This document shows, piece by piece, positions 1 through 64,000 of a DNA stretch of 64,000 nucleotides. Under the pieces are notes generated by a model. It did no database searches. It had not been told where the DNA came from and worked only from the letters and a program-made list of their open reading frames with translations. How positions within the stretch are numbered: position 1 is the first letter of the stretch; each line of letters begins with the position of its first letter. The stretch lies in the IMG/VR virus record IMGVR_UViG_3300025305_000013. One strand, 5' to 3'. Source of the DNA: an uncultured virus (IMG/VR IMGVR_UViG_3300025305_000013) (lineage: Duplodnaviria; Heunggongvirae; Uroviricota; Caudoviricetes). Both the position numbers and the translations under genes were made by a program.

Positions 1-6
1 GACTTT

Positions 7-35
7 AGTATACCTTAGTTTAACCCTTAGGTAAA
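7..35 (-). promoter_or_regulatory. sigma70-like early promoter firing leftwards out of the window
   Basis: Minus strand TTTACC (35-30), 17-nt spacer, TATACT (12-7); AT-rich UP-like tract upstream. Confidence 0.7.
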
Positions 36-50
36 GGTTTATTTTAAGTA

Positions 51-118
51 CGCGCCGCCGCCCGCGCCGCCCGGTTTTACGCCGCCCGCGTTTTACGCCG
101 CCGCCCGCGGGCGTAAAA
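51..118. repeat. GC-rich direct/inverted repeat block between divergent promoters
   Basis: Repeated GCCGCCCGCG and TTTTACGCC units ending in inverted GGGCGTAAAA. Confidence 0.7.
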
Positions 119-133
119 TAAAGTTAAAAACCC

Positions 134-162
134 TTTACTTAACGGCTAAGTTAAAGTATACT
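134..162 (+). promoter_or_regulatory. sigma70-like early promoter
   Basis: TTTACT(134-139)-N17-TATACT(157-162), A-tracts upstream, in front of ORF 249. Confidence 0.8.
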
Positions 163-248
163 AGGGTTAGTTAGGTTAATAACTTACTACCTAACTAAAT
201 AAAACTAAATAAACGTAAGTAACTAAAGTTAGTATAGGTATTAATACT

Positions 249-473
249 ATGGAAACTAAAAGTAAGGCTAAAGCCGTAAAAGTTAATTACGGCGGGCTTA
301 ACCCTAAAGCGGTTTATACCGCTACCGGTAAAATAGCCCGGGCTACCCATAACGCGGAGCGGCATACCGCGTTAAACGGTAAAACGGTAAAAGCGGCGCT
401 AGCTACCCGGTTAGTTAACGCCCAGGACATAAAGTACGACTTAGCTAAAGGCTTTATTACTTTGGAGGGGTAA
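249..473 (+). CDS. small basic early protein, DIKYD-family paralog 1 (putative DNA-binding)
   Basis: 74 aa with promoter and terminator; shares ARAxHNxERH...DIKYDLAKGFI with 1155 and 6550 ORFs. Confidence 0.85.
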   Translation: METKSKAKAVKVNYGGLNPKAVYTATGKIARATHNAERHTALNGKTVKAALATRLVNAQDIKYDLAKGFITLEG

Positions 474-483
474 TAGCCTAACG

Positions 484-511
484 GCCCGGGCTTAACCGCC
501 CGGGCTTTTTT
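484..511 (+). terminator. rho-independent terminator
   Basis: GCCCGGGC-ttaacc-GCCCGGGC followed by T6. Confidence 0.85.
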
Positions 512-532
512 ACGCCTAAATTTCGTGTTGAG

Positions 533-715
533 AAGCCGCCGCTAAAGCGGCGTAGCCCGCGGGCTACGCCTAGTTTTATTTAATTACGGTGGCACGGCTT
601 ACCCCCTTAGTAAACTATAAGCTACCTATTTAAGCTAGCTAGTAGGTAGGTAATACTTAACCTTAATTTATATATTAGGGTATTAGGTTTTTATTACCTA
701 CCTAACTAACTAACT
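533..715 (-). ncRNA. candidate early non-coding transcript
   Basis: Downstream of minus-strand promoter 750-722; 13-bp stem TAGGTAGGTAATA/TATTACCTACCTA; GC hairpins at 533-570; only a 3-codon ORF. Confidence 0.35.
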
Positions 716-721
716 AAACTA

Positions 722-750
722 AGTATACGGTAACTAGTACTAAAAGTAAA
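722..750 (-). promoter_or_regulatory. sigma70-like early promoter
   Basis: Minus strand TTTACT(750-745)-N17-TATACT(727-722), A-tracts upstream. Confidence 0.75.
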
Positions 751-851
751 GGTTTATTTTAACTTATTTTACCGCTACGTTGCGATCACATTGCGATGGC
801 ACTATAAGCCTACCAAAATCGCACGAGGTCCTGCGAAGTCTTATATACAAG

Positions 852-917
852 TAAGAGGGAACGTGGTTACAGATAAGAGGGAACGTGGTTACAGATAAGA
901 GGGGACATGGTTACAGA
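852..917 (+). repeat. 22-bp tandem repeat x3
   Basis: TAAGAGGGAACGTGGTTACAGA x2 plus one variant copy. Confidence 0.9.
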
Positions 918-1018
918 CACGACGTATCACCGAGGTATCCGCGAAGTTTCACCGAAGCATCCGCGAAGTTTCACCGAAGCATCCGTGAGGTATCACCGAG
1001 GCGTCCGCGAAGTTTCAC
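917..1018 (+). repeat. second 22-bp tandem repeat, about 4.5 copies
   Basis: CCGCGAAGTTTCACCGAAGCAT at 939 and 961, variants at 917, 983, 1005. Confidence 0.9.
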
Positions 1019-1080
1019 TATACTAGCTACCCAGTGAAATGATCTTGCGATCATACTGCTAAAATAAAATAAACTAATGC

Positions 1081-1109
1081 TTTACTTTTATACTAGGGTT
1101 TAGTATAAT
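1081..1109 (+). promoter_or_regulatory. sigma70-like early promoter
   Basis: TTTACT(1081-1086)-N17-TATAAT(1104-1109); UP-like AAAATAAAATAAA upstream. Confidence 0.85.
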
Positions 1110-1154
1110 GTCTATAATTAGGTAATAAAGCCTAATTAATATCGGAGAACGGTA

Positions 1155-1394
1155 ATGTCACAAAGTAAAAAAACAACTAGTAAGGTAAAAGTGTCAGAAG
1201 TAAAAATTAATTTAGGCGGGCTAAACCCCGATCAAATTATTCTGGCAACGGGTAAGTTAGCGCGGGCCCAACATAATGTCGAACGTCACACGGCGTTAAA
1301 CGGCATGTCAGTGCGAGAAGCGTTAGCTAGTCGCATGGTTAACGCCCAAGACATTAAGTATGACTTGGCACGCGCGTTTATTATTCTGGAATAG
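1155..1394 (+). CDS. small basic early protein, DIKYD-family paralog 2
   Basis: 79 aa, GGAG RBS; co-linear with ORF 249 (GGLNP..ATGK.ARA.HN.ERHTALNG..V..ALA.R.VNAQDIKYDLA). Confidence 0.85.
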   Translation: MSQSKKTTSKVKVSEVKINLGGLNPDQIILATGKLARAQHNVERHTALNGMSVREALASRMVNAQDIKYDLARAFIILE

Positions 1395-1405
1395 GGTAAT
1401 AAAAC

Positions 1406-1439
1406 GGGCCGGGTGGCACTAGCCGCCCGGCCTTTTTTT
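1406..1439 (+). terminator. rho-independent terminator
   Basis: GGCCGGGTGGC-acta-GCCGCCCGGCC then T7. Confidence 0.85.
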
Positions 1440-1449
1440 ACGCCCGTAA

Positions 1450-1940
1450 GTTGCGATCGCAACGATGATCCCATTAGACCTCCGGCCACAGTCCACGAAC
1501 CCTACTCCGTGGACCATGAACCAGAGGAAACCTGTTTACAGAGGTTTTTCTATGAATCATGAGCAAGAGATGATCACATTGTGATCACACTGGGATTACA
1601 AGGATGATGGCAGTGCGATCAAAGTCCATGGACCATGGTTTACATCACAATGGGAGAAGATAGAGGGACCATGGTTACCATGGTTCATGATTCATGGCTC
1701 AAGATCACAATGCCATCCCCCCTATTACAATAAATACAACTAATAGGATTTGGGGCATAAATCATGGTTCATGGCTTGTGGCCGGGGGGTTTTTTAACCG
1801 AGGTCCGTGGCCGGATCAAAAGTTAGTTCTATATATACGTCCTCAATTTCTAGAAGTCATATACTAAAACTCGCTTACATGCTTTATCACAGCTATCGGA
1901 GATGACCATCCCCGTACCATGAACCACAGTCCATGGTCAC
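1450..1940. other. non-coding CATG/GATC-dense block
   Basis: About 13 CATG and 7 GATC counted by eye; no ORF; lies between converging transcription units. Confidence 0.65.
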
Positions 1941-2106
1941 TATTACCTGCCAAAAGCCAATAGGTCGCTAATAGGTCAGCCAATAACCCACAAATAGCGA
2001 CCAACCACACGGACTCCAGACAAAAAGCTATTACCTTATTGGCAAAAAAGAAATTTTTTGTGAAAACAAAACTCTATTTTTCGCTCCACTACTAATAGAA
2101 GCAGCG

Positions 2107-2535
2107 TTATTCACCACTCCAAGCCCATCGCGAGGTATTTTCAGGCAGAGGAACCTTAAAATATTCAGTAGGAGCCGACGCCAGTAGGCAACCATATAAA
2201 GACATAGCTAAATAAAAGTATTCACCACTGGTTGATTGAGCAACTTCGAGAATACTATACGAACTACCGTCAGACACAGGAAAGTTACAGCTGTCATAGA
2301 TAGTATACCACTTTTCTTCACCGTTTAAGTCTTTCAGTAACTCTTCAAGATGTTTCTCATCATGCCCTTCACACTCACTGAAATGATAGCCTATTTTGAC
2401 ATGATTGCTGAGATGACTTAATATAGGTTTTAATACCGCAAGTACCCTTTGAGTTTCTGAGTCTTCTTTCTTATCCGAATCTTCTAGAAACTCGGATAAG
2501 CCGTTGTTTCTAAGTATATCTTCCTTACTAACCAT
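2107..2535 (-). CDS. hypothetical protein, paralog of 3156..3575
   Basis: 142 aa, GGGGAG RBS, behind repeated promoter motif. Confidence 0.75.
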   Translation of the reverse strand: MVSKEDILRNNGLSEFLEDSDKKEDSETQRVLAVLKPILSHLSNHVKIGYHFSECEGHDEKHLEELLKDLNGEEKWYTIYDSCNFPVSDGSSYSILEVAQSTSGEYFYLAMSLYGCLLASAPTEYFKVPLPENTSRWAWSGE

Positions 2536-2543
2536 TTCTTTCT

Positions 2544-2604
2544 CCCCACTACTTATTTACCGTACCCCTATAGTAAGGTAGAAGTTAGTCCTTCCCTAGG
2601 ACAA
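2544..2604 (-). promoter_or_regulatory. repeated phage-specific promoter/leader, copy 1
   Basis: Minus strand TGTCCTAGGGAAGGACTAACTTCTACCTTA..ATAGGGGTACGGTAAATAA..GTGGGGA. Confidence 0.75.
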
Positions 2605-2616
2605 TTGCAGTTATTG

Positions 2617-2871
2617 TTACCATAATCCTCCATCGAAGTCGAGTTCAACGTTGTACAGTTTCTCTATGGCAAAGCCTAAACTGCCAGTATAGTCAGGGCC
2701 ATCTCCGACAAACCAGCCACTTCCACCATGATACTTCTTATAGATGTCGTCTTTCACCAATTTAACATTAAAGCACTCACCATAATCCTCAGAGTGCTCC
2801 ATGATTTCTCGTAACTTTTTATTGGGACCCCCATGGTCCTCAATAATTCTTATTAGATCAAATTTATTCAT
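2617..2871 (-). CDS. hypothetical protein (start reassigned to MNKFDL)
   Basis: ATG at 2871 overlaps the end of ORF 2864..3073; the longer call overlaps that gene extensively. Confidence 0.65.
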   Translation of the reverse strand: MNKFDLIRIIEDHGGPNKKLREIMEHSEDYGECFNVKLVKDDIYKKYHGGSGWFVGDGPDYTGSLGFAIEKLYNVELDFDGGLW

Positions 2872-3073
2872 AAACCCAACACTCCCCGTTAGTCCACGTG
2901 CCGATATGTACACCGGAGCCGTTGTAATAGAGCGTAAGCCAGTTTGCAGCCCCCGTTCTTTCATCCCAGTCCAAAATTGTATCGGACGTATACCCCCGTT
3001 GACCACTTATACGCTTGGACAAGTAGTCTTCAAAGGTTGTTTTACTTTGCTTGGGTTGGTGTTTTGTTTTCAT
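2864..3073 (-). CDS. hypothetical protein
   Basis: 69 aa directly behind promoter copy 2 with GGGGA RBS. Confidence 0.7.
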   Translation of the reverse strand: MKTKHQPKQSKTTFEDYLSKRISGQRGYTSDTILDWDERTGAANWLTLYYNGSGVHIGTWTNGECWVYE

Positions 3074-3081
3074 AGTTTAGT

Positions 3082-3145
3082 TCCCCACTATTTATTTACC
3101 GTACCCCTATATAATAAGGTAGAAGTTAGTCCTTCCCTAGGACAA
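3082..3145 (-). promoter_or_regulatory. repeated phage-specific promoter/leader, copy 2
   Basis: Near-identical to 2544-2604. Confidence 0.75.
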
Positions 3146-3155
3146 CTCCTATTAT

Positions 3156-3575
3156 TCATTTAGCGACCCTCACAAACTGCGTATCAGCAGAAGCAAAGCT
3201 ACTGCCATGTAGACTAATGGCATAGTAAGTATAGTCTTCGGTTGACGTAGTTGTTATGATGTTATATCCACCAGACTTATGGTAAAAATCAAGAGGAGTA
3301 CGGTAAACTCTCTTCCATTTATCATAAGTAAATTCAGGTATATCTTCAGGCTCGCCATGCTCGTGAAATCCTATTTCACTAAAGTAATAACCGTATTCTC
3401 CAGGAATAAATAGTTTAAGCATATCGTGAATAATTTGCTGTTCCTTATTATATAGGGAGTAATCTTCCTCCTCTACCCACATTTCTTCCATGAATAAACC
3501 TTCTTTGGCATCGCTGGGTATTATCTCCCATCCGTCGACAATAATTCCATAGGTACTTACTAATTTATTAGTCAT
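3156..3575 (-). CDS. hypothetical protein, paralog of 2107..2535
   Basis: Shared GY.FSE and Y.Y.A.SL.G...ASA.T....V blocks. Confidence 0.7.
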   Translation of the reverse strand: MTNKLVSTYGIIVDGWEIIPSDAKEGLFMEEMWVEEEDYSLYNKEQQIIHDMLKLFIPGEYGYYFSEIGFHEHGEPEDIPEFTYDKWKRVYRTPLDFYHKSGGYNIITTTSTEDYTYYAISLHGSSFASADTQFVRVAK

Positions 3576-3581
3576 CTGTGG

Positions 3582-3818
3582 TCACCATATAAGTACTGAA
3601 GGAGGTTCTTTTAACACAGCTCTCTCACGACCAAAGCTATCTAGAGCTGCTAACACAGTAACAGATTCCGCACATTTATCACAAGGAACTTTATCCTCCT
3701 TTGCGAGACCAATTGCGTGATTATTCCCCAGCATAGGTTTACCACAAAGAGTTACACCTGAATTAGGGCGGCTCCAGTGTTGCTGACCTAACCTTTTTGT
3801 CCATTCAAATACATTCAT
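3582..3818 (-). CDS. small putative Zn-binding protein
   Basis: H..TLCG..CDKC pattern; AAGGGGTG RBS. Confidence 0.65.
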   Translation of the reverse strand: MNVFEWTKRLGQQHWSRPNSGVTLCGKPMLGNNHAIGLAKEDKVPCDKCAESVTVLAALDSFGRERAVLKEPPSVLIW

Positions 3819-3834
3819 TGTTACACCCCTTAAT

Positions 3835-3893
3835 TCCCCACTATTTACCTTACCTATATATTATAAGTAAGAATAAATTCCTTCCCTAGGACA
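3835..3893 (-). promoter_or_regulatory. repeated phage-specific promoter, copy 3
   Basis: TGTCCTAGGGAAGGA...TTACTTATAATATATAGGTAAGGTAAATAGTGGGGA. Confidence 0.7.
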
Positions 3894-3897
3894 TATG

Positions 3898-4101
3898 TTA
3901 GTATTCTATATAGTCATACTGAAAGACTTTGCGTAGTCGTGGAAGAAAGCGAGGAGAGAGCTCATTTGAGTCCAACATATCTCGCACATCGTCGTATGAC
4001 ATATATTTAAGAGCACAGCACAGCACATGATGACTGGTCACTGTCCCCTCCTCGACCAGTTGTAGTGCATACTCACGTGGATATTCTTCAAAGTTTACCA
4101 T
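3898..4101 (-). CDS. hypothetical phage protein
   Basis: 67 aa, GGAGA RBS; LKYMS.DDVRDMLD.NEL motif common in small phage proteins. Confidence 0.7.
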   Translation of the reverse strand: MVNFEEYPREYALQLVEEGTVTSHHVLCCALKYMSYDDVRDMLDSNELSPRFLPRLRKVFQYDYIEY

Positions 4102-4112
4102 TTGTTTCTCCG

Positions 4113-4313
4113 TTATTTGTTATCTATTACTTCCCCATTAACTACAGGAATAGTGTCTAAGTACTCGTCCATGTCAAGATCAGCGATGATTAGATTTAGC
4201 TTCTTTTCTAGCTTTTGTTGTTCTAGACTGGTATGCGCATAACCCGCATATTTTAACGAGTGGGCCAATATCTCTAGTTCCCTACGATTAAGGCAAAGCA
4301 CTTGATCGGACAT
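4113..4313 (-). CDS. hypothetical protein (start reassigned to MSDQ)
   Basis: GAGG RBS before ATG 4313; avoids overlap with upstream gene. Confidence 0.6.
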   Translation of the reverse strand: MSDQVLCLNRRELEILAHSLKYAGYAHTSLEQQKLEKKLNLIIADLDMDEYLDTIPVVNGEVIDNK

Positions 4314-4323
4314 AGCAAAAACC

Positions 4324-4563
4324 TCAGTACCAATCTTCAGGATGAGCCTTAACTTCTGCAATCTCATTCAAGATATCTAATGCTCCATTAATCTTATCTC
4401 TGAGTATGCGGTTATGCTCTCGACAGTCACTAAAGTTTAGTTCATAGTTATATATGAGATGATCTATGTGCTCGAGTTCTGCTCGTCCTATATTTTGTCG
4501 CAGGTACTCGCGTTGATGAGTGGCTAGCTCATCTATTTTCATCAGATAATTTTGCTTGCTCAT
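4324..4563 (-). CDS. hypothetical protein
   Basis: 79 aa, GGGGGAG RBS, behind promoter copy 4. Confidence 0.7.
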   Translation of the reverse strand: MSKQNYLMKIDELATHQREYLRQNIGRAELEHIDHLIYNYELNFSDCREHNRILRDKINGALDILNEIAEVKAHPEDWY

Positions 4564-4589
4564 TTCTCCCCCTACCTTGCTAACTTTAA

Positions 4590-4628
4590 CGTACCCTAAT
4601 AATAAGGTAGAAGGCGGTCCTTCCCTAG
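4590..4628 (-). promoter_or_regulatory. repeated phage-specific promoter, copy 4
   Basis: CTAGGGAAGGACCGCCTTCTACCTTATTATTAGGGTACG. Confidence 0.7.
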
Positions 4629-4662
4629 CATATATGTTATTAATCTATAAGGAATTTTTACA

Positions 4663-4812
4663 TTAGTCAAGCTGTTGAAGTCGTTTTTTAACCGCCTTTT
4701 CTTCTTTTGAAACTTCCGCTAATGAAGACTCAAGTTCTTTTCGTTTAGTTTCCAGTTCTCTTTCTCGTTTCATCAAATCGATACTCAAGACTGCATTTTG
4801 TTCGTCTTTCAT
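4663..4812 (-). CDS. small coiled-coil protein (49 aa, not in ORF track)
   Basis: MKDEQNAVLSIDLMKRERELETKRKELESSLAEVSKEEKAVKKRLQQLD fills the gap. Confidence 0.55.
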   Translation of the reverse strand: MKDEQNAVLSIDLMKRERELETKRKELESSLAEVSKEEKAVKKRLQQLD

Positions 4813-4828
4813 TATATTTTCTTTCTTT

Positions 4829-5227
4829 TTAGTTGTCATCATTGGACACTCTTCTCCTTAAATCACTTGTGCTAAATGAATGTTTCCTACTTGTATAGAA
4901 AATCTCGTGTAGACCTTCACCTGTAAAACTTATATTTGTATAATCTTCACCCACAAACCTGATATCAATGGGTGTAGACTCTAACAGATCTATAAGGCTT
5001 TCTTCAGTGTCGTAGGGTATTATCTCATCAACGTATTTAACTGCGTTTAGTTGAACAAACCTTTCGTAAACTGATTGGACAGGTGGATTCTTTTCTTTTC
5101 TGTCAATTGATGGATCTGTTTGTAAACCTACAATTAAATAATCACAATTTTCTTTTGTTTCTTTTAACATCACTATATGACCAGCATGTAACAAATCAAA
5201 ACAACCACAGGTAAAACCTTTTATCAT
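4829..5227 (-). CDS. glycerol-3-phosphate cytidylyltransferase-like nucleotidyltransferase (TagD/RfaE-II family)
   Basis: GCFDLLHAGH (HxGH) motif, LIVGL..D, VKYVDEII, C-terminal STSDLR. Confidence 0.85.
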   Translation of the reverse strand: MIKGFTCGCFDLLHAGHIVMLKETKENCDYLIVGLQTDPSIDRKEKNPPVQSVYERFVQLNAVKYVDEIIPYDTEESLIDLLESTPIDIRFVGEDYTNISFTGEGLHEIFYTSRKHSFSTSDLRRRVSNDDN

Positions 5228-5367
5228 TTAAGCCAATGTTCCACTTTTTGTTTTCTAGTTAGTTTCTTTTCTAATGCGCTAGCGGTTTTTTCCCATTTAG
5301 GAAGAGATTCTGTTTCCATTAGCGCATTTCTTTTTCACTTTTAACTTTCATTAAACTTCTCCTTTTA

Positions 5368-5515
5368 TTACATGTAAGGAGTTGTGTACCTGGAGCATTT
5401 CCTCCACTGGAGCGATTACCGGCGTGCCCTACCACGCCGTGATGGAGTTTCCTGAATGAAGGTGGTTACCATGACCTTCAAACGAGCCTTTCCGTACACA
5501 ACTCCTTGCATGTAA
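5368..5515. ncRNA. candidate structured RNA / regulatory leader
   Basis: 22-bp closing inverted repeat (5368-5389 / 5494-5515, one non-canonical pair) enclosing three hairpins. Confidence 0.5.
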
Positions 5516-5516
5516 C

Positions 5517-5556
5517 AATAAAAAAGTGGAGTCGCGGGCATTACACCCCACTCCTC
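5517..5556 (-). terminator. probable terminator
   Basis: Minus strand GGAGTGGGG...GCCCGCGACTCCAC followed by T6. Confidence 0.45.
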
Positions 5557-5596
5557 TGCGGAAAAACTAGGTAAAAACCGCAGCAGCGTACTGTAG

Positions 5597-5788
5597 TTAG
5601 TTAGTTTCGACCGTCATAAGAGACAATCGAGTGGGGATAACTACAGTCGAGTTACAGGTATCGCAACATTGGCCTTCGGCCACGGGTTGCGCATTATTAC
5701 CGGTAGTCCAATAAATGTCCCCTTTGGGAGTCTTCTTGTGTTCAATATTCCCTGAGCAAAGTATGCATTTATGCACTTCTTTAGCCAT
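5597..5788 (-). CDS. Zn-finger phage protein
   Basis: CILC...GNNAQPV.EGQCCDTCN..VVIP.RL motif; start reassigned to MAKE with GGAGGGGG RBS. Confidence 0.75.
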   Translation of the reverse strand: MAKEVHKCILCSGNIEHKKTPKGDIYWTTGNNAQPVAEGQCCDTCNSTVVIPTRLSLMTVETN

Positions 5789-6095
5789 TACTCCCCCTCC
5801 TGGAACGACTGGGTCCAACACGTCGAGCTTGTATTATACTGATGCCGTACTTCTCGTACCTTGCAAGCAGCTTACTGTCAACGTCATGGTCAGTAACCGA
5901 AACAGGTGTCACACTATGAGTGTCATACCAAGCCGCTATACACGATCGTAAGGTATTAGTTATACCGACGTCTCTCCCTAATTCCTTTTCGAGCACTCCG
6001 CGAATTCTTGCAAGGTTACTGCAAACGTCCTCCGCTTTAACACCAATAGCGTAACTGGCGTCAGTCATGCCGTAATTTTTCATTTTTCTAGTCAT
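5781..6095 (-). CDS. hypothetical protein
   Basis: 104 aa, GGGGGAAG RBS, behind promoter copy 5. Confidence 0.7.
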   Translation of the reverse strand: MTRKMKNYGMTDASYAIGVKAEDVCSNLARIRGVLEKELGRDVGITNTLRSCIAAWYDTHSVTPVSVTDHDVDSKLLARYEKYGISIIQARRVGPSRSRRGSNG

Positions 6096-6100
6096 TTTTC

Positions 6101-6166
6101 TTCCCCCTATACTTATTTATTTATAACGTTAGCTATTTTATAAGTGATGGGTTATTTTCCCTAGGA
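6101..6166 (-). promoter_or_regulatory. repeated phage-specific promoter, copy 5 (diverged)
   Basis: TTCCTAGGGAAAA...CACTTATAAAATAG..TAAATAAGTATAGGGGGA. Confidence 0.55.
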
Positions 6167-6172
6167 ATAATC

Positions 6173-6433
6173 CTAATAATCTAAGGGTTTTTGGGGTAAT
6201 TCCGCGTATAAAACTGTCCAAAGAAAAATCCTGAATGGATTTTTAGTGCCATCTACTAAGAATGGACTTCCTTGTTTCCCTATCCGATATAGACGAAAAC
6301 GACCAGAAGATTGACGCTCATAGAAAAATTTTCTTCTTATCTTTATAGTCTCTTCCTTAAAAGGTGACAATCGGTTATCCGGGGCCGTACTCGACCTCTC
6401 CGAATTTCGGGCTCGCTGTTTCCCGATTGTCAA
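6173..6433 (-). CDS. hypothetical protein, start uncertain
   Basis: Open frame on the coding strand filling a gap; no clear RBS. Confidence 0.35.
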   Translation of the reverse strand: MTIGKQRARNSERSSTAPDNRLSPFKEETIKIRRKFFYERQSSGRFRLYRIGKQGSPFLVDGTKNPFRIFLWTVLYAELPQKPLDY

Positions 6434-6483
6434 GCCTCAAGCATTATCCCGGTGAGGCTGTTTTGGGTTCCGTTGCTCCGGGC

Positions 6484-6546
6484 AAAAAAGAGGAGTGCAA
6501 TCATCACTGACCACAGGAGTGCAATCATCACTGACCACACCCCCCA
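6484..6546 (-). terminator. terminator carrying an exact 24-bp tandem duplication
   Basis: AGGAGTGCAATCATCACTGACCAC x2 (6491-6538); G:U-rich stem then T6 after gene 6550. Confidence 0.55.
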
Positions 6547-6549
6547 AAA

Positions 6550-6885
6550 TTATGACGTTAAAGTCATAAAGCCCTTCGCGAGATCGTAGCGAATATCGCG
6601 AGCATCCACCCTACGGGAAGCCAGCGCATCTCTCACGGTTAGCCCATCCATGTCTTCATGCCGCTCTTGGTTATGGGTTGCTCGAGCTATTTTATCTGCA
6701 TTATTCTTTAAAATAGCGTCAAGATCCAAACCCCGAGCACTTACGACTTTCTCGGCTGCTTCTTTAGCAATTTTTGCCAAAGGGCGTTTAGCCGAAGGAG
6801 CCTGTTTTGCGGATTCCTTTTTGCTAACAGTGCTCTTAGCCTTTTTAGAGGAGCCTATACTCCTCACTTTATTTGCTTTTGCCAT
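6550..6885 (-). CDS. DIKYD-family paralog 3 with Lys/Ala-rich N-terminal tail
   Basis: KIARATHNQERH..DGLTVRDALASRRV...DIRYDLAKGFM; AAAGGAGA RBS. Confidence 0.85.
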   Translation of the reverse strand: MAKANKVRSIGSSKKAKSTVSKKESAKQAPSAKRPLAKIAKEAAEKVVSARGLDLDAILKNNADKIARATHNQERHEDMDGLTVRDALASRRVDARDIRYDLAKGFMTLTS

Positions 6886-6989
6886 ACCTTTTCTCCTTTC
6901 TTATCTTCGATAATTACTTAACCGTACCAGTTAATAATAACGTGCGGGTAAAGTAAAGTAAATAATTGATCCAATTATTCTAGGTAATC

Positions 6990-7613
6990 CTAGTGAATTA
7001 TAGGGGGATCCTCGGTCTCCTCATAGTTGTCTAAACTTAGCTCACCACTAAAGTTATCTGCTTCTTCGTGAAAGCGCCACCGCATTTCTAACTCACGATG
7101 AAACCCAGGACCAGATAAATGACCCATCAACGCACGAATGATAGGTCTAGGCTCTGACCAAGCGGTCTTGAGGTTATAGGTAAGTTGCTTACCGTTTTTT
7201 ATAGTAGTGGGGCCGGGGAGAGGTCCAATTTTATACTCTACATCATAAGCATTCCATTTAGTCCCCCAATGAGCACAACACCACTCATACCAGCTGGCCG
7301 TACCGTGTTCTCTTTCTAAACGTAGGATAGTGAAAGAGTCAGTCTTATTCTTCATCAGCCACTCCCGACCAGGGAATGAAAGAATATGGTTCTCGGCTCC
7401 GTTTAATTCTTTACCCCACTTTTCAAGAGAGTAGTAGCAACGCTCTCCTTCTATTTCCACGTACTGTAAATCCTCTAATGGTTGGGGCATGGGTACTAAC
7501 TTATTGAAATCAAACATAGTATTTGTATTTTCGTTACGAAGAAAATCTAGAATATTTTCCACATCGTCTAACGAAGATTCAATAATTATTTGATTAAAAC
7601 AGTGATTTGGCAT
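6990..7613 (-). CDS. DUF1281/YubB ferredoxin-like domain protein
   Basis: MPNHC.N, FDFNKLVPMP, WYEWC..HWGTKWNA, TAWSEP motifs. Confidence 0.8.
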   Translation of the reverse strand: MPNHCFNQIIIESSLDDVENILDFLRNENTNTMFDFNKLVPMPQPLEDLQYVEIEGERCYYSLEKWGKELNGAENHILSFPGREWLMKNKTDSFTILRLEREHGTASWYEWCCAHWGTKWNAYDVEYKIGPLPGPTTIKNGKQLTYNLKTAWSEPRPIIRALMGHLSGPGFHRELEMRWRFHEEADNFSGELSLDNYEETEDPPIIH

Positions 7614-7695
7614 AGTTTTCTCCTAAACCTTATTTACTAGGGGCTTAACTTTACCTTTGATGGTTTTCAATCGCTAGGACTCTTGCGGTTCTTCT

Positions 7696-7917
7696 TTACT
7701 CCTCAATCAAAACATCCTCTAATATTCCTTGTTTATTCAGCCTGATTGTATGAGCCAACTTAGGTTCGTATATATCGTCAAATACTTTTCTGGCTTCTTC
7801 TTTGGAGTAGGGTTCTTCTCCGAATGCTTGTTTTTCTTTGGAATTTAACTCATACCATACAAGAAAATTTATTTTGTAGGTGTGGTTATTATTGTATTTG
7901 AATTCAATGTTCTTCAT
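7696..7917 (-). CDS. hypothetical protein
   Basis: 73 aa, GAGGGAG RBS, overlaps TerS end. Confidence 0.65.
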   Translation of the reverse strand: MKNIEFKYNNNHTYKINFLVWYELNSKEKQAFGEEPYSKEEARKVFDDIYEPKLAHTIRLNKQGILEDVLIEE

Positions 7918-8383
7918 ATTCTCCCTCTATAATTTTTCCTGCAGGTAGGATACCTCCTGTTTCGTAGTAAAGTTCCTTCATCCTTGTGAGAACTTCATCC
8001 TTGGACATAGTGTCAACACGGTTCACGGTCAATTCACTACGATTCACATAGAGTCCTGCAGCTTTTCCACGTGCAACTTCTGCACTTACCGCCGCCGACC
8101 AAGCCCCATTACGCACAGCCCCATCTCGTATGTCTTTTAGGTCTACTAGATGAGTGCCTAGAGTGAGGTTTACTTTATCGGCGGCACGAGTTTGTAATTC
8201 TTGAATACGATTCTGTACGTTTGGGTTAGTTTTGCCAGTGAGAACGGTTCCAGCACGCGCAGCATTTTTCTTACTGTACCCGGCAGCTTTTGCTGCATCT
8301 ACTTTTCTCATACCTTTGGCTACATTCTGAGCAAACTTTTCTTGCTTGGGGGTGAGTTTTTTCTTACTCACGCCTTCCTCCAA
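7904..8383 (-). CDS. terS: terminase small subunit-like HTH protein
   Basis: LTPKQEKFAQ...AAKAAGYSKKNA...NPNVQNRIQEL N-terminal HTH typical of TerS. Confidence 0.75.
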   Translation of the reverse strand: MEEGVSKKKLTPKQEKFAQNVAKGMRKVDAAKAAGYSKKNAARAGTVLTGKTNPNVQNRIQELQTRAADKVNLTLGTHLVDLKDIRDGAVRNGAWSAAVSAEVARGKAAGLYVNRSELTVNRVDTMSKDEVLTRMKELYYETGGILPAGKIIEGEYEEH

Positions 8384-8613
8384 ACTCGAAGTTTCCAGTC
8401 TCCGTTTTCTTCTATTATCTTACGAGTGACAAATTTCTTGTTATTCCTTTTAGCGTAGTTACTAACCGCAACTCTTATACGCTGTATACCTGTAGAGTCC
8501 CATTCTTCTACAGTAAAACACTGACCAACTTCCATTAAATGTAAGTTGTATTTATTATTGCGAGGAACAGAAGGGGGAATAGGATACCCTTCTTCAATTG
8601 AAGATACTTTCAT
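8368..8613 (-). CDS. small phage DNA-binding-like protein, paralog A
   Basis: IEEGYPIP...KY....MEVGQCF...LRVWR. Confidence 0.75.
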   Translation of the reverse strand: MKVSSIEEGYPIPPSVPRNNKYNLHLMEVGQCFTVEEWDSTGIQRIRVAVSNYAKRNNKKFVTRKIIEENGDWKLRVWRKA

Positions 8614-8630
8614 TACTTTAACTCCTGGAT

Positions 8631-8879
8631 TTAAACATTCTCATCAGAAACCCACACTCTAATACCCCCTTCTCCTTGGCGACCTTCTTGTCTTTGAAGG
8701 GACTTTTTCCCGAGGTGACGCGTAATACAATTACGCAAAGCTGCGGCGTCATGTTTATTAGCCGTCAAAACAGAATCCCCCACCTCCATAGAGAGGACCA
8801 CCTCTGCAAACTTTGACCAAAACGCTCTTTTTCCTTTCTTGGGTATGGGGATATGTTTGTCCACTTTTAATTGAGCCAT
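8631..8879 (-). CDS. small phage DNA-binding-like protein, paralog B
   Basis: VDKHIPIP...MEVGDSV...IRVW; same family as 8368. Confidence 0.75.
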   Translation of the reverse strand: MAQLKVDKHIPIPKKGKRAFWSKFAEVVLSMEVGDSVLTANKHDAAALRNCITRHLGKKSLQRQEGRQGEGGIRVWVSDENV

Positions 8880-8915
8880 TTTTTTCTCCAGCTATTACTT
8901 TATTTAGGTATAGCT

Positions 8916-8944
8916 AGGGTATTATACCTTTACCTTAGAGTAAA
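8916..8944 (-). promoter_or_regulatory. possible sigma70-like promoter
   Basis: TTTACT(8944-8939)-N17-TACCCT(8921-8916) in a TG/TC-poor spacer. Confidence 0.45.
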
Positions 8945-8961
8945 GGAAGATGGTTATTTTG

Positions 8962-9675
8962 TTAATTTTCAGCTGATCCTCCATACAACCAAAATACTAA
9001 CAAGTATCGGTCTTTATTTCCCTTCACCGGTAGGCCACGGTGCATGTGCGTAAAGCTCGGGAAAAATAAAGCATGACCATTCGGTAGCGGTTCCACAATC
9101 GTACGACCATGAAACTCAGTTCCTCCACCTTCGTAACTACCTGTATTTAAAGGAACAACCATACTTATATCTGCGGTTTGGTCGTGGTGCCAGGCACCTT
9201 GTTTCTTATCCCTTATGTTATAGTTCGCAATTTGTATAGTGCTAGCAGCATGAGAATATCTTTGCCACACGGACATAAAGATAGGGTTCATGACATTAAG
9301 AACTACCCCAAGCATTGAGTTGAATAGTTCGGGGCATTTTTCGTGCAATATTATTTCAGGTATCTGTCTTAACTGATCTTCGTTTTCGTTGGGATTGAAA
9401 CCAAAGTGAGCCTTCATGTTTTCTATTTCATCTAACATAGTAGTGCAAAACTCATCAGTAAATAAAGGGACAGAATATATATCATGACCGTGGTTAGTGA
9501 CATAGTCCTGAAGGTGATTCTTTATGTCTGCTTGACCCATACTTACCTGAAATTCTTGTAGACTCTCCATAGCATCTTTCGTAAATTCTAGAGTCATTTT
9601 ATTTAGCATCCACTCCGCTTTTATAGTTAATAGAAAGTTTTTAACTAGATAGGGTGGCGTTGGAGGAGTTTCCAT
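8962..9675 (-). CDS. 2OG-Fe(II) oxygenase (lysyl/prolyl hydroxylase-like)
   Basis: HHD..., LN..YEGGGTEF, HMHRGLPV, RYLLV facial triad and Arg. Confidence 0.85.
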   Translation of the reverse strand: METPPTPPYLVKNFLLTIKAEWMLNKMTLEFTKDAMESLQEFQVSMGQADIKNHLQDYVTNHGHDIYSVPLFTDEFCTTMLDEIENMKAHFGFNPNENEDQLRQIPEIILHEKCPELFNSMLGVVLNVMNPIFMSVWQRYSHAASTIQIANYNIRDKKQGAWHHDQTADISMVVPLNTGSYEGGGTEFHGRTIVEPLPNGHALFFPSFTHMHRGLPVKGNKDRYLLVFWLYGGSAEN

Positions 9676-9752
9676 TTAAGGTCCACTAATTTTTCTTAGT
9701 AACTTGATACTAGGCTACCGGGTTATAAGAAGTATGCTAAGAAGGGCTGTAA

Positions 9753-10301
9753 TTAGCCCACAATTTTAGCATACCCTTGACGTATATCGTATTTAATATC
9801 TGCCATTGAAATCTGGGGGTCTTGGCAGATTGTAGAGACTGATAGATTTCCAGTGTAGAATTTTCGCAATCTATTAAGATTCTTTTTCGATCTAGGTTGC
9901 TTTCCTGTGTAGCCTATCTTTTCAGTTCCATTGAGATGCATTTTATTTCGTGGCTTGGATACTTTTTGTGGCTTGGATACTTTTACAGAAGGTTCACCAA
10001 GGCTATATGAAGAATAATCCTTACGAGTAGGTTTTACTGCCTTTTTTCTAAAGTACTCCCAAAAAATCGATCTAGCTTCTTCTTTGGTTTTAAATTCTTT
10101 TGTTTTACCTGTATGTAACTTCCAAATTTCCGTAGCCTTTTTAAGAGAAAGCCAATGAGGACAGGCATACTCTTTTGGATTTCCCATGTGGGCAGACCCG
10201 CCCTTTAGATCCTTAATTTCAAATTCTGAAGTAATTACTATTCTTCTCCAGTCTATGCCGTCAGGAGTATTGTTCACAAAAGTAATAAACTCGTAACTCA
10301 T
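9753..10301 (-). CDS. basic protein with C-terminal DIKYD-like domain (paralog 4)
   Basis: C-terminus ..TGK..R..ADIKYDIRQGYAKI; AAAGGAGA RBS. Confidence 0.7.
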   Translation of the reverse strand: MSYEFITFVNNTPDGIDWRRIVITSEFEIKDLKGGSAHMGNPKEYACPHWLSLKKATEIWKLHTGKTKEFKTKEEARSIFWEYFRKKAVKPTRKDYSSYSLGEPSVKVSKPQKVSKPRNKMHLNGTEKIGYTGKQPRSKKNLNRLRKFYTGNLSVSTICQDPQISMADIKYDIRQGYAKIVG

Positions 10302-10326
10302 TCTTTTTTCTCCTTTATTTAGGTTC

Positions 10327-10363
10327 GGTCAGTTAGAGCGGTGGTTGCGCACTCTAACTGACC
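10327..10363 (-). other. intergenic 12-bp stem-loop without U-tract (processing/stability element)
   Basis: GGTCAGTTAGAG...CTCTAACTGACC. Confidence 0.55.
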
Positions 10364-10378
10364 TACTACTAATCTATT

Positions 10379-11407
10379 TTATGCTGCTTTTGCGTATTCA
10401 ATAGCTTGAGTCATTGCCTTTTTCTTAAGTGAAGCACGACCCCCGAACCACGCATTGTGTAACGATGCGTCCCGGTCATGACCCCACTTATGATCAACCA
10501 CAAAGGTAACAGCATTCATAGCTCCCCACCACGTACCTTTAGACGATTTAAGGTTCGCTCCGGGTTGCTCTTCTACCGCTTGATGGACCATACTAGGTAT
10601 ACGCTTAAACTCATCTACCATTGACTGACGAGTGGCTATCATTCGCGTATCGCTCATCTTTTCTATTTCTTCCTGCGCTACTAATAGTTCAGGTTGAAAT
10701 AGGTCAGCTATATAAGTGACGACAGAAGTTTTGTCAAACTTCTTCGAGCTCAAAAACTCAGCGGCTTCTTTAAACTCGCTCATTCTATCACTAGCCAACC
10801 CGAGAGCTTCTTCAGCAGCCATATATACCTCAGTATCTAGCGCCCGTACATGCGGCATTCTAAATCCACCAGATGACTTATTAGACAGAGCCATAGTCAA
10901 GGTATTGTTACAAACCACACGAATAGGCGTAAACCTAATCTCGTTGGACTTACCCCACATATGCGATATACTCACTAATAAATAACCGAGGACTCGGTCA
11001 TCTCCAGGGAGTGTAAAATCCTCACTGATGTTGGCTAGTCCCCAGACCTGTTCTCCACCTTTTAAGGATCCCGCAGTCTCCATTTTCATGTGTCCTGCTT
11101 CGGTAAACTTCTTAAAGAATCCAAAGGCGTCGGCGTTTTGGCTAGGTATAAACCTTGGGCCACATGGACCAAAGGTTTTGTTATCGCTGTCGCGGACTAA
11201 TACAGAATACCCTTCTACACCTATGAGGTCATCAGAGTCATCTATGTCCGGTTCGGCGTGTGTAAATAAATGCCTTTTACTCACTGTCCAATCAAGTTCA
11301 GCAGCAACCAGCATTTCTTGTGGTGTAAGGTTATCTTTAACCTGTACACCCAACCCATGCCAAGGAACTTCCCCAGCATAAGCCATTGTTTCTACAGCAT
11401 GTGCCAT
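10379..11407 (-). CDS. DUF932 family phage/plasmid protein
   Basis: MAHAVETMAYAGEVPWHGLG, ETAGSLKGG..VW, TPIRVVCNNTL, GTWWGAMNAVT motifs. Confidence 0.9.
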   Translation of the reverse strand: MAHAVETMAYAGEVPWHGLGVQVKDNLTPQEMLVAAELDWTVSKRHLFTHAEPDIDDSDDLIGVEGYSVLVRDSDNKTFGPCGPRFIPSQNADAFGFFKKFTEAGHMKMETAGSLKGGEQVWGLANISEDFTLPGDDRVLGYLLVSISHMWGKSNEIRFTPIRVVCNNTLTMALSNKSSGGFRMPHVRALDTEVYMAAEEALGLASDRMSEFKEAAEFLSSKKFDKTSVVTYIADLFQPELLVAQEEIEKMSDTRMIATRQSMVDEFKRIPSMVHQAVEEQPGANLKSSKGTWWGAMNAVTFVVDHKWGHDRDASLHNAWFGGRASLKKKAMTQAIEYAKAA

Positions 11408-11478
11408 AGTTTTTCTCCTTTCTTTTATAAGTACCTATTTATTATAAGTAACTAACTATAACAACGTATAGGATAATC

Positions 11479-11904
11479 TTAAAGATTATAGGCAAGCACA
11501 TGATGTAACCAATTATCTAGAGTCATAACCATGGTTATAGTGTTATCTCCCTTACAATAACTCAAGTCTGTTCGGGTGTCGTTATAGTCTATAGCCCACA
11601 AAGGCATACAAACCCTGATTGGTTGGCGATTATACTTCCATATTAAGACAGGAATCTTATTTGGGCCAGAAGATTCACACACTTGTTGCCACCAATCTTC
11701 CTTATACCAATTTCCTTTAGCATAGCGTTTACATTCTATGCTGTGATGGGGTATTTCTAAATCACCTAGATCTTTTTCTTGGTATTGCTCTAGGTTTCTT
11801 TTGACCTTGTAGTCAAAGTCAATTTCTTCAAAAAAATCATTGATGTGTTTTGCTACTTCTCTTTCAAACGCAGCCCCTTTACTTCTTGAATTAATTTTTC
11901 CCAT
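11479..11904 (-). CDS. Holliday junction resolvase-like PD-(D/E)xK nuclease
   Basis: NSRSKGAAFEREVA, GDL, IECK, WWQQ, PVLIWK. Confidence 0.8.
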   Translation of the reverse strand: MGKINSRSKGAAFEREVAKHINDFFEEIDFDYKVKRNLEQYQEKDLGDLEIPHHSIECKRYAKGNWYKEDWWQQVCESSGPNKIPVLIWKYNRQPIRVCMPLWAIDYNDTRTDLSYCKGDNTITMVMTLDNWLHHVLAYNL

Positions 11905-12197
11905 TATTTTGTTTTTATCAACCTTATGTTTTTAAGTTTTAGCCAATCCCTCATGAGGGCGTTTATCGTTTTAATGTCAGCCTCCCTATATTCTTTTTCA
12001 TAGCTTTTACGTGTTTCATTGTAGGATTTTAGTCCTTTGTAATAGTCACCGTTTCCTAACTTACTGTATCTCACAATCTGCCAAACCCGCTGCTTAGAGA
12101 TATTGTACTTTCTACCTACTTCTTCAAGTGTGGCATAGCTATTGGTGTATGTCATGTATATTTTAAAGTACACCTTTTTGAGCTCAGTGATTCTCAT
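11904..12197 (-). CDS. sigma70 region-4-like HTH protein
   Basis: TLEEVGRKYNISKQRVWQI resembles sigma4.2 TLEEVG..F.VTRERIRQI. Confidence 0.75.
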   Translation of the reverse strand: MRITELKKVYFKIYMTYTNSYATLEEVGRKYNISKQRVWQIVRYSKLGNGDYYKGLKSYNETRKSYEKEYREADIKTINALMRDWLKLKNIRLIKTK

Positions 12198-14076
12198 TAA
12201 AATACTCCATGTGCGATATAACTTTCCCCCAATTTGGACCTATTTCGGCGTCTACTTTATTGGGAACTTTTAGCTTTACGCAATCTCTCATTATTTCAAT
12301 CACTTTTTCGCATTCTTTCTTGTCTTTAATAGAGATATTCAATTCATCATGAACTTGTGTATGGGCATTCATGCCTTCACTATGTAGTTCTAGCATAGCT
12401 TTCTTAGTCATGTCTGCCGCTGAGCCTTGTATTAATCTATTCATTGCTTTATAGGTATAAGCTCGTTTTAGCCGACCGCCATATTCTTCCATGGCTCTTT
12501 CAAGAGGGTAGGGTATTTCTCTACGGTCGAACGGTTCGTATAAATTAAACCTACACTTACGACCTAAAATTGTTTTAACAAAACCTCTATTAGCCCCCAG
12601 ACGAGAGGCAGAATCTCTTAGACCACGGATAAAGGGAACTCTTTTATGATATTGTTCAAAAAGCAGTTCAGCCTCTTCTGTACTAATCCCTAGCTGCTGG
12701 GTAAGTTTTTCTTTACCCATACCGTAGCTAAGTCCTAGATTAATTGTCTTAGCTTCCTTACGACTGATATTGGCCATATCAGCTACGATTTGGTGGAAAT
12801 CTGCGTCGTCATCTCTATACTCTATCGCGGCTTCTTCTGCGCCTTCTTGTTGTGTGAGTACGGCGTAGTGCACAGTTAGACGAGGCTCTTGCTGGGAATA
12901 ATCAAAACAGCCCCAATGATGACCTTCTTCTGGTATAAAGAGACTTCTAATTAACCCACCAATTACCGGGTCTCGCGCTGGTACTTGTTGTAAGTTTGGG
13001 TTACTGCAACTAAATCTTCCAGTTACTGTGCCTCCGTTATCTGATCTTAAAGGATGCAATTCTCCATGTATTCTGCCGTCTACTAAATGTTCTAGTATCA
13101 TTTTATCGACAAAGGTAGTACGAGCCTTGTTGAATTTTCTGGCTTTTGCTATAGCTAGAGGCAGTTTATGGTCATGGCTTTCTAACCAGTCTGCCACAAA
13201 ACTAGGAGCCTTAGTCTTAGGGGTTCTTGGATAATCTAAACCGGCTCTATCAAAAACTTGTGACAAAGACTGTGCCGCCCAAAGATCTGGCTCAATGCCG
13301 TACCATCTTTTCACTTCTTTTAAGATTTTTCTTTCTTCTGCATGAAGTTTTTTCTTGACTTGTTGCGCCCTGTCCACGTCTATTAAAACTCCCTTGCTCC
13401 GCATTTTTATGAGTACAGGAATAAGAGAATTTTCTAGATTATAAATGTCGGTTATATCTTCTTTTGAAATACCTTCCTTTAGAATTTGCCAAAGTCTATA
13501 AGTCAAATCAGCATCTTGTTCTGCATATGGTCCTACATACTCAGGAGATAATCTCCACATGTCGGCCTTGGGGTCTAGACCGTATAGGGTGGCTACTTCT
13601 TTGAGAAGAGTTTCATCTTTTTCTTCATTTAAATACTGTTTACCTAGACTATTGAGCGAGTAGCTGTATTCATTTTCATTGAGTAGTGGCGCGGCAATCA
13701 TGGTGTCATGTATGTTACCGTTAATTTTACACCCTTCATTTAATAGCCATCCGACATCGTACTGAGCGTTATGGAAAATTTTATCGTTAGGTGCGTCTAA
13801 TTGTTTTTGGAGCCATCTAAAAACTACGCCCTTATCTAAATTAGCGCCATTATGGTGAGCGATAGGGTAATAGCCTTTCCAATCTTCGGTTGCTATAGCG
13901 ACACCTATAATTTCCCCTCTGTCTTTAAATGCCCAGCCTGGACCATGAGTCTTGAGCCAAGGATCCTTAGTCTCAAGGTCGATAGCGATTTCTTTTTGAC
14001 CCGTCAGATCGGGGAAAGTGAAGGGGGCTTCCCAATTTTTTTCGGGGAGCATAAATTCAAAAACATCTTGAGACAT
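12184..14076 (-). CDS. polA: family A DNA polymerase with 3'-5' exonuclease
   Basis: Exo DLET, FHNAQYD, YAEQDA; TGRFSCSNPNLQQ; motif A DYSQQEPR; motif B RKEAKTINLGLSYG; motif C QVHDEL. Confidence 0.95.
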   Translation of the reverse strand: MSQDVFEFMLPEKNWEAPFTFPDLTGQKEIAIDLETKDPWLKTHGPGWAFKDRGEIIGVAIATEDWKGYYPIAHHNGANLDKGVVFRWLQKQLDAPNDKIFHNAQYDVGWLLNEGCKINGNIHDTMIAAPLLNENEYSYSLNSLGKQYLNEEKDETLLKEVATLYGLDPKADMWRLSPEYVGPYAEQDADLTYRLWQILKEGISKEDITDIYNLENSLIPVLIKMRSKGVLIDVDRAQQVKKKLHAEERKILKEVKRWYGIEPDLWAAQSLSQVFDRAGLDYPRTPKTKAPSFVADWLESHDHKLPLAIAKARKFNKARTTFVDKMILEHLVDGRIHGELHPLRSDNGGTVTGRFSCSNPNLQQVPARDPVIGGLIRSLFIPEEGHHWGCFDYSQQEPRLTVHYAVLTQQEGAEEAAIEYRDDDADFHQIVADMANISRKEAKTINLGLSYGMGKEKLTQQLGISTEEAELLFEQYHKRVPFIRGLRDSASRLGANRGFVKTILGRKCRFNLYEPFDRREIPYPLERAMEEYGGRLKRAYTYKAMNRLIQGSAADMTKKAMLELHSEGMNAHTQVHDELNISIKDKKECEKVIEIMRDCVKLKVPNKVDAEIGPNWGKVISHMEYFNENH

Positions 14077-14080
14077 TTCT

Positions 14081-14761
14081 TTAAATTTCTGCTTCTCGGC
14101 ACATATTTTGTTTGCCAAAATAACACCATTTACATTTAAACTTAGACGGGTTAGCCGGAAATTCTTCTGCAGTAGTCATCGCTATTGCTCTAAGATTAAT
14201 TCTTTCTTGTCTAGCTTTAATACTTTCCGGGGTGTAGATATAACGGTCTATCTTACCGTGGTCTAAGTACCACATCTCTGTAGTAATCTGTTCTAATTCT
14301 GGGTAGCGTTTAAGAGCAATAGCTCCATAAAGCTCGCATTGTTCTCTATGTACTTCTTGATTACCGTCGTACCTACCTGTCTTAAAATCTATGACGCGGG
14401 CTTCCTTACTTACGCCTTCTTCATATACAAAGGCATCTACTTTAGCTCTCCCCCATGTATCATCTTCAAACCAACCTGTTTTCTCCCAATCTTTAGTGAT
14501 AGCCCAATCACTTTCGCATATTACATGACCGTGTAGATACATTTCTTTTAATAGGATAAAAGCGTCTTCAAAATCCTGTAATTGTGCAGGGATTTCTTCT
14601 ATTTGACCCCGTATAAATTCTTCGCAAAGTTTGTGGATATTTTTGCCTCTGTCCATTGCTGGGCTAGGAGGCTCTTTTATTTTCTTAATAAATTTAAATT
14701 CAGCCTGTTTAGGACATTTTTCAAAACAACTTAATCTACTGTACGACCATTGTTTAATCAT
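14081..14761 (-). CDS. PD-(D/E)xK exonuclease (RecB/Cas4-like)
   Basis: WSYSRL..FEKCP, G..IH, KVD, IDFKTG, Q..LY, C-terminal CKWC..C. Confidence 0.85.
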   Translation of the reverse strand: MIKQWSYSRLSCFEKCPKQAEFKFIKKIKEPPSPAMDRGKNIHKLCEEFIRGQIEEIPAQLQDFEDAFILLKEMYLHGHVICESDWAITKDWEKTGWFEDDTWGRAKVDAFVYEEGVSKEARVIDFKTGRYDGNQEVHREQCELYGAIALKRYPELEQITTEMWYLDHGKIDRYIYTPESIKARQERINLRAIAMTTAEEFPANPSKFKCKWCYFGKQNMCREAEI

Positions 14762-14771
14762 AAATATTTCC

Positions 14772-15782
14772 TTAGTTAGATTTTCTACCCAACCATTCCC
14801 AACAAGCCTTACGCCAATCATCTGCTTTACATTCTTGTATTTCAATCATTGCTTCTTCAATCTGCCCTGATTTATATAACCACCAAGAATTTTGTATCGG
14901 TGCGGCAACGTGTGTAAAGAAAGGGTCTTCATATATAGTATGGTCAAATGGTTTTCTATCGAAGAATCCCAATAGATCCAAGTCCCATATTTGTATATCT
15001 GTATTGACTATAGGGTACGGTTTTACCATTTCTGCTGTATAGGGGTTTAAAGCAAGAAATCTTTTTTGTGTAAAAAAGTCCATTGCGTCTTGTTCTATAA
15101 ATTTATTAAGCAATGGTTCAAACACCACATTATAAGCATGATAGTTATCGCTGATTTGATAATACTTACCCACAGATACACCAATAGCCGTAGCCATATA
15201 TTCCTGTAGCATAGACATATGCACTACGTTTGCTCCGTAAGCCCCCCAAATTATGTCATTGGATCTATTACAAACAGTCATTTGTAATTTTCCCTCTAGG
15301 TCTATCTTGAAATAGACACAAGTATTACAAGGGACATCAGCACCGTCTCTATCTAAATCTTCAACAGGATCCCACATTTGTAATACAGATCTTCTATCTT
15401 CTGGATTCTCTTTTAGTCTTTTAATTATGATTGGTATTTGATCACGAAAAAACCAAGACCGCCATCTCCAACCATAAGCACCGTGCAAGGTTTGGCCGTC
15501 ATCGCTGAATTCTTTCATTCTTTTGTTATATTGATAAACAAATTCGAGGTCATACCCTCCCTTTATCATCCACAAGGCTTCCATAAAATGAAAGAACGGG
15601 TTTGCGTTACGCTCTTTCCAAAATAAAACCCTCTCTTTCGGCTTACTGTAGACGGTAGTTACCGGCGTAGGAGCCTGAAAAACTACTCCATTTCGGCTCT
15701 CTGCTTTTACTCCATTTGTATATAAAAAATCAAGACCCCGTAAAAGAGCATCATGTGCGTTCCTTACATTAAGAACTTTCAT
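14772..15782 (-). CDS. thymidylate synthase-like protein, probable dUMP hydroxymethylase
   Basis: SRNG, NPFFHFMEALW, GAYG.RWR, DRR, catalytic PC, RSNDIIWGAYGAN (Asn specificity residue indicates dUMP), NYHAY. Confidence 0.85.
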   Translation of the reverse strand: MKVLNVRNAHDALLRGLDFLYTNGVKAESRNGVVFQAPTPVTTVYSKPKERVLFWKERNANPFFHFMEALWMIKGGYDLEFVYQYNKRMKEFSDDGQTLHGAYGWRWRSWFFRDQIPIIIKRLKENPEDRRSVLQMWDPVEDLDRDGADVPCNTCVYFKIDLEGKLQMTVCNRSNDIIWGAYGANVVHMSMLQEYMATAIGVSVGKYYQISDNYHAYNVVFEPLLNKFIEQDAMDFFTQKRFLALNPYTAEMVKPYPIVNTDIQIWDLDLLGFFDRKPFDHTIYEDPFFTHVAAPIQNSWWLYKSGQIEEAMIEIQECKADDWRKACWEWLGRKSN

Positions 15783-16551
15783 TTATTCCGTCCTTATATG
15801 CTTTTTTCCAACTAATTCTCACATCTTTACGGGGTAAACCGCCCCAAGCAGTTTTAGTTTGTTTTTCCACAAGTTTAACATGATCAGGGTGAAGGTCGTG
15901 TAGTCTTTGCGCCCCTTCATTGTGGACGTCAATTGTGCGCCACTCACTACAGCCTCCTTCTGCGTTTGATGATTTTTGCCCTTGAGCGTAGTAATAGCTT
16001 ACCTTATTTGCTTTACCTTCTCTTAATAGTTGTAGGGCAATGTCAAAGTCTTCCATTACTCTAGTTCTTCCCCACTCCACACTATCAGGGAATACTTCTA
16101 GGTTATATCCCAACACACGCATATACCGAGTATTTTCTACCGATAAGTTTTTTACATGGTTGTTACCTTCTCTTGCGCTTATACCAACATGAGCATAACC
16201 CTGATCCATCCACTCATCTAGCAAGCCGAATAGAGCAGGATATTCGCTCGATTGAAGATATCGAAGGTGCCAATCAATAGGACTTTTACGAATATAGAAC
16301 CGTAAGTCATCATCCAACATAACTATACGAGGGTCTTCTACATTTTCTACTATATATTTACGTTTTGGACCAATACCTATGCAATCACTAGGTACAACCA
16401 TTCTAGGTGTGTCTGGGTAGTTGTGGTATTTATCTTTTTCATCTTCATCTATTACTAATACAACTGATCCGTCTCTCTGCATTTCTTTAGGAAACCACCT
16501 TAAAGTTTCCTGATTATAGGGTCTTCCCCTTGTGGGAATATATATTTTCAT
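15769..16551 (-). CDS. GT-A fold DNA glycosyltransferase-like protein (TET/JBP-associated GT type)
   Basis: IYIPTRGR, IG.KR..I, MLDDD, EDFD..LQLL..G, SNAEGGCS motifs; within modification cassette. Confidence 0.8.
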   Translation of the reverse strand: MKIYIPTRGRPYNQETLRWFPKEMQRDGSVVLVIDEDEKDKYHNYPDTPRMVVPSDCIGIGPKRKYIVENVEDPRIVMLDDDLRFYIRKSPIDWHLRYLQSSEYPALFGLLDEWMDQGYAHVGISAREGNNHVKNLSVENTRYMRVLGYNLEVFPDSVEWGRTRVMEDFDIALQLLREGKANKVSYYYAQGQKSSNAEGGCSEWRTIDVHNEGAQRLHDLHPDHVKLVEKQTKTAWGGLPRKDVRISWKKAYKDGINESS

Positions 16552-16563
16552 ACTTTCTCCAGT

Positions 16564-16740
16564 CTAATCATATGTGGCGGTCCAATTCTTAAAGATTTGT
16601 CTAGCTTCAACACGCGATAAACCGTACTCTTCCTCAAGCCATCGTGGGGCACCAAACATATTCATTGCACCGCTTTCCCTTATGGCTTCGAGAACTATAT
16701 TGTATTTATCCTGATCTTCTTTTGTTATTTCTACTGACAT
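16564..16740 (-). CDS. small phage protein (58 aa, not in ORF track)
   Basis: MSVEITKEDQDKYNIVLEAIRESGAMNMFGAPRWLEEEYGLSRVEARQIFKNW; LxxIRESGxxNMFGA motif; GAGG RBS. Confidence 0.7.
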   Translation of the reverse strand: MSVEITKEDQDKYNIVLEAIRESGAMNMFGAPRWLEEEYGLSRVEARQIFKNWTATYD

Positions 16741-16742
16741 TT

Positions 16743-17051
16743 TTACTTTTCCTCTCTAGTATTACTCCAACGTGTACCGGTGTAAGATTCTACAAGCAAT
16801 AAATATCTTCTTAAGTCTCTGATATCATCTAAAATTCCAGAATCAGATTGATCTATGTCTATAGCCTGAAAAATATCATAGCCGGTATCCTTGACTTGCT
16901 TTTCTATTCTGTCCCACTTACGTGCTAGCATCATCATAGCCCCTACCCCGCCTCGCATTCGCCAACTGTCCCCGTAACTTTTTTCTGCCTCTCTTAGTTT
17001 AGTTACGTCTCCGTCTGCCAATTCCTGAATATGGGTAAAGTCTGCCGGCAT
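16743..17051 (-). CDS. nucleotide modification associated domain protein (Nmad1/DUF1599-like)
   Basis: K.YGDSW..RGGVGA.MMLARKWDRI, DI.DLRRYLLLV. Confidence 0.7.
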   Translation of the reverse strand: MPADFTHIQELADGDVTKLREAEKSYGDSWRMRGGVGAMMMLARKWDRIEKQVKDTGYDIFQAIDIDQSDSGILDDIRDLRRYLLLVESYTGTRWSNTREEK

Positions 17052-17900
17052 TTATTTTTCCCCTGCATATTTATATTTTGATCTAGGTCTGCCTTCCCCT
17101 AAACGAACTCTTTCGTACTTATCAAATTCACAAAGACAATGCTCTATTTCTCTCATCTCCAGTTCTTTATCGAGAAGGAATAGAATATTCTGGTTAAAGT
17201 TAGTGAGTAAACTTTTCATTTCTTGGGTAAGTTGATCTTCTTTAATAGCTTGCTTAAGAGATCTACCGTGTATTCTATTTAACCCTCGTTTTGCTCCTGG
17301 ACCAGCGTTAGCCCAAGTCATAATGTCTTCAGCATTTTCTAGGTGTCGGGTGTGACGTAAATCGGTAACGACTTCATAGGACATAAACCCGCTGAAACCA
17401 GCATAGGGGAGATAATTTTTCCAAGTTTCTTTAAGGGAGTGCGGTATTATTTCAGGAGGGTTATGATACACAGGGGTGAGAATTTTATCTACAGTTTGTT
17501 GTACTTTAGTCCCTCCTAAAGTACCGGTTAACATATACGCTCCTGTGTAAACTTTTTCTCCTCTGTCCATTCTAGCTTGCATAATTTCTTTAGTTCTTTC
17601 AGGGTTCCAGTAATAAGGGAAGCCTATTTCTTCTAGGGTATCTGGCCAATTTATTTGGCGAGCCATGGACATGGCAAAAGGCAAATTTGGATGATCGGCG
17701 TAGGGTTCCCTCCAATTTTTTCGTATCCAAATAGTGACCTTGTCTAACTCCCTGAATACATTACAGAAACTGTAGGTTTGAAGTATCTTATCCTCAGTCC
17801 ATGGAAAAGGTTCTCCCTCCTGACGTTTTAGATAAATCCTATGTCTTTCGTTTATATAGCGAAAGAAACGATGCTCCGCTGCTTCTATGTCTGAAGTCAT
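17052..17900 (-). CDS. 5-hmdU DNA kinase-like protein (aGPT-Pplase1 helical family)
   Basis: ERHRIY.KR..G.P.PWT.D.IL..Y.FCNVFRE.D, YTGAY, GFMSYEVVTD, GPGA.RGL, IEH.LCEFDKY.R. Confidence 0.85.
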   Translation of the reverse strand: MTSDIEAAEHRFFRYINERHRIYLKRQEGEPFPWTEDKILQTYSFCNVFRELDKVTIWIRKNWREPYADHPNLPFAMSMARQINWPDTLEEIGFPYYWNPERTKEIMQARMDRGEKVYTGAYMLTGTLGGTKVQQTVDKILTPVYHNPPEIIPHSLKETWKNYLPYAGFSGFMSYEVVTDLRHTRHLENAEDIMTWANAGPGAKRGLNRIHGRSLKQAIKEDQLTQEMKSLLTNFNQNILFLLDKELEMREIEHCLCEFDKYERVRLGEGRPRSKYKYAGEK

Positions 17901-18042
17901 TGTTGTTGTACACCTTTACTTTTTATTAAATAGAGGACAAAGCTAATAGCAAGCGTATATTTGAATCTAATTTGAATGGAGTTACCTTTCTATTTTACTT
18001 TACAAGTAAAATGGAAGTATAGGAATCTTGCTAAAAATTTTC

Positions 18043-18627
18043 TCACAATCCTGTTCTGAATGTGAGACTAATTCTCTCCCCCACATCTTCCATAATCGGT
18101 ATTGCATGAGTACTGGTCATTTGAGAATTTCCATCAAAGATGTATACATCTCCATCTTCTAATAGATATTGTTGTGTTCCTAGATAGTTATCTTCATGGA
18201 GGATATTGATTTTGCTGGTATTACTTTCCCTTTTTATTTGATAATAGTATTGATTCCATTCCAATATTCTCGAAGCACCAAAAGATACTCCCACTACTAA
18301 ATCTTCTAATGTGGGTACTGTGTCTGAATGATGAGGGATACTTATTTGCCCCGTTTTATAAAGCCCACACAAACAAAAATTAAACCTGACAATCCTATCT
18401 AATTCTTTAGAGACTAGCGATTCAGTGGCCATTTTTACCTGTAAAATAGAAGGGGTCCATTTTGTAGGTTTGTAGGTTTTTCCTGCGTAAACAAAGGTTT
18501 TTGTTCCGTACCCTTTTGTTGGTCGCCCTTCAACCTTTTCACCGTTAAACTCACGTGTGGTTGGTTCGTCCCAATTCTTTATGGCCGGGTCGTACCCTTT
18601 TAATTTTCCCTTTAAAAAGTTGATCAT
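18043..18627 (-). CDS. AlkB-like 2OG-Fe(II) dioxygenase
   Basis: FNFCL..Y..G..SIPHHSD, VSFGA.R, THAIP, RISLTFR. Confidence 0.85.
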   Translation of the reverse strand: MINFLKGKLKGYDPAIKNWDEPTTREFNGEKVEGRPTKGYGTKTFVYAGKTYKPTKWTPSILQVKMATESLVSKELDRIVRFNFCLCGLYKTGQISIPHHSDTVPTLEDLVVGVSFGASRILEWNQYYYQIKRESNTSKINILHEDNYLGTQQYLLEDGDVYIFDGNSQMTSTHAIPIMEDVGERISLTFRTGL

Positions 18628-20117
18628 ATAAATAAAAACTCTTTACGAGTTTTGCCCCGTATTATGTGTAGATTATCTATAGTTCGAGTAATACCAACAT
18701 AAAACGCTCGACATTCATTATTTGGATTATAGTAGAGTTCTTCCCATGTTTTATTTGCTAGGTCAGTTAATAAAACCACGTTCTCACACTCTCCTCCTTT
18801 TGAGGCGTGTATAGTATTCAACCGTATTTTAGAAGAGAGTAATTTTTCTCCATGTCTTAGGCAAGATATAACATATTCCCTTTGAGTATTACCAATTAAA
18901 TCAAAACATTCATGCCAGATACAATCAACTAATAGCCCATGGTCCGCTTTTAACTCGGTAAGGGATAAATTAAGGTCGTCTCTGACCGTTTTAAGCGTCT
19001 TATAGCCCCTTTTAACCCCTTTCCCGGCCTTCATGTACCTATATATTTTTCGTACCTTTGCAGCCTCGATGGACGCCCCTTTGCGTAAGTTTTCCCAGTC
19101 TTTAATGGAGGCAATTAAATTTTCAGAAACAGAAGATTTATTACTCCTCTGATACACCCGACCATTAATCTTTAAGTATTCTTCTACTGCGTTTAATAGA
19201 TAATTGTTCCTTGCTAAAAATAACCACTCTCCTTTTGTGATATCCACATGCTCAAAATTAGTGTGGTAATTAACCGAACCTTCTTCTGTTTTAGGTTCCC
19301 AAACTTTTTCCTTTCTATTACTTATACGCTTGACTACCCCTAGTGCTACATCGTGTACTTTCCTAGGTACGCGATAAGATTGCTTCAGGTAGGTGGTTTT
19401 ACCCTTTAGGTCTATAAAATGCTCTACATCTGCACCAGCCCAACGGTAAATTGCTTGATCGTCATCTCCTGCGATATAAATTTCCTTTACATTTTCAGCT
19501 AGTTTTTCTACACAACGCCACTGTAGAGTAGAAAGATCTTGGGCCTCGTCCACTATTAATATATCTAAGTGGGGGGAACCTTTTGACTCAAGAAACATTT
19601 CTAACATGTCCGTATAGTCTACTAAAAAGTTATTCTGTTTAAACTTTGAATAGTTATTGATAAACCAGTCAAAATGTAACCACGATATATTTGAATCTGC
19701 ATTATTCCAATGTTCTCTAAAACCTACGCACCGATTACGTGCCATATTTTCTAAGAATAACATAGTGTCTCCTTTAGTATTAAGAGACATTAGATTCTCA
19801 CCATCCCAGGCACTACCAATTCTTTCCCCAATCGTTTTACTGAAGTCTCTCAAATTACCTCTAGTTAAGACGTCACTTCTTTTAAGCCCTAGCCAATAAT
19901 AGCATAAGGAATGAAGCGTCCTGAAATAAATAAGTTTTTCAGGGTCGTGACCAAACTTTGCTATTGCTCTTGTTAGTGCTTCGTTTGCTGCTTTCTTAGT
20001 AAAAGCAACATAACCTAGTTTTTCTGGCCTTATACCTGATTCTAGAAACTGTTCTACTTTGTTTAATAAATAAGTAGTTTTACCAGTCCCAGGTGGACCA
20101 AGCACAATGTTCCACAT
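18624..20117 (-). CDS. UvrD/Rep-like SF1 helicase
   Basis: GPPGTGKT, AFTKKAA, TLHS, VDEAQD, GDDDQAIY, QSYR, TIHASKGGE, FYVGITR. Confidence 0.9.
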   Translation of the reverse strand: MWNIVLGPPGTGKTTYLLNKVEQFLESGIRPEKLGYVAFTKKAANEALTRAIAKFGHDPEKLIYFRTLHSLCYYWLGLKRSDVLTRGNLRDFSKTIGERIGSAWDGENLMSLNTKGDTMLFLENMARNRCVGFREHWNNADSNISWLHFDWFINNYSKFKQNNFLVDYTDMLEMFLESKGSPHLDILIVDEAQDLSTLQWRCVEKLAENVKEIYIAGDDDQAIYRWAGADVEHFIDLKGKTTYLKQSYRVPRKVHDVALGVVKRISNRKEKVWEPKTEEGSVNYHTNFEHVDITKGEWLFLARNNYLLNAVEEYLKINGRVYQRSNKSSVSENLIASIKDWENLRKGASIEAAKVRKIYRYMKAGKGVKRGYKTLKTVRDDLNLSLTELKADHGLLVDCIWHECFDLIGNTQREYVISCLRHGEKLLSSKIRLNTIHASKGGECENVVLLTDLANKTWEELYYNPNNECRAFYVGITRTIDNLHIIRGKTRKEFLFI

Positions 20118-21658
20118 TAAATATTGCTTCCTTCAAAATCAAGGGTGTCAAGTTTTTCTTCATCAGAGTAATTAAACTCATCAATATACCAGACATTAGT
20201 TCCCCTGCCCTTTATGTTGAAAAACTTGTGCCCAGCTTTTAAGTCTCTTAATTTAGAAGCTATCTGATTAACCTGCATGTCGGTAAATCTATGTTTAGCT
20301 AGATAATCTTTTAAGTCTTTGATTCTAAAGTAAGTTTTACCGTCTTCTGTGTAGGGTTTGCCCAATAATATCTCATCTCTTGTATTTGCTTGAGCCATGT
20401 CTGTGCAAAATGACTCAAGTAATTCCATAAACTGGCCTTCTATAGTTACGTCTTCACTTACCTCAATAATCTCCATCCCACTGTCCATCAGGCTTTGTAT
20501 TAAAGATTGCCAAGCCCTCTCTTGTATTTTTGGGGGCATCATATTAAGTAATTCCATACAAGCCCGTTGGAACTTTAGTTGGTTTTGTAATTGCTCGGTG
20601 GTTAACTCCAATCGTTTATCGTTAATAGATAAAAACCAGAGAGGGGGTTTAGTGTCTAGCTTAGATAAACTAGAAAAGGTGGGGGTTGCATTCCCCCCAC
20701 CAATACCAAACTTACACCCCCGACACCTAGAGATATTACAGTAGGATTTGATTGGTTCATCACTACACTTATAGTTGTATTCTTTTTTCTTGAGTGTACC
20801 GATTAAGGTTAAAACTTCTTGAGCGGGTAAGGGAGGGTAAACATACTTACGATTGTATTCTTCTATTTCGGTTTGCCAATTTTCTGGGTCAGATTTCTTA
20901 AGGAATACCCCTACATTAAAAAGACCGTTGTTTCTTGTACCTTTAGGAAACCCTTGCTTGAGTAAAACCTGTAAGCAAGGCGGTCCATCCTTCATGTCTT
21001 CGAGCGTTGGGATTTCTAATTCTATTAACTCTTTATGAGTTATACAGCGTTCTTCAACAAAAGCTATAAAGTTTGTTAAAGAGAGCGCCTTACCTTTTGG
21101 ATTAAAACCGTAGCGTAATGACTCATCTCCCTCGAAATAGGGCATGTTTAACCAACTACCGATGTCGCCACGCTCTACTAAAATTTCTCTTTGTTTAGGA
21201 AATATCTCCACCCCACCGTAGCCTAACCCCGCAGAAATTTCTCTTAGTTTATCTTGCATGTCTGCTGCAGGTACTTTTTCTTTTAGAAAACAAAAGACAT
21301 GGGCACCGCCGCTTTTACTACGACAAACAACTAAAGGTAATTTAAATTCTTCTATCTTTAAAACTAGTTTCTCTAAGTTAAGGGAATAGACATCAATATC
21401 AATGGCTCCCCACTTAACCGCATTTTCTTCGTCTATCGGAATGACCCCTAGACCTTCTTTACCGTCTATGTGGTCTCGCCAGTGTTTGATACTAGCACCA
21501 ATGGTTTTGATTGTTTTTGCTTTCCCTTGTGCTTTCTGACCTAGTGAAGTATTCTCCACTATAAAACTACCGTGCGCTCTACCTGAGCCATGAAAAATGC
21601 TGTGTAATTTTTGCGCTATTTCCAACAACCGCAGTCCTACAGGGGTGGGATCACCCAC
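20117..21658 (-). CDS. primase/primase-polymerase (AEP-like)
   Basis: IDID, RSKSGGAH, EIFPKQ, PPC, RNNGLFN; in replication operon. Confidence 0.75.
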   Translation of the reverse strand: MGDPTPVGLRLLEIAQKLHSIFHGSGRAHGSFIVENTSLGQKAQGKAKTIKTIGASIKHWRDHIDGKEGLGVIPIDEENAVKWGAIDIDVYSLNLEKLVLKIEEFKLPLVVCRSKSGGAHVFCFLKEKVPAADMQDKLREISAGLGYGGVEIFPKQREILVERGDIGSWLNMPYFEGDESLRYGFNPKGKALSLTNFIAFVEERCITHKELIELEIPTLEDMKDGPPCLQVLLKQGFPKGTRNNGLFNVGVFLKKSDPENWQTEIEEYNRKYVYPPLPAQEVLTLIGTLKKKEYNYKCSDEPIKSYCNISRCRGCKFGIGGGNATPTFSSLSKLDTKPPLWFLSINDKRLELTTEQLQNQLKFQRACMELLNMMPPKIQERAWQSLIQSLMDSGMEIIEVSEDVTIEGQFMELLESFCTDMAQANTRDEILLGKPYTEDGKTYFRIKDLKDYLAKHRFTDMQVNQIASKLRDLKAGHKFFNIKGRGTNVWYIDEFNYSDEEKLDTLDFEGSNI

Positions 21659-21677
21659 CCCTGTTTTAAAACTTCAA

Positions 21678-22463
21678 CTAAAATGCAGCTTCGGAGGTCG
21701 TAGAGCTGGCTAAAGAACCTCCTTCATTACTTATATTATTTGCAAAATATTTTGCCGCATCATATAGAAACATTTCTCCCTCTTCAAGCGTCCCTGCTAT
21801 CTCAATACTCCAACCGAACCATGTACCAAGATCGTTAGACTCTGCTACAGTTGAGAGAGCATATTTATGACTGTACGATGGGGGAGTAAAAACATTTCCG
21901 TTACTCGATTTAACTTTAAGCCCCATCATTACCGAATTCCAAGTACGAGATTTCTTTAATTGCGTACCGGCCATCGGTATCATCACCTGCTGAAAAGAAT
22001 CCCCCTCCACCACCAGACAATAATGGGTAGCAGAAGTTTGGATATAGTTACCGTTTGCTAAAATATCTGCACCCTTCTCGTTCTTTGAAGTTTGAGACAG
22101 AATAGCAGCATCTGTATGTTGGTTAACTAAGCCACCACCACTTTCACGGGGTTGCCATTCTAAAAACATACGCTTATAAGCTACCGGTATAACTATACAT
22201 TGATCACTTTCTGAGTAAAAATGGCTAGTTACTGTGTTGAATATATCCCCAGCTGCCGCTCCCTGGACATACTTACCGTCTATCTTATTTACTTCTGGGC
22301 TCAACGCCTGAAGTATCTTAAGACGGGGAATGGTGAGGTCCTCGGGGGTGATATTTTCTAGTCCACCGGACGCATCCTCTTCAAATATAGAGATAGGTGC
22401 GGGGAGTGAGTCCTGCTTACTTGTTACTTTTTTCTGAGTTACTTTTTCATTTGCTTCTGTCAT
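21678..22463 (-). CDS. conserved phage replication protein, possible ssDNA-binding
   Basis: D..IPRLKILQ.LSP, EW.PRE.GGG, TQLKKSR.WN; acidic/aromatic C-tail. Confidence 0.6.
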   Translation of the reverse strand: MTEANEKVTQKKVTSKQDSLPAPISIFEEDASGGLENITPEDLTIPRLKILQALSPEVNKIDGKYVQGAAAGDIFNTVTSHFYSESDQCIVIPVAYKRMFLEWQPRESGGGLVNQHTDAAILSQTSKNEKGADILANGNYIQTSATHYCLVVEGDSFQQVMIPMAGTQLKKSRTWNSVMMGLKVKSSNGNVFTPPSYSHKYALSTVAESNDLGTWFGWSIEIAGTLEEGEMFLYDAAKYFANNISNEGGSLASSTTSEAAF

Positions 22464-23008
22464 TTTTTCACCTTTATCTTTTGACCTATATATACATTAA
22501 AGGTTTCGAGGGGTAGGTCGCTCCCCTTTTCAACCTGCTCTCTGACCACAGCTTTAAGAGTCATAGGTTCCACCCACTTTTTTTGGACCAGTGAGTGGCC
22601 TTCACTTTCTAGCTGTGTCATGAGTTTGGATGCTGATTCATCTTCACCTCTGCCGAAGTTAGCTGATACAGTATTCTTTATAATGTCCCCCAGACCATTA
22701 TTCTCTAACCAATGGAAACAGACATCACGGTTATCGGGGGTAATCCTTGCAGAATAATACTGCTGTATTGACATACTTGAACCGTCTGTCAATTCGAATG
22801 AGGACACACCAAGTTCTCGTAGCTTATTTGGAAGTAAATCTTCACTAATCTTTCGATAGTCACTTTTCAATGACTTTAAATGTTCTTCTTCAAGCTGAAT
22901 TTTTTCTTCTAATTCTGTTAACTGATGACCCAGTTCACTTATATTTTTTAAATCATCAGCTGTGATGTCTTGTGTAACATCACTCTCCATTTTATCCACT
23001 ATTCCCAT
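22460..23008 (-). CDS. conserved phage replication-module protein
   Basis: Coiled coil, WLENNGLGDIIK, VEPMTLKA motifs. Confidence 0.7.
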   Translation of the reverse strand: MGIVDKMESDVTQDITADDLKNISELGHQLTELEEKIQLEEEHLKSLKSDYRKISEDLLPNKLRELGVSSFELTDGSSMSIQQYYSARITPDNRDVCFHWLENNGLGDIIKNTVSANFGRGEDESASKLMTQLESEGHSLVQKKWVEPMTLKAVVREQVEKGSDLPLETFNVYIGQKIKVKK

Positions 23009-23325
23009 AACTGCACCTCAATTGAATGATACTTATACTCCCGGTTGTCCCATTTAAGAAACCTAACTCGGCCATCGTTATAGTCTGCTGCAATAGCAGT
23101 ACTCATTCCAATAACCACAGGATCACCTATTGGTAATAGGTAATCGTTGTCGTTAAAATTTCTTAATTTTGTTTGAAGCGTAGAGACTACTTCTTGTGGA
23201 GTCCACAACAGTGTGTTGTTAGTTGATTCACTCAGGAGAAACTGGAATTCTCCATAATCAAGTGCAGAAGTGATGTTTTTCTTTTCGTCGGGTTTTTGTA
23301 CAATATAAACTGTCGATTTTGACAC
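22999..23325 (-). CDS. conserved hypothetical phage protein
   Basis: VYIVQ, A..YG, DYLLP.GDP, LKWD motifs; first gene of operon. Confidence 0.65.
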   Translation of the reverse strand: MSKSTVYIVQKPDEKKNITSALDYGEFQFLLSESTNNTLLWTPQEVVSTLQTKLRNFNDNDYLLPIGDPVVIGMSTAIAADYNDGRVRFLKWDNREYKYHSIEVQLWE

Positions 23326-23616
23326 AATTCTTGTCTCTTACTTATTGGGGTAAACGAAACTTATACCTATTTATTATAGGGTAATTTTATTTGGATAAAA
23401 GCATCCGTGGTAAAAAAATGATAATAGTCAATAAGCTAATAGGGTGCTAGCTAAAATTCTTTATAAATTAAGTACCTATGGAATTATTGACAAAAGTATT
23501 ATCGGGGTATTAGCGGTTTAGTGGTAATTATGCTAAAACATGTATATATTCTTAACCTTTTCTATACGATACTACGGTAAAGCCTATTTAGAAAGGACTT
23601 ATAAAAAAGAAACCTG
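23326..23616. promoter_or_regulatory. AT-rich divergent intergenic region (promoters, candidate origin)
   Basis: Minus-strand TTACCCTATAATAAATAGGTA near 23363-23384; YAATA/TATTR repeats. Confidence 0.5.
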
Positions 23617-25056
23617 ATGAACTTTTTATTCAAAACAAAACCTTACCAGCACCAACTAGACGCCTTGAACACTTCTTGTGAAAGAAAAGAGTTTGCTCTC
23701 TTTATGGAAATGGGGTGCGGTAAGTCTAAGGTTGTAATTGATAATTTTATTTATCTGTATAGACAAGAAAAACTAAACGGGGTTGTCATACTTGCCCCTA
23801 AGGGAGTCTATGACACATGGTACAGTAAAGAGATACCAAGGCACACCCCAGAAGAAACCAATTACCATGTTGTAAAGTGGTCTAATTCTAGTACAAAGAA
23901 AAACAAGAAACTGTTATCCAGTTTGTCAGAAGAACCCGAAAGGCTCAATATTCTTATAATGAACATAGAAGCACTGAGTACAAAAAAGGGTACTCAGTTT
24001 GTGACTGATTTTTTATTCAAAAGAAAATCTATGTTCATAATAGATGAAAGTACAACCATAAAGAATCATAAAGCAAAAAGAACAATTAACGCTGTTCGTT
24101 TAGGGAAATACGCCTACTACAAAAGAATACTGACCGGTAGTCCGGTAACTAAGAGTCCTCTTGACTTATATAGTCAGGCATATTTCTTAGATCCTAGTTT
24201 ATTGGGCTTTAGTAGTTACTACTCGTTTAGAGCGAGATATGCTAATCTAGCCGCCCGTTCTGCTAACGGTAGGACGTATAAGCAGGTACTAGGGTACAAA
24301 AACCTGACAGAATTAAACGAGAGTCTCCTTGAATTTAGTAGTAGAGTACTGAAAAAGGACTGTTTAGATCTTCCTGATAAAATCTACCTGAAAAGAAGTA
24401 TTCAAACAACAGATGAACAAAGACGTATCTATAAAGAACTACAAAAACAAGCGAAGGCTTCTCTTAGTCAGGGGACAGTGACTATAACACATCTAATTAC
24501 TCAGATAATTAGATTACATCAAGTTTCTTGTGGTTTTGTAAAACTTGACAACGGTAACATTACTGAAATACCTAATCAAAGATTACCGGAGCTCCTGGAA
24601 ATACTGGAAGAAACTGATGGTAAGGTAATTATCTGGGCCAACTATAGGCACGATATTCAAAAAATAGAAAAGGAACTAGCTAAACTTTACGGAGAAGAGT
24701 CAATAGGTACTTACTATGGAGATGTGCCACAAGACCGTAGAGAAGAAGTGATTAATAAATTTCAAGACCCGGACAGCCCGCTACGATTTTTTGTTGGTAA
24801 TACACAGACCGGCGGGTATGGTATCACTCTAACTGCTGCTAATACTGTTATCTATTATTCTAATAACTATGATCTAGAAAAGCGGCTTCAGTCTGAGGAT
24901 CGGGCGCACCGTATTGGTCAAACCAATAAAGTCACCTATATTGATATTGTTTGTGAACGCACAGTAGACGAAAAAATAGTTAAGGCACTAAGAATGAAAC
25001 AAAATATTGCTCAAACAGTGCTTGGTGAAGAAAAATGGAAAAATTGGTTGGTTTAA
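23617..25056 (+). CDS. SNF2-family SF2 helicase
   Basis: PYQHQ, MEMGCGKS, IIDES, ILTGSP, GYGITLT, QSEDRAHRIGQ. Confidence 0.92.
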   Translation: MNFLFKTKPYQHQLDALNTSCERKEFALFMEMGCGKSKVVIDNFIYLYRQEKLNGVVILAPKGVYDTWYSKEIPRHTPEETNYHVVKWSNSSTKKNKKLLSSLSEEPERLNILIMNIEALSTKKGTQFVTDFLFKRKSMFIIDESTTIKNHKAKRTINAVRLGKYAYYKRILTGSPVTKSPLDLYSQAYFLDPSLLGFSSYYSFRARYANLAARSANGRTYKQVLGYKNLTELNESLLEFSSRVLKKDCLDLPDKIYLKRSIQTTDEQRRIYKELQKQAKASLSQGTVTITHLITQIIRLHQVSCGFVKLDNGNITEIPNQRLPELLEILEETDGKVIIWANYRHDIQKIEKELAKLYGEESIGTYYGDVPQDRREEVINKFQDPDSPLRFFVGNTQTGGYGITLTAANTVIYYSNNYDLEKRLQSEDRAHRIGQTNKVTYIDIVCERTVDEKIVKALRMKQNIAQTVLGEEKWKNWLV

Positions 25057-26210
25057 GTTGGTAGGATGCCGACAAGACCACCTAGATTTCTTCTTGTTCT
25101 TGCAGCACTCGCTGCAGGCATTGATTGTCTACCTAATGCCCCTCGAAGTTCTTCAATTTGTTGTTGTAAATTAGTTGGGTCAAATCCTGGAATTTTTCTA
25201 TTCTCTAGAGCACCCAACCTCGCTTGAAGATCACTCGGATCAAACCCTGGAATTTTTCTATTCTCTAGAGCACCTAGCCGCCTTTGAAGACCACTCGGAT
25301 CAAACGTAGGAATTTCTCTATTCTCTAGAGCACCTAGCCGCCCTTGAAGATCACTCGGATCAAACCCTGGAATTTTTCTATTCTCTAGAGCACCTAGCCG
25401 CCTTTGAAGAGCACTCGGGTCAAATCCACCTCTATTCTCTAGAGCACCTAGCCGCCCTTGAAGACCACTCGGATCAAATCCACCTCTATTCTCTAGAGCA
25501 CCTAACCGCCTTTGAAGACCACTCGGATCAAATCCTGGAATTTCTCTATTCTCTAGAGCATCTAACCTCGCTTGAAGACCACTCGGATCAAATGCAGGAG
25601 GAGCTACTGTCTCCTCTCCGGCTTCTAATAAAGAAGGAGGAGCCCATCTAAGGGGAATTCCCTCTATCCCAAAACCGCCGGCAGCCGGTGGTCCGGGTCC
25701 AAGATCATCCTTAAAAATGAAGTGTTTCTCCTGATCTAAAAGCGAGTCAATATAATCCCTATCTCCAGAGATTGAGTCAATAAAGTCTCTATCAGAGAAA
25801 TCATTATGTTCTGATATATAAGCAGATTCAGGTAGACCATGTGCCTGGGCTACTACCGTATAATCATTTAGCGTTTCTTGACGTGGAGTCGTCGATGCTG
25901 GATATACTGGATATGAAGGTGGACGTGGGTTAGCCCCGACGCCACCGCCACCACCGTCGTCTGAAGGTGGAGATAAGAACCTTCGGTAAGTCTCCCTTTG
26001 CATCTCCATTAATTTTTCTCTATCGGCTTGCCCACCGGGGTCTGTTCTTGGGGGATTAACTAAAGAAGCTATCCCCGGAGCACGGTCATACATCCTTGCT
26101 AAATGATCTCCCAGAGGACTAGGGCTAGGTCTAGGGGGTCTTTTATTTGGGGGGACTTGAATTGGTCGCGGTGGCGGCAGCGAAGGATTTCTTCCAGTAT
26201 ATAAAGCCAT
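25053..26210 (-). CDS. Pro-rich virion-associated protein with tandem coiled-coil repeats
   Basis: Seven FDPSGLQxRLGALENR(KIPG/GG) repeats plus one partial; last gene of late operon. Confidence 0.7.
   Translation of the reverse strand: MALYTGRNPSLPPPRPIQVPPNKRPPRPSPSPLGDHLARMYDRAPGIASLVNPPRTDPGGQADREKLMEMQRETYRRFLSPPSDDGGGGGVGANPRPPSYPVYPASTTPRQETLNDYTVVAQAHGLPESAYISEHNDFSDRDFIDSISGDRDYIDSLLDQEKHFIFKDDLGPGPPAAGGFGIEGIPLRWAPPSLLEAGEETVAPPAFDPSGLQARLDALENREIPGFDPSGLQRRLGALENRGGFDPSGLQGRLGALENRGGFDPSALQRRLGALENRKIPGFDPSDLQGRLGALENREIPTFDPSGLQRRLGALENRKIPGFDPSDLQARLGALENRKIPGFDPTNLQQQIEELRGALGRQSMPAASAARTRRNLGGLVGILPT
25176..25592. repeat. coding tandem repeat of 54- and 60-bp units
   Basis: TTCTCTAGAGCACC recurs at 60-nt then 54-nt spacing. 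Confidence 0.9.
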
Positions 26211-29200
26211 TTATCCATCCATCCTATATTTTAGCGGCATACCTAGATTCTTAACCACATGACCACCATATCTAAAAGTTCTATTGAGACCACCTAAGTC
26301 TTCATCAAACTGACGTTCTTGCCATCCCGGAATACCCATGTGGAGAGTTTGTTCTGGTTCAGTACCTGTGTACTCTCGTCCCGCTTCTTTTTCTCGGGGG
26401 GTATCAACCTCTTCTCTATAAAATATCCTTCCTATTTCTCTTACTACTGCTCTTGTAACTGGATTTTTTTGCCACTTATCTTGCATAATAACATTGTATA
26501 ATTTATCTGGATCTGATAAAAGTTCTAATTGTCTTCTTGATGCGTTACCACCATAAATAGTTTTAACAGCAGTCATTACACGACCGGGAGTTGTAAATAT
26601 ACCAACGTAAGCTCTTGCCAAAGAGGTTAAACTTCTTAGTATAAACTGATCTTCTTTAGAAAGTTGAGCTGGGCCTAGATCATCATAGGGTTTTATCTTT
26701 GCAGCTATATTAGATAATTGGCTTCTAAATTTTGTACCGAACCAAATTTCCATGGCATCGCCATGATCATCTAAATATTGTTCTATCTTCCCTCCATTAA
26801 ATGTAGCTTCATTTAATGCGCCCTTTGATTGTGTTTTCTCCATCATATCTCGAAAGATATAGGCTTTATAAGAGTCTATGAGTTCTTGATTATTAGAATC
26901 AGAGACTGCTTCAAATAATTCTCTGGTGGAGGTTATTTTTCCTGGTCCCCAAGTTAGGTTGAAAACTTTTTCTTTTTCTTTTAGATCTACGATATTTGTT
27001 AAGGTAGTAGATCTAGCTAGTGCATCTCTAGTTTTTGTTAAAGCTATTTCATTTTGCTTATAGGATTTAATGAAGGCTTCGGCACTATCAAACTGGGCTA
27101 TTTCATCTTCTGTAAAGAATTTTCGAATAACATCGCCGTTTTTATCCATAAAGTTTTTGTAAGCCTGCACTGATCTAGGCTTTAATACTCCACCTTGTTC
27201 AGTAACAACTTTATTCATAAATTCATTGCGTAGACCTGCCCTCAGACCTAGTAGCCCAGTTGTATTTTCTGGATCTAATAGAACACTATCAATAAACTCA
27301 GGTGAGTTTAACGTACCGTCGGAATTTCTAGTTATGTTGGATCGTAAGAAATCAACAAATCCTTCATACGCTTGTCTATCTCCCTGAACATACTTGTCCG
27401 CACTGACGCTTTGAAGAGCCAGCATATTTTTCACTAAGCGATTCTTATAGTTTTCTTGGAATTCTCTATATAAGGTTTCAGCCGCTTCAAATTCAGCCGC
27501 TGCTCCTGGGTGACCTCTTTGTTCTAGTGCGTTTCTGCGGATAGTTAGCATGCTATCTCGTATTTTTACCAAGTCGTCTGTGTTTCTACCTCGAGCCCGT
27601 TGTTCGTTTATGATTGATCTTAATCTACTTAAATCTCTTGTAAAAACTTCGTGAGATTTCATGTTACCTTGAGAAATAGACTCTAAAATTCCCTGAAGTC
27701 TATTGGCTTCTGTTGAATCAGGGAGGCCTTGCTCCCTGATAATTTTAGCTATGCTTTTTACAGGGTTTTCTAAGGTGCTGTAATTATAGGGCTTGAGTCT
27801 TCTATCGCCAAAACCTGATTTTTTTGCGATGTCATCGTAGGCAGTATCTACGGCTTGAGATGCCCTATTACTTGCGAGTTTCCATGTCGTCCTTATACTT
27901 TGGCCTGCGGTTGCAGCAGAAACACCTCCTTCTCCAAGTTCTCTAAAAATAGCGTCTGACGAATTTGCTAAATCTGTAAGTGCTTTTTCAGCCTGTTGCA
28001 TTCTAGGATTAGTTTCTAAGGCTTGTCTTGCAGCTTCACTAAAGTCCATTCCTCTGGCTGCTCTAGCACCGGGACCGGCTTCTGCCGCTGCTAAACTTGG
28101 TGGTATACCTTCTCTTTCATATATAGATCTTACGGCTGCTGTTTTTCCTTTTTCTTGTCTAGCAAATAATTGTCTAAGATACTCCCCAGCTGGTGAGTCT
28201 GTGCCAGCTTCTGAACGTAAGTATTGCTCAAGTCCTACTGCATCAGTTTTTTTAATCGGTACACCCGAGTCCGCGGCCCCCAGCATAACTTGAGGGACAG
28301 TTTGATCTAATAACTGTCCTCCCTGCACGGCAGCAACATCTTCAGCTACTTCCTGCTGGGCATTAAAATCTGATGCTCCTCTTGGCGGTTGTACTGTCTG
28401 TATTTCACTAGGATCTGTTGATCCTAATGGTCTCACGGTGGTAGCTTGTGGGTTGTTGACTCGTGCCTTTTCATATGCTGCTACAAATTCATCTTCATCT
28501 ACTGGAAATGCTTTTCCTGGGCTGCTAATTCTAAATGCCCATTTTGCTACTTTAAATAGGGGGATGGCCCCTAAACCCCACGCTGCGGTATTAACTGCTT
28601 CATCCACGGCTTCATCCACTATATTATATCCCGGTGGGAGGAAACCTCGATCTTTTAGCCCTTGTAAATTCATTAGTCTCCAGACTAAAGTTCCTACAGT
28701 TTCTCCCACTAAAACACCACCCCCAGTTCCTATTACAGTACCTGTTAAACTGCCTAGAGCACCCCCAGCTACAGCACCTGCTACTTCAGCAGAGATAGGC
28801 TCAGCAAGAGCTGCAAAATCAGCCCATTGCATTCCCGGAGGATTTATAATAGTGGGTTTATTATTGTTTAATGGATCGTTAAAGATTAACTTGTCAACAT
28901 GTGGATCGTATCTGACCCTATAATCATAAGTACGCGGTATATCATACTCTTCGGCATAAAGTGTTTGTATAACCCTTTGTGCCCAGTATGGATCCTCTGC
29001 AACCTCTGTAGGTAACTGAGAAATTATTTTATTGGCATCATTACCTGCGCCACCTGTAAAATCCACCCCTGTGTATTTAGATTTAACTTCGGGGCGAGCT
29101 GTTGGTAAATAATTTTCTACAAAAAATGGATCGTTCGCTAATATTCCTTTTTCAATTGCAGCTTCTTCTGCAGCCCTATTCGACATATAGTCTGCAAGAG

Positions 29201-29396
29201 GGGCAACCCAGTGTTGACCAGGAGTAGGAGGACGTTCAGTATAGCCAAATTCCCCAAGTTTGGAGAGTCTTTCTTGTTCTGCTGTTTGTTGTTGCGTTTG
29301 TTGCGCTTGATCTCTACCAGCTTGTCTTAGCCTTTCAGCTGCTATCTCATCAAGTATTGATGTAAGATCTACTATATCTTCATTGCCATTTGACAT
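26211..29396 (-). CDS. large internal virion / DNA ejection protein
   Basis: 1061 aa, helical, Gly-rich hydrophobic segment; position after tail genes. Confidence 0.6.
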   Translation of the reverse strand: MSNGNEDIVDLTSILDEIAAERLRQAGRDQAQQTQQQTAEQERLSKLGEFGYTERPPTPGQHWVAPLADYMSNRAAEEAAIEKGILANDPFFVENYLPTARPEVKSKYTGVDFTGGAGNDANKIISQLPTEVAEDPYWAQRVIQTLYAEEYDIPRTYDYRVRYDPHVDKLIFNDPLNNNKPTIINPPGMQWADFAALAEPISAEVAGAVAGGALGSLTGTVIGTGGGVLVGETVGTLVWRLMNLQGLKDRGFLPPGYNIVDEAVDEAVNTAAWGLGAIPLFKVAKWAFRISSPGKAFPVDEDEFVAAYEKARVNNPQATTVRPLGSTDPSEIQTVQPPRGASDFNAQQEVAEDVAAVQGGQLLDQTVPQVMLGAADSGVPIKKTDAVGLEQYLRSEAGTDSPAGEYLRQLFARQEKGKTAAVRSIYEREGIPPSLAAAEAGPGARAARGMDFSEAARQALETNPRMQQAEKALTDLANSSDAIFRELGEGGVSAATAGQSIRTTWKLASNRASQAVDTAYDDIAKKSGFGDRRLKPYNYSTLENPVKSIAKIIREQGLPDSTEANRLQGILESISQGNMKSHEVFTRDLSRLRSIINEQRARGRNTDDLVKIRDSMLTIRRNALEQRGHPGAAAEFEAAETLYREFQENYKNRLVKNMLALQSVSADKYVQGDRQAYEGFVDFLRSNITRNSDGTLNSPEFIDSVLLDPENTTGLLGLRAGLRNEFMNKVVTEQGGVLKPRSVQAYKNFMDKNGDVIRKFFTEDEIAQFDSAEAFIKSYKQNEIALTKTRDALARSTTLTNIVDLKEKEKVFNLTWGPGKITSTRELFEAVSDSNNQELIDSYKAYIFRDMMEKTQSKGALNEATFNGGKIEQYLDDHGDAMEIWFGTKFRSQLSNIAAKIKPYDDLGPAQLSKEDQFILRSLTSLARAYVGIFTTPGRVMTAVKTIYGGNASRRQLELLSDPDKLYNVIMQDKWQKNPVTRAVVREIGRIFYREEVDTPREKEAGREYTGTEPEQTLHMGIPGWQERQFDEDLGGLNRTFRYGGHVVKNLGMPLKYRMDG

Positions 29397-29398
29397 TA

Positions 29399-31945
29399 TT
29401 ATAAACCGCCGCGGTCATAAATGTACTTGTCTAAAGCGTTAAACTGCTCATTTGTCAAGTCCTCCAAAAGCCGTTGTGTGTGTTCATCTCGGGCGCGTCT
29501 GTCGAGACTCTTTAAATACTGATAGGTTTGAAGAAAAGTTCTATTCCCATCTCCTGATAACTTGTCATCGAGAGGACGCGGTTCAAGTGTAGGTCCATCT
29601 ACCGCAACACTTGGAGATACACCCCCCACTGTGCCTGGCAGTTGTCTTCTAGTTTCTAATCTTCGCCTTCTTTCACCTATGGTTTCTTTACCTTGTGTGG
29701 GGACATAGTCGTTATCCGCATCTATTATGCCTCGAAACCGATATTCTAAAGCACGGACGCTACCGTCGCCGTCTGGATTTGGCATCATTGTTGGACTAAG
29801 CCTGACTTGATTATCCGCTAGTTTATCAACATAGTCTATGGCGTTAAATTCAAGATTATCGAGTAAAACCAGTAGTTCGTCTTCTGAAGTAGCGTTGGCA
29901 CCTGCCCTAGTTAAGAATCGTTCAATATCCTTGTCGGAAATATCCCGTCCCTTTTGCCCTTCTAGCATGGCGCTAGTTAAAGCAAGTTGAAAAATTAAGT
30001 TATTAACCTCTACTCTTCTTAATCCTGTATCAAGTAAAAATTTACCAAGATTCGACTCAGAAAAACGGTCCCCATATTTCTTTTGAAAGGAGTCATAGGA
30101 AAGAGTCCTATCTGTTTGGGGATCATATAGTCCATCTTCTTTGTTACTTATATAAAAATTCCATTGTTTTGTTGGGTCAGAAAAAACTTTGCTAAGCTGG
30201 TTAACTTCATTAATAATTCTTCTACCAACTAAGCCAGCTTGCCCACCAGTACCCCACAATAATGTACCACTCTCACTTCTGGCCGCTCCCACAGCAGATC
30301 GTATCTCATCTATTGTGGTAAGAACTCTATTTCTATTAAAATTAGCGTTTGTGTATAATTCTTGGAATCTTCCTATTTCTCTTTGGGCTCCTCTTACACC
30401 CACAGCACCAAATACCTGACTAGCGGGACCAATCATTGGATTACCGTTAATATCCGTAGCATAGCCTATCATTTCTTCCACAGGCACATACCTACCAGTT
30501 CCTGCAGCCCTATCTGCATCAACGGCTGAGCGAGATACAAATACATTTCTGTTGGTCGTCGTATCGAGGGCTTTCATTGTATTGTTTGGAGTTGCGGCGA
30601 ATACTTCTTTACCGTCCCTTTGAAGTCTTTGAGCGTCTTCTGGCAAAATCATTTTATTAACGCCGTTTATGTTATAGAGCTTCAAATCGCCGGTTCTGTC
30701 TCCTACTGTTACATTTTCCCACAGCCCTGAATCTCTTTGCTTTAGAGCTTCGGTGTCGGTGAGTCCTTGAACCATCATGTTACCAGCGGCATCAGTTACT
30801 GTGAAATTCTTTAGGACTCCGTGCCTCTCCGCGTTCCACTCGTCAAGTATGACAGGTACACCCGGCCCCGGGCCCATGTTCCTAATTGCAAGTAGTTCTG
30901 CATCGGTAAAGGGTACTGGAAGATTTTGTCCTTTTACTTTATAAAATTTGGCATTTGCTTTTAACATCGAGTTAGCGAACGCTTGTTGTTGTTCACGGTC
31001 TCCTAGAAACATTTGAGTTGCCAACTCTTGAGCTGCTTTTTTCTTTCCTATTTCAAGACCGAGTATTTGTTTTTCATAGTCTTGTTCTTCTTTTTTAGAA
31101 GACATGGTATATTGTAAAAATGCATTAGACAAGGCTTCTCCCCATGTATCTCCTTCGTTACCCGCTTGAATCAAGGCAGCGCCAGCAATCATAAATGGAA
31201 GTGATTTATCGGGCTGGGGAATTAATTCTTTTAAATCATCTGTGTCATAGAATATTTCTGCTGCTCTTTTATATACTTCTAATCGACTCTTTACATCATC
31301 TGTATTATCTAGGTCAAATTCTTGATCTATTTCGCCTGCTGTTCTTAGAGTGTCTATTGCATCTTTATCCCCTGCTCCTCGTGCAATAGCGCCAGCAAGA
31401 TTAGCGGCCGAAACTTTTAGACCGAGGTTATTAGGGTCGTTATCTAATACCTGGTTTTCGGCTTCAGTTCTATCAGCGCCGAGGTTTGTTATAGCTTCGT
31501 GGAGTTGCAATTCAGTTAAATATTCTTTGGGTTCTGCAAGACCGCCTCTTACATTTGCAGCTATATCAGCCGCGGTAGTACCTAGATCTACAAAATCAGG
31601 AGCGGCAGCGTCAGTAGGAGCAGGAAGAAGAGACTCTATACCGCCATCAATAGATGGCACATCAGTAGGTGGCGGTTCTTGACCAAATTGTCCTCCCGGC
31701 AAAAAAGAACCACGGTCCCCGGTCCCAAGAGCAACTTGCATCGCCACCTGATCTTGAGGAAAACCTGTGAGTTCAGCTATTTCATGTACCGCTAATCCCC
31801 CCTGATGAAGCCTCATAATTGCCTGTTCTGGTGTTTCATTAGGGTGAGCCGTATTCATATTTTGACTGGTAATTTGTCCACCAAACGGATTATTAGGGTC
31901 ACCAGTAATAGTCACCATTCCGGGGTCAGGGTAGGGAAGTGCCAT
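29399..31945 (-). CDS. putative internal virion / ejection protein
   Basis: 848 aa in ejection cluster; GRDISDKDIE motif. Confidence 0.55.
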   Translation of the reverse strand: MALPYPDPGMVTITGDPNNPFGGQITSQNMNTAHPNETPEQAIMRLHQGGLAVHEIAELTGFPQDQVAMQVALGTGDRGSFLPGGQFGQEPPPTDVPSIDGGIESLLPAPTDAAAPDFVDLGTTAADIAANVRGGLAEPKEYLTELQLHEAITNLGADRTEAENQVLDNDPNNLGLKVSAANLAGAIARGAGDKDAIDTLRTAGEIDQEFDLDNTDDVKSRLEVYKRAAEIFYDTDDLKELIPQPDKSLPFMIAGAALIQAGNEGDTWGEALSNAFLQYTMSSKKEEQDYEKQILGLEIGKKKAAQELATQMFLGDREQQQAFANSMLKANAKFYKVKGQNLPVPFTDAELLAIRNMGPGPGVPVILDEWNAERHGVLKNFTVTDAAGNMMVQGLTDTEALKQRDSGLWENVTVGDRTGDLKLYNINGVNKMILPEDAQRLQRDGKEVFAATPNNTMKALDTTTNRNVFVSRSAVDADRAAGTGRYVPVEEMIGYATDINGNPMIGPASQVFGAVGVRGAQREIGRFQELYTNANFNRNRVLTTIDEIRSAVGAARSESGTLLWGTGGQAGLVGRRIINEVNQLSKVFSDPTKQWNFYISNKEDGLYDPQTDRTLSYDSFQKKYGDRFSESNLGKFLLDTGLRRVEVNNLIFQLALTSAMLEGQKGRDISDKDIERFLTRAGANATSEDELLVLLDNLEFNAIDYVDKLADNQVRLSPTMMPNPDGDGSVRALEYRFRGIIDADNDYVPTQGKETIGERRRRLETRRQLPGTVGGVSPSVAVDGPTLEPRPLDDKLSGDGNRTFLQTYQYLKSLDRRARDEHTQRLLEDLTNEQFNALDKYIYDRGGL

Positions 31946-33556
31946 TTATCTTACTCCCATGCCCATACCGCGCCCGCGCTGTTGACTTGTTAAATACGGA
32001 TTCGGCGGGGATAAGCCTGCAGTGCCTCCCGCCTGTGGGTTAAGCTGCAAATTTGTCGGCGGTCCCTGGTGTACCCCGCCCGTGGCTGTGCTGCCACTTG
32101 GATTATTAAATGCTCCGTATGCTGTGAGTGCTGTTCCTGCCGCTTGCATAAGTGGATTAGTTTGCTGTCCTGTGGTCTTCTGCTGTAAAGTTGTACCACC
32201 CATCGCCGGAGACCAACCCGTAGCCATATCGCCTACCTGCCCGAGCGTTTGCATCGGTAGATTATACTGACCTACGAAATTACCGTAACCTAAGTCTAAT
32301 CCACGTTGGTCCATTCCACGTTGCATACCGCCTATACCCATCATTCTATTAATATCCGTTCCCAATAGCTGACTAGCGCCATAACCAAGCCCGGACATCT
32401 GTTGTCCTGCCCCCATGCCAAGTTGTCCTAACTGAGCCCCAGCTCCAAAGACATCTCCTGCCGCCCCGCCATAAATATTGGCTAAATTACCGCCAAGACT
32501 ACCTATTCCTCCAGCAGTAGTGCCGTACATCCCGGCTAAATTACTACCGAGACCAGCAATTTGAGTTCCCATACCCGCTCTTTGACCAGCTATTGTACCT
32601 AGCCTAGCACCGATATCAGATTGTTGAGCACCAAGCCCCGCCAGTAGGTTTGCTTGATTTGCTTGACGTGCTTGTTGTGATTCAAATGCTGCTTGTGCTC
32701 TGCGTGCTGCGTCTTGATAACCCCCCGCCCGTATAGCGCCAACTTGTTGGGTGGCACCTCTAGCTGCGGCTTCTGCGAGTTCCTGTCCGGCTAACCGGCT
32801 CCTAGAACCGCCAAACGCCCCTGCGCCAATTTCTCCAGCTCTGCGCGCAATATCGCCCTGAGCTAAACCTTTACGCACGTCCTCCATAGTTTGTTGAACG
32901 ACTTGTTCTTCATAAGGATTATAAAAATCAGACACCCCCCCATAACCCCCAGTAGGAGGAGTACCACCAGGCCCACCAAGTATCCCCGCAGAACCGCCGG
33001 GAGAAAACATACCAGTTGCCCCATAACCGGTTCCGGCAGCTTGACTGAGCCTACCGAGTCCTCCACCCGTTACATCTCTGGCTCCTCTAAGTTCTCTGCC
33101 GGATGCGTCTATTTGTCCCATTCCTGCTTGAGTAGCCTGTCCAGCTATTCCCGGGGCTTGTCTAAGCAACCCCATTGCTTCTTCGGTACTCATTTCGCCA
33201 GCTTGAACTGCTTGATCTATTAAATTACGAGTATCTCCATAAGCATCAGTCACTGCTCCTAGGCCACTTTCCGTCAATTGTTCTCCTCTTTGAAAGTACG
33301 GTAAATAGGAACCCATGCCTTCCGCAGTCATTCTCATTGCTTCTCTTTCTGCGGGAGCAAAATCTGCTATACGTTCACCAGAGTAAGTGTATGGATTTGC
33401 TCCCTCTACACCGAACCCCATCATTCGGTTAACAAGCTCTTGATTCAATAGAGGCATGATTCCTGGAACATTTGTTCCGGGAGCGCCACTATAAAATTGT
33501 GCTAGATAATTTGGTGGGAATTGTTCTTCCCGTAGATATTCACGTTCAGTTGCCAT
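31946..33556 (-). CDS. Gly/Ala/Gln-rich ejection (pilot-like) protein
   Basis: NPYEEQVV, GAFGGSR motifs; G/A/Q-rich helical repeats. Confidence 0.65.
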   Translation of the reverse strand: MATEREYLREEQFPPNYLAQFYSGAPGTNVPGIMPLLNQELVNRMMGFGVEGANPYTYSGERIADFAPAEREAMRMTAEGMGSYLPYFQRGEQLTESGLGAVTDAYGDTRNLIDQAVQAGEMSTEEAMGLLRQAPGIAGQATQAGMGQIDASGRELRGARDVTGGGLGRLSQAAGTGYGATGMFSPGGSAGILGGPGGTPPTGGYGGVSDFYNPYEEQVVQQTMEDVRKGLAQGDIARRAGEIGAGAFGGSRSRLAGQELAEAAARGATQQVGAIRAGGYQDAARRAQAAFESQQARQANQANLLAGLGAQQSDIGARLGTIAGQRAGMGTQIAGLGSNLAGMYGTTAGGIGSLGGNLANIYGGAAGDVFGAGAQLGQLGMGAGQQMSGLGYGASQLLGTDINRMMGIGGMQRGMDQRGLDLGYGNFVGQYNLPMQTLGQVGDMATGWSPAMGGTTLQQKTTGQQTNPLMQAAGTALTAYGAFNNPSGSTATGGVHQGPPTNLQLNPQAGGTAGLSPPNPYLTSQQRGRGMGMGVR

Positions 33557-34989
33557 TATGCTCTCCCTATCCCCAGTCCTTTAGCTTTATTTTCATTGGT
33601 TTGCATCATGGTATATAAATGTTCTATTCCTTGTTTATGATCACCATCCCCCATCCCCATTACGCTCTGTTTAGTCATCACAAATTCTCCATCGCTTAAC
33701 ATGGCCGGTACATCGTCTGATGTTCCTGTACCGGGACCATACGACGCACCACCGCCTCGTAGATCTAATTCGTAGATGGGTCCTCCGTGCTTAGCACGAG
33801 TTCTTTTAAACTCAGGGAACATCAAATCGCTGTATTCTTCATCATCTAAGGTTTCTCTTAAAAAGGCAGCTGTAGCTGGGTCTAATGTTTCACCATCGCT
33901 TAAGATGGGTCCTCCGTTCTTAGCATAAGTTCTTTTAAATTCAGGGAACATCAAATCGCTGTATTCTTCATCATCTAAGGTTTCTCTTAAAAAGGCAGCT
34001 GTAGCTGGGTCTAATGTTTCACCACCAACTATCCCTGCTCCTGTGGGCAACATTGACCCCGGACCACCGGCCCCTACACCTTCTATGCCGTATTGGGTGG
34101 GTAAAGAGGCGGCGGTGAGTGGTCTTTGTAGATAATTGTCGAGTTCTCCGCTGGGGGGAGGCATTTCAGAAGTATCTTCCCCACCTTCAAAACCGCCAAG
34201 AGCTCCTAAACCCATCATTGATGCGGCCATTTTTTGAGGTCCAGACAAATTAGACCATGCATCTCCTATTGATGGAATCTCTTGAGCAACGCTAATAGGT
34301 GGTCCACCGTAAAGCCCCCCAAGAGTTCCAGGGGCAGGCGTAGTTGCCACAGGAGCTCCGAGGGCCTGGGCACCTTTTGCCCCTACATTTTGGAAAAATG
34401 CTCCAACCCCCTCTCCTGCTGCCGGGGTTGCTTCCCATCCCCACATTCCACCTTCACCGGCTGATTTAAATAAAGAACCGATTCCTTGACCAGATTGACC
34501 GCCCTTAAGACCAGCCCCCTGACCCATACTCCCGAGCATATAACCAGTTGCTGCGTGTTTCGCGGCTTGTTTTATATCTCCTCCATATTTTACCGTTGAC
34601 CCAAGAGCACCACCGATTGCTGCTCCTAAAGCTGCAGACCCTCCTGGTCCACCGTATATAAAGCCCACAATCTTACCGATTTCAGGAGCTACTTTTTTGA
34701 GGAATTTACCAATCTTTTTGAAAAAACCAAACTCCGGCACACCTGTGAGCGGATTAATTGAATTTTCAAAATGGCCTACTTGATATTGATTAGGGTTGAG
34801 CTCGTGTCTCTCAAAGGCGTCAAACAACTGTCTTTTTAAGACAGGATCATCCGCTATAGGTCGAGGAAGAACCATCTCTCCCGGAGTGAGATGTCCTATT
34901 GTTGTGTCCCCATAACGACCATGCATAGCTAATGCATAGCGAGCATCAGCTAATTCTTCTAGACTTTGTAATCCTTGGGTATTTTGCAT
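33556..34989 (-). CDS. Gly-rich internal virion protein
   Basis: GRYGDT..HLTPGE, INPLTGVPEF, GPGTGTSDDVPAMLSDGEFVM motifs. Confidence 0.65.
   Translation of the reverse strand: MQNTQGLQSLEELADARYALAMHGRYGDTTIGHLTPGEMVLPRPIADDPVLKRQLFDAFERHELNPNQYQVGHFENSINPLTGVPEFGFFKKIGKFLKKVAPEIGKIVGFIYGGPGGSAALGAAIGGALGSTVKYGGDIKQAAKHAATGYMLGSMGQGAGLKGGQSGQGIGSLFKSAGEGGMWGWEATPAAGEGVGAFFQNVGAKGAQALGAPVATTPAPGTLGGLYGGPPISVAQEIPSIGDAWSNLSGPQKMAASMMGLGALGGFEGGEDTSEMPPPSGELDNYLQRPLTAASLPTQYGIEGVGAGGPGSMLPTGAGIVGGETLDPATAAFLRETLDDEEYSDLMFPEFKRTYAKNGGPILSDGETLDPATAAFLRETLDDEEYSDLMFPEFKRTRAKHGGPIYELDLRGGGASYGPGTGTSDDVPAMLSDGEFVMTKQSVMGMGDGDHKQGIEHLYTMMQTNENKAKGLGIGRA
33774..34024. repeat. 129-bp-period in-frame tandem duplication
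   Basis: GETLDPATAAFLRETLDDEEYSDLMFPEFKRT..K.GGPI twice, near-identical DNA at 33774 and 33903. Confidence 0.9.
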
Positions 34990-35053
34990 GAATTTATCTA
35001 AGTCCCTTGATTAAATAATAGTTTATTTGAACAATGATGTATATTCTTTATGA

Positions 35054-35383
35054 TCATAAAGTTATGGTTGTTGCACCGGCTAACTTAACGGAGACCTCTC
35101 CTACAGAACCCGTTGCAGAAAGCCCATGATCACTTTGAGGAGTAGAAAGTGTTAACCAATAACTCCCACTCCATACTTCTAGCGACTCATTATTTGTATT
35201 CCAAACTAAACTCCCCGGATTAAACTGTAGTTTTGCTTTTTCAGTGTCTTCTATTTGACGTATATTGTCTGGGTCGAATTCACCTAAGTTTATTTCTAAT
35301 ATTCTTACTAGACGATTATACGTGTCTGAACTAACTACCCCGTCTATCTCTTGGGGTAGTTGTGTAACTAATAGCCTACTCAT
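35054..35383 (-). CDS. putative virion protein
   Basis: G.L.WNT..E.LEVWSG..W motif; overlaps the stop of the tail gene. Confidence 0.6.
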   Translation of the reverse strand: MSRLLVTQLPQEIDGVVSSDTYNRLVRILEINLGEFDPDNIRQIEDTEKAKLQFNPGSLVWNTNNESLEVWSGSYWLTLSTPQSDHGLSATGSVGEVSVKLAGATTITL

Positions 35384-37245
35384 CGTCTGCCATCAGGTTT
35401 TATATCTAAACGAGTGGCTCCTAGCCGCCAGCCTGTGGATGTATTCGCATTTACATCATCATCGTCAGATTCTAACCGAACCGCCGCTTGGCGTGCTCTT
35501 GCCCTTACATAAGCCTGTTGTGTTGTACTTGTTATAACGGATGTGCTGTTTGTTGCTAAACTATCTCCCGGGAAATTACGTGTCTTCAATACAAAATTAA
35601 CCTGTCCTCCGCTACTGTTATCTAAAAACCTGATATCGGGGATGATTCTACTAATAAAGGAAAATTGCTCCCCTTCCCCTATATCAAAGTCACTAGACTC
35701 TATATAAACATTAGTCATAGGACTCCCATCGGCGTCGTACCCTGTTTCTTGTTCATATAGGTAGGAATCTGTTGTTGCTCTTGGGTAGGGTTCTACTCCC
35801 GCATCCAACCAAGCATGTCTTGTTAGTTCTCCATAGGACCAAACATTTTCTGCATAATTATAGACAATATATCTGTCTATTTCGATAGCACTACTGGAAG
35901 GATAGAACCACCCGACTTCATCAAACTGAGAGTTGGTAAAAGCATGAACTTTATAGGCTTGAGAAACATTAAAATTATCAAATACATAGCTCAAAATTGT
36001 ACATGGAACTTTTTTAATGGCTCCTGTATAAGAATAGAAATTATTATACCCCATCCAATAAACACCATTTGGAGCAGTTACCGCTGCTTTAGGAGCCATC
36101 AGCCCTGTATTTTCATTAATCAAATTTATACCAAAGGTATAAGGAGGACCAATAAATTGCATACTGTAGAGGGCCGTGTCTGTCCAAATTAAAATTTCCT
36201 GTCTTGCTTTCACCGCACCTATAATTTCACTACCGGAAGATAAACGTAATGACCCAGCTGTATTAGTGCTTTTTGGTTCAAATTCAAGTTCATTTTCCTG
36301 ATCACTAAACGCTATAAGCATAGGGTCAGCTGAACCGGTGCGCGAAGAATCTTCTATAGGATCTGCTCCTAAAACAATTAGATGTCTATCTTTTTCTGAA
36401 GTAATTACCTGTAGACCAATTGTGGGTACTAGATTTGCACCACTTACCCCAGATAATTCGGCGGCTCTTACTGAGGTACCACTATTTTCTACCCATCTAT
36501 AAACCCCTCCACCACGAGGATTGATGATCAAATTTTCTCCAAAATGATCATGTGTCCAAAGTCTTAACTGATTACTAGCAGAAAGAGTTTTAGTACTTCC
36601 CCATGTACCCGCGCCCCAAGTTCCTGATCCCCAACCGGTAGACGCAATAAATACATCCAAACCAACATTAATTTGATAAGCCCCCACAACAGAACCGCCA
36701 CCGTTACCGCTGTCACTGCTATTAGCGGTAACTGTATTTCCAGATGTATCTTTTGCCTCTACGGTATAACTATTTGTATTGACTATGGTTGCTATTTGAT
36801 ATTCTTGATTCAACACGGCAGCTGTAATTAAGCCGCCTAAAGTAGCCGCACCGCTAAAAGTCACAAAATCATTTGCCACAGCTCCGTGACTTGAATCTGT
36901 AACAGTAATTGTTGCATCACCATTACTAGCTGAGAAAGTTACATCCCCCGCAGAGGTAGTGCTGCGTAAAGGTGTAACATCATCAAAATTTGATCCTAAT
37001 TTTACATAATACTTCCAAGTTGTACCCATACCTAAATACTTGGTCCCTCCAAGGGAAACCCAAGCATGAAGAGCTCTCGCTTTTCCTAAAAAGGTGTCGA
37101 GTGTGTCTTTGGCCCAGCCTCCTATTTTTTGAGGTCTACCATTTTTAAAGCGGATAAGATTACCGTCAAACCAGCCTCCTTCATTATCATAGTCTGTCCC
37201 TTCTCTATTAATTCCGGGGCGAAATATAAATTTATTTAAAGGCAT
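35380..37245 (-). CDS. tail tubular/nozzle (head stabilization) protein
   Basis: PGIN.EGT.Y..GGW..IGGW; beta-rich; ends WRLG.TRLDI.PDGRR. Confidence 0.7.
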   Translation of the reverse strand: MPLNKFIFRPGINREGTDYDNEGGWFDGNLIRFKNGRPQKIGGWAKDTLDTFLGKARALHAWVSLGGTKYLGMGTTWKYYVKLGSNFDDVTPLRSTTSAGDVTFSASNGDATITVTDSSHGAVANDFVTFSGAATLGGLITAAVLNQEYQIATIVNTNSYTVEAKDTSGNTVTANSSDSGNGGGSVVGAYQINVGLDVFIASTGWGSGTWGAGTWGSTKTLSASNQLRLWTHDHFGENLIINPRGGGVYRWVENSGTSVRAAELSGVSGANLVPTIGLQVITSEKDRHLIVLGADPIEDSSRTGSADPMLIAFSDQENELEFEPKSTNTAGSLRLSSGSEIIGAVKARQEILIWTDTALYSMQFIGPPYTFGINLINENTGLMAPKAAVTAPNGVYWMGYNNFYSYTGAIKKVPCTILSYVFDNFNVSQAYKVHAFTNSQFDEVGWFYPSSSAIEIDRYIVYNYAENVWSYGELTRHAWLDAGVEPYPRATTDSYLYEQETGYDADGSPMTNVYIESSDFDIGEGEQFSFISRIIPDIRFLDNSSGGQVNFVLKTRNFPGDSLATNSTSVITSTTQQAYVRARARQAAVRLESDDDDVNANTSTGWRLGATRLDIKPDGRR

Positions 37246-37249
37246 TGAA

Positions 37250-37693
37250 TTACACCTTATACCAATCTTTACCTTCAAAAAGAAGAGATTCGGCCTCCCT
37301 TCTTCTCACTAAACCACCTAATACTTTACCGGCTGCTTTGTTCCAACGCTTCATTTCACTAGGAACTTTATTATATTCCCCTTGATTCAAGACTTTTAAC
37401 ATAGTAGAATTCTTTAAATTTGAAGGACCAAGGTTAAATGTCCAAGCTACTAACGCATCAAACTGATTTTGCTCTAAATCTACAGTAACTAACTTATCCA
37501 CAAAGCCTTCGAACTCTTCTAGATCTTCAGTTAACATCTGATCAGCTTCTTCTTGCGTGCAAACATCCCCATCTGACACGTCTTTAGTATGCCCGTACCC
37601 GATAGTTGACACATCAGCACTACAACGATAGCTTTCTAACTCACAGCCTTCAAATTTTTTTATCAGAGCCTTACCTTCTTCGGAAGTTTCCAT
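37250..37693 (-). CDS. endolysin, GH24 lysozyme
   Basis: IKKFEG, TIGYGHT, QFDALV.WTFNLG, GLVRRREAE; no SAR/signal segment. Confidence 0.92.
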   Translation of the reverse strand: METSEEGKALIKKFEGCELESYRCSADVSTIGYGHTKDVSDGDVCTQEEADQMLTEDLEEFEGFVDKLVTVDLEQNQFDALVAWTFNLGPSNLKNSTMLKVLNQGEYNKVPSEMKRWNKAAGKVLGGLVRRREAESLLFEGKDWYKV

Positions 37694-38172
37694 TATTCTT
37701 CCTTATTATCAGAATGTGAGGCACCAAAGTAAAAAGAAATGATTGCACTCGCCAACCCTCCGAGATACCCTAAAACTAGATTTATTAGAGCCTCTGAGTT
37801 TTGTTCAGGCGGCTGTAGAGTCACCAAAAAGATATACCCCATAAAACCGCCAACCGTAAACAAACCGATAAGTCTGGCGGTCCAATCTTTACTAAACTTG
37901 CTTCTAGCATCCTGAATATCCAGTGTTTCAAGCTTGAAAATATCAACGTCTAGTTCCTTCATCTGGAGTTCAAAAGTTTTCTCGGCCTTCTTTAATTCTA
38001 ACAACTGCTCCGGGGTTGCCTGCTGTACTGCATTATCAATAGCCTTTGGATTATCTTCACATCCCAAAACATCGCATATAACCTTACTGGCCATACCGCC
38101 TAATGGGCCACCTAGAGCAGTTCCTAAACTCGGAGCTACTGCCCCAACTATACTTTTTAATAGATTTTTCAT
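37693..38172 (-). CDS. holin-like membrane protein
   Basis: VAP.LGTALGGPLGG N-terminus, two C-terminal TM segments, ISFYFG.S; adjacent to lysozyme. Confidence 0.65.
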   Translation of the reverse strand: MKNLLKSIVGAVAPSLGTALGGPLGGMASKVICDVLGCEDNPKAIDNAVQQATPEQLLELKKAEKTFELQMKELDVDIFKLETLDIQDARSKFSKDWTARLIGLFTVGGFMGYIFLVTLQPPEQNSEALINLVLGYLGGLASAIISFYFGASHSDNKEE

Positions 38173-39947
38173 CGTTCCTCCACTGTATAGATTTCCAGAG
38201 ACTTTTCTTTACCTTTTACTTTTATAGGCTCTAACAATTTTAGCTTAAAACTACAATAGTTTTTAGTATCTTTTCCTATAAGTATATCTTCTCCAACTTC
38301 TTTTGTTGCAGATTCTAGCCTTGCAGCTATGTTTACTGCATCTCCAATGGCGGTATAGTCAAATCTCATTTCACTTCCCATATTCCCGATAACCGCTTCT
38401 CCAGTATTGATTCCGATACCAATAGCCACTGGCGGTAATTTTCTTTGGGCGAGTTCTATATTTAGCTCCGACATATTTTTTAGAATATCTAGTGAACACT
38501 CAATAGCGACATGTGCGTGCTTATCTAAGTCTAATGGTGCATTAAAAATTGCCATCATTGCATCACCGATATACTTATCGACCATGCCGCCGTGTTTTTG
38601 CACAGCCTTTTGCTGCGCAGTCAAGGCTCTATTCATTATATATGTAACTTGCGCCGGGTCTAAAGACTCGGACATAGAGGTAAACCCTCTTACATCAGTG
38701 AATAGGTAAGTAGCAAGTCGCTTTTCGCCTCCGAGCTTTAGTAGCTCTGGGTTCTTCTGTAACTTTTTAACCTGCCTTGGATCAAGGTAGTGTTCAAATT
38801 GCTTTTTGATTTCCTGTCGTAGCTTATACTGTTCACGAAATCTCAGGTAGAAGGCGGCAGATGCAATAATGAATTCAGATATCAGAGCCCATGTTACATC
38901 TACCAGTAAACCCCTCTGAATTAAGGCAAGTCCTAAATATCCTACCCCTGTAAACAATAGACCGGTTAATGTTATTCCTAGCGTTATCCCTAAAGAATTG
39001 ATCAAAACAACTGTCAAGATTGTGCCGGCAAAAAATATCAATACTTCTGCCGCCAACGCCCAATTCGGTATATAGGGGCTATTTTCTATCAAAATGCTTT
39101 CTGCTAAAGCCGCCTGTATTTTGTGCGGTTCAAGCAGCTTGTTGTTTGGTACTGCAATTTGAGGCATTATGCCCCTTGCCGTAAACCCTACAAAAACAAA
39201 CTTATCTGCAACATCCATTTCGTATAAGTTTGTTTCTGGAGTATCTACATAACTAATCCATCTTCTACCCAATGAGTCTACAGATACCGGAGGAAGCCCC
39301 CGGACCCTGACTTCTTCTATTCCATTTTCACTTGTCCTTATAACGTAAGTATCTGCACCTGCTAGTATTTTTAGAACCTCAGTTCCATAAGCAGGAACCC
39401 ATCCATCTGGAGTTCTCATCAATAGAGGAAGTCTTCTGACTAAATTATCTATATCAGTTCTAGCAACCGCTATCCCCTGACTGGAGCTTTCTTTCAGCGG
39501 GTCTATATTCTGTATGACGCCACTTGCCAGAATACCGCCAATATCTTCCCCTAAAATAACGGTGCCTGTTGTTTCGGGGTAGCTTCCGTTATCGTTCTCA
39601 AACATTGCGAGAACACTTGGCGACCCAGATAAAGCACTAGCAAATTCTGTATCTCCTCCAAACCTATCAGGTTGTGGAAAAGCTAGAACCCACCCTACGC
39701 CTATAGCTCCCTTCTCTAATAGCTCATTATGTATCTCTGCGAGTCTTTGCCGGCCAAAAGGATACCCCCCCTCTCTTTCTATATCTTCCTCATTAATAGA
39801 AAGTATTGAGAAATATCCAGAAGCTTGTTTTTCAGAAACTAGGGAATCAAAAGTCTTTAGTTTCAGTGTCTCTATAAAACTCAGGTTCCATACAAATGGA
39901 ATACTTAATAATATAAGCAACCCACCAAGCTGAATATATCTAGTCAC
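38169..39947 (-). CDS. CHASE2-domain class III adenylate cyclase
   Basis: N-terminal TM, CHASE2-like region, 3 TM, FTDVRGFT, DKYIGDAMMA, GIGINTG, DYTAIGDAVNIAARLE. Confidence 0.92.
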   Translation of the reverse strand: MTRYIQLGGLLILLSIPFVWNLSFIETLKLKTFDSLVSEKQASGYFSILSINEEDIEREGGYPFGRQRLAEIHNELLEKGAIGVGWVLAFPQPDRFGGDTEFASALSGSPSVLAMFENDNGSYPETTGTVILGEDIGGILASGVIQNIDPLKESSSQGIAVARTDIDNLVRRLPLLMRTPDGWVPAYGTEVLKILAGADTYVIRTSENGIEEVRVRGLPPVSVDSLGRRWISYVDTPETNLYEMDVADKFVFVGFTARGIMPQIAVPNNKLLEPHKIQAALAESILIENSPYIPNWALAAEVLIFFAGTILTVVLINSLGITLGITLTGLLFTGVGYLGLALIQRGLLVDVTWALISEFIIASAAFYLRFREQYKLRQEIKKQFEHYLDPRQVKKLQKNPELLKLGGEKRLATYLFTDVRGFTSMSESLDPAQVTYIMNRALTAQQKAVQKHGGMVDKYIGDAMMAIFNAPLDLDKHAHVAIECSLDILKNMSELNIELAQRKLPPVAIGIGINTGEAVIGNMGSEMRFDYTAIGDAVNIAARLESATKEVGEDILIGKDTKNYCSFKLKLLEPIKVKGKEKSLEIYTVEER

Positions 39948-40671
39948 TCTGAGATATTGTGACTGTTTTATTACAATTAGTGACGCAGTTGTAACTTACT
40001 GTAATACTTTTATTGGTAATTCCGGATTGACTAGCAGTCACATCGTAGTCATCCGTATAGAAATTCAGCCTCATATAATGGTCGCCACTCCCAGTTTGCG
40101 TTATAGAAGCATCATTGTTATCCGCATAGCCGCTTGCATAGATTTTGGCGTAATGCTCCCCGCTACCTGACTGATCTATACTAAAATCAGAATAATTGCC
40201 AAAAGCCCTTATCTCGGCTTCCTTGTCATCACCATCTTGAGAAATACTATAAACATTCCCATCTCCCTGCATATAGATTTCTCCGTCATTATTGTCACCG
40301 TTTTGCACAACATCCATATCATTTAAATCATCATCGGCATCAATGTATCCAAAATTATCATTGCCTGTTTGTTCTATTTTGTATTCGTTTCCTGTATGTA
40401 AAGTTACTTGACTATACGCTCTTGCAATATTACTTGTACCATTTTGATCTATATCAATTTCTGCATTATTACAATTATGCGTTGTATAGTTTCCTTCAGA
40501 CAATCCGCACCAAACTCTTGCCGTATTAGACGTCCCTATCTGGTCTATATGTATTAATGACGAACTACCCTTGGTCCGCACTTCTACGGAATTGTCTGAT
40601 GCATATATCAACTGAGAAATCAGTAAAAAACTAATCAGACTGATTGATGATGATCTCACTGTCTCCTCCAC
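39940..40671 (-). CDS. curlin-like repeat protein (CsgA/CsgB type)
   Basis: Signal peptide plus repeats IxQxGxxNxA (DQIGTSN, DQNGTSN, EQTGNDN, QNGDNN). Confidence 0.75.
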   Translation of the reverse strand: MEETVRSSSISLISFLLISQLIYASDNSVEVRTKGSSSLIHIDQIGTSNTARVWCGLSEGNYTTHNCNNAEIDIDQNGTSNIARAYSQVTLHTGNEYKIEQTGNDNFGYIDADDDLNDMDVVQNGDNNDGEIYMQGDGNVYSISQDGDDKEAEIRAFGNYSDFSIDQSGSGEHYAKIYASGYADNNDASITQTGSGDHYMRLNFYTDDYDVTASQSGITNKSITVSYNCVTNCNKTVTISQSD

Positions 40672-41734
40672 CGTTAATCACAATATTTAACTGCTTTCCT
40701 GCAGAAAGTATTTGCAGGTTATAGGCATTATTCTTGTCTAACTCCAGATCAATAGTGTTTTCAACCTGCCGGAAAAACGCAAGGATCTCTCCTTCTACAA
40801 AGCTGTACATCTGTGCATCTTGGTCGAATCCCGGAATAATTCCCTCTATCTGAACTCCATCCAGTTCGCCTTCTTCAGCTTGATCTTTTTTCCCTGCGGA
40901 AATTTCCTCCATCATTTCAAGCAAGTCTTGTAAAAAATCTACAGATAAAAAGTCGACATCTAACCGCGTTATTTCATCTTGTAGCTCGTCTTCCGAAAGT
41001 CCGTCATCGTCGTCGAGGTCGTTTTCCTCAAGAAAGTCTACATCTAGCACGTTACTTGCACTTTGGCCTTGCTCATCAATAGCTTGTTGAACTTCTTCTG
41101 GAGGACTTACGATAAGAAGATTATCTATAAAGGCTAATGACATGTTAGTTAATTGCACGGCTTGTGTTGGTGGGCTTTCGGCAACGCTTACCATTGTTGC
41201 CTGATATGGCTGGTTTAGTACCTCGACGCCTGCCATAGTTTCAACTGTAATTTCTCCAGATGAATTTCCAGCAGCGTCTGGCAGAAGGATTACCAAGGAG
41301 CGTCCTAGCTCATCAACTGTGGTCGTAAAATCAGTGCCTCTAATAAATATTGAGGCACTTGGGGTAGAGATAGAGACACGGGATTTATTGATCTTGCCCA
41401 AAGCCCCGGTAATAAATCTCGCTGTCCCTGAAGCCATGTTAAGAGCGAGCTTGCCTTTATCGGGGTCAGGGTCATAGATATATTCATCAATAACAATTTT
41501 AGAATGCTCAGTAAGCCGAATAATGCTAGAGTCTAGGAACTCTATGCCGATTCGCCCGTTCCCTGTGCGCACATCGTCATAGCTCAAGATACCGAGCTCA
41601 GCTTCTGCCGGCAAACTAGCCTGCTGATTCTCCCGTAAAACCTCTCCATTGCCCCTTAATTCAGAGATTCTGCCTATCTGCGAATACGCAGAATTACAAA
41701 AAAATACCAAACAAATCAACAGCCAGAGGTGCAT
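40631..41734 (-). CDS. FecR-domain protein
   Basis: Signal peptide, D.VRTG.G...I.F.D.S...L.E.S, TP.A.I.IRGTDF. Confidence 0.85.
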   Translation of the reverse strand: MHLWLLICLVFFCNSAYSQIGRISELRGNGEVLRENQQASLPAEAELGILSYDDVRTGNGRIGIEFLDSSIIRLTEHSKIVIDEYIYDPDPDKGKLALNMASGTARFITGALGKINKSRVSISTPSASIFIRGTDFTTTVDELGRSLVILLPDAAGNSSGEITVETMAGVEVLNQPYQATMVSVAESPPTQAVQLTNMSLAFIDNLLIVSPPEEVQQAIDEQGQSASNVLDVDFLEENDLDDDDGLSEDELQDEITRLDVDFLSVDFLQDLLEMMEEISAGKKDQAEEGELDGVQIEGIIPGFDQDAQMYSFVEGEILAFFRQVENTIDLELDKNNAYNLQILSAGKQLNIVINGGGDSEIIINQSD

Positions 41735-42399
41735 TGGTCTATATCAATAGTGGCGTTACTCGTAGTCGATGTTATGACCACTACTCCAGAAACGCTACCT
41801 GTACTATTCGTTTGATCTATATCGATATTGTTCGTATTTCCAGTTATTGAGGCTGTAATTTCGTGATCGGCATTTCCGGTCTGGGTTGTATCGATATCAT
41901 TTGAATCGCCATCAACCGTCCAATTATTAATACATCCAACCACTTCACAAGTAGCATTAATATTATTTGATGTTCCGGTAATGGTTATATCCTGATTTCC
42001 CGCAGTCGCCGTTGCTGCTGCCCCCTGAGTAAAAACAACTACGTTGGAGTCTCCAGTTTCGGTCAAGTCGAAATCTGTATTAGCAACATCGCCTGTCGCC
42101 CCAAGCGCAAGAGTAGTAGCATTGCTATCGCCAGTGCTTGTTACAGTAAACGAGGTGCTATTTCCCTGAGCTATCGATGCTGCCAGCGTATTTGAGTCGC
42201 CCACTTGATCTACATCTACAGTCATGCTTGTGCCAGTAAACGTCGCTCTCGTTTGAGATGTACCTACAACATTGCTATCGCCTATCTGGTCGATTGTTAG
42301 CGTTAGCCCGGTCCCTGACTGAGTTATGTATATGTCGTTGTTTGCTCCAAACACTATCGGAGAAACGAAAATCAATAAGATCTTTAGAAGATTTTTCAT
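41716..42399 (-). CDS. curlin-like repeat protein
   Basis: Signal peptide, NDIYITQSG, repeated DQ.GDSN / TG.SN beta-solenoid units. Confidence 0.75.
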   Translation of the reverse strand: MKNLLKILLIFVSPIVFGANNDIYITQSGTGLTLTIDQIGDSNVVGTSQTRATFTGTSMTVDVDQVGDSNTLAASIAQGNSTSFTVTSTGDSNATTLALGATGDVANTDFDLTETGDSNVVVFTQGAAATATAGNQDITITGTSNNINATCEVVGCINNWTVDGDSNDIDTTQTGNADHEITASITGNTNNIDIDQTNSTGSVSGVVVITSTTSNATIDIDQCTSGC

Positions 42400-43238
42400 C
42401 TTTCCTCCTCTTTCAATTCTGAGTAATTAAAATCCCATATTTCTTGATCTAGTCCCTTTTTTATTATTTGGTAAACAGATTCCTCTATAGCTGCTCTTGT
42501 TGCGTACCCAACTGCTTCATTTTGAGAAAGCCCTGTCTCAAGTTCTACAAGTTCGGTGCCCATCTCCACAAACCGAAACAAATCCCTGCTAGTACCAGCA
42601 CTTAAAATAGTTTTGCTCACCATTGTATTTAATAATACTTCGCCAGTCTGTACAAGAACAACCCTCAAAGATACGGTTATCTCATCCTTACGCCACTGAT
42701 TACTAGAGCCTATTCCTAAATACCTTGCTCCGTTTCCACCTGTCTCTATATTGGTATCATACTGAATAATTCCACCTTCAAATAAAAGACCGGCAAAAAG
42801 CAAGGGTTTCAGCGTGTTCCCTACCTCTCCATCATAAGTTTGTCTGGTTTGCCTGATTAATTGCCTTTCTCTTGTCAGGGCGTCAAGACCAGCCCTTTCA
42901 ACTACAACAAACCAATTTCCACTACCAGCAGACCTCAAGGCATCGATTAAGTACTGATCTGCCCCTTGAGTAACGGCTGTGCTGAACAAAGCCATTTGTT
43001 GTGAGCTTTTTCTCTGACCAGTTAAATCATCAAAATTATAAACAGCCACTACTGCTTTTTGTTTTGGGATAGGAAGATTAAGAAGATTTTCCTGAGTGGG
43101 TCTTAATGGTTTTGGCTCTTCGGTGCACTCTAATAAAGAGCTACAACCTGTCGCGCCTAGAGGGGCATACGAAGCACATCCTTCTAGAACTATAAAAATA
43201 AAAACAACAAATGTTAAATTCCACAGTCTTCCGTGCAT
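42396..43238 (-). CDS. csgG: curli secretion lipoprotein CsgG
   Basis: Lipobox LEGC, AVY.F.DLTGQRK, STAVTQGA, WF.VVER.GL..L.RERQLIR, GGII.YDTN..TGG.GARYLGIG. Confidence 0.93.
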   Translation of the reverse strand: MHGRLWNLTFVVFIFIVLEGCASYAPLGATGCSSLLECTEEPKPLRPTQENLLNLPIPKQKAVVAVYNFDDLTGQRKSSQQMALFSTAVTQGADQYLIDALRSAGSGNWFVVVERAGLDALTRERQLIRQTRQTYDGEVGNTLKPLLFAGLLFEGGIIQYDTNIETGGNGARYLGIGSSNQWRKDEITVSLRVVLVQTGEVLLNTMVSKTILSAGTSRDLFRFVEMGTELVELETGLSQNEAVGYATRAAIEESVYQIIKKGLDQEIWDFNYSELKEEER

Positions 43239-43687
43239 ATCCCGAATATACCTACAGGAATAACTATCTCTGTCACATTTCCATCTGAATCAATGACAGT
43301 AAGGGTGATATTTACTCCATCATTTACAAACGTAATGGTGTTTCCTTCTAATACTATACTGCCTCCGGTTCCACCAGACTCTGAATTAAACAAGGATTCA
43401 GCTATATCTCTAGAAAGCTGAGAATATATTCTAGACTCTAAATTCCTTAAAAACTTAGCGAGAGTTGTGTTATCAGCCTCTCTTTCGGCTTCCTTTAGTG
43501 CGCTCTCTACGTCTTCAACTATCTCATCCCGTCTGGTTTTTTCTTGTTCATCAATAGTTAAGTAATGAGATGATGTTCCTATGCCACTAAAACTTGGATT
43601 TTTAAACTGATGTATTATTTGATCAGCGAAGACGTTTTGGGAGATTAGCACAAACGTCACTAAAATTATCTTATCTCTTTTTTTCAT
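43214..43687 (-). CDS. csgF: curli assembly protein CsgF
   Basis: Signal peptide then HQFKNPSFSG; F..NLESRIYSQLS; upstream of csgG. Confidence 0.85.
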   Translation of the reverse strand: MKKRDKIILVTFVLISQNVFADQIIHQFKNPSFSGIGTSSHYLTIDEQEKTRRDEIVEDVESALKEAEREADNTTLAKFLRNLESRIYSQLSRDIAESLFNSESGGTGGSIVLEGNTITFVNDGVNITLTVIDSDGNVTEIVIPVGIFGICTEDCGI

Positions 43688-43916
43688 GATCTTGTTTTAT
43701 CTCTAAAGCAGTATTTACTTTTTCCTTCAGCCTAATCATATCTTGATCTAATAGCCTTAATTGATCTGTAAGACGAATAATCGTTGTTTTCATATCATCT
43801 ACAGCAGGGTCTATCTTGTTTGTTATCGTCTGCCACACAAAATAAACAAAATAGCCAAGACCTACTACCATCACTACCGGAAAACCAAAATCAGAAACTA
43901 ACTGTACAATATCCAC
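43671..43916 (-). CDS. small single-TM coiled-coil protein
   Basis: FGFPVVMVVGLGYFVYFVW TM then coiled coil. Confidence 0.7.
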   Translation of the reverse strand: MDIVQLVSDFGFPVVMVVGLGYFVYFVWQTITNKIDPAVDDMKTTIIRLTDQLRLLDQDMIRLKEKVNTALEIKQDHEKKR

Positions 43917-44209
43917 TAGTCTCTACGAGCGTCTATTTTTCCGTCCTCTACAAAATTTTCTGCTCTTGCTATACGGTCTAAATCTGGCGGTAAATTGAGC
44001 GCACTTGATACGCTAGTATCAATACGAATAATATCATTATTCATAATAGATGCTCTTGTGATAAGCATTTTTGATATCCCTTGTATTGTCTTTATCTCAC
44101 CAACAAGATTATCCATCAACTGCTTCATCACTAAAAATATAAAGAACCCCATAATTAGACCAGAAGCAATAGGTAGACCTAATTCAGTAATTAGGCTGAA
44201 TACTTCCAT
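43916..44209 (-). CDS. small single-TM protein related to 43671
   Basis: LGLPIASGLIMGFFIFLV TM; MNNDIIRID; ends DARRD. Confidence 0.7.
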   Translation of the reverse strand: MEVFSLITELGLPIASGLIMGFFIFLVMKQLMDNLVGEIKTIQGISKMLITRASIMNNDIIRIDTSVSSALNLPPDLDRIARAENFVEDGKIDARRD

Positions 44210-44216
44210 CTAATAT

Positions 44217-44642
44217 TTAGCCATTTGGAACAAAGACTCCCAACTCTATTAATTTAGCCCTGTTAACCTCATGCTCATCTTCGATTTCCTGCTTACTTTG
44301 ACCAAAGTAAGCCACAGCATGATGATTTCTAATCATAGAAGTGTTTATGTTTACCCCATCGACAACAACATCTCCCAATACTCTGCCAAACTTTCCTTTG
44401 GAGTCCTTTAACTTTGTTTGTATTACAACATGATGCTTAGAAGACTCAATGGCATCTACAAGATAGGCTTTTGCTAACAATCCCCTTGCCTTTTCATCTT
44501 TGTTTCTGGTTCTTGACTCGGGAGTATCTATTCCATATAAACGAACTCTGCATTTATGCAGAATTTTAAACCCAAGATCAAGCGTTACATCACAAGTATC
44601 ACCGTCTATAACCCTGTCAACTTTACAAGCATACTCATACAT
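44217..44642 (-). CDS. thermonuclease (SNase-like)
   Basis: RVIDGDT, RVRLYGIDTPESRT, GKFGRVLG; start reassigned to MYEY. Confidence 0.85.
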   Translation of the reverse strand: MYEYACKVDRVIDGDTCDVTLDLGFKILHKCRVRLYGIDTPESRTRNKDEKARGLLAKAYLVDAIESSKHHVVIQTKLKDSKGKFGRVLGDVVVDGVNINTSMIRNHHAVAYFGQSKQEIEDEHEVNRAKLIELGVFVPNG

Positions 44643-44643
44643 G

Positions 44644-44832
44644 TTACTTTCTTTTTTTACGTTTAGATTTTTTTGACTTTCTTTTAACTTGGACTGTTTT
44701 ATAGGCTTCATTTATATTTGGTGTTGATTTATCGTCTGCCCTATATTGACCTTTGTCGTTTCTAGAACGAACTGTTTTTTCTTCAAAACCAAGGAAGGTC
44801 GATTTAAACCATTTTCTTAGACCATATAACAT
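44644..44832 (-). CDS. small basic protein
   Basis: RSRNDKGQYRADDKSTPNINEAY motif; GGAGA RBS. Confidence 0.7.
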   Translation of the reverse strand: MLYGLRKWFKSTFLGFEEKTVRSRNDKGQYRADDKSTPNINEAYKTVQVKRKSKKSKRKKRK

Positions 44833-44842
44833 ACTATTCTCC

Positions 44843-45532
44843 CTACGCCGCTAGGTCGGTATCCCAACAATTTAAATTAGAGGCAATAGTTCTTCTTTCT
44901 CCATCGCCCTTGAAAGGATAAACCATGTGCTGAAGCCAGCTTGGAAAGACCAAAAGTTTTCCTACCTCTGGTTTCATAACAAAAGACTGAGGAGGTCTGA
45001 GCCTATCTGTATTCATTAGCTCGTTTCTCCCATACTGAAATGCTATATAGCCGTCGCAATCACCAGAAGTGTTATACAGAGAATAATTGGGCGACCCCGC
45101 AGTCGGCTGATCTAATATTTGCTGGGGAACTTTTGTCCAGCCCGTAGTAGATATCCCCATAATTGTTTTAGTGCCGTGGTCGTGTATCGGGTTGTAGTCG
45201 CCTTCGTAACTATGAACTGACCATGTTTCATCAATCGACACGGCTTTTGGTGATTTAAGCTGTGTTCCGGTATTTTCACAAAAAAAGTTTACATAATCAG
45301 CCCCAAGGCTAGTTATAAACTCTGTGTATTCTTTAACTCTGGAATCATCATTGTCGATAAGAAGTTGCTCACCCTGAGCTATTTGCCCCACCAAAGTATC
45401 GGCCAATGACTTTTTATTTATGTCTTCCCTGTACTCGTCAAGGTAGTCATTTAGGTCATTAACCATGCTTTCAGGCATTTCTGTCTCCATGACAAAAACA
45501 CTAGGCATGTTATGTACCGTTACTTCAGCCAT
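44843..45532 (-). CDS. 2OG-Fe(II) oxygenase
   Basis: W.V....GDYNPIHDH, P.VG.L.VFPSWLQHMVYPF, ERR. Confidence 0.85.
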   Translation of the reverse strand: MAEVTVHNMPSVFVMETEMPESMVNDLNDYLDEYREDINKKSLADTLVGQIAQGEQLLIDNDDSRVKEYTEFITSLGADYVNFFCENTGTQLKSPKAVSIDETWSVHSYEGDYNPIHDHGTKTIMGISTTGWTKVPQQILDQPTAGSPNYSLYNTSGDCDGYIAFQYGRNELMNTDRLRPPQSFVMKPEVGKLLVFPSWLQHMVYPFKGDGERRTIASNLNCWDTDLAA

Positions 45533-45861
45533 TAGCTAGGAATCGTGTAGCTTGTATCTGGCACAGGATTCGACGGTGGGCTGGTAATCACGCTGTCCAC
45601 TTGACTGGCAAACACCGCGTCCCAATGGCTCGTCGGACAAAGCGCCTCTAGCTCGGATTTAGTCCAGCTACCTTTAGCCTTCTTAGCAAAGACCGTAGCG
45701 CCGTCATCATCTACATTATTAACATTTGTAGAAAACGTGCCGGTGTAGTACGTCGAATCGCCTTCACTGTCGTTCTCGTAAGTCATTTCCAAGTCCCACC
45801 TTTCCACCTTGCTCGACTTAACGTGAGGTACAGCGGAAGTAAGTGTTTTCGTTACTGCCAT
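45532..45861 (-). CDS. hypothetical protein, tail-fibre associated
   Basis: 109 aa immediately after fibre, AAGGAG RBS. Confidence 0.6.
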   Translation of the reverse strand: MAVTKTLTSAVPHVKSSKVERWDLEMTYENDSEGDSTYYTGTFSTNVNNVDDDGATVFAKKAKGSWTKSELEALCPTSHWDAVFASQVDSVITSPPSNPVPDTSYTIPS

Positions 45862-45862
45862 C

Positions 45863-48334
45863 TTAATCTCCTTGACATTTACATTTGGGCTGCGCTTTCA
45901 AATCCTCTACTTCAGCCGATAGCTCTTGAACAGCATTAACCAGCATAGGTACAAATTTGTTGTATTTAAGCCCATACATTTTCCCGTCATTACTGAGACT
46001 GGAAATCAAATTACTTTTTTCTTCGCTGCTGAATCCGTAATTTTTTTCCAGTTCATTTACATCTTGGGCAAGAAATCCAACGTCAAGCTGCTCACTCTTG
46101 TATTGCCCATCAGGAGCAATGTCTTGATCCTTGCTATAGTGACTACGCTTATCCCAACGATAAGTGACAGGCTTCAGTTGGTTGACAAAACTCAATCCAG
46201 AATTCAACTCTGAAATATCTGTTTTATCTCTACCATCAGAGGCAACTGTCCAATCTACCTGAATATGTGCATGAGTGATGTTTTCATCACCAAGACAAAT
46301 TTGGTTGTTTCCTGTAGTAACCGCACCGCCCGGAGAGCTTGCAATTCCTGCATCCCTGCCCAAACAAAGATTGTTATCGCCTGATGTAATAGACTTTCCG
46401 GCATCTTTGCCCACACCAGTATTGCTGTCTCCTGTGGTGGCTTCTAAGGCGTTCTTGCCAACTCCAACATTGTTATCGCCCTCAGTGTTGGTCTTTAAGG
46501 AAGATTCTCCTACGCTGACATTACCAGCGCCAGTTGTGTTCGATGACCCGGACACATACCCGACTGCCGTGTTGTTATTTGCGGTCGTGTTTGCTGATAA
46601 AGCCTCCCTTCCCACAGCAGTATTGTTACTTCCGGTGGTATTTGCGTCTAGAGCTATATAGCCCACTGCAACATTGCTGCCGCCTGTGGTAGCAGCCGCC
46701 ATTGCTGAAGTCCCCACTCCCACGTTTTCTGCGCCCGTAGTAATCGCAGTTCCTGCCGACTTACCTACCATTGTGTTGGCTGTCGCTGTAGTTGCGGTAC
46801 TCAGGGCCGCGTCCCCCACAGCAACATTTTGGTTGCCTGTTGTATTCGCGTCCAAGGCTAACGCCCCCACTGCAACATTTTCTGCGCCTGTGGTGTTTGC
46901 AATCATCGCATCCTTGCCCACAGCAGTGTTGCGGCTTGCGGTAGTGTTTGCCGCTAAAACACTTACTCCGACTGCTACATTGTTAGCGCCTGTGGTATTG
47001 GCGGTTAATGCGTCCATGCCCACTGCGGTGTTGTCACTTGCGGCATTACTACCACCTGACAAAGCGTTATAACCTACTGCGGTGTTATTTGATTGCGTAG
47101 TAATTGCTTGTAATGTGGCTCTACCAAGAGCAGTGTTTTTTGCGCCAGTTGTGTTTGCACTTAGTGCTTTTTCTCCAACAGCAGTTATATAATTTGCGGT
47201 TGTGTTAGCGTCTAATGCTAAATAGCCAACAGCTACGTTAGAAGCACCTGTGGTGTTGGCAGCTAATGCACTTTTGCCAACAGCAGTATTTGCTGCTCCG
47301 GTAGAATTAACCAGCAAAGCACTGGCACCCACGGCAGTGTTATGATCGGCTGTTGTCGTAGCCCCTCCAGCGTTGTCACCGACAAAGGTATTTGTGCTTC
47401 CAGTCGTTACAGCATCCCCGGCTGCATAGCCCACGGCTGTATTGTCTGTGCCAGAGCTATTAGCCGTTAAAGCAAATGCCCCCACCGCAGTATTATCGGC
47501 TGCGGTGGTCGCTACCAATAAGGCGCTAGACCCCAAAGCGGTATTATTTCCACCAGTAGTTACGGCTCCGCCTGCGTTATCACCGATCAGCGTGTTGTCT
47601 GAACCAGTTGTAACAGCATCCCCGGCTGCGTGACCCACCGCTACATTATCTGTACCAGAAGTATTAGCTGTAAGCGCCTCCGTACCAACTGCTACGTTAT
47701 TATTTGCCGTGGTCGCAACCAGCAGAGCGCCAGAGCCAATGGCTACGTTGTTTCCACCCGTTGTCAGAGCGCCACCAGCGTTGTCTCCGACAGCGGTGTT
47801 GTCGGAACCCGTAGTCACTGCATCAAGCGAGGCTTCACCTATGGCAACGTTATCCGTTCCGGTCGTTAAAGCTGTGCCTAAATTGCCGCTACCCAGTCCT
47901 ACGTTACCCGTGCCGCCCGTCATGTCCAAGACATCGGTAACTGCGGCTCCTGCACCTGCGCCATCAGCTACAACCATCTTGATGCTGCCATTCGGGATAA
48001 CAACATTAGCCCCGGTTCCTTGGCTAAGAGTTACTGTGTTTCCAGCAGAGTTTTGAACTACCCAGACATTACTTAATGTATTGGGAGCCAATGTGACCGT
48101 GCAAGCCTGAGATAAAGAACCAGTCAAAGTTAACGCCGTAGAGCGAAAAGCATCACTTGCGCCGTCCGCCATAGTAATGGTTGCGGTACTGGCATCTGAA
48201 AGAGCTTCTGACCCAGAGCCGAATTTTTCAGAAATTAACTCAAGATTTGTATTTGTTGTTGTTCCCCAAGTTCCCGAGGCGTCACCAGTCGCCATCTCGT
48301 TGAGTCTAAGGTCATTCACATATGTACTTGCCAT
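45863..48334 (-). CDS. tail fibre with beta-helix repeats and C-terminal S74 intramolecular chaperone
   Basis: Many 14-aa NTAVG..AL.ANTTG units; SDGRDKTDI, L.PV.Y.W, GFLAQD, Y...VP.LV.AVQEL. Confidence 0.88.
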   Translation of the reverse strand: MASTYVNDLRLNEMATGDASGTWGTTTNTNLELISEKFGSGSEALSDASTATITMADGASDAFRSTALTLTGSLSQACTVTLAPNTLSNVWVVQNSAGNTVTLSQGTGANVVIPNGSIKMVVADGAGAGAAVTDVLDMTGGTGNVGLGSGNLGTALTTGTDNVAIGEASLDAVTTGSDNTAVGDNAGGALTTGGNNVAIGSGALLVATTANNNVAVGTEALTANTSGTDNVAVGHAAGDAVTTGSDNTLIGDNAGGAVTTGGNNTALGSSALLVATTAADNTAVGAFALTANSSGTDNTAVGYAAGDAVTTGSTNTFVGDNAGGATTTADHNTAVGASALLVNSTGAANTAVGKSALAANTTGASNVAVGYLALDANTTANYITAVGEKALSANTTGAKNTALGRATLQAITTQSNNTAVGYNALSGGSNAASDNTAVGMDALTANTTGANNVAVGVSVLAANTTASRNTAVGKDAMIANTTGAENVAVGALALDANTTGNQNVAVGDAALSTATTATANTMVGKSAGTAITTGAENVGVGTSAMAAATTGGSNVAVGYIALDANTTGSNNTAVGREALSANTTANNNTAVGYVSGSSNTTGAGNVSVGESSLKTNTEGDNNVGVGKNALEATTGDSNTGVGKDAGKSITSGDNNLCLGRDAGIASSPGGAVTTGNNQICLGDENITHAHIQVDWTVASDGRDKTDISELNSGLSFVNQLKPVTYRWDKRSHYSKDQDIAPDGQYKSEQLDVGFLAQDVNELEKNYGFSSEEKSNLISSLSNDGKMYGLKYNKFVPMLVNAVQELSAEVEDLKAQPKCKCQGD

Positions 48335-48400
48335 ATTAATCCTCTTCTAATCAGATTAATTATTGTTCTCAGATTATATTATACTTTTTTTATTCAATAA

Positions 48401-49195
48401 TTAAGCTACTTCTTTCCATTTTGAATCTTGAGAATCGCTTACACCTGTCCAACTTGGGCTTTGAGAATCGCTTACACCTGTCCAACTTGGGCTTTGAGAA
48501 TCGCTTACACCTGTCCAACTTGGGCTTTGAGAATCATCTATTATCCCCCAAACTAGAATATTTGGAGTTCCTGCAGTTGCTGCTAAACCTGTTAAAGTTA
48601 CAGTTGCCTTGCTGATAGTGGAAACAGTACCTAAACTTCCTGTACAAGAAATACCATCAACTTCAACCCGTTCATTATGGTATACTGTAACACTACCAAC
48701 CGAGCCAGTAACACTCAGGCCAGTTACCGAAACATTTGCTTCGCCGTCTACATCAACAGAAACTGCCCCAAGAGTTCCCACCATAGTGGGCAGAACTGCT
48801 ATGGCTTGTGCATTAACGGCTACAACAGGTGTTGCTGTAGTTCCTGCCACCCCTGATACTGACACATTAGCTGCGGCATCAACAGTGGGTGTTCCTAATG
48901 CACTTGTGCCTACCTGAGTTGCTAAAGTTACATTAGCTGCGGCATCAACAGTGGGTGTTCCTAATGCACTTGTGCCTGCTAAACCTGATACGGATATATT
49001 GGCTTCACAATCAAAAGTAGGAGTACCTACAGCTCCAGTGCCTACTTGTGTGGATAGGGTTACATTGGCTTCGGCAACAACACTAACAGAGCCAACTGAC
49101 CCTGTAGCTGAAAGACCTGTGAGTACAACGGGGTTGGGTTCACCCCAAGTATCTGATCCCCAAGTGCCTCGACCCCAACCAGTGATCGCTGCCAT
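48401..49195 (-). CDS. virion structural protein with internal repeats
   Basis: GWGRGTWGSDTWG N-terminus; V/T/G-rich 22-aa repeats. Confidence 0.7.
   Translation of the reverse strand: MAAITGWGRGTWGSDTWGEPNPVVLTGLSATGSVGSVSVVAEANVTLSTQVGTGAVGTPTFDCEANISVSGLAGTSALGTPTVDAAANVTLATQVGTSALGTPTVDAAANVSVSGVAGTTATPVVAVNAQAIAVLPTMVGTLGAVSVDVDGEANVSVTGLSVTGSVGSVTVYHNERVEVDGISCTGSLGTVSTISKATVTLTGLAATAGTPNILVWGIIDDSQSPSWTGVSDSQSPSWTGVSDSQSPSWTGVSDSQDSKWKEVA
48428..48535. repeat. perfect 33-bp tandem repeat x3
   Basis: TTGAGAATCGCTTACACCTGTCCAACTTGGGCT x3, encodes SQSPSWTGVSD on minus strand. Confidence 0.92.
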
Positions 49196-49202
49196 GGTGA
49201 AT

Positions 49203-49631
49203 TTACGCTATTCTTATAATAGCTGTGCTCGCGGCAGCGGCGGGGAAAACTATGGTGAAATCTCCACCGGTGGATGTCTTATCTCCACCAAAATCAATAG
49301 TCGCAACTGATTTATTTGAATCACTCGAATTATAGATCAAGCATCCTCTTGCAGTAACTGTCGCTGTGCCAAAAGTAAGATCTGCAAAATCTGTAAACCC
49401 TGTTGTACCTGAACTTGTTGGGTCCACTCTTGTTAAATTGGCGCCACCTGCTGTGTAATTAGTTCCACTAACTTGATTAGTAGTGGCATATGCAGTTGTA
49501 GTAGCTCCCATTGTAGCAGAGCTTGTATATAATGCTAATTTAAATGTGTCCCCTCCAGAATTTTTAAAATTATGGACAGCTTCCAATAATTCCTTCTTAA
49601 AACTGGTTGTAAGGGTTGAAGTTATAGCCAT
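49203..49631 (-). CDS. virion structural (tail) protein
   Basis: SFKKELL..H.F, FKLALY, YTAGG, TARG.LIYN, DFGGDK, FTI.FP, AIIRIA. Confidence 0.7.
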   Translation of the reverse strand: MAITSTLTTSFKKELLEAVHNFKNSGGDTFKLALYTSSATMGATTTAYATTNQVSGTNYTAGGANLTRVDPTSSGTTGFTDFADLTFGTATVTARGCLIYNSSDSNKSVATIDFGGDKTSTGGDFTIVFPAAAASTAIIRIA

Positions 49632-49632
49632 C

Positions 49633-49926
49633 TCATGCAAACTCCTTCAATATTTTTGCTAAATCTTCATGACCTTGTTTCTTTAGAAGATTTTTCATTG
49701 TGCACCTTTCACTATTGATGCTCTGCTTCATATAATAAAGTATTGTGTTATAAATGGCTAATTGATACTCTTGTGCTTGTTGTCTTATATGTGGTGCAGC
49801 GTCTTTAGAAATACCGCAAATTTTTTCTGTGCATCTTTTAGACCAAAATTCCAGAGAATGGCCTTCATGATTTGTGGTGGAAACTTCTATCTTTCCTAAA
49901 GAAACTTTTGTGTCAATTTCTATCAT
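49633..49926 (-). CDS. hypothetical protein
   Basis: 97 aa coupled in operon. Confidence 0.65.
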   Translation of the reverse strand: MIEIDTKVSLGKIEVSTTNHEGHSLEFWSKRCTEKICGISKDAAPHIRQQAQEYQLAIYNTILYYMKQSINSERCTMKNLLKKQGHEDLAKILKEFA

Positions 49927-50663
49927 CAGTACCTTTTTGCTTCTGGTGGAGTATTCAAAATAGGGACTAATTCTGCATTTTTTCTATTCTCATCTTCCAC
50001 TGCTTTTGTATATTCTTTATAGCCAATCTTATAAAATTCTTCAGTTTTGGGGTCAAACATAACTAAAGGCGGGTTATCTAAACGATGATACCCATAAACT
50101 TTATCTTGAAGAGGTACATCAGTATCTAATAGACCAGATCTAGGGGCAACACTAACGACTATTCCCGCTGATATACACTTTGATAACCAAAATTCTACAC
50201 AAGCTCTACCTGATTCAGCAAAGTGAAGATTACCCTTATAAGTAAAATCGACCCCAAACATGTTAATTCTACCAACTTTATTATACATAGCAAAGGCAAT
50301 GGCAAAACAAACTGTGTTGTTTAGATAAGAAGAGCCAGTTTCTTTGACAACTTCTAAAAGAGGAAATTCTACTAAATTAGTGCACCGATCATCTAATTCA
50401 CATGTATAGATTGGTCCAGGATGAGATTTTAATATTTTTCTCATCAATCCTGTTTGAGTTCCTGCTGCGTCTGAATCAAGAAACCTAGTGGCAGGATCTA
50501 ACATAAAAGTTCTATCTACTTCTCTAACAACCCCCGCCATGGCATTAATTGCCCAAACTTCATCGAATTGATTACTGTGTGATATTGATAGATGAAAGTC
50601 TAACTGACTTTCTCCCATAGCGACGATGGCGATATTCGCCCCGTCGAGTTTTTCTATTTTCAT
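49926..50663 (-). CDS. Rossmann-like protein, possible sialyltransferase/Maf-like glycosyltransferase
   Basis: IAIVAMG.S, EVWAIN, NTV..AIA.A, I..FGVDF motifs. Confidence 0.5.
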   Translation of the reverse strand: MKIEKLDGANIAIVAMGESQLDFHLSISHSNQFDEVWAINAMAGVVREVDRTFMLDPATRFLDSDAAGTQTGLMRKILKSHPGPIYTCELDDRCTNLVEFPLLEVVKETGSSYLNNTVCFAIAFAMYNKVGRINMFGVDFTYKGNLHFAESGRACVEFWLSKCISAGIVVSVAPRSGLLDTDVPLQDKVYGYHRLDNPPLVMFDPKTEEFYKIGYKEYTKAVEDENRKNAELVPILNTPPEAKRY

Positions 50664-51310
50664 GCCTGTGGCGTTCTCCTTACTTGGTCATATCTATATT
50701 GATCTCGGGTAGATTTACCTTCCCCAAGATTTTTCATCAAGGCGAGAGCCTCTTGAAATCTTGTTTCATAGATTGGTATAATCTCATAATTTTTTAAATA
50801 CACCATAGCTTCTGTTAAGCTGCCATATAATATTGCATTTGGAGCATTGGTAGATAGCCAAGTTGTACCTGAGTCACCTGCCGAAGTAAGGGATGAGGGT
50901 CTATAAAAATAGTGCAACTCAAAAGTATAGTTTGAATTTGGCGTGGGAGCCAATATGAAGGTATCTTCATCAAACTCTGCGTAATACTTTGGTTCTCCCG
51001 TAGTGGAAGATGCGGGTGTGTAGTCCCGAATAAAACTTGGGTGCTTTAATTTAAGGTAGTTATAGTTTGAATCACTATCTATTACCGCTAAACTAAAGGG
51101 AGAAAGGAAGTCCGTAGGAGCTCCTAGATATGCAGTACTTGCTGTTCCTGTTCCTGTCACATTTTTGATAAAATCGTCTAGTTGAACGGCTTTTAAAACA
51201 CGCTCTTCTGTCGTTTTTATAAAATCATCTAAATGTGTAACAAAAGTAGATTCAGTAGACTGAGAATAGTCCTGAATTGCAGTTTTTAGTGTAGAATATG
51301 TCCAACTCAC
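50660..51310 (-). CDS. head-tail adaptor / tail tubular protein
   Basis: Y..LK.AI.DY, G.PKYYA, LAPTP, TWL..NAP..LYG.L.EA. Confidence 0.7.
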   Translation of the reverse strand: MSWTYSTLKTAIQDYSQSTESTFVTHLDDFIKTTEERVLKAVQLDDFIKNVTGTGTASTAYLGAPTDFLSPFSLAVIDSDSNYNYLKLKHPSFIRDYTPASSTTGEPKYYAEFDEDTFILAPTPNSNYTFELHYFYRPSSLTSAGDSGTTWLSTNAPNAILYGSLTEAMVYLKNYEIIPIYETRFQEALALMKNLGEGKSTRDQYRYDQVRRTPQA

Positions 51311-51314
51311 GGTA

Positions 51315-51677
51315 CTACCCTATACTGACTGATATTGTTCCTAAACTTGCTGTAAGTTCATCCATATAGAAACTAGAACCAATAATATCGTTATGCGTGA
51401 TATCCATGGATAAACCTGTAACTCCGTCAGCGTTTTTAGTATTTCCTGATCTAACTATACCATACCCAGTAGTAGGAGCCAATTCTGTAGGTCGGGGTTG
51501 CTTCAGAGCTTCTGGATCAACAGGGAGTCTAGCAGGAGTTAATTGCGGTTGTTTTGGTTCATAACAATCGGGACAAACTTTTAGTCCGTTCCACTCCATT
51601 TTCATTTGCAAGTATTTATAGACAAAACCACATCTATCGCACTGAGCTTGAGAAAATTTACCTAGTGCATAAGCCAT
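51315..51677 (-). CDS. Zn-ribbon protein of the structural module
   Basis: CDRCGF, EWNGLKVCPDCYEPKQPQL, PEAL..PRP. Confidence 0.7.
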   Translation of the reverse strand: MAYALGKFSQAQCDRCGFVYKYLQMKMEWNGLKVCPDCYEPKQPQLTPARLPVDPEALKQPRPTELAPTTGYGIVRSGNTKNADGVTGLSMDITHNDIIGSSFYMDELTASLGTISVSIG

Positions 51678-52354
51678 TAGATATAGCTCCTGCTGGGTAC
51701 AAGATGTAGAGAAGTTCTACTACGATCTTCATCTGTAGCTAGTTTAAAATCTTGTTCATATTGCATCTTTAATAATTCAGCTTTTTCTGGATTCTTTTTT
51801 AAAGCAATGTAGTAAGATAACCCACTAGCCATGCAAGGCATAAACCTTGAAGGTATTTCAGGGTCTTGTGCAGATGCAGTCACATCATCTATGCGTTGGA
51901 TAGTATTAGCTACCAACCTATAGGTATATGTACTGTCTGGTGTTGGCCACAACTTAACAGTTGGGGTTGTTTGTCTATCTAAAAAGTACTGGGTAGGTCT
52001 TCCTGTAGAAGACTTATCGGGAATATTTAAATATTCTGCTCTGCCTATCCTTGTAAGCTGCAGATCTGTAGTATTTGAAGCAGAATCAATCTGGCGTATG
52101 ATTGCGGAAACTATGTCTAAATCATAGGAATTTAAAGTGTAGCTATTAGTCCCTGACGTTAGATTAGTTGTAACTTGCTCTATCGTCCAAAGATTAACAC
52201 CTCTATTAGACCAATCAGCGAACATTATATTTAATGAACGCCGAGCAGTTTCCGCATCATACCCCGTTCTTAATTCCAGACCAGCTAATTCATAGGCCTC
52301 TTCTATGGTATCTGCTATCGTTAGTGCAAATGTCTTGGTACCAGAAGTAGCCAT
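51677..52354 (-). CDS. adaptor / tail tubular protein A-like
   Basis: MATSGT, IEEAYE..G, ARRSLN...DW.NRG.NLWT, GRP.QY, LWPTP. Confidence 0.7.
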   Translation of the reverse strand: MATSGTKTFALTIADTIEEAYELAGLELRTGYDAETARRSLNIMFADWSNRGVNLWTIEQVTTNLTSGTNSYTLNSYDLDIVSAIIRQIDSASNTTDLQLTRIGRAEYLNIPDKSSTGRPTQYFLDRQTTPTVKLWPTPDSTYTYRLVANTIQRIDDVTASAQDPEIPSRFMPCMASGLSYYIALKKNPEKAELLKMQYEQDFKLATDEDRSRTSLHLVPSRSYI

Positions 52355-52359
52355 GCCCT

Positions 52360-52785
52360 CTATGATCCAGGAGCTTCATAATATTTTAAAAATTCACACC
52401 AAACCGTATACTCGTTTCCTGCATCAGAGGTGGAGGGTATTACAAGAAGTACATCTCCTGAATACCCTGATGCCGCTGTATTTTTTAGTCCACCAATCTC
52501 ACTAAAATCAAATGAATTATCATAAGATAAAGTGAGAAAAGTCACATCTGTAGTTGCGTCCCAATCTAAAGAAGCTGGGGCATCAGGTGCCCCACTACAG
52601 GTATACCAAACCTTATTTAAGGAAACATGAGCACAGGATTCACCAGTCATATCAGAAGCGTTCAAAGCTGAAACGTCTACTAGTGTAGTACTACTTGCGC
52701 TCCCATCTGAATAAACTGAACAATAAACAATTAACTTCCTTTCGCCATCAAGCTGATTAGTTGGACCTGTGACTGAATTAGCCAT
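52360..52785 (-). CDS. hypothetical virion protein
   Basis: 141 aa; VDVSAL, DF..IGGL.N motifs. Confidence 0.65.
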   Translation of the reverse strand: MANSVTGPTNQLDGERKLIVYCSVYSDGSASSTTLVDVSALNASDMTGESCAHVSLNKVWYTCSGAPDAPASLDWDATTDVTFLTLSYDNSFDFSEIGGLKNTAASGYSGDVLLVIPSTSDAGNEYTVWCEFLKYYEAPGS

Positions 52786-52795
52786 AGTTTACCCC

Positions 52796-53653
52796 CTATT
52801 CGTAGATTAATCTACTAATTGCTTGATGATGAACATCCAGGGCTTCTGCCGCTGCTGCTCCTGCTTCAATTCCAATATATGGGATTAAATTAATGTCGTT
52901 AGTTAAAGCTGCTGTCGGCGTTGTTCCTTTAGTTACTGCTGTGCCACCAGTACTGCCAGAAGTTGTCGTTACATTATACTGGATACCGTTAACAAAAATA
53001 GACGCTTTTCTATTAGAGTCAATTTTTATTGCTAGTCGGTATAATGTATTTGCTGCAACTGTTATAGGAAGAGCACTGATATAATCAGTTCCTCCAATAC
53101 TGTGAACAAAATGAAGCAATGTATAGTCCGTGAATGCTTCTGAATTTGTTGCGTCAGTTTGGAACTTGAAAAACGCTTGGTCAGCGTCTGTTGCAATTAA
53201 CTGATCATTAGTCAATTTGAGACCCGCCCAAATTTTCTGGTTATCAATCGCATTAGTCGAGATTGCACATTCCCACTCTACCTGATTTTCCGTTCCCCAA
53301 CCCGCACCAGTCCAAGCTGTTTGGTTAGTATCTAGATGAGGAAGAATAATCGATTGATCTTGGTCTGCGCCAGCTGTGGTTATTGTAAGACCAGCTCTAT
53401 CTGAGTCAAAAGTTACTAAAGCAGTGGTCATATTAGTGCCCAATACTTCAAAATCTAGATTATACGCAATAGCAATTGCTGCATTGAGTGCTGGTTTTTG
53501 ATTCCAATACTCGTCTAGATAGTAACGACGAGTATCTCGGGTAGAAACAGAACTACCTGAATTATCCGAAATTTCTCCTGTCGTTGAATTCTCACTTATT
53601 ACCTTAAAACCATTTCTAGACCTAACTGGTCCACTGAATGTTGAATTTGCCAT
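52796..53653 (-). CDS. virion protein (capsid fibre/decoration-like)
   Basis: MANSTFSGPVRS.NGF N-terminus typical of the gene after MCP; beta-rich body. Confidence 0.6.
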   Translation of the reverse strand: MANSTFSGPVRSRNGFKVISENSTTGEISDNSGSSVSTRDTRRYYLDEYWNQKPALNAAIAIAYNLDFEVLGTNMTTALVTFDSDRAGLTITTAGADQDQSIILPHLDTNQTAWTGAGWGTENQVEWECAISTNAIDNQKIWAGLKLTNDQLIATDADQAFFKFQTDATNSEAFTDYTLLHFVHSIGGTDYISALPITVAANTLYRLAIKIDSNRKASIFVNGIQYNVTTTSGSTGGTAVTKGTTPTAALTNDINLIPYIGIEAGAAAAEALDVHHQAISRLIYE

Positions 53654-53674
53654 AATTTCCTCCTTAAGGAAATA

Positions 53675-53717
53675 ATTCTATAGTCTTGGCTTTGTCTGCT
53701 AGGTCAGTCTATAGAAT
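53675..53717 (-). promoter_or_regulatory. stem-loop leader upstream of post-capsid gene
   Basis: ATTCTATAG stem enclosing ACTGACCTAGCAGACAAAGCCAAGA, just before AAGGAGG RBS. Confidence 0.45.
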
Positions 53718-53756
53718 AAATATACCCTAGGAATTTTATTCTATCGTACAGCCTAT

Positions 53757-53787
53757 AAAAAAGAAAGGGAGCCGAAGCTCCCTTTCT
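53757..53787 (-). terminator. rho-independent terminator after major capsid gene
   Basis: AGAAAGGGAGC-TTCG-GCTCCCTTTCT then T-run. Confidence 0.88.
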
Positions 53788-53808
53788 ACACGATTTGAGA
53801 ATCGTATT

Positions 53809-54717
53809 TTAGGCACCTGGAGAACCGTAAACACCTCTCCAATCCGACCAACCAAAGCTGTATCTTTCTCTCGCTTTGTACCGAACATTACCGGTTTCGA
53901 AGTCTCCTTCCATACCAGTGCTCATAGCAGCTCTTTCGAAATGCTTCATGCCGTTAGGTGCATCAGTTTTGATAAAGAATGCATCTGTGTCGGTTAGATA
54001 ATGGTTAACCGTATAGCCTTCTGGCAACATCCCCATATTTCTTACAGCGTTGATGTCGTTATCTGAAGTACCGACTCTGCCAGGAGAGTTTAGAATCCTG
54101 TCAGCCACAAATTGTAATTGCGGAGGTACAACCAGTTTTCTGGCTTGTACGTTCACCTTAATACCCCTTTCATCTTTTATTCCAGAGATATCAATTAAGG
54201 CGTTTTCCAACGAAGTTTCGTTCAAGTCTGCAGCAGTGCTTGGCTCATTTTTCTGATCTCCAGCTGTCAAAGTTGGATGGTCAGTAGTCATAAGTGGCTT
54301 ACCGTCGCCTCCTGGATAGGAAGTTGAGAAACCATTATTAAGCACGTTTGCAGCTTTTACTTGCTTCGTATTTGCCATTGATCTAGCTAAAGCTCTAGTA
54401 TATCTAGAAGAAAGCGTATCGTAGAGATTATCTTCGATTGCCTCTTCTGTCAATGCAAAGGCCAAAGCTATAGTTTCATGGGTGTAACGAGATGTGAAGG
54501 TTTCTTGTGCTGTATCATAGCTTACCGCCGCACCTTCTCCTTTAGTAGGAGCTTGTGCAAAGCCAGATAGCATCACTTCTTCCTCAAACGCTCTATCTGA
54601 AGTTTCTGTATCAAAAATTTCAGAATGCTCATTCTCGTAACGATTATACTCAAGACCAAAAAGTGCGTTCAGTCCTGGCTCGAGTTCTTTTACTAATTGA
54701 GCTCTGTTAATTGCCAT
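53809..54717 (-). CDS. major capsid protein (Mu gpT-like HK97 fold)
   Basis: MAINRAQLVKELEPGLNALFG, S.RAFEEEVM, DFETGN.RYKARERYSFGWSDWRG. Confidence 0.9.
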   Translation of the reverse strand: MAINRAQLVKELEPGLNALFGLEYNRYENEHSEIFDTETSDRAFEEEVMLSGFAQAPTKGEGAAVSYDTAQETFTSRYTHETIALAFALTEEAIEDNLYDTLSSRYTRALARSMANTKQVKAANVLNNGFSTSYPGGDGKPLMTTDHPTLTAGDQKNEPSTAADLNETSLENALIDISGIKDERGIKVNVQARKLVVPPQLQFVADRILNSPGRVGTSDNDINAVRNMGMLPEGYTVNHYLTDTDAFFIKTDAPNGMKHFERAAMSTGMEGDFETGNVRYKARERYSFGWSDWRGVYGSPGA

Positions 54718-54730
54718 TTCTAATCACCCC

Positions 54731-55273
54731 TTAGTCGTTACCGTAAGTAGAAGCTGGGAATATGAAATACCCTCTAGCGTATTGCGCATTGGCGGTATTA
54801 TCGGGTCTCCCCACATAAGCCACCAATTTTGCTATACCACTAGCGGTAGTCGTAGTCACACCTTCTTTAGAACGGTTGTTGTTAGTATCCCCTGCAGTTG
54901 TAGAAATAGTGTGCACTTTTCCAACATCTGTCTGTGCAGGAGTCCCAGTAAACTGAGCCTCATAGACAATATTTGGATCGGCGTACACATATGCCTTCAT
55001 ATTTGCAGAACCCAGCGTAGCAGTACCAGAGACAAATCTTCGTGTGAAGACTACCTCTCCAGTGGTCTTTTGGTATTCAACACCACCAAACACACCTAGC
55101 GGAGCATCAGTTGCTCCCCCCTGAAGTACATATCCACTTGCGAGCTTTACGACGTCTCCTGAAAAGATATCGCCAGTAGCACCACTTTGGATAGGAAACT
55201 CAGAAGGGCGAATAGTGCCCCCAGCCATGTGATAAGCTGGTGTGAAACCATTTGGATCATTTACATTAGCCAT
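54731..55273 (-). CDS. putative capsid decoration / minor capsid protein
   Basis: MAN...P.GF.P, IF.GD.V, GVF.G..Y, AYV..DP..V.EAQ; directly upstream of MCP. Confidence 0.65.
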   Translation of the reverse strand: MANVNDPNGFTPAYHMAGGTIRPSEFPIQSGATGDIFSGDVVKLASGYVLQGGATDAPLGVFGGVEYQKTTGEVVFTRRFVSGTATLGSANMKAYVYADPNIVYEAQFTGTPAQTDVGKVHTISTTAGDTNNNRSKEGVTTTTASGIAKLVAYVGRPDNTANAQYARGYFIFPASTYGND

Positions 55274-55311
55274 TTATTTCACCTTTAAGTCAATAATAAA
55301 ATTCACGATTC

Positions 55312-55782
55312 TTATGAATCGCCTCCTTTACCAAATGTGATTTGAGTATTCCTATTAGGCTGACTAATAGGCATCCTACTATCACTTTCTCGCATTAAAT
55401 TTGAATCGACTGCCTGCATTTGGTCTGCAGCCATTTTGTTGTAATATGCACGTCGTTGTTCGACGGTTTCGATTGGCATTTTTGCGAGTATCAGCCCTCC
55501 TACTCCGATTACGCCAGCGTGTCTACCTTCTTCAACTGTTGGTGCTTCAAATTCAGGGTGATCTTCTGCTCTCACAGGTTCCCATCCTTCACGAATACGT
55601 TTTGACATATTCGCTTTATCTTCTACTCCAACCATTGATTCCCGTAGCCACCTGTATACATAACCATCTGGGGGCGTTGGTGCGTCTAATAAAGACGGTG
55701 GTTGCCATGGTTTTGGGCGAGCAGTTTTTGCTCGACTATCTGCAGATCTTGGAGTTCGATCTGAATCGGTATTAGCTACCAT
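55312..55782 (-). CDS. conserved head-module protein
   Basis: W.PPS.L.AP.PP.GY..RW.R, REGWEPV, IGVGGL.LA; start reassigned to MVANT. Confidence 0.7.
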   Translation of the reverse strand: MVANTDSDRTPRSADSRAKTARPKPWQPPSLLDAPTPPDGYVYRWLRESMVGVEDKANMSKRIREGWEPVRAEDHPEFEAPTVEEGRHAGVIGVGGLILAKMPIETVEQRRAYYNKMAADQMQAVDSNLMRESDSRMPISQPNRNTQITFGKGGDS

Positions 55783-55792
55783 TTTATCTCCT

Positions 55793-56698
55793 TCACTTAA
55801 CGTGTTTAGCGTATTCTTCAAGTGGTACACCAAGTCTTTTCGCTATTGCAACTTGACTCTGTGACAACTTTACTGTGCGTCCCTTTCCTGTTCTTCCTCT
55901 TGCCCCTCGGCTAGAATTAGCAACATTTTCTTGGACGATATTTACCTGAGAACCCGTTACCTCATCACCTAATTTATGAGGAAACGATTCTGACATTCTT
56001 AGATTCAAGTGTTGATAATATTCATCAGTAGTGGGGTCAAATCCCTCTTGTTCAACTAATTGTCTATGAAACGCAAAAGCACTCGTTGTCATAGCTAAAT
56101 CATTGCCAAACCATACATTTTTTGCAGCCCATTCTTGCGCTTTTGCATCAGGCTGTGGTGGAACAGAAGTTGCATATTGTTGCTGAGGAGGTTGTTGAGC
56201 CACCGGTTGTTGTTCAGTAACCGGTTCCTCTTTTTTTGAGGGTCTAACTCTATTTAAACTCTCAAGTTCTACTGCAAGTTTAGCAACGTCTTTTTGTGCA
56301 GTCAATAATTCATCTGTATCCCCGATATCATGTGCTTTTTTATATCGATTTTCAGCAGAGGAAAGTTGACTTTCAACTCTTGCACTATATTCATCATATA
56401 AGTTTTTATCTTTTTGTGAAAGGGTTGCCTGAGTAGTGTTAAGTTTTTCTTGAACACCTTTAGCGTACTCAAGTGCCGCTACTTCTCTTCTTTCCGCTTC
56501 ACGAACCTTATAGGTAAGTTTATTTATTCGCTTTTTTACAGATTCACTGTAGTTAGCGATTTCTTCCTCACTAGATTCAGGTTCTTTACTTTCTTGAACT
56601 TCATCCGCAACAATCTGTGGAGAGTTTTCTCCTTCTTCTGTTGTTTCTTCTAGTTCAATTTCAACTTCTTCGTCTTCTACTTGCATGGGTTCAGCCAT
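55793..56698 (-). CDS. scaffolding protein
   Basis: Acidic coiled coil, W...N.WFG, C-terminal L...Q..IAKRLGVPLEEYAK. Confidence 0.7.
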   Translation of the reverse strand: MAEPMQVEDEEVEIELEETTEEGENSPQIVADEVQESKEPESSEEEIANYSESVKKRINKLTYKVREAERREVAALEYAKGVQEKLNTTQATLSQKDKNLYDEYSARVESQLSSAENRYKKAHDIGDTDELLTAQKDVAKLAVELESLNRVRPSKKEEPVTEQQPVAQQPPQQQYATSVPPQPDAKAQEWAAKNVWFGNDLAMTTSAFAFHRQLVEQEGFDPTTDEYYQHLNLRMSESFPHKLGDEVTGSQVNIVQENVANSSRGARGRTGKGRTVKLSQSQVAIAKRLGVPLEEYAKHVK

Positions 56699-56722
56699 GA
56701 TTTTTCCTCTAGCATTGCGTGA

Positions 56723-57178
56723 TTATTCTACATCTTCCGGGTTATTCACCACGGCGAGTATTTCATCATCGTTTAATAAGCGCAGGTCTCCTCCATCAAT
56801 TTTGATTCGAGCTCCTGCGTATCTTCCAAAAATAATCCAATCTCTTTCTCGGCACCAAGGACCATTAGGAAATTTACCCTTATCTTTGTAAGCATCTGGC
56901 CCCAACGATACTACAAAACCAACATTAGTTCCTAATCTTTCTTTTTCAACATAGGAGTCTGCTAACCTGATCCCCCCTTTAGTTACCGCTTTTTGGCTAA
57001 ACGGTAATATCAACATTCTATATCCTGTTGGTTTAGGAAGTTTTTCTATAAGAGACTTATCTTCCTGAACAGATTCAGGTGTGAATTCTACTTTATCTTC
57101 TTGGGGGGAAATTTCCCGTATTAACGGAACATGATCTGGGACTGATTTGCCTTGCGGCTGTTTCTTAGCTGACATCAT
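56723..57178 (-). CDS. groES: co-chaperonin GroES-like
   Basis: P.GYR.LI, TKGGI.L, G.V..LGP.AY, FGRYAG, LLNDDEILAV. Confidence 0.85.
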   Translation of the reverse strand: MMSAKKQPQGKSVPDHVPLIREISPQEDKVEFTPESVQEDKSLIEKLPKPTGYRMLILPFSQKAVTKGGIRLADSYVEKERLGTNVGFVVSLGPDAYKDKGKFPNGPWCRERDWIIFGRYAGARIKIDGGDLRLLNDDEILAVVNNPEDVE

Positions 57179-57368
57179 TTTGTTCCTGAATATTTTGCAG
57201 GTCTATTATTATTCTCTCGGCTGAGCTTAGACCTGATAACTCACCAAGAATTCTTTGATACCCCTCCCAATCTTGAACACCCCCTGTCCTTAAAACTTCG
57301 GTAAGGTCTTCTTGTCGCTTGCGAAGTTCCCTTAAAAGTTTTTCGACTAAATATATGGGGTCCATCAT
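57165..57368 (-). CDS. hypothetical protein
   Basis: Helical 67 aa, G...DW..Y..I.GE..GL motif. Confidence 0.7.
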   Translation of the reverse strand: MMDPIYLVEKLLRELRKRQEDLTEVLRTGGVQDWEGYQRILGELSGLSSAERIIIDLQNIQEQNDVS

Positions 57369-57374
57369 GGGGAC

Positions 57375-57527
57375 TTAGTTACTTTTCTTTTTAACCTTGC
57401 CGCCGCCATATTTTTTAACCTTGCCGCCGCCGCCATATTTTTTAACCTTGCCGCCGCCAGCATAGTCTCCACGAGAAGTAGTGCTTTCTCCCCTCACCCA
57501 TCTTTTTCTTTCATTCATTCCTGGCAT
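57375..57527 (-). CDS. small Lys/Gly-rich protein with YxGGGKVKK repeats
   Basis: Start reassigned to MPGM; three tandem units at 57391-57462. Confidence 0.6.
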   Translation of the reverse strand: MPGMNERKRWVRGESTTSRGDYAGGGKVKKYGGGGKVKKYGGGKVKKKSN

Positions 57528-57528
57528 T

Positions 57529-57726
57529 TTACCTTGCTCCACTAGGGCTTGAATTAAATTTTGTGCCCTTAGTTGCTGCGCCCTTGCCCTGAACTGTCTT
57601 TTGCCCTTGACCAAAAACACTCTTGCTGGTAGAGTTTAAAACAGTAGTGCCTTTAACCGGCTTACCAAGATCAATCTTTCTAGGAGCGGGAAAACTCACC
57701 TTTTTGTACTTAGTCGTATTTTTCAT
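57529..57726 (-). CDS. small basic virion protein
   Basis: G.GAATKG.KF motif; directly after portal. Confidence 0.7.
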   Translation of the reverse strand: MKNTTKYKKVSFPAPRKIDLGKPVKGTTVLNSTSKSVFGQGQKTVQGKGAATKGTKFNSSPSGAR

Positions 57727-60135
57727 TTAATCACCTTTCGTCTCTGTATCAGATGATCTTACATCTTTCAATATCTGACCATACGTTTTACTGATATCAC
57801 CTTGTGCTTTCAACAAGGCTTCTTCTCTATCTTGAGCAACCTTCATTTCTGCAATTGCTTCTTGGGATTCTATCTTAGCTTGATCAACCCTTGCCCGTAA
57901 AGCATCACCTTGAGCTCTTTGTGCTATCTCTTCCTTCTTAAGTTCTACAATCGGATCCATTTGAGCATTTTGCTGAGCTTCGATAAGAGCTTGTTGCTGA
58001 CCTGTAACCTGCTGAGCGGCATTAGCGGCAGCTAGAGCAATTTCATTCATGAGTTGCTGAGCTTGCTCTTCTGGCATTCTTTGTATTTGATCAAGCGGCG
58101 GTAGTTGTTGTCCAAGAGCTTGTTCTATCTGCTGCTTATAGACCATAGCTGTATGTTCTTGTACATTGGCCTGTATTGACTGTAGCGCCACGGGATTTTG
58201 CTGCATCATTGGATTTTGTAAAAATGCACCATGTGCCGCTATATAAGCATCATGATTTTGAAACTCAAATGCCTTAATAGGTTGCCCCATCATTGCGGCC
58301 TGTTGTTCACTTATCGGGTCTCGAGGGGGAACTTCTGGTGGAGGCGGTAAAATTAGTTCTATATTCTTAACTTCTAATGCCTCGTACATTCTTTTATAGG
58401 CTTCTCGCAAATTATGTATATCTGGAGCAGCTTGGGCCATTTGTAGTTCTTGTTGCGCTAACATTACCCGTTGCGCCATACTAAATATGTTAGGATCACT
58501 GACTGGTATAATATCTACCCGATCATCAAAATCTGCTTGTTTTATTTCTTGATTTCCACCGGCCACTGCGTATGGGTAAATTGGGGGGAGTGATCGAGAA
58601 AAGACACTAGCTAGGAGTCTAAATTCCTTCTTTTGAGCAAAATGAAGACGTTTATGTATAGCGGACATTACTTTTGTGCCACGCTCTAACATAGCCACTG
58701 TTGTGCCTACGGGCAGCTGTTGACTGCCAATATCTCCAACTTGCATGTCTGCAATAGAGGCAAATCGTCTACCAGAATCAATAAGAACACCTAATAATTG
58801 ACTAAGTACCGCGCTAGGCTCTTTATAGGGTAGTGGCATCAATGCATCACGAATTGTGCCGCCTGGAACGTCTATATCCCTGAATTCTCCGGGTCTTAAG
58901 GGCTCATCTTCCCCTTGAACCCGCATTCCACGTGCTTTAAAGCCTGCGGGGAGGTTACTTAGCGTCCCTGCGTCAATTAATTGCCTTAAAACGGACGTTG
59001 CGGACTTTGTAAGTCCTCCAATCATGTGAATCAGGCCAAATCCGTAAAATCCAAGCCCCGGAAGGAACTTATAGTGTACAAAATACTCTTTTTTTCGGAA
59101 TAATTCGTCACCTTGTTGCCAATTTCGCCTAATTGAGAGAATTTCGCCATTATCTTCAAGGATTGTGACGATATAAGGCACCGCAAAGTCATATTCATCA
59201 ACGCCGTCTAGCTCTAGATTCACATGAATTTCTAATAAAGTGTATTCATCGGAATCATTGGTCGGTTTGGACAACCCCTGAAGCTCATCTATCTTATCTT
59301 TTGCCTCATCTAAGGTCATTTCTCCCGGATTACCAATCTCAATATCCCTATACGCTCCGCTTAGTTGCATTTTGCGGACGTCATTACCGGTCATATTGAT
59401 AGTGTGAGAGATTCTTGGGCTGGTTTCTAGATTAGTTGTGTCATAACTGACTACTAAATCCTCCGCTTTTACAAAAGCAGACGTCGCACGGCCCAATAAT
59501 GAATCAAAAAATACTTTTTTAAATGCACTTCCCGCCAAAGGTAGATAGAAAAGCAAACTATCCATATCTGGATCATATTCTTCCATCACTTCGGTGATTT
59601 GGTAGTTCATATACTCCTTTACACGCTGACATTGTGCCATCGTTTCAGGAGATTCTGCGCCCACTATATTAGTAGCGACTGGACCATTAGCTGGGAGGAG
59701 TTCTTTATAGGCTTGAGCTTGAAATTGTGTTGCGGCTTCCGCAAGTAGCGGGTGAGTTACTCCACTCGCCCCCGGAAACGGCATATCTCGGTCTTCTGTT
59801 TTAATGCCGAGGAGATCTAACCCCTTACTAAAGGCATCTAACCAATCTTCACGAGACGTTTTATCTTCTTCGTAGGCTGAGGTTAATTCAGAAGAAATTT
59901 CTTGTAGGACGTTTGGCTCTAGAACTTCGGTTAGATTTGTGGTGTGCTCGTTTTCTTGTGTTTGTACTGTATCGTCTAGAGCAACCATTTCTCCATCTGG
60001 GCCAACTTGAAATTCTACCCCGTTAGCCGTAGGATCTTCTTCAGGAACTTGTATAGTTAACTCTTCCTCATCATCTGGTTGCTTGAGAAAAGGAGAAGTT
60101 CCTTTATTCGGATATCTTTGGACTTCTATCGCCAT
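57727..60135 (-). CDS. portal protein
   Basis: SRE.W, PFPGASGV.HP.L.EA..QF, LPLAGSAFKK, F.PG.GFYG.GL, RQL.DAGT..N; Gln-rich barrel tail. Confidence 0.9.
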   Translation of the reverse strand: MAIEVQRYPNKGTSPFLKQPDDEEELTIQVPEEDPTANGVEFQVGPDGEMVALDDTVQTQENEHTTNLTEVLEPNVLQEISSELTSAYEEDKTSREDWLDAFSKGLDLLGIKTEDRDMPFPGASGVTHPLLAEAATQFQAQAYKELLPANGPVATNIVGAESPETMAQCQRVKEYMNYQITEVMEEYDPDMDSLLFYLPLAGSAFKKVFFDSLLGRATSAFVKAEDLVVSYDTTNLETSPRISHTINMTGNDVRKMQLSGAYRDIEIGNPGEMTLDEAKDKIDELQGLSKPTNDSDEYTLLEIHVNLELDGVDEYDFAVPYIVTILEDNGEILSIRRNWQQGDELFRKKEYFVHYKFLPGLGFYGFGLIHMIGGLTKSATSVLRQLIDAGTLSNLPAGFKARGMRVQGEDEPLRPGEFRDIDVPGGTIRDALMPLPYKEPSAVLSQLLGVLIDSGRRFASIADMQVGDIGSQQLPVGTTVAMLERGTKVMSAIHKRLHFAQKKEFRLLASVFSRSLPPIYPYAVAGGNQEIKQADFDDRVDIIPVSDPNIFSMAQRVMLAQQELQMAQAAPDIHNLREAYKRMYEALEVKNIELILPPPPEVPPRDPISEQQAAMMGQPIKAFEFQNHDAYIAAHGAFLQNPMMQQNPVALQSIQANVQEHTAMVYKQQIEQALGQQLPPLDQIQRMPEEQAQQLMNEIALAAANAAQQVTGQQQALIEAQQNAQMDPIVELKKEEIAQRAQGDALRARVDQAKIESQEAIAEMKVAQDREEALLKAQGDISKTYGQILKDVRSSDTETKGD

Positions 60136-60157
60136 AGTTTACGTTACCGTTATAAGT

Positions 60158-61678
60158 TCAATAATAGCTTATTTTCTTTTTGTATAATACTTCTTCTTCA
60201 TAATCACTGGGTAACTTAATAAATCCACCTTGCCTGAATCTCATGAGAGCTTGGGTAGTGGAATCCACTAAATCATCATGGTCTCCGGCGGGGAACGCTG
60301 CACATTCTTCAATTACATCGTGTGCCCAGTTTGTATCAGGGTACCAAACCATCCCAGATTCAAATAACGGAGCACAACTATTAACTCTGGCTACTTTGTC
60401 GCTGCCTTTTGATGGTGTGAAGTTCTGAACAGGAATCCCTACATTACGCAACTCCTGAGTAAGCGGCATACCCGATGCTTTACCCTCAATAATCACTATA
60501 TCAGGTTTATGGTGTTCATATTGTTTAAAGGCTTGACCTTTAAGTTCCGGGAAATTATATCGACCCTTAACCACGTCTATTAAAATAATATGAGGAGCAT
60601 CACCATTATATATTTCGTCTCCACCTAAACGTCCTTCTGGATAAAATACTCCCCATGTGGTTATTGCTGAATAGTCTGCCATCTCTGATTTTAAAAATGC
60701 TGTGTCATAACTTTGGATAATATAGTCGCATTTAGGAGGCTTACTATTTGGCCATTCCATCCACCACTCCCGCTTAATTAATGCCCCTTCCTCGGAGGTC
60801 GGATTTTGCATGTATTGGGCGTGCCACTTTGGACCGCCTCTTAAACTTGCCTGAACACTTTCTAATTCTTCAATTGACCAATATTCTGGCCACAGTGCTT
60901 TACCGCTGGGCATTATTGCGGGAAGTTCGATTAACTCCCACTGGTCTGCTTTAGGATCTCGTGCCGCGTCTTTCAGTAATCTACCTGTTAAATCATTGAC
61001 GTTCCACCGAGTCATGACTATGACTATAGCTCCTCCCGGCTGTAACCTTTGGCGGGGACCGCTAGTGTACCACTCATAGACATCTTCCATGGACTTGGGG
61101 TTCAAGGCGTCTTGTTCTGAATGAGGGTCATCAATAATAAACAAATCCGCACCACGACCCGCCAAAGCACCCCCCACTCCCGCAGCATAATACTCCCCCT
61201 TTAACTTAGGATTATTCGTGTCTTGGGTTTCCCATTTTCCCGCTGCCTTACTGTCTGGATTAATGGTTACGGAATCAAATATCTTCTTAAAATCCTCCAT
61301 TAGCATCAAATCTCGAATCTTACGACCAAACTTCACCGCCAAATCTGCGGTATGGGTTGCTTGTAAGATCTTGAGCGACGGATTACGGCCCACGAGATAT
61401 GCAGGAAACATATGAGACGCAAATTCAGACTTCGTGTGCCGTGGCGGCATATTAATGATTAATCGCTTTATCTTGCCAGTAGCAATACGATCAAAAGCCT
61501 CGGCCATGGTTTTGTGGTGAGCACCTTGTATAAAACTAGGCCATTGGCTCTTAACGAAGTCTAGAAAATTATTTTGACAGGTCTCTACCCGTTCAATCTC
61601 AGCTAACCTTTCGGAGAGCTCTAGGTGTTCTTTTAATACGTCTTCGGGTAATTGTTCTAGTTCAGAACGAGTCGTCAT
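60158..61678 (-). CDS. terL: terminase large subunit
   Basis: INMPPRHTKS Walker A, IIDDP Walker B, MTRW, SYDTA, DYSA, HDDLVDS nuclease. Confidence 0.95.
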   Translation of the reverse strand: MTTRSELEQLPEDVLKEHLELSERLAEIERVETCQNNFLDFVKSQWPSFIQGAHHKTMAEAFDRIATGKIKRLIINMPPRHTKSEFASHMFPAYLVGRNPSLKILQATHTADLAVKFGRKIRDLMLMEDFKKIFDSVTINPDSKAAGKWETQDTNNPKLKGEYYAAGVGGALAGRGADLFIIDDPHSEQDALNPKSMEDVYEWYTSGPRQRLQPGGAIVIVMTRWNVNDLTGRLLKDAARDPKADQWELIELPAIMPSGKALWPEYWSIEELESVQASLRGGPKWHAQYMQNPTSEEGALIKREWWMEWPNSKPPKCDYIIQSYDTAFLKSEMADYSAITTWGVFYPEGRLGGDEIYNGDAPHIILIDVVKGRYNFPELKGQAFKQYEHHKPDIVIIEGKASGMPLTQELRNVGIPVQNFTPSKGSDKVARVNSCAPLFESGMVWYPDTNWAHDVIEECAAFPAGDHDDLVDSTTQALMRFRQGGFIKLPSDYEEEVLYKKKISYY

Positions 61679-61687
61679 ACATTAGTC

Positions 61688-62314
61688 CTAATACCGAAGA
61701 GGCATTAATTGGCCACCCATATTATACTCCTGTGTAAACCCGTATTTTTCTAATACGGGTTCGTATCTTTCTTTGTTTAAGTGTATGCCTTCCACTGATT
61801 CAGGGTCTCTATATCGGTCATAGTGTAGATCTTTAAGAACTTGTCCTATACCACTCCTCTGTTTCCAATATGGGCTTTCTATTTGATCTAAGTCCCCCCC
61901 GCTCATACCAACATCATAAAGTTCGTCTAAATACTTTTTATTTTCTTCTTCAGAAACAAACTCAGGGACATGACTCCATAACCTACTAGGAATGGTACTG
62001 GTTTTTTCTTTTAATGTTTCATAAGCACCTGATAAAGCTGTTGAAAAAGGGGTTTCTCTTAGTTGATCTATGTGTTTTACTTCTTCAGTTATAAATTCCT
62101 TAAACGCTTCAGGTGTTTCTCTAGCAGCCTTAGGAACATAAATAGTTAATTCGCCTGAAGGATTCCACCAACTACTGGGTCCGATGTGTCCTCTAGGGTG
62201 GGTTCCTCTCATCTTCAGTAAAAAATTCTTTATGGAATTTTCGTCTTCATCATAATCAACTATTCTAATATTATGCTTGGCTAAATTTTCTGTAATTTTA
62301 TTTACTTCGGACAC
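61688..62314 (-). CDS. hypothetical protein, probably packaged
   Basis: 208 aa; EEVKH (degenerate HExxH); C-terminal YNMGGQLMPLRY tag. Confidence 0.6.
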   Translation of the reverse strand: MSEVNKITENLAKHNIRIVDYDEDENSIKNFLLKMRGTHPRGHIGPSSWWNPSGELTIYVPKAARETPEAFKEFITEEVKHIDQLRETPFSTALSGAYETLKEKTSTIPSRLWSHVPEFVSEEENKKYLDELYDVGMSGGDLDQIESPYWKQRSGIGQVLKDLHYDRYRDPESVEGIHLNKERYEPVLEKYGFTQEYNMGGQLMPLRY

Positions 62315-62329
62315 TAGATTTTCCTAAAA

Positions 62330-64000
62330 TCAATACTTAAGATTCATTAAAGGTTTTTTGTACACAGCCCCACCGTCCTTAAATACAACTGTTTTAAATA
62401 TTTCTTTAAGTTCTGGTGTTAACACTATTTCTAAAAACTCATTCCTATTTCCGTCGGTTACTTGTTCGGTCTTAAGTTCGATGCCGTATTCGGCTTCTAT
62501 ACGCTTTAAGCCGTCTTCAATACGTTTCTTATATATTGGGGCGAGTGCTTGAGCTGCCCGTCCGGGGTCATAATTTGTTTCATAACCTTCCCCCCAATTT
62601 GAAGTATCGGGGTACTCCGGGATTGGCTCTTCGTAGTCTCGTGCTCTAACTGGTCTGACCCTTGCGCCGGTTTGGTTTGTTATGGCGTAATCATTCATAG
62701 GAAAACGAACCGTATCTGCGCCTTGTTCTACGGCTTCGTTCAGGGATGTTTTCATATAGAGGGGGAACCATTCTTTAAAAAGAGGAGCGGGAGGTACCTC
62801 ATCGACTGTCCTTCCTACAACCATTCGAGAAAATTTTGGAGAATATTTTTGTAGATTATCTGCTCTTGCGAGTCGTACAGCATTATATACCCTAGAAGAA
62901 ATAGGACTCCCTGGCTCCGCAATGGTAGGTAAACTGGTAGGTGACTCATCAAGGTTAAAGCGAGTTTGGATCTCTTTCATTCTACGTTGGAAGTCTTGCT
63001 GTTGTTCTCGAGCAAGATTTTTCCAATCTTCTATAGTATGCCCTGACTTATTGAGTACTTCTGTGAATTCATCGTAACTTGGCCAGTGAGTTGTACCACG
63101 TGACCACGCCTGATCATGTAAGAAGAGTTGCAACCCCAGTTCGTCGGGATTCTGGAGTCCTGTGACTGCGTCGTACTCTGACGCCGATGTAAGAAAAGAT
63201 TCTATATTTTCCATAAACATAGGATCCCCCAATTGACTCGGATCATAGGGATCTGGCACTGTTCTTTCGAGCATTCCTCTTGTGATATTAGGAGGAAACA
63301 TACCAACATGACTCTCGATATCTAGTTTTGCGGCATTTGGGGACGTCCCCATCTCATAAATACCGGATTGTCCTTCACCGGCAATATAAACTCTTTGATC
63401 GTTTATGTCATACATAGCTCCACGAGTAGTAAATATACGATTAGGTACATTTCGAATATGGTCCAGTTCGATATTTTCGTCAAACGGGCCTTGTTGCAAA
63501 GACCCGTCGGGTCTGGTCCGGAGACTGGAACCTGTGCCAACTTCTCTGTGTCCTGGGTCATTCAATAGTGTTGGCCTCCCCCAAGATTTTAGAACTTCGT
63601 CGGAAGGATTATAGGACCAACTAGATTCTAAATAGCGATTAGGATGCACTTGTGACATTGCCTGTTCCCAGTTGGCCGGGCTCGGGTGTTCGGGTATGTT
63701 GGGCATCAGATCTGAGTAAGCAGATTCGTCGGGCCAGTCGGGATCGTCTATTCTTGAATCTTCTAGAAAGTTTTGTCTTAGGGTAGGCTTATTTTTGCCT
63801 ATATTGTCCAGTATTTCTTGTATTGTTGCTTTTTTACCACGGAGCTCAGGCGAAATCCATTCGTTTAATTGACTTTCTACTGTGGTGCGTATTGGTCCTG
63901 GGGACTTGGCTTTGGTGCTTTTTATAACCTCTTCAACATCGTAGGCTTTATCAGGGTTCCTAAAATCTGGGTTACTGAGGAGTTGTCTTTCGGCGTTGGT
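62330..64000 (-). CDS. large hypothetical (polyvalent-like) protein, 5' end outside window
   Basis: Frame stays open from 64000 through ATG 63706; APLFKEW...K..L.EA..QG.D.V.FP; C-terminal FKDGGAV...MNLKY. Confidence 0.65.
   Translation of the reverse strand, partial: TNAERQLLSNPDFRNPDKAYDVEEVIKSTKAKSPGPIRTTVESQLNEWISPELRGKKATIQEILDNIGKNKPTLRQNFLEDSRIDDPDWPDESAYSDLMPNIPEHPSPANWEQAMSQVHPNRYLESSWSYNPSDEVLKSWGRPTLLNDPGHREVGTGSSLRTRPDGSLQQGPFDENIELDHIRNVPNRIFTTRGAMYDINDQRVYIAGEGQSGIYEMGTSPNAAKLDIESHVGMFPPNITRGMLERTVPDPYDPSQLGDPMFMENIESFLTSASEYDAVTGLQNPDELGLQLFLHDQAWSRGTTHWPSYDEFTEVLNKSGHTIEDWKNLAREQQQDFQRRMKEIQTRFNLDESPTSLPTIAEPGSPISSRVYNAVRLARADNLQKYSPKFSRMVVGRTVDEVPPAPLFKEWFPLYMKTSLNEAVEQGADTVRFPMNDYAITNQTGARVRPVRARDYEEPIPEYPDTSNWGEGYETNYDPGRAAQALAPIYKKRIEDGLKRIEAEYGIELKTEQVTDGNRNEFLEIVLTPELKEIFKTVVFKDGGAVYKKPLMNLKY

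Follow-up and report, generated by a model that had tools for sequence, protein, structure and literature searches.

A promoter-gene-terminator unit written almost without TG and TC in an uncultured phage: a possible hypermodification-free expression cassette

Introduction

Thymidine hypermodification is a known shield of phage DNA against host nucleases. To our knowledge, little attention has been given to the means by which hypermodified phages preserve the readability of their own decorated DNA. This question is raised by the first 780 bases of a 64,000-nucleotide stretch of DNA (the window) from an uncultured marine Caudoviricetes virus, IMG/VR record IMGVR_UViG_3300025305_000013. An earlier note, made from the sequence alone, had proposed that the early promoters and first gene are purged of CA, TG, GA and TC steps and thereby kept free of bulky modified thymine. 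A literature search found no paper describing such islands.

Results

Two dinucleotide classes are missing from a 780-base zone

Direct counts bore out the absence of CA, TG, GA and TC from positions 2-248, where base composition predicts 16.8, 12.9, 14.0 and 15.5 occurrences, and from 596-780, where it predicts 10.4, 9.1, 8.4 and 11.2. Base-composition shuffles gave 59.4 ± 5.7 and 39.0 ± 4.6 steps for these two segments, against 0 observed in each, and 190 ± 10.2 for the whole of 2-780, against 18 observed (z -16.9). The purge proposed for all of 2-780 therefore stands overall, with the exception of 474-595, which contains 7 steps in two small clusters (523-533 and 590-594). When the 64 kb were scanned in 200-base segments (mean 46.6 steps, sd 7.3), 20 or fewer steps were found only at starts 1-651. 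One GA begins at position 1, and the TG at 781, where the rule had been said to end abruptly, is the first step past the zone. The zone (1..780, unstranded) is thus bounded on the right by this TG and on the left by a G/C-only tract that lies immediately outside the window, its left edge being read on a contig that spans the junction (L019).

The two absent classes, CA/TG and GA/TC, are both strand-symmetric, while the other eight are present; what is missing is precisely the set of steps in which T precedes G or C (TS), on both strands. TS steps occur at expectation genome-wide. TA is enriched 1.9-fold in the zone and AT falls to 0.5-fold, which is a consequence of the TG/TC-free rule itself. 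Avoidance of restriction sites, which would remove mostly palindromic words of 4-8 bases, was rejected because the palindromic hexamers CCCGGG, GCTAGC, GTATAC, ACTAGT and AGTACT remain and two dinucleotide classes are missing instead.

The sequence was confirmed by independent contigs, one from IMG/VR (100% match) and one from a metagenome (99.97% match), and at least 94% of the window's sampled words were present in 14 public runs. A further genome of the same phage (99.995% identical over window positions 6530-45919) stops short of the zone. Among GenBank phages, no match was found to positions 1-3000 by nucleotide search or to the second gene (gene 2, below) by protein search. The depth of the contig bearing the zone was 63.9 in run X6, against 51-40 on the right-hand side and 22 on the left, and 20.6 in run X10, with 13-15 to the right and 4-7 to the left; nothing is drawn from these values because they are per-contig means that sum related strains.

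Gene 1 is recoded close to its synonymous minimum

Gene 1 (249..473, plus strand) encodes a 74-aa protein and is recoded against TG/TC on both strands. It holds 11 steps (CA 4, TG 2, GA 5, TC 0), 9 of which are unavoidable at Met, Glu, His, Gln or Asp codons, in agreement with the earlier claim that such codons account for almost all of them; the two unforced steps lie at the junction of codons GAC and ATA at 428 and in a TTG codon at 463. When synonymous codons were redrawn at the frequencies the phage itself uses, 43.9 ± 4.3 steps resulted, with a minimum of 25 in 20,000 trials, so the depletion survives codon controls as well as those for base composition. The synonymous floor is 9 steps, two below the observed number. 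Step-forcing residues are also scarce: gene 1 has 9 among 74, whereas gene 2 has 16 among 79 and their share of the proteome is 23%.

Gene 2 (1155..1394, plus strand; 79 aa) is a paralogue 66% identical to gene 1 in protein. It had been described as not purged, which holds in that it keeps 43 steps; it is nevertheless mildly depleted, since 55.7 ± 4.6 are expected (P 0.004). A third, longer paralogue (6550..6885, minus strand; 111 aa, 56% identical over 62 residues) is unpurged. The differences between gene 2 and gene 1 comprise all 12 base-change types (32 transitions and 41 transversions), ruling out RIP-like or deaminase-type hypermutation. With gene 1 near its synonymous minimum, poor in step-forcing residues and separated from gene 2 by all 12 base changes, the purge is the result of selection on sequence rather than of a single mutational route.

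No family was found for gene 1 or gene 2 in Pfam or PHROG. The AlphaFold2 model of the gene 1 product (pLDDT 85.6) has the element order strand-helix-helix-helix-strand. Foldseek found no match to it in the PDB at E <= 0.001, the best VIA-align matches (Z 5.0-2.6) included winged-helix domains among other folds, and a protein atlas search returned at most weak winged-helix-like or unnamed viral look-alikes. The product looks weakly winged-helix-like. The ribosome-binding region of gene 1 is without GGAG.

Sigma70-like promoter sites and terminators lie in and beside the zone

The pattern TTTACY-N16-18-TATAMT occurs four times in 64 kb against 0.29 expected, a number reached in none of 100 shuffles. 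All four sites have a 17-base spacer and lie within 7-1109, three of them inside the zone, as anticipated by the claim that the zone bears promoters of the host RNA polymerase type. They are consensus matches and thus putative promoters, in which TTTACY is the nearest TS-free form of TTGACA. The leftmost (7..35, minus strand; TTTACC-N17-TATACT), a consensus match only, would point left over the G/C tract to the late operon. Its -35 side is overlapped by one copy of an exact 17-nt direct repeat (31..47, plus strand), the second copy of which lies at 746..762 (plus strand). A TTTACT-N17-TATACT site (134..162, plus strand) stands upstream of gene 1, and a site of the same form (722..750, minus strand), in an inverted repeat with 126-174, is convergent with it. 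Gene 1 is followed by an intrinsic-terminator-like hairpin with a T run (483..512, plus strand) and by a second hairpin, a perfect palindrome with a T-rich tail (549..580, plus strand).

Beyond the zone, a TG/TC-rich repeat block (781..1059, unstranded) composed of three 22-nt units and about nine 11-nt units, with TTGCGATCA motifs flanking, lies between divergent promoter sites. The fourth consensus match, TTTACT-N17-TATAAT (1081..1109, plus strand), stands upstream of gene 2, after which come a terminator-like hairpin (1406..1443, plus strand) and a TG/TC-dense control region (1445..2106, unstranded) with GATCACA, CCATGG and related repeats, extending up to where the minus-strand early genes end. 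A search of Rfam at E <= 1 yielded sub-threshold matches over the terminators and nothing else. The conserved late promoter adjoining the zone contains TS steps. A further element, the CCTAGGGAAGG box, has five intergenic copies at 2.6-6.2 kb (three exact, one with 1 mismatch and one with 2); it was rejected as a genome-wide promoter class, its 11 matches at 2 mismatches being fewer than the 15.2 expected by chance.

The phage encodes a putative 5-hmdU DNA kinase route

The modification cassette that the earlier note had placed at 14.8-18.6 kb is real. A homologue of the 5-hmdU DNA kinase (17052..17900, minus strand) matched PF18723 HMUDK_hel with E 2.4e-50 and 171.9 bits (cut-off 25), and is 43-45% identical to YuA gp14 and M6-like relatives over 94-98% of its length. 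The cassette also encodes a TAGT-like glycosyltransferase-family protein (15769..16551, minus strand; TAGT family E 4.4e-23, phrog_842) and a thymidylate-synthase homologue (14772..15782, minus strand; PF00303 E 2.3e-23, phrog_5131 E 1.9e-122), a candidate dUMP hydroxymethylase in a family where sequence alone cannot separate hydroxymethylase from methylase. A 2OG-Fe(II) oxygenase identified by profile search (18043..18627, minus strand) adjoins the kinase block. Among the 20 proteins scanned, no aGPT-Pplase-type Pfam match was found, only the TAGT-like protein.

The TG/TC preference of 5-hmdU-derived hypermodification, which the earlier note had invoked, is in print. This context was inferred from the restriction-resistant sites of M6, ViI and phiW-14 (PMC6449724), and in an Acinetobacter phage TG is most modified, TC less, and TT and TA far less (PMC13458397); the published context thus rests mainly on restriction-resistance patterns, in other phages. 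With E. coli RNA polymerase in vitro, templates bearing phosphorylated or bulky 5-hmU are reported to give 37% or under 15% of normal output, and plain 5-hmU templates about 350% (PMC6457204). The Carin-5 paper, on an unrelated 155-kb phage, reports no more on this subject than that hypermodified thymine hampers amplification.

The purge recurs with one gene copy in related phages

In 98 distinct small-gene coding sequences from related marine phage contigs, the TS-step fraction was graded from 0.012 to 0.247, and strongly purged copies have lost Glu, Asp, Gln and His even at conserved positions. Depletion extends to the 100 nt that precede 81 small-gene copies (CA+TG 241 against 747 expected; GA+TC 298 against 747), and the purge tracks the promoter-gene-terminator unit. 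At 20 of 100 loci the gene is present in two short copies, of which usually one is purged and the other normal. Purged and normal copies from one genome are sisters in well-supported clades, and the purged state requires at least 4 changes on the tree, indicating that at least four lineages gained or retained purged/normal pairs. In the two-copy relatives the purge goes with one gene copy, whatever the order or orientation, and in one relative (L071) a TS-rich stretch lies between the purged cassette and the G/C tract.

The kinase was present in all four near-complete relatives that have the small gene and in one further record (G002), i.e. in 5 of the 10 IMG/VR records searched, the 5 without a match being fragments of 9-22 kb. 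An equally purged relative without the cassette, named beforehand as the case that would speak against a modification-free zone, was not found among these 10 records. In the four near-complete relatives the purge of the gene is just weak; two of them (G009 and G010) have a zone of about 100 nt by one of their two copies, in which neighbouring TS-free runs measure 36+65 and 55+57 nt.

No TS-free zone exists in YuA, an M6-like phage that has the kinase and whose promoters are mapped: its lowest 100-base segment holds 12 steps (mean 25.4), and TS steps occur in its promoters. Therefore, the kinase pathway alone does not demand such a zone. In our phage the TS ratio was 0.46-0.68 in early intergenic regions, 0.79-1.32 in late intergenic regions and 1.00 in coding sequence. 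The second most TG/TC-depleted stretch is the divergent intergenic region heading the replication genes (23326..23616, unstranded; ratio 0.58, z -4.7). A control phage, a polymerase relative, lacks the kinase, thymidylate-synthase homologue, TAGT and small gene across the 50 kb examined of its 59.8 kb; it had an intergenic TS ratio of 0.90 and no zone. This comparison with a cassette-less phage covers a single control genome.

Discussion

The zone as a proposed hypermodification-free expression cassette

The best explanation, to which we assign a probability of about 0.55, is that the zone is a hypermodification-free expression cassette. The 780 bases would be a self-contained expression unit, comprising three sigma70-like promoters, the small gene for a probably winged-helix-like product and terminators, so written that T is followed by G or C on neither strand. 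If the encoded 5-hmdU DNA kinase route marks T mainly in TG and TC, as in the studied phages, the zone would carry ordinary thymine only, and the rest of the packaged genome would be decorated at about one quarter of its dinucleotide steps. The promoters and the gene 1 template would then be readable by unaided host RNA polymerase in any modification state, including on fully modified DNA just arrived in the cell, and gene 2, the normally written copy behind the TG/TC-dense operator block, would serve the other state. For this phage we infer TS modification, by analogy with the studied phages, together with a hindrance of host transcription and the timing of expression in this scheme.

The overall reading of the earlier note is supported in part. 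The published TS context, the modification genes, the promoter sites, the depletion controls and the purge in relatives argue for it, while YuA counters its generality. Several observations count against the cassette: TS steps abound in every other gene, and these genes too must be transcribed; the conserved late promoter adjoining the zone has TS steps; the kinase-bearing YuA is without a zone; and the purge is weak in the four near-complete relatives.

A more speculative extension, which we regard as possible rather than probable, makes the phage's own hypermodification a timer. Host RNA polymerase could read the incoming decorated genome only at the TG/TC-free cassette, so that the small regulator would be made as an immediate-early product; the TG/TC-rich operators and the promoters with TS steps would become active only on new, undecorated DNA, and the purged/normal pairs would give the regulator in both states.

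Other explanations of the purge

Alternatively, a position at a physical genome end might require the zone to consist of ordinary DNA; the constraint would come from recognition by terminase, from the joining of ends by host ligase, or from passage of the leading end and first entry, as with the T7 leading segment or T5 first-step-transfer DNA. Three assemblies (the window, an IMG/VR contig (L001) and a contig from run X6, the last two starting at the same base) end within 17 nt of one another at the left edge, exactly where the G/C-only tract lies; the terminase gene is about 5 kb past the junction on its other side, 2 of 4 runs show a roughly 3-fold rise in summed contig depth at the junction, and reduced ligation is reported for phiW-14 fragments (PMC6449724). 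We nevertheless consider this unlikely. The junction is crossed by contig L019 and by contigs of 2 of the 4 runs, and among the four near-complete relatives, three (G007, G009 and G010) have contig ends that map near 45-46 kb of the window, while those of G008 map elsewhere in it; a cos end at the G/C tract was considered and not adopted on these grounds. The tract itself has four G-quadruplex-type G runs and strain variation, either of which could break assemblies without a physical end. Moreover, the TS-rich stretch in L071 parts the purged cassette from the tract, the purge of the two-copy relatives follows one gene copy irrespective of order and orientation, and a terminase or ligase site would not need the codons and amino acids of one gene to be purged.

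An RNA-level rule is also improbable, in which the first transcripts, sense and antisense, escape a host factor reading very short words on RNA or single-stranded DNA, such as a CmdT-type ADP-ribosyltransferase, a DarT-type enzyme or a dinucleotide-specific ribonuclease. The convergent promoter sites at 134-162 (plus) and 722-750 (minus) may have both strands transcribed, and such a rule would therefore look strand-symmetric; the absence of GGAG before gene 1 would also suit it. CmdT is reported to modify GA in single-stranded RNA (bioRxiv 10.1101/2024.02.24.581662), but this covers just one of the four missing dinucleotides. Positions 36-133 lie outside the transcripts predicted from the promoter-like sites, barring long read-through. 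We know of no factor that reads all of UG, UC, CA and GA. The missing set is closed under reverse complement and equals the published context of the enzyme family encoded here, which is a simpler account, and the kinase occurs in every near-complete relative having the small gene. A mirror image of the cassette reading, in which the kinase of this lineage marks T in TA and TT and the zone is the most heavily modified and best protected DNA, appears quite improbable. Each T in the zone precedes A or T, so the zone would be uniform under either reading, and the kinase is just 43-45% identical to the studied ones, from which its context is carried over by analogy. The kinase family assignment (PF18723) is clear, though, and both studies of context describe TG and TC as preferred and TT and TA as rarely modified (PMC6449724, PMC13458397). 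Least credible is removal of the steps without selection by a local mutational process or neutral drift, in favour of which there is the local extent of the depletion and nothing further. Gene 2 and gene 1 differ by every one of the 12 types of base change, Glu, Asp, Gln and Met give way where they are dispensable while the open frame and conserved residues stay intact, TS is at expectation genome-wide, and the purge recurs in at least four lineages.

Significance and comparison with known systems

If the cassette reading is true, a gene unit written to avoid the modification that its phage makes would represent a novel type of genome design, namely a modification-free island defined by a missing target dinucleotide, bought at an amino-acid cost and reinvented in several lineages as pairs. 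It would also offer a practical handle, as the modification context of never-cultured phages could be predicted from the dinucleotide that is purged; under the timer, dinucleotide-free islands would reveal this context from sequence alone. The cassette, promoters and paralogue form a ready-made testable system.

What the window shares with 5-hmdU DNA kinase hypermodification in M6, ViI, phiW-14 and SH-Ab 15599 is a kinase from the same Pfam family together with a thymidylate-synthase homologue and a transferase-like gene, and the dinucleotides missing from the zone are the modified context reported for those phages. The published studies map the modification and do not describe any genome segment designed to avoid it; here the modification is predicted from genes, and the M6-like YuA has no such zone. 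In the T7 leading-end design and the first-step-transfer DNA of T5 and BF23, an early-entering segment avoids host restriction sites of 4-8 bases. Our zone resembles these in being a segment of about 0.8 kb with strong host-type promoters (here consensus matches) and a small first gene, in a part that may enter first, and in a sequence constrained so that a DNA-reading activity finds nothing. It differs in that two dinucleotide classes are avoided while many palindromic hexamers are kept, and in that the activity avoided would be the phage's own. Messenger RNAs without ACA escape MazF. Like such motif-poor, toxin-escaping genes, among which escape from CmdT at GA may be counted, gene 1 has a coding sequence rewritten at amino-acid cost against a very short target; unlike in those genes, the rule here is strand-symmetric and also covers non-coding DNA and promoters.

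Dinucleotide purge at the left end of the window

The earlier note described positions 2-780 as purged of TS steps (T followed by G or C), which read on both strands as CA, TG, GA and TC. In dinucleotide counts all four were absent from 2-248 and 596-780, as it had claimed, while base composition predicted about 59 and about 39, and composition-keeping shuffles gave 59.4 ± 5.7 (minimum 36) and 39.0 ± 4.6 (minimum 24), respectively. Over 2-780 as a whole we found 18 TS-type steps versus 190 ± 10 in shuffles (z = -16.9), and the depletion is significant with base composition controlled; it is not complete, however, as 474-595 contains seven steps in two small clusters. The rule ends abruptly at 781, as proposed. 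When the 64 kb were scanned in 200-base windows (mean 46.6 steps, sd 7.3), values of 20 or fewer were reached only at starts 1-651, and the purge is one of a kind within the window. CA/TG and GA/TC are the only strand-symmetric dinucleotide classes missing from the purged zone (1-780), and the remaining eight are present. TA stands at 1.9x and AT at 0.5x in the zone, arithmetical by-products of a rule that makes each G/C run start after A and exit via T.

The small gene within the zone (gene 1, 249-473, 74 aa) contains 11 TS-type steps, of which nine are imposed by codons for Met, Glu, His, Gln or Asp and the other two are not. Resampling of synonymous codons according to the phage's own usage gave 43.9 ± 4.3 steps, with a minimum of 25 in 20,000 trials, and the floor reachable by synonymous choice is nine; the depletion survives this codon control. 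Step-forcing residues make up 9/74 in gene 1, 16/79 in its paralogue (gene 2, 1155-1394, 66% identity) and 23% in long genes, and those kept in gene 1 occupy invariant or nearly invariant family positions. Gene 2, which had been called unpurged, is only mildly depleted (43 steps versus 55.7 ± 4.6, P = 0.004). The predicted structure of the gene 1 protein is confident (pLDDT 85.6) and showed weak likeness to winged-helix domains in structure comparison (Z at most 5.0), and Pfam and PHROG searches returned no family match. A third, longer paralogue of 111 aa with normal dinucleotide content lies among the early genes (6550-6885, minus strand), and relatives share this form at 93-111 aa.

Promoter-like sites and repeats around the zone

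The 64 kb contain four matches to the pattern TTTACY-N16-18-TATAMT versus 0.29 expected, a number reached by 0/100 shuffles, and all four sites fall within 7-1109: 35 to 7 and 750 to 722 on the minus strand, and 134-162 (before gene 1) and 1081-1109 (before gene 2) on the plus strand. TTTACY is the closest TS-free form of TTGACA. A terminator-like hairpin stands after each of the two genes. On either side of the gene 1 unit there is one copy of an exact 17-nt direct repeat (31-47 and 746-762), and the promoter region recurs in inverted orientation around the unit (126-174 and 710-758).

The zone is bordered on its right by a TS-rich block (781-1059) made up of 22-nt and 11-nt repeats. Between the divergent promoters, 846-1029 holds three 22-nt units of the TACAGATAAGAGGGAACGTGGT type and then about nine 11-nt units (CGAAGTTTCAC / CGAAGCATCCG) spaced by one helical turn; the block may act as an array of protein-binding sites. 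Gene 2 is followed by a further TS-dense control region (1445-2066), in which GATCACA and CCATGG are repeated. There and in the homologous regions of five relatives' loci (L008, L052, L065, L071 and L072), GATC-containing palindromes (TGTGATCACA, GCGATCGC) are very dense and are accompanied by CCATGG/TCCATG repeats. In the relatives this region carries 20-22 TS-type steps per 50 nt and directly borders the TS-free cassette.

Nearly all other genes of the window lie on the minus strand. Five small early genes on it are preceded by a CCTAGGGAAGG box (2590-2600, 3131-3141, 3880-3890, 4619-4629 and 6155-6165) with a TAtTATA element about 10 nt further downstream, a combination that may represent a class of activator-dependent promoters; between the -10 element and the ribosome-binding site, the stretches in front of these genes are TS-free for 30-43 nt. 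Elsewhere, the alignment of the near-identical record G001 to the window brought up internal tandem repeats at 25164-25599 in a 385-aa gene (25053-26210; staggered self-matches of 82-88% identity), and adjacent copies of about 122 nt, 95-97% identical, lie at 33774-33895 and 33903-34024 within the gene at 33556-34989.

Purged and normal copies among relatives of the small gene

The small protein belongs to a narrow marine family of 53 clusters, none of them below 63% identity to gene 1, with 71 metagenome and 24 IMG/VR loci. TS-type steps made up a fraction of 0.012 to 0.247 in 98 distinct coding sequences, among which gene 1 (0.049) is not extreme. In these sequences, whose rows are not phylogenetically independent, this fraction correlated with that of forcing residues (Spearman 0.47). 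Strongly purged relatives lose even conserved residues, with HNAARH instead of HNAERH in L065, and one L069 copy is down to two forcing residues. In the 100 nt preceding each of 81 copies, CA+TG steps total 241 and GA+TC steps 298, each versus 747 expected. The strongly purged loci L065, L052, L071 and L072 share one layout, in which a TS-dense repeat block is followed by a TS-free TTTACT-N17-TATACT promoter, gene and terminator, then a G/C tract, then a conserved late promoter with TS steps.

At 20/100 loci (some of which are the same contig twice) the gene is present in two short copies, as a rule a purged and a normal one, in tandem, convergent or divergent arrangement. In a maximum-likelihood tree of 84 distinct proteins, built from a short alignment and with many unresolved forks, purged and normal copies of one genome are sisters in well-supported clades (L057/L102, 97/88; L075-077, 99/95), and the purged label requires at least four changes on supported branches and 10 on the best tree.

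Modification genes and the context of the missing steps

The modification gene cassette that the earlier note had placed at 14.8-18.6 kb was confirmed: a thymidylate-synthase homologue (14772-15782), a TAGT-like protein (15769-16551), a 5-hmdU DNA kinase homologue (17052-17900; PF18723, E = 2.4e-50), which is 43-45% identical to the kinases of YuA/M6-like Pseudomonas phages, and a 2OG-Fe(II) oxygenase (18043-18627). The TG/TC context that the note gave for 5-hmdU-derived hypermodification is in print, as two papers attest: TG or TC is common to the restriction-resistant sites of M6, ViI and phiW-14, with the kinase held responsible (PMC6449724), and a diaminopropane-thymine is found chiefly at TG, to a lesser extent at TC and much more rarely at TT/TA (PMC13458397). 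PMC8989533 and PMC5889632 describe thymidine conversion as sequence-specific, with motifs not known as of 2018. The steps missing from the zone are those of the modification context published for these other phages. PMC6457204 gives the output of E. coli RNA polymerase, relative to the normal level, as about 350% for templates with 5-hmU, 37% once these are phosphorylated by a 5-HMUDK and less than 15% with a bulky group. A cost of modification to host transcription is plausible from this in vitro work, which concerns the E. coli enzyme and not this phage.

Interpretation of the purged zone

The best-supported account, to which we give a probability of about 0.55, is that the zone is a hypermodification-free expression cassette. 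Because none of its T precedes G or C, the kinase pathway would leave the zone as ordinary DNA, and its promoters and template would be readable in every modification state. The recurrence of purged/normal copy pairs and the sharp abutment of the TS-free cassette on TS-dense operator blocks suggest that the two DNA states may be used for regulation. The literature searched contained no account of islands free of modification within the genomes of hypermodified phages.

That a mutational process made the zone is very improbable: substitutions between gene 2 and gene 1 comprise all 12 base-change types (32 transitions, 41 transversions), and therefore the purge of gene 1 is selection on sequence rather than a single mutational signature. 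The mirror reading, with TA/TT as the modified context, is quite unlikely. Escape from a host factor that recognises very short sequences in RNA or single-stranded DNA, of which CmdT, acting at GA, is an example, is somewhat less doubtful but still unlikely.

A terminus or packaging role, for which we see a similarly small chance, concerns the left edge. The IMG/VR contig of the same phage (L001) begins 17 nt left of position 1, within a G/C-only tract, and the 99.97% identical metagenome contig L019 spans the edge (its 2498 is position 1). Leftward from there, L019 runs through the tract GGGGGTGGGGCGGGGCCGGGGGC and a promoter region into a large gene on the minus strand (at least 778 aa), whose TS content is normal; in this contig the purge starts right at the tract. 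Contigs of two of four public runs break at the tract, one of them beginning at the same base as L001, and two cross it. Three relatives (G002-G004, about 75% DNA identity) map continuously from portal, terminase and further genes through the large gene, G/C tract, small gene (inverted versus the window) and control region to the early genes. In three of the four near-complete relatives (G007, G009 and G010) the contig ends fall near 45-46 kb of the window, and in G008 they map elsewhere in it. From these contigs a physical genome end at the tract is possible; the four G runs of the tract, or strain variation, could be enough to interrupt assembly there.

The tract (L019 2474-2496) has the form G5-T-G4-C-G4-CC-G5, a G-quadruplex-type motif, and separates the zone from the late-operon promoter; several assemblies end within or next to it, and relatives carry a shorter C6-G-C6 tract at this place. 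Across L019 2423-2498, summed contig depth in runs X6 and X10 is about threefold higher right of the junction than left of it (64 versus 22 and 21 versus about 7, respectively), which could reflect strain mixtures, a packaging start or another cause, among which contig depth cannot discriminate.

Comparison with phages with and without a kinase match

The kinase was found in five of ten relatives' records searched, namely G002 and all four rated at least 99% complete (G007-G010); the other five, which gave no match, are fragments 9-22 kb long. Judged by its DNA polymerase, 023Pt_psg01 is the nearest relative in GenBank. The 50 of 59.8 kb examined in it yielded neither the kinase nor a thymidylate-synthase homologue, TAGT or the small gene, and it has no purged zone (minimum 22 TS-type steps per 200 bases). 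Its intergenic TS ratio is 0.90; in the window the TS ratio is 0.46-0.68 in early intergenic regions, 0.79-1.32 in late ones and 1.00 in coding DNA. In G007-G010 the gene is purged only weakly. YuA, with kinase and mapped promoters, has no purged zone and promoters containing TS steps. In G009 and G010 one of two convergent copies lies beside a zone of roughly 100 nt made of neighbouring TS-free runs (36+65 and 55+57 nt), and a second TS dip lies at the head of the replication genes. The YuA repeats annotated as promoters needing a phage cofactor (NC_010116.1, 7722-7749, 10500-10527, 22639-22666, 29058-29085 and 31098-31125) have the same TTTACT-N17-TATACT hexamers as the four promoter-like sites of the window, a promoter type that, on sequence grounds, appears to link these distant kinase-bearing phages.

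What the first reader, a model, noticed from the sequence alone, without database searches (positions are those of the whole stretch)
249..10301. Four-member paralog family of small basic proteins (HNxERH...DI[KR]YDLAKGF), three as stand-alone transcription units
Seen: ORFs 249, 1155 and 6550 and the C-terminus of 9753 share the domain. ORFs 249 and 1155 each have their own consensus promoter and terminator. ORF 6550 carries a histone-like Lys/Ala tail. Inference: heavy investment in an uncharacterized immediate-early protein suggests host takeover, anti-defence, or a reader/protector of modified DNA that then permits transcription of the rest of the genome.
Basis: partly seen in the sequence, partly recalled or inferred. 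Interest (0 to 1): 0.75.

Follow-up and report, generated by a model that had tools for sequence, protein, structure and literature searches.

The report
Modification-free gene for modified-DNA reader
A marine bacterial virus that probably decorates its thymines chemically keeps one small gene almost free of the letter pairs that get decorated, next to a patch crowded with them, and that gene's protein has relatives in dinoflagellates, whose DNA also carries modified thymine, which suggests an undescribed protein family that reads modified DNA at the start of infection.

Summary
The four paralogs are real. The window is an HTVC023P-type marine podovirus with a thymidine-modification cassette (dUMP hydroxymethylase, TAGT glycosyltransferase, aGPT-Pplase) but no 5-hmdU kinase. 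Bases 1-780 (promoter, ORF 249, terminator) hold 19 TG/TC/CA/GA dinucleotides against about 190 expected, and ORF 249 uses 11 where its protein forces 9 and codon usage predicts 44. TG/TC is the published target of thymidine hypermodification in other phages. The depletion is confined to the short stand-alone paralog class (50 of 61 genes, against 0 of 77 longer paralogs). A non-coding GATC/CATG array, the most TG/TC-rich patch of the genome, lies beside it in 8 of 9 genomes. The domain is winged-helix-like and has no described family. It was found in 10 cassette-bearing phage genomes and in none of 11 without the cassette, sits directly before the aGPT-Pplase gene of phiJL001, and occurs as tandem repeats in dinoflagellates. 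Best reading: a reader of modified thymine, made first from an unmodified unit. Binding, timing and base chemistry are untested. phiJL001 and four known modifiers have no such island.

The parts
1..780 (.). Island almost free of TG/TC (= CA/GA) dinucleotides: predicted to escape thymidine hypermodification
   Evidence: O/E 0.11 (CA/TG) and 0.09 (GA/TC) against about 1.0 elsewhere; 19 observed, 190 expected; longest free run 249 bp
134..162 (+). sigma70-like promoter TTTACT-17-TATACT of ORF 249, free of TG/TC
   Evidence: element recurs upstream of homologs
249..473 (+). Short paralog 1 (74 aa), single winged-helix-like domain, codons chosen to avoid TG/TC
   Evidence: 11 sites, minimum possible 9, expected 44.1 +/- 4.3, z -7.7; model pLDDT 81.5
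483..516 (+). Intrinsic terminator-like hairpin after ORF 249
   Evidence: stem 483-506, then T run; 0 TG/TC sites in 474-520
7..35 (-). Second promoter-like site of the same type, pointing out of the window towards the late genes
   Evidence: inverted repeat I3
510..750 (-). Third promoter-like site (750-722) followed by an ORF-less, TG/TC-poor hairpin-rich stretch; possible small RNA
   Evidence: fold of 510-716: -71.7 kcal/mol, z -3.9; conservation not tested
846..1029 (.). Tandem 22-bp and 11/22-bp repeats between the two short units; ordinary TG/TC density
   Evidence: D7, D1; density 0.256 in 781-1050
1081..1109 (+). Promoter TTTACT-17-TATAAT of ORF 1155
   Evidence: 9 TG/TC sites in 1051-1154
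1155..1394 (+). Short paralog 2 (79 aa), mildly TG/TC-depleted
   Evidence: 43 observed, 55.8 expected, z -2.8
1406..1443 (+). Terminator-like hairpin after ORF 1155
1446..2000 (.). Non-coding GATC/CATG array: the most TG/TC-rich 150-nt window of the genome starts at 1557; predicted patch of dense, symmetric modification
   Evidence: 17 GATC+CATG per 450 nt against a genome mean of 2.6; longest ATG ORF over it 57 aa
6550..6885 (-). Tailed paralog (111 aa): N-terminal Lys/Ala-rich tail plus domain; own TTTACT promoter at 6962-6934; not depleted
   Evidence: z -1.4
9753..10301 (-). Long paralog (182 aa): N-terminal region plus C-terminal domain; not depleted. By eye its middle resembles the N-terminal part of phiJL001 gp18
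   Evidence: z +0.5; resemblance seen, not scored
14772..15782 (-). dUMP hydroxymethylase-type thymidylate synthase
   Evidence: phrog_5131 E 2e-122; 45-48% to YuA-like enzymes, several annotated deoxyuridylate hydroxymethyltransferase
15769..16551 (-). TAGT glycosyltransferase
   Evidence: PF20691 E 4e-23
17052..17900 (-). aGPT-Pplase-type DNA transferase fold protein (Pfam HMUDK_hel)
   Evidence: PF18723 E 2e-50

Best explanation
The domain is a small, basic, winged-helix-like DNA-binding module that recognises DNA with 5-hydroxymethyluracil or its hypermodified derivative. The phage replaces T by hmU and further modifies T in TG/TC context (inferred from gene content and from the depletion pattern). 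Virion DNA then arrives as a poor or dangerous template. One self-contained unit (promoter, short gene, terminator) next to the late/early junction is kept nearly free of TG/TC on both strands, so it stays unmodified and host sigma70 RNA polymerase can transcribe it at once. The short protein then binds modified DNA, probably first the adjacent GATC/CATG array, and lets infection go on. Most likely it makes modified DNA usable for transcription; masking it from modification-dependent nucleases or releasing a second step of DNA entry fit too. The tailed and long paralogs, made later from normally modified genes, would coat or process the replicated DNA. SHOWN: the paralogs, synonymous avoidance of TG/TC, the adjacent array, the co-occurrence pattern, homology to phiJL001 gp18 and to dinoflagellate repeats, the predicted fold. 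INFERRED: the base chemistry and its TG/TC specificity in this lineage (my odds 0.85), DNA binding (0.8), preference for modified T (0.6), early timing, and what is licensed.
For: (1) 19 TG/TC/CA/GA in 1-780 against 190; ORF 249 near the theoretical minimum. (2) These four are the most depleted dinucleotides in 61 short genes after codon control (CA 0.50, TG 0.50, TC 0.66, GA 0.75; AT 0.77 follows) and lie at 0.94-1.11 in 77 longer paralogs. (3) TG/TC is the inferred target in M6, ViI and phiW-14 (PMC6449724, passages). (4) 50 of 61 short genes use under 0.7 of the optional sites; 0 of 40 tailed and 0 of 37 long genes do. (5) Depletion follows the transcription unit, not the boundary: in G004 the stretch between boundary and promoter is TG/TC-rich, in G006 it ends at the promoter's upstream edge. 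(6) The most TG/TC-rich window lies within 2 kb of the junction palindrome in 8 of 9 genomes; GATC 7-fold, CATG 6-fold enriched. (7) 0 of 30 records held the family without the aGPT-Pplase gene; 11 complete or near-complete genomes lack both. (8) phiJL001 gp18 is the top structural hit (E 1.1e-3, TM 0.62), a sequence homolog, and overlaps the aGPT-Pplase gene, with TAGT and hydroxymethylase genes downstream. (9) Tandem repeats in Karlodinium and Durusdinium proteins; dinoflagellates replace 12-68% of T by hmU (PMC11071213, passages). (10) Fusions to SAP, HNH and (weakly) T5orf172 domains. (11) Bulky base modifications typically block bacterial RNAP, while hmU alone does not (PMC11550810, introduction).
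Against: No binding, expression or base-composition data. The published TG/TC preference is ascribed to the 5-hmdU kinase, and this lineage seems to lack it (PF18748 in 0 of 4 cassette genomes tested, positive in LKO4; no candidate P-loop by pattern in the window or G002-G006), so the match of specificity is unexplained. phiW-14, ViI, PaMx11 and LKO4 have no island (longest free run 24-38 bp), and these four and M6 have no detectable family gene. phiJL001 has cassette and domain but no island (lowest O/E 1.03). The only short gene of G003 is not depleted (1.04) and 11 of 61 short genes use 0.7 or more. Both strands are depleted about equally, which a pure template-strand block would not predict. 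Nine of the ten family-bearing genomes are close kin (capsid 89% or more where scored), so co-occurrence rests on few independent events. Dinoflagellate hmU showed no sequence motif in Breviolum. Fold matches are weak (best Z 5.0).
Confidence: 0.55

Rival explanations
1. General nucleoid- or histone-like DNA-binding protein with no preference for modified bases. The unit is TG/TC-free only because unmodified DNA gives the high early output that a stoichiometric coating protein needs; dinoflagellates took the gene as one more viral chromatin protein.
For: Basic charge and Lys/Ala tails; SAP fusion and tandem repeats; graded depletion from 0 to above 1; no motif for dinoflagellate hmU.
Against: Does not explain the absence from 11 cassette-less genomes, the place of gp18 in the phiJL001 cassette, or the adjacent GATC/CATG array.
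Confidence: 0.18
2. Protein inhibitor of modification-dependent nucleases (works like anti-END1 or the T4 GmrSD inhibitors). The island is the first DNA to enter and lacks modified T so that it is not cut before the inhibitor is made; paralogs cover different nucleases.
For: Hypermodified phages encode small inhibitors of END nucleases (PMC12191111, passages). Both strands are depleted. The nearest short gene lies 249-581 bp from the junction palindrome in 40 of 41 loci. Repeated duplication of the short gene.
Against: A genome end here is not shown: contigs bridge the junction in 3 of 4 runs. TG/TC-rich DNA can lie between junction and promoter (G004). An inhibitor role does not explain the eukaryotic repeats or SAP fusion. 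Similarity to anti-END1 was not tested.
Confidence: 0.13
3. The island and array are a replication or packaging element (origin or pac), and the protein is its binding factor; TG/TC content there reflects the needs of DNA synthesis or cleavage, or of host Dam-type GATC recognition.
For: Fixed place next to a palindrome that also lies at the terminase gene start in HTVC027P and DSL-LC04; GATC clusters are typical of origins in Dam-positive hosts (recalled); depth step 22 to 64 at the boundary in one run.
Against: CATG is as enriched as GATC; the depletion tracks promoter-to-terminator units in either orientation; five cassette-less relatives reach only 4-8 GATC+CATG per 450 nt near terL against 11-25.
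Confidence: 0.08
4. Host-takeover factor that attacks or silences DNA with ordinary T (works like T4 Alc, recalled), sparing modified phage DNA.
For: Strong stand-alone unit; restriction to cassette-bearing phages; HNH fusion in one homolog.
Against: Gives no reason for the gene to avoid TG/TC, since incoming sites would be modified; no catalytic motif seen in the 63-residue domain; tandem copies in dinoflagellate genomes.
Confidence: 0.06

Closest known systems
phiJL001 gp18 (AAT69494.1), Mesyanzhinovviridae
   Same: True homolog of the C-terminal domain (HMM E 3e-5; hhalign 90.9%; Foldseek E 1.1e-3); same kinase-less cassette of aGPT-Pplase, TAGT and hydroxymethylase.
   Different: Uncharacterised itself; single copy inside the cassette; no TG/TC-free island.
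HTVC023P-type podoviruses, clades with TS plus aG/PT-PPlase1 (PMC9599517)
   Same: Capsid 69% to HTVC023P; cassette beside the polymerase and Curli-type genes as described there (Curli reading of window genes recalled, not scanned).
   Different: The passages and section read do not mention this protein family, the island or the array; supplements not seen.
Thymidine-hypermodifying phages M6, LKO4 (YuA-like), PaMx11, ViI, phiW-14
   Same: dUMP hydroxymethylase and aGPT-Pplase; TG/TC target.
   Different: They have the 5-hmdU kinase, no detectable family gene and, in the four scanned, no island.
JBP1 J-DNA binding domain of kinetoplastids (PMC3141245)
   Same: Functional analogue: helix-turn-helix domain that prefers glucosyl-hmU DNA 10,000-fold (start of abstract).
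   Different: 160 residues; not among Foldseek, VIA or sequence hits; no homology shown.
SPO1 TF1 and T4 MotA (recalled, not looked up)
   Same: Small phage proteins that prefer modified phage DNA and steer transcription.
   Different: TF1 is HU-like and MotA has another architecture; no Pfam or PHROG match to either.
T5 first-step-transfer region and T7 left end
   Same: A small first-expressed region that prepares the cell for the rest (T5: start of abstract, 10.64898/2026.04.02.716235; T7 recalled).
   Different: Those regions avoid host restriction sites (recalled); this one avoids the phage's own modification sites, and staged entry is not shown here.

Membership tests
Any described Pfam or PHROG family | HMM match over cut-off | tested here: not met
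   Best Pfam E 0.0085, under cut-off; best PHROG E 0.035; no PDB sequence match under E 0.75; Atlas top cluster is unnamed viral hypothetical protein.
Winged helix-turn-helix superfamily | Three helices with a flanking two- or three-strand sheet | tested here: met
   Model E22-25, H33-42, H47-52, H58-67, E70-73, pLDDT 81.5.
Winged helix-turn-helix superfamily | Significant structural match to a solved member | tested here: inconclusive
   Many of the 50 VIA rows are winged-helix proteins by their titles (fold class partly recalled) but best Z is 5.0, rmsd 2.9, 60 aligned; no Foldseek PDB match under E 2.7.
Modified-base reader (JBP1-like function) | Selective binding to hmU or hypermodified T | not testable with these tools
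   Only genomic context; conserved K28, N35, R38, D60, Y63, D64 in 84-96% of 94 domains.
DUF3489 (C-terminal domain of LKO4 gp10, the positional counterpart of gp18) | Profile similarity to the domain | tested here: not met
   hhalign probability 0.1% against one sequence; a deeper profile was not tried.
M6/ViI-type thymidine hypermodification pathway | dUMP hydroxymethylase and aGPT-Pplase present | tested here: met
M6/ViI-type thymidine hypermodification pathway | 5-hmdU DNA kinase present | tested here: not met
   PF18748 in 0 of 3 relatives and not in phiJL001; found in LKO4. The window was checked only by P-loop pattern and Pfam scan of 29 ORFs, and does not hold the whole genome.
Anti-END or GmrSD inhibitors | Homology or binding to the nuclease | not tested
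   Only read about.
Dinoflagellate chromatin proteins DVNP and HLP | Sequence family match | tested here: inconclusive
   No Pfam hit of any kind for P0021, P0026, P0027 at E 0.05; no direct comparison made.

The most novel reading that the evidence does not exclude
A phage epigenetic start switch: a gene kept unmodifiable by sequence design, beside an array kept maximally modifiable, encodes a reader of hydroxymethyluracil-type thymine that turns on the rest of the modified genome. The same domain was taken up by dinoflagellates, where tandem copies act as readers of their abundant 5-hmU, for which no reader turned up in the papers seen here.
Probability: 0.35. Interest if true: 0.93.

Novelty: categorically new. 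Interest (0 to 1): 0.8.

Why it matters
How hypermodified phage DNA is transcribed is called underexplored (PMC11550810), and the function of dinoflagellate 5-hmU is open (PMC11071213). A 63-residue candidate reader shared by both makes each directly testable with a binding assay and could give a reagent for mapping hmU. The sequence signature is useful on its own: a dinucleotide-free unit reveals the likely target of a DNA modification in an uncultured phage from sequence alone. It also points to a kinase-less thymidine modification pathway of unknown chemistry in abundant marine phages.

Tried and rejected
Low complexity or amino-acid bias as cause of the depletion: rejected by synonymous-codon control; none of 22 other window ORFs went below z -2.5. 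TTTACT as proof of avoidance: weak, since cassette-less HTVC023P has 8 such sites and T4 early promoters have a similar -35 (recalled). Distance from the palindrome as a predictor of depletion: no overall correlation (rho -0.02, n 46), though the nearer copy is the more depleted in 5 of 5 two-copy loci. Genome terminus at the island: not shown; only contigs were available, 3 of 4 runs bridge it. Expression: no RNA holder listed. A TAGT-like glycosyltransferase fused to the domain in P0087: suggested by eye, not supported by BLAST (E 0.21 and 2.4), a 25-sequence HMM, Pfam or folding (pLDDT 30); dropped. tblastn of ORFs 249 and 9753 in GenBank phages: none, yet phiJL001 is a homolog, so this search is insensitive. 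Prokaryote genomes: 7 pattern matches, none confirmed. Search for longer forms gave 1 protein among 7997 scored. gp18 searches gave only close relatives. Atlas search with a dinoflagellate repeat: no usable hit. JBP1, TF1 and MotA are absent from the fold lists, which does not exclude likeness. Carin-5 paper (part 1 of 6 read) and Lydia paper (passages) added nothing. The Iyer-type survey of base-modification domains could not be obtained, so a prior naming of this domain there is not excluded. No complex prediction was run.


Full report
OBSERVATION. The four ORFs exist as described and align at 66, 51 and 26% to ORF 249. An HMM iterated on 28 viral loci finds them at E 3e-33 to 4e-21 and shows three classes in relatives: short (63-88 aa, domain only), tailed (Lys/Ala-rich N-terminus) and long (extra N-terminal region). 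No Pfam, PHROG or PDB sequence family matches. ORFs 249 and 1155 have promoter- and terminator-like sites; ORF 6550 has the promoter only.

THE PHAGE. The capsid is 69% identical to HTVC023P. Beside the polymerase lie a dUMP-hydroxymethylase-type thymidylate synthase, a TAGT glycosyltransferase and an aGPT-Pplase-type gene, as described for some HTVC023P-type clades (PMC9599517, passages and section 7). The 5-hmdU kinase of the M6/ViI pathway was not found in three relatives or phiJL001, and was found in the control LKO4. The modified base of this lineage is therefore unknown. The window does not hold the whole genome: L229 extends 2.5 kb beyond position 1.

THE ISLAND. Bases 1-780 have O/E 0.11 for CA/TG and 0.09 for GA/TC against about 1.0 elsewhere: 19 sites against 190 expected. 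That is, T followed by G or C is avoided on both strands. PMC6449724 (abstract and passages) infers exactly TG/TC as the modified context in M6, ViI and phiW-14. In ORF 249, 11 sites remain; the protein forces 9 and genome codon usage predicts 44.1 +/- 4.3 (z -7.7). ORF 1155 is at z -2.8, ORFs 6550 and 9753 are normal, and 22 other window ORFs range from -2.5 to +2.7. Over 138 distinct family genes with an ATG and a complete domain (partial, start-less and duplicate DNA sequences were dropped; many are close relatives), 50 of 61 short genes use under 0.7 of the optional sites (median 0.48), against 0 of 40 tailed and 0 of 37 long genes. Values of 0.17 or less occur in several separate branches of a 94-domain tree, beside weakly depleted sisters. 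Among nine complete or near-complete cassette-bearing genomes of this lineage, the deepest 300-nt minimum falls on a short family gene in seven, second deepest in G011, and not at all in G003; G008's gene is only a weak match (E 0.002) and G002's minimum (0.60) is no lower than those of controls. Eight cassette-less genomes have minima of 0.56-0.87. The depleted stretch runs from the promoter's upstream edge to the terminator in either orientation.

POSITION AND ARRAY. A palindrome (core AAAATTTTGCAAAAA) and usually a G-rich run mark the junction between the early region and the late genes; the palindrome also lies at the terminase gene start in HTVC027P and DSL-LC04. The nearest short gene lies 249-581 bp from it in 40 of 41 loci; in 5 of 5 two-copy loci the nearer copy is the more depleted, but overall distance does not predict depletion. 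The single most TG/TC-rich 150-nt window of the genome lies 0.6-1.8 kb from the palindrome in 8 of 9 cassette-bearing genomes, and 9 kb or more away in the two controls that have the palindrome. These arrays hold 11-25 GATC+CATG per 450 nt against genome means of 1.6-3.1, and 4-8 at best near terL in five cassette-less relatives; no ORF over 81 aa covers them (the G011 stretch was picked by eye). GATC and CATG are the two palindromic 4-mers around a central AT that place a TG/TC thymine on both strands. A physical genome end at this junction is plausible but not shown.

DISTRIBUTION. All 5 near-complete genomes reached through the family have the aGPT-Pplase gene. Of 30 records reached mostly through capsid or polymerase (two, G024 and phiJL001, through the family), 10 have the family and all 10 have that gene; G009 and ten GenBank phages have neither; LKO4 and three half-complete records have the gene alone. 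M6, PaMx11, ViI and phiW-14 have no family match. Most positives are close kin, so this is not an independent count. Two distant occurrences carry more weight. First, phiJL001 gp18 is the best structural hit among viral models, a sequence homolog and overlaps the aGPT-Pplase gene of the same kinase-less cassette. Second, the profile search over 1.84 billion representatives gave 34 hits, among them proteins of the dinoflagellates Karlodinium veneficum (2 repeats) and Durusdinium trenchii (3 repeats). They score 47-57 bits against 6.6 for the best of 1005 decoys; profile-profile probability 97.2%, E 4e-11. Further Durusdinium copies and unnamed proteins followed, one with a SAP domain; others fuse the domain to HNH or T5orf172 domains. 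Dinoflagellates replace 12-68% of T by hmU; no motif was found in Breviolum (PMC11071213, passages; PMC11572971, passages). Only two named species were found, and other eukaryotes were not surveyed in depth.

FOLD. The model of ORF 249 (30 sequences, pLDDT 81.5) is strand-helix-helix-helix-strand. Foldseek finds nothing significant in the PDB; VIA lists many winged-helix proteins at Z 5.0 or less. K28, N35, R38, G44, V47, D60, Y63, D64 and G68 are kept in 84-96% of 94 domains, dinoflagellate repeats included.

MECHANISM. The simplest account is that modified T in TG/TC hinders first expression, so one unit is kept unmodifiable, and its product binds modified DNA, the neighbouring array first, and lets infection go on. 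Bulky modifications block bacterial RNAP while hmU is tolerated (PMC11550810, abstract and introduction). Against a general rule: phiW-14, ViI, PaMx11 and LKO4 have no island, nor has phiJL001; depletion is graded and strand-symmetric; and the TG/TC preference was ascribed to a kinase that this lineage seems to lack. Rivals are a non-selective nucleoid protein, an inhibitor of modification-dependent nucleases (PMC12191111, passages), an origin or packaging element, and host shut-off.

NOVELTY. Paper searches for an island free of modification sites, for this lineage's early genes and for a shared phage-dinoflagellate domain (listings only) gave nothing on it, and the scan's earlier notes were empty. 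The library lacks most subscription papers, one relevant survey was not held, and no supplements were read. The cassette and the lineage are known; the family, the island and the array appear not to be.

VERDICT. Observation confirmed and extended. Interest 0.8.

Noticed in passing
window 2552-2616, 3093-3157, 3842-3906, 4581-4645, 6157-6181 (-): A second promoter-like family: a CCTAGGGAA-type box about 19 bp before a -10 hexamer, with a TG/TC-free stretch from the -10 element into the leader; candidate activator-dependent promoters. The box is not conserved in most relatives.
   Followed up: partly
window 23281-23670: The divergent intergenic region between the replication genes and the SNF2 helicase is the second lowest TG/TC stretch (O/E 0.57); what appears to be the same region is low in G002, G003, G004, G005, G006 and G011.
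   Followed up: partly
window 510-750 (-): Promoter-like site followed by an ORF-less, stably folding, TG/TC-poor stretch; possible small RNA.
   Followed up: partly
window 14772-17900: Modification cassette without the 5-hmdU kinase, shared with phiJL001: TAGT plus aGPT-Pplase may make an undescribed, possibly glycosylated thymine. A cytidylyltransferase-like gene at 4829-5227 could supply an activated donor.
   Followed up: partly
L049:11832-12287 and L047:8411-9094: The N-terminal part of gp18 matches small proteins of Epa5-like, Kyle, MTx and RsoM2USA phages and shares a PHROG with LKO4 gp10, which precedes an amino acid:DNA transferase gene; possibly a second modification-linked domain.
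   Followed up: no
L047 (LKO4) 2878, 23885, 25916, 31068, 31814, 33093: Six promoters of this 64% GC phage share TTTACTTC at -35, close to the element upstream of the family genes.
   Followed up: no
protein P0087: 594-aa unnamed protein with a stretch like a methyl-CpG-binding domain, a possible glycosyltransferase region and one family domain; both resemblances are by eye and unsupported by the tests run.
   Followed up: partly
window 38169-44209: Adenylate cyclase, FecR, Curli-like CsgG/CsgF genes by recalled motifs, matching the cluster described in PMC9599517; not scanned.
   Followed up: no
L229 locus 4046-4059 (window about 1550): Contigs of four runs carry about 590 extra bases inside the GATC/CATG array: a variable insertion, content not read.
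   Followed up: no

Follow-up and report, generated by a model that had tools for sequence, protein, structure and literature searches.

A conserved 7-bp-period array at the early/late junction of HTVC023P-type phages

In phage T7, the SRL and SRR elements are heptamer arrays that abut the 160-bp exact terminal repeat. Phages of the HTVC023P type are described as being among the most abundant pelagiphage groups (PMC9599517). For the hypermodifying clades V, VIII and IX, the gene descriptions of Wittmers et al. 2022 list a thymidylate synthase, aGPT-PPlase1 (the kinase) and a glucosyltransferase near PolA (PMC9599517). These descriptions concern genes only, and the main text of that source contains neither 'promoter' nor 'terminal repeat'. 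For the phages M6, ViI and phiW-14, the relevant passages of PMC6449724 infer TG and TC to be the modified context. Within the literature examined, the genome-end biology of HTVC023P-type phages is uncharted. Our searches, which mostly lay outside subscription journals, returned nothing on purged promoters in hypermodified phages, and PMC10484667 holds no passage on promoters or depletion. Here we describe a real and conserved array of 7-bp units, of a kind for which the same searches found no description.

The window analyzed here is a 64-kb stretch of DNA from an uncultured virus, a marine phage. Its capsid protein is 67-74% identical to those of DSL-LC04, psg01, HTVC023P and HTVC027P, and its capsid and PolA are closest to those of HTVC023P, HTVC027P and psg01. 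Because of this capsid identity, the phage is assigned by sequence to the HTVC023P-type podoviruses, in a predicted hypermodifying clade. Pfam and PHROGs scans located the modification genes near PolA:

14772..17900, minus strand: putative thymidine-modification cluster (PF00303, PF18723, PF20691)
14772-15782, minus strand: thymidylate-synthase-like gene
15769-16551, minus strand: predicted TAGT glycosyltransferase
17052-17900, minus strand: predicted 5-hmdU DNA kinase helical domain

The kinase is 43% identical to YuA gp14. Among five related records, it was found in four and TAGT in all five, while AADT had no match in a Pfam scan of 75 proteins. Between PolA and the thymidylate-synthase homologue lies an unannotated leftward ORF (14119-14771, starting MIKQWSYSRL), putatively nuclease-like.

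A non-coding block enriched in CATG

The features at the left end of the window are listed below. Throughout, TS denotes the steps TG, TC, CA and GA.

1..780, no strand: end region purged of TG, TC, CA and GA, with cassette 1; TS-free runs of 249 and 188 nt
134-162, 249-473 and 483-512: promoter, 74-aa gene and terminator of cassette 1
722..750, minus strand: TS-free promoter TTTACT-17-TATACT, facing cassette 1
781..1054, no strand: spacer between divergent promoters, with TGCGATCA elements at both edges
1081..1394, plus strand: cassette 2, with promoter TTTACT-17-TATAAT (1081-1109) and a 79-aa gene (1155-1394)
1406..1440, plus strand: intrinsic terminator of cassette 2, directly before the array
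1450..1790, no strand: variable array with a 7-bp period, composed of TGYGATCRCA dyads and of GRWCCAY heptads in either orientation
1450..1463, no strand: perfect 14-bp palindrome GTTGCGATCGCAAC, left edge of the array
1580..1589, no strand: perfect palindrome TGTGATCACA, inside an 11-bp tandem at 1571-1600
1624..1699, no strand: stretch in which direct and inverted heptads overlap at their greatest density (GTCCATGGACCATGG ... ACCATGGTTACCATGGTTCATGATTCATGG)
1791..2066, no strand: conserved non-coding core, iteron-like, a candidate for an origin or a high-affinity site; relatives are about 71% identical, and 17 lineages were aligned
7904..8383, minus strand: terminase small subunit (TerS), candidate binder

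An earlier note on this DNA had reported about 13 CATG and 7 GATC sites at 1450-1940. Our recount gave exactly these numbers, out of 184 CATG and 183 GATC in the whole window. From the rest of the window, 1.33 CATG and 1.36 GATC were expected (Poisson 2e-9 and 5e-4, respectively). In 5000 shuffles of the block that preserved its dinucleotides, 13 CATG were never reached and 7 GATC were reached 177 times. CATG is far above chance and survives the shuffles; GATC by itself is borderline. The sum of both words is 20 in the block and at most 9 in all other 491-nt stretches, and the other intergenic gaps of the window show no comparable enrichment. GATC alone is higher elsewhere (9 at 25216); a 60-bp coding repeat in 7 copies (25180-25593) marks the local GATC maximum of the window. 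TGCGATC occurs on the plus strand at 781, 1046, 1452 and 1614 and nowhere else in the window, precisely as had been listed.

The block had also been described as free of ORFs. Three short ORFs (48-57 aa) do overlap it, and their counterparts in 16 other lineages are short or interrupted by stops, which makes the block effectively non-coding and rules out hidden ORFs as its explanation. A structured non-coding RNA was likewise rejected: the block folds at z -5.0 and -5.6, but the strong fold is peculiar to this lineage, with only one of nine lineages reaching z of about -3 or lower against 4-mer shuffles. All six matches in an Rfam scan of the block fell under the gathering score. A blastn search of positions 1-2100 against 50,697 phage records returned no match.

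The neighborhood of the block is purged of TS steps, as had been claimed for its promoters. Positions 1-780 are nearly TS-free (TG odds ratio 0.11, TC odds ratio 0.09), and the purge is graded, with cassette 2 containing 18 TS per 100 nt. The purge of 1-780 is best read as keeping first-read DNA unmodified. Positions 1081-1440 constitute a second copy of the cassette, and direct repeats of GATCGCAAC lie on both sides of this cassette 2, as though it had been inserted or inverted at this place. The spacer at 781-1054 contains 22-bp and 11-bp tandem repeats (852-917 and 920-1018). No ORF of at least 40 aa starts just downstream of the promoter at 722-750. The promoter form TTTACT-17-TATACT (134-162, 722-750, 1081-1109; about 29058 in L101) is common to the repeated YuA promoter element. 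The array directly follows the last terminator that points inward. Leftward genes begin at 2107, and beyond the array every gene of at least 70 aa up to 23 kb points back to the end. Within this early region, TS-free leftward promoter or leader elements recur every 500-750 bp (2543-2615, 3082-3156, 3830-3906 and 4585-4628).

The block itself contains 146 TS steps, compared to a mean of 114.6. As the stretch at 46058 also reaches 146, the block is not saturated with modification targets. It is nevertheless probably heavily modified, since TG and TC are the target context of homologous kinases and the neighbors are TS-purged.

Seven-base-pair periodicity across 17 lineages

The array at 1450-1790 contains 10 of the 13 CATG and 6 of the 7 GATC sites of the block. 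Positions 1472-1821 form the most 7-periodic stretch of the 64 kb (lags 7, 14 and 21; z 3.7, with the runner-up at 3.2). Elements of the GTTGCGATCGCAAC type also lie directly upstream of the promoters at 781 and 1046.

Relatives were collected with a pattern derived from the core, which occurred in 27 viral stretches and at least 118 metagenome stretches. Of these 145 anchored loci, 94 were long enough for clustering and resolved into 17 lineages. Each lineage has a non-coding block of 208-507 nt between the core and the first small-gene cassette, with cassette number and orientation varying. Across the 17 blocks, base identity at lags 7, 14 and 21 was 0.357, 0.349 and 0.320, whereas most other lags gave about 0.245 and flanking coding DNA gave 0.27 at lag 7. 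In 15 of the 17 lineages, lag 7 ranked within the top three. GRWCCAY was observed 88 times against 6.6 expected and was present in every lineage; GATCRCA was observed 38 times against 0.4 expected and was present in nine. Tandem heptad pairs numbered 22, distributed over 12 of the 17 blocks, with none in 28,748 nt of flanks. The variable part was unalignable between lineages (just two matches, of 19-24 nt, among the 16 others), which indicates that the words of the array are kept rather than its sequence.

Word counts revealed which property of the tetramers is preferred. Pooled over nine lineages, CATG occurred 60 times (11.6 expected) and GATC 64 times (12.7 expected). In the same lineages, CATC/GATG (29 observed, 31.1 expected) and TGA/TCA (137 against 142) were unenriched, and CATC/GATG was depleted relative to di- and trinucleotide shuffles (49-61 expected). 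Over all 17 lineages (5,972 nt), CATG and GATC each numbered 88 and CATC/GATG 45. As CATC/GATG has the same two-strand thymine geometry yet is depleted, it is dyad symmetry that is selected, not two-strand modification density. The earlier suggestion of a hypermodified island holds to the extent that a predicted 5-hmdU pathway is present and the neighbors are purged; a block that exists to maximize two-strand modification is not supported.

The palindromic tetramers arise because inverted units overlap. Inverted heptads overlapping on AT would give GGACCATGGTCC, with CATG as a by-product, and paired inverted GATCRCA half-sites would give TGYGATCRCA, with GATC as a by-product. Across the 17 lineages, 60 of the 88 CATG sites lie within CCATG or CATGG. 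Of the 16 perfect palindromes of at least 10 bp in nine lineages, 15 are AT-centered (1.6-1.8 expected). TS steps were 1.30 times background when the nine lineages were pooled, and above background in each.

Adjoining the array, positions 1791-2066 are the best-conserved non-coding stretch of the end region. The core contains phased GCCAATA/TATTGGC repeats at 1956, 1967 and 1979, with an inverted copy at 2037, together with AARCATG, TATATAG and an A/T tract. Across the 17 lineages, the near-invariant repeats are spaced 8, 12 and 11 bp, followed by TATATAG.

Convergent transcription had been noted at the block, and this is indeed the arrangement here, with the plus-strand gene at 1155-1394, a terminator at 1406-1433 and leftward genes from 2107. 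Elsewhere it is not constant. Among the 15 lineages with a gene match, the first cassette is convergent in eight and co-directional in seven, and a co-directional promoter follows the block in these seven. All 10 multi-cassette lineages share one arrangement, in which the cassette most distant from the core is directed inward and is the poorest in TS; this most purged cassette is also the one nearest the late-side C-motif. TS-rich spacers alternate with TS-free cassettes, and the spacers between cassettes contain 43 GATC and 12 CATG in 2,726 nt. Between the cassettes and the late genes of the relatives stand a C-rich motif and an A-tract (AAAATTTTTGCAAAA-like).

Kinase-less relatives and the possible role of the array

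The kinase was found in none of HTVC023P, HTVC027P, psg01 and DSL-LC04, while YuA was positive. In the 30-45 kb loci of these four kinase-less controls there was no TS-free run longer than 45 nt, no block comparable in CATG and GATC, and no GCCAATA cluster. Two of them carry lag-7 arrays at the same early/late junction, built of GCTTG-NN in HTVC027P and of CCACGG-type words in DSL-LC04 (4-mer recurrence at lag 7 of 26 and 21, respectively). Such arrays are not confined to modifiers. The psg01 array has period 4, not 7, and HTVC023P has a single heptad pair (GGACCAC-GAACCAC), which lies in the non-coding gap before terS together with repeated CTAGGAAAA and TATATA. Just downstream of terS in HTVC023P (L055, 12470-12570) are three 33-bp repeats with the family-wide pre-terL A-tract motif. 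A four-fold GCTTG-NN pattern was found in at least 173 stretches of viral contigs, with several loci per contig, and 68 of the 79 loci tested lie beside the terminase small subunit. In HTVC027P (L056), GCTTG-NN arrays occupy 16470-16640, 17390-17440 and 17720-17740, the first inside annotated gp32, which is possibly spurious. A CA-N-G-S core, defined after looking at the sequences, is shared across clades.

The array core here contains 32 TS per 100 nt, compared to 25 and 19 in the two kinase-less arrays. GATC clusters likewise occur at this junction in kinase-less relatives, in non-coding DNA of HTVC027P and of G015, which is kinase-negative and 99% complete. Neither a purge nor a CATG block was found in YuA or in the distant kinase-positive records L145 and L178. 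The spacers of these two records are TS-rich with other words (TGAT/TGAC; GATGA) and surround unrelated small-gene cassettes lacking a TS purge (4550-5600 in L145, 7170-7470 in L178). Several relatives are nearly or wholly devoid of CATG: psg01 has none in 34 kb, and in five of 80 TerL loci the density does not exceed 0.2 CATG per kb. Avoidance is complete or nearly so in psg01 (L057), L109, L118, L130, L133 and L147, while L112 and L171 contain little CATG and little GATC. These CATG-free relatives suggest CATG restriction in the host pool, and modification may have freed the present clade to use CATG by shielding it from host restriction.

Contig depth hints, though weakly, that a fixed end with variable redundancy lies near position 1. 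In X12, contig depth is 64 over 1-881 and declines through 51, 45, 43 and 40 to 25 over the first 3-4 kb; in X5 it falls from 53 to 20 over the same distance (in both cases contig means from possible source samples, and not copy numbers). The contigs of X12 and X5 end 17 and 5 nt before position 1. In the shallower X15 and X16, contigs run beyond position 1 and depth does not fall. The over-represented edge is position 1, about 1.5 kb from the array, which argues that the array is not the cut site. Contig ends in the 145 anchored and 80 TerL loci formed no clear cluster at one site, and a few stop at C-runs. Contig starts at 6530 in three assemblies, considered as a terminal-repeat edge, are explained by a 24-bp tandem allele; this duplication (6491-6539) is polymorphic between samples and breaks assemblies.

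We tentatively favor, at somewhat short of even confidence, an array that serves as a cooperative protein-binding platform for genome-end handling, either in terminase loading and packaging or in entry hand-over. A phage DNA-binding protein would load cooperatively on degenerate 7-bp repeats, at about three units per two helical turns. Array and adjoining core would jointly act as the control region where early and late genes meet, close to the physical end of the genome, and its most likely job would be terminase loading and terminal-redundancy processing at packaging. Alternatively, it might mediate hand-over after host RNA polymerase has transcribed the first, TS-free cassettes to enter. 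Thymidine hypermodification would probably mark the array sites and, by shielding CATG, render CATG-centered dyads usable. A packaging signal and an injection stop, two of the roles that the earlier note had offered for the block, are both live.

A degenerate array in both orientations that holds its junction and its period although the word differs from clade to clade is what a cooperative binding platform looks like; the omega/parS heptads provide the worked example (PMC9499535). End handling is consistent with the GCTTG arrays beside terS and with the inward-pointing, most TS-poor far cassette of all 10 multi-cassette lineages. The fall in depth over the first 3-4 kb weakly hints at a nearby fixed end. 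Against it, the X15 and X16 contigs pass position 1 with no such fall, psg01 has period 4 and HTVC023P one heptad pair, and slipped-strand expansion can yield short-period repeats devoid of function. Similar spacers between cassettes and directly upstream of promoters would suit promoter control equally. The binder is a candidate: a TerS relative was found in eight of 11 loci (fragments included) but not in those of psg01 and YuA. Paralogues at 8368-8879 were rejected as a universal binder, with one match in 11 loci.

The alternative to be taken most seriously, if an unlikely one, is a replication origin. The core would be the origin and the heptads an accessory part that loads or positions the primase-helicase. 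Near-invariant phased inverted GCCAATA repeats with AT-rich TATATAG across 17 lineages, in non-coding DNA that is better conserved than any other of the end region, fit this reading, as does the HTVC023P gap before terS with its repeats, TATATA and heptad pair. Arrays found elsewhere than at the core, some separating cassettes and some adjoining promoters, do not, and depth peaks at position 1 rather than at the core; the GCCAATA cluster was also missing from the kinase-less controls. Rather improbable, in our estimate, is a modification-gated switch, in which TerS or an entry factor would read symmetric pairs of hypermodified thymines in the CATG and GATC dyads; packaging would then be limited to matured DNA, or entry would pause just behind the first, unmodified cassettes. 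It fits two observations: palindromic two-strand TS words are preferred to non-palindromic ones, and arrays of kinase-positive clades are richer in TS. If true, it would be a thymine-based counterpart of Dam-gated P1 pac, an ancestral 7-bp array turned epigenetic signal. A little less probable still are operator arrays that would regulate the strong early promoters, with the small basic cassette protein of 74-111 aa as candidate, autoregulatory binder. The omega protein binds heptads over promoters and supplies the analogy. TGYGATCRCA lies just upstream of the -35 box at 781 and 1046 and in co-directional lineages, and the HTVC027P arrays abut TTGACA boxes. The 74-aa protein is basic, with a predicted beta-three-helix-beta, winged-helix-like model (pLDDT 84.5), and its domain is fused to T5orf172 in P0078. 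However, its best fold match, to VIA, is weak (Z 5.1, rmsd 2.8, 60 aligned), Foldseek gave no match at E<=0.001, and tblastn found none in the 30-45 kb loci of the four controls, two of which have lag-7 arrays. The main block, moreover, faces a terminator and not a promoter in eight of 15 lineages. The small cassette protein belongs to no Pfam or PHROGs family, and its Atlas clusters are unnamed or absent. Four paralogues of this basic domain, which carries the motif DIKYDLxKGF and no family name, lie at 249-473, 1155-1394, 6550-6885 and 9753-10301; distant forms include the T5orf172 fusion and repeats in longer proteins (P0073, P0076, P0077).

Quite improbable is the idea of a deliberately hypermodified island that would block RNA polymerase or a nuclease between the purged cassettes and the rest of the genome. 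TG and TC are the modification context given in the relevant part of PMC6449724, TS density exceeds background in each of nine lineages, the array core here is denser in TS than the kinase-less arrays, and TS-rich spacers alternate with TS-free cassettes, with L145 and L178 spacers TS-rich as well. Yet CATC/GATG is depleted, TGA/TCA is unenriched and the TS density is matched at 46058. A base-J-like transcription barrier at a convergence point, a role first proposed, is not supported either: intrinsic terminators are already there, convergence is not conserved (seven of 15 lineages are co-directional), kinase-less relatives have arrays, and YuA has neither purge nor block. Largely neutral filler seems very improbable to us: the spacers would have lengthened through slippage in 7-bp steps and through local inverted duplications as cassettes were shuffled, and CATG would be tolerated because modification removes restriction pressure. 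Blocks that are unalignable, differ in length and accompany cassettes of varying number and orientation are what it would leave, and strong self-complementarity is found in this lineage only. It accounts poorly for one period and heptad persisting through 17 diverged lineages, for period 7 recurring with different words in other clades, and for other gaps of the window that show no enrichment. A decoy for host GATC or CATG restriction or methylation enzymes is scarcely credible. The purge of CATG from several kinase-less or untested relatives makes CATG cutters in the host pool probable, but neither the 7-bp period nor the extended dyads would be required of a decoy, and the 171 CATG and 176 GATC of the window outside 1450-1940 would serve equally. 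The methylase decoy formerly suggested also finds no partner among the genes: neither the Dam family (PF02086) nor PF01555 (N6/N4) was detected in any of five records.

A clade-specific 7-bp array at a fixed junction is a defined cis-element, testable in the cultured HTVC027P. It is also a marker of protein-DNA co-evolution, in which the word changes between clades and the period is constant. The sharp alternation of TS-free cassettes and TS-rich array makes thymine hypermodification testable as a signal, and not only as armor.

Comparison with described systems

T7 SRL and SRR, which abut an exact terminal repeat, resemble the present array as degenerate 7-bp arrays near a podovirus genome end.

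Like clades V, VIII and IX, as far as their gene descriptions go, the phage carries the same modification genes and a curli operon with FecR and a cyclase (PMC9599517). The operon (38169-43687) comprises CsgF, CsgG, two curlin-repeat genes, FecR and a CHASE2 adenylate cyclase. With the TS-specific hypermodifiers M6, ViI and phiW-14, as portrayed in the relevant passages of PMC6449724 and PMC8989533, it shares a homologous kinase, and here exactly TG and TC are purged beside the block. It differs in having a glycosyltransferase where those phages have an amino acid transferase, and YuA has neither a purged island nor a CATG/GATC block.

The parS sites of pSM19035 (omega/ParB) are, in the account given by PMC9499535, likewise 7-bp units in direct and inverted orientation that overlap promoters, and GATCACW resembles their WATCACW. 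However, WATCACW is unenriched here (2 observed, 2.5 expected), the arrays are degenerate and gapped, and neither ParA nor RHH ParB was found among the 75 proteins scanned. P1 pac, in the pertinent passages of PMC6449724, offers clustered GATC in non-coding DNA near a presumed packaging region, where modification could gate cleavage. The mark is Dam adenine methylation in P1, whereas here it is a candidate thymine mark, with no Dam-family gene found and the presumed cut about 1.5 kb away.

The injection stop signal region of T5 is also a repeat- and palindrome-rich non-coding region that follows the first-expressed genes (bioRxiv 10.1101/866236). DnaA boxes, which the T5 region contains, are not among the top enriched words of the array in nine lineages. 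The T5 repeats are long, conserved in order and about 9 kb in, within a siphovirus (bioRxiv 10.1101/866236), whereas the array here is degenerate, 7-bp periodic and set about 1.5 kb in from the presumed genome end of a podovirus.
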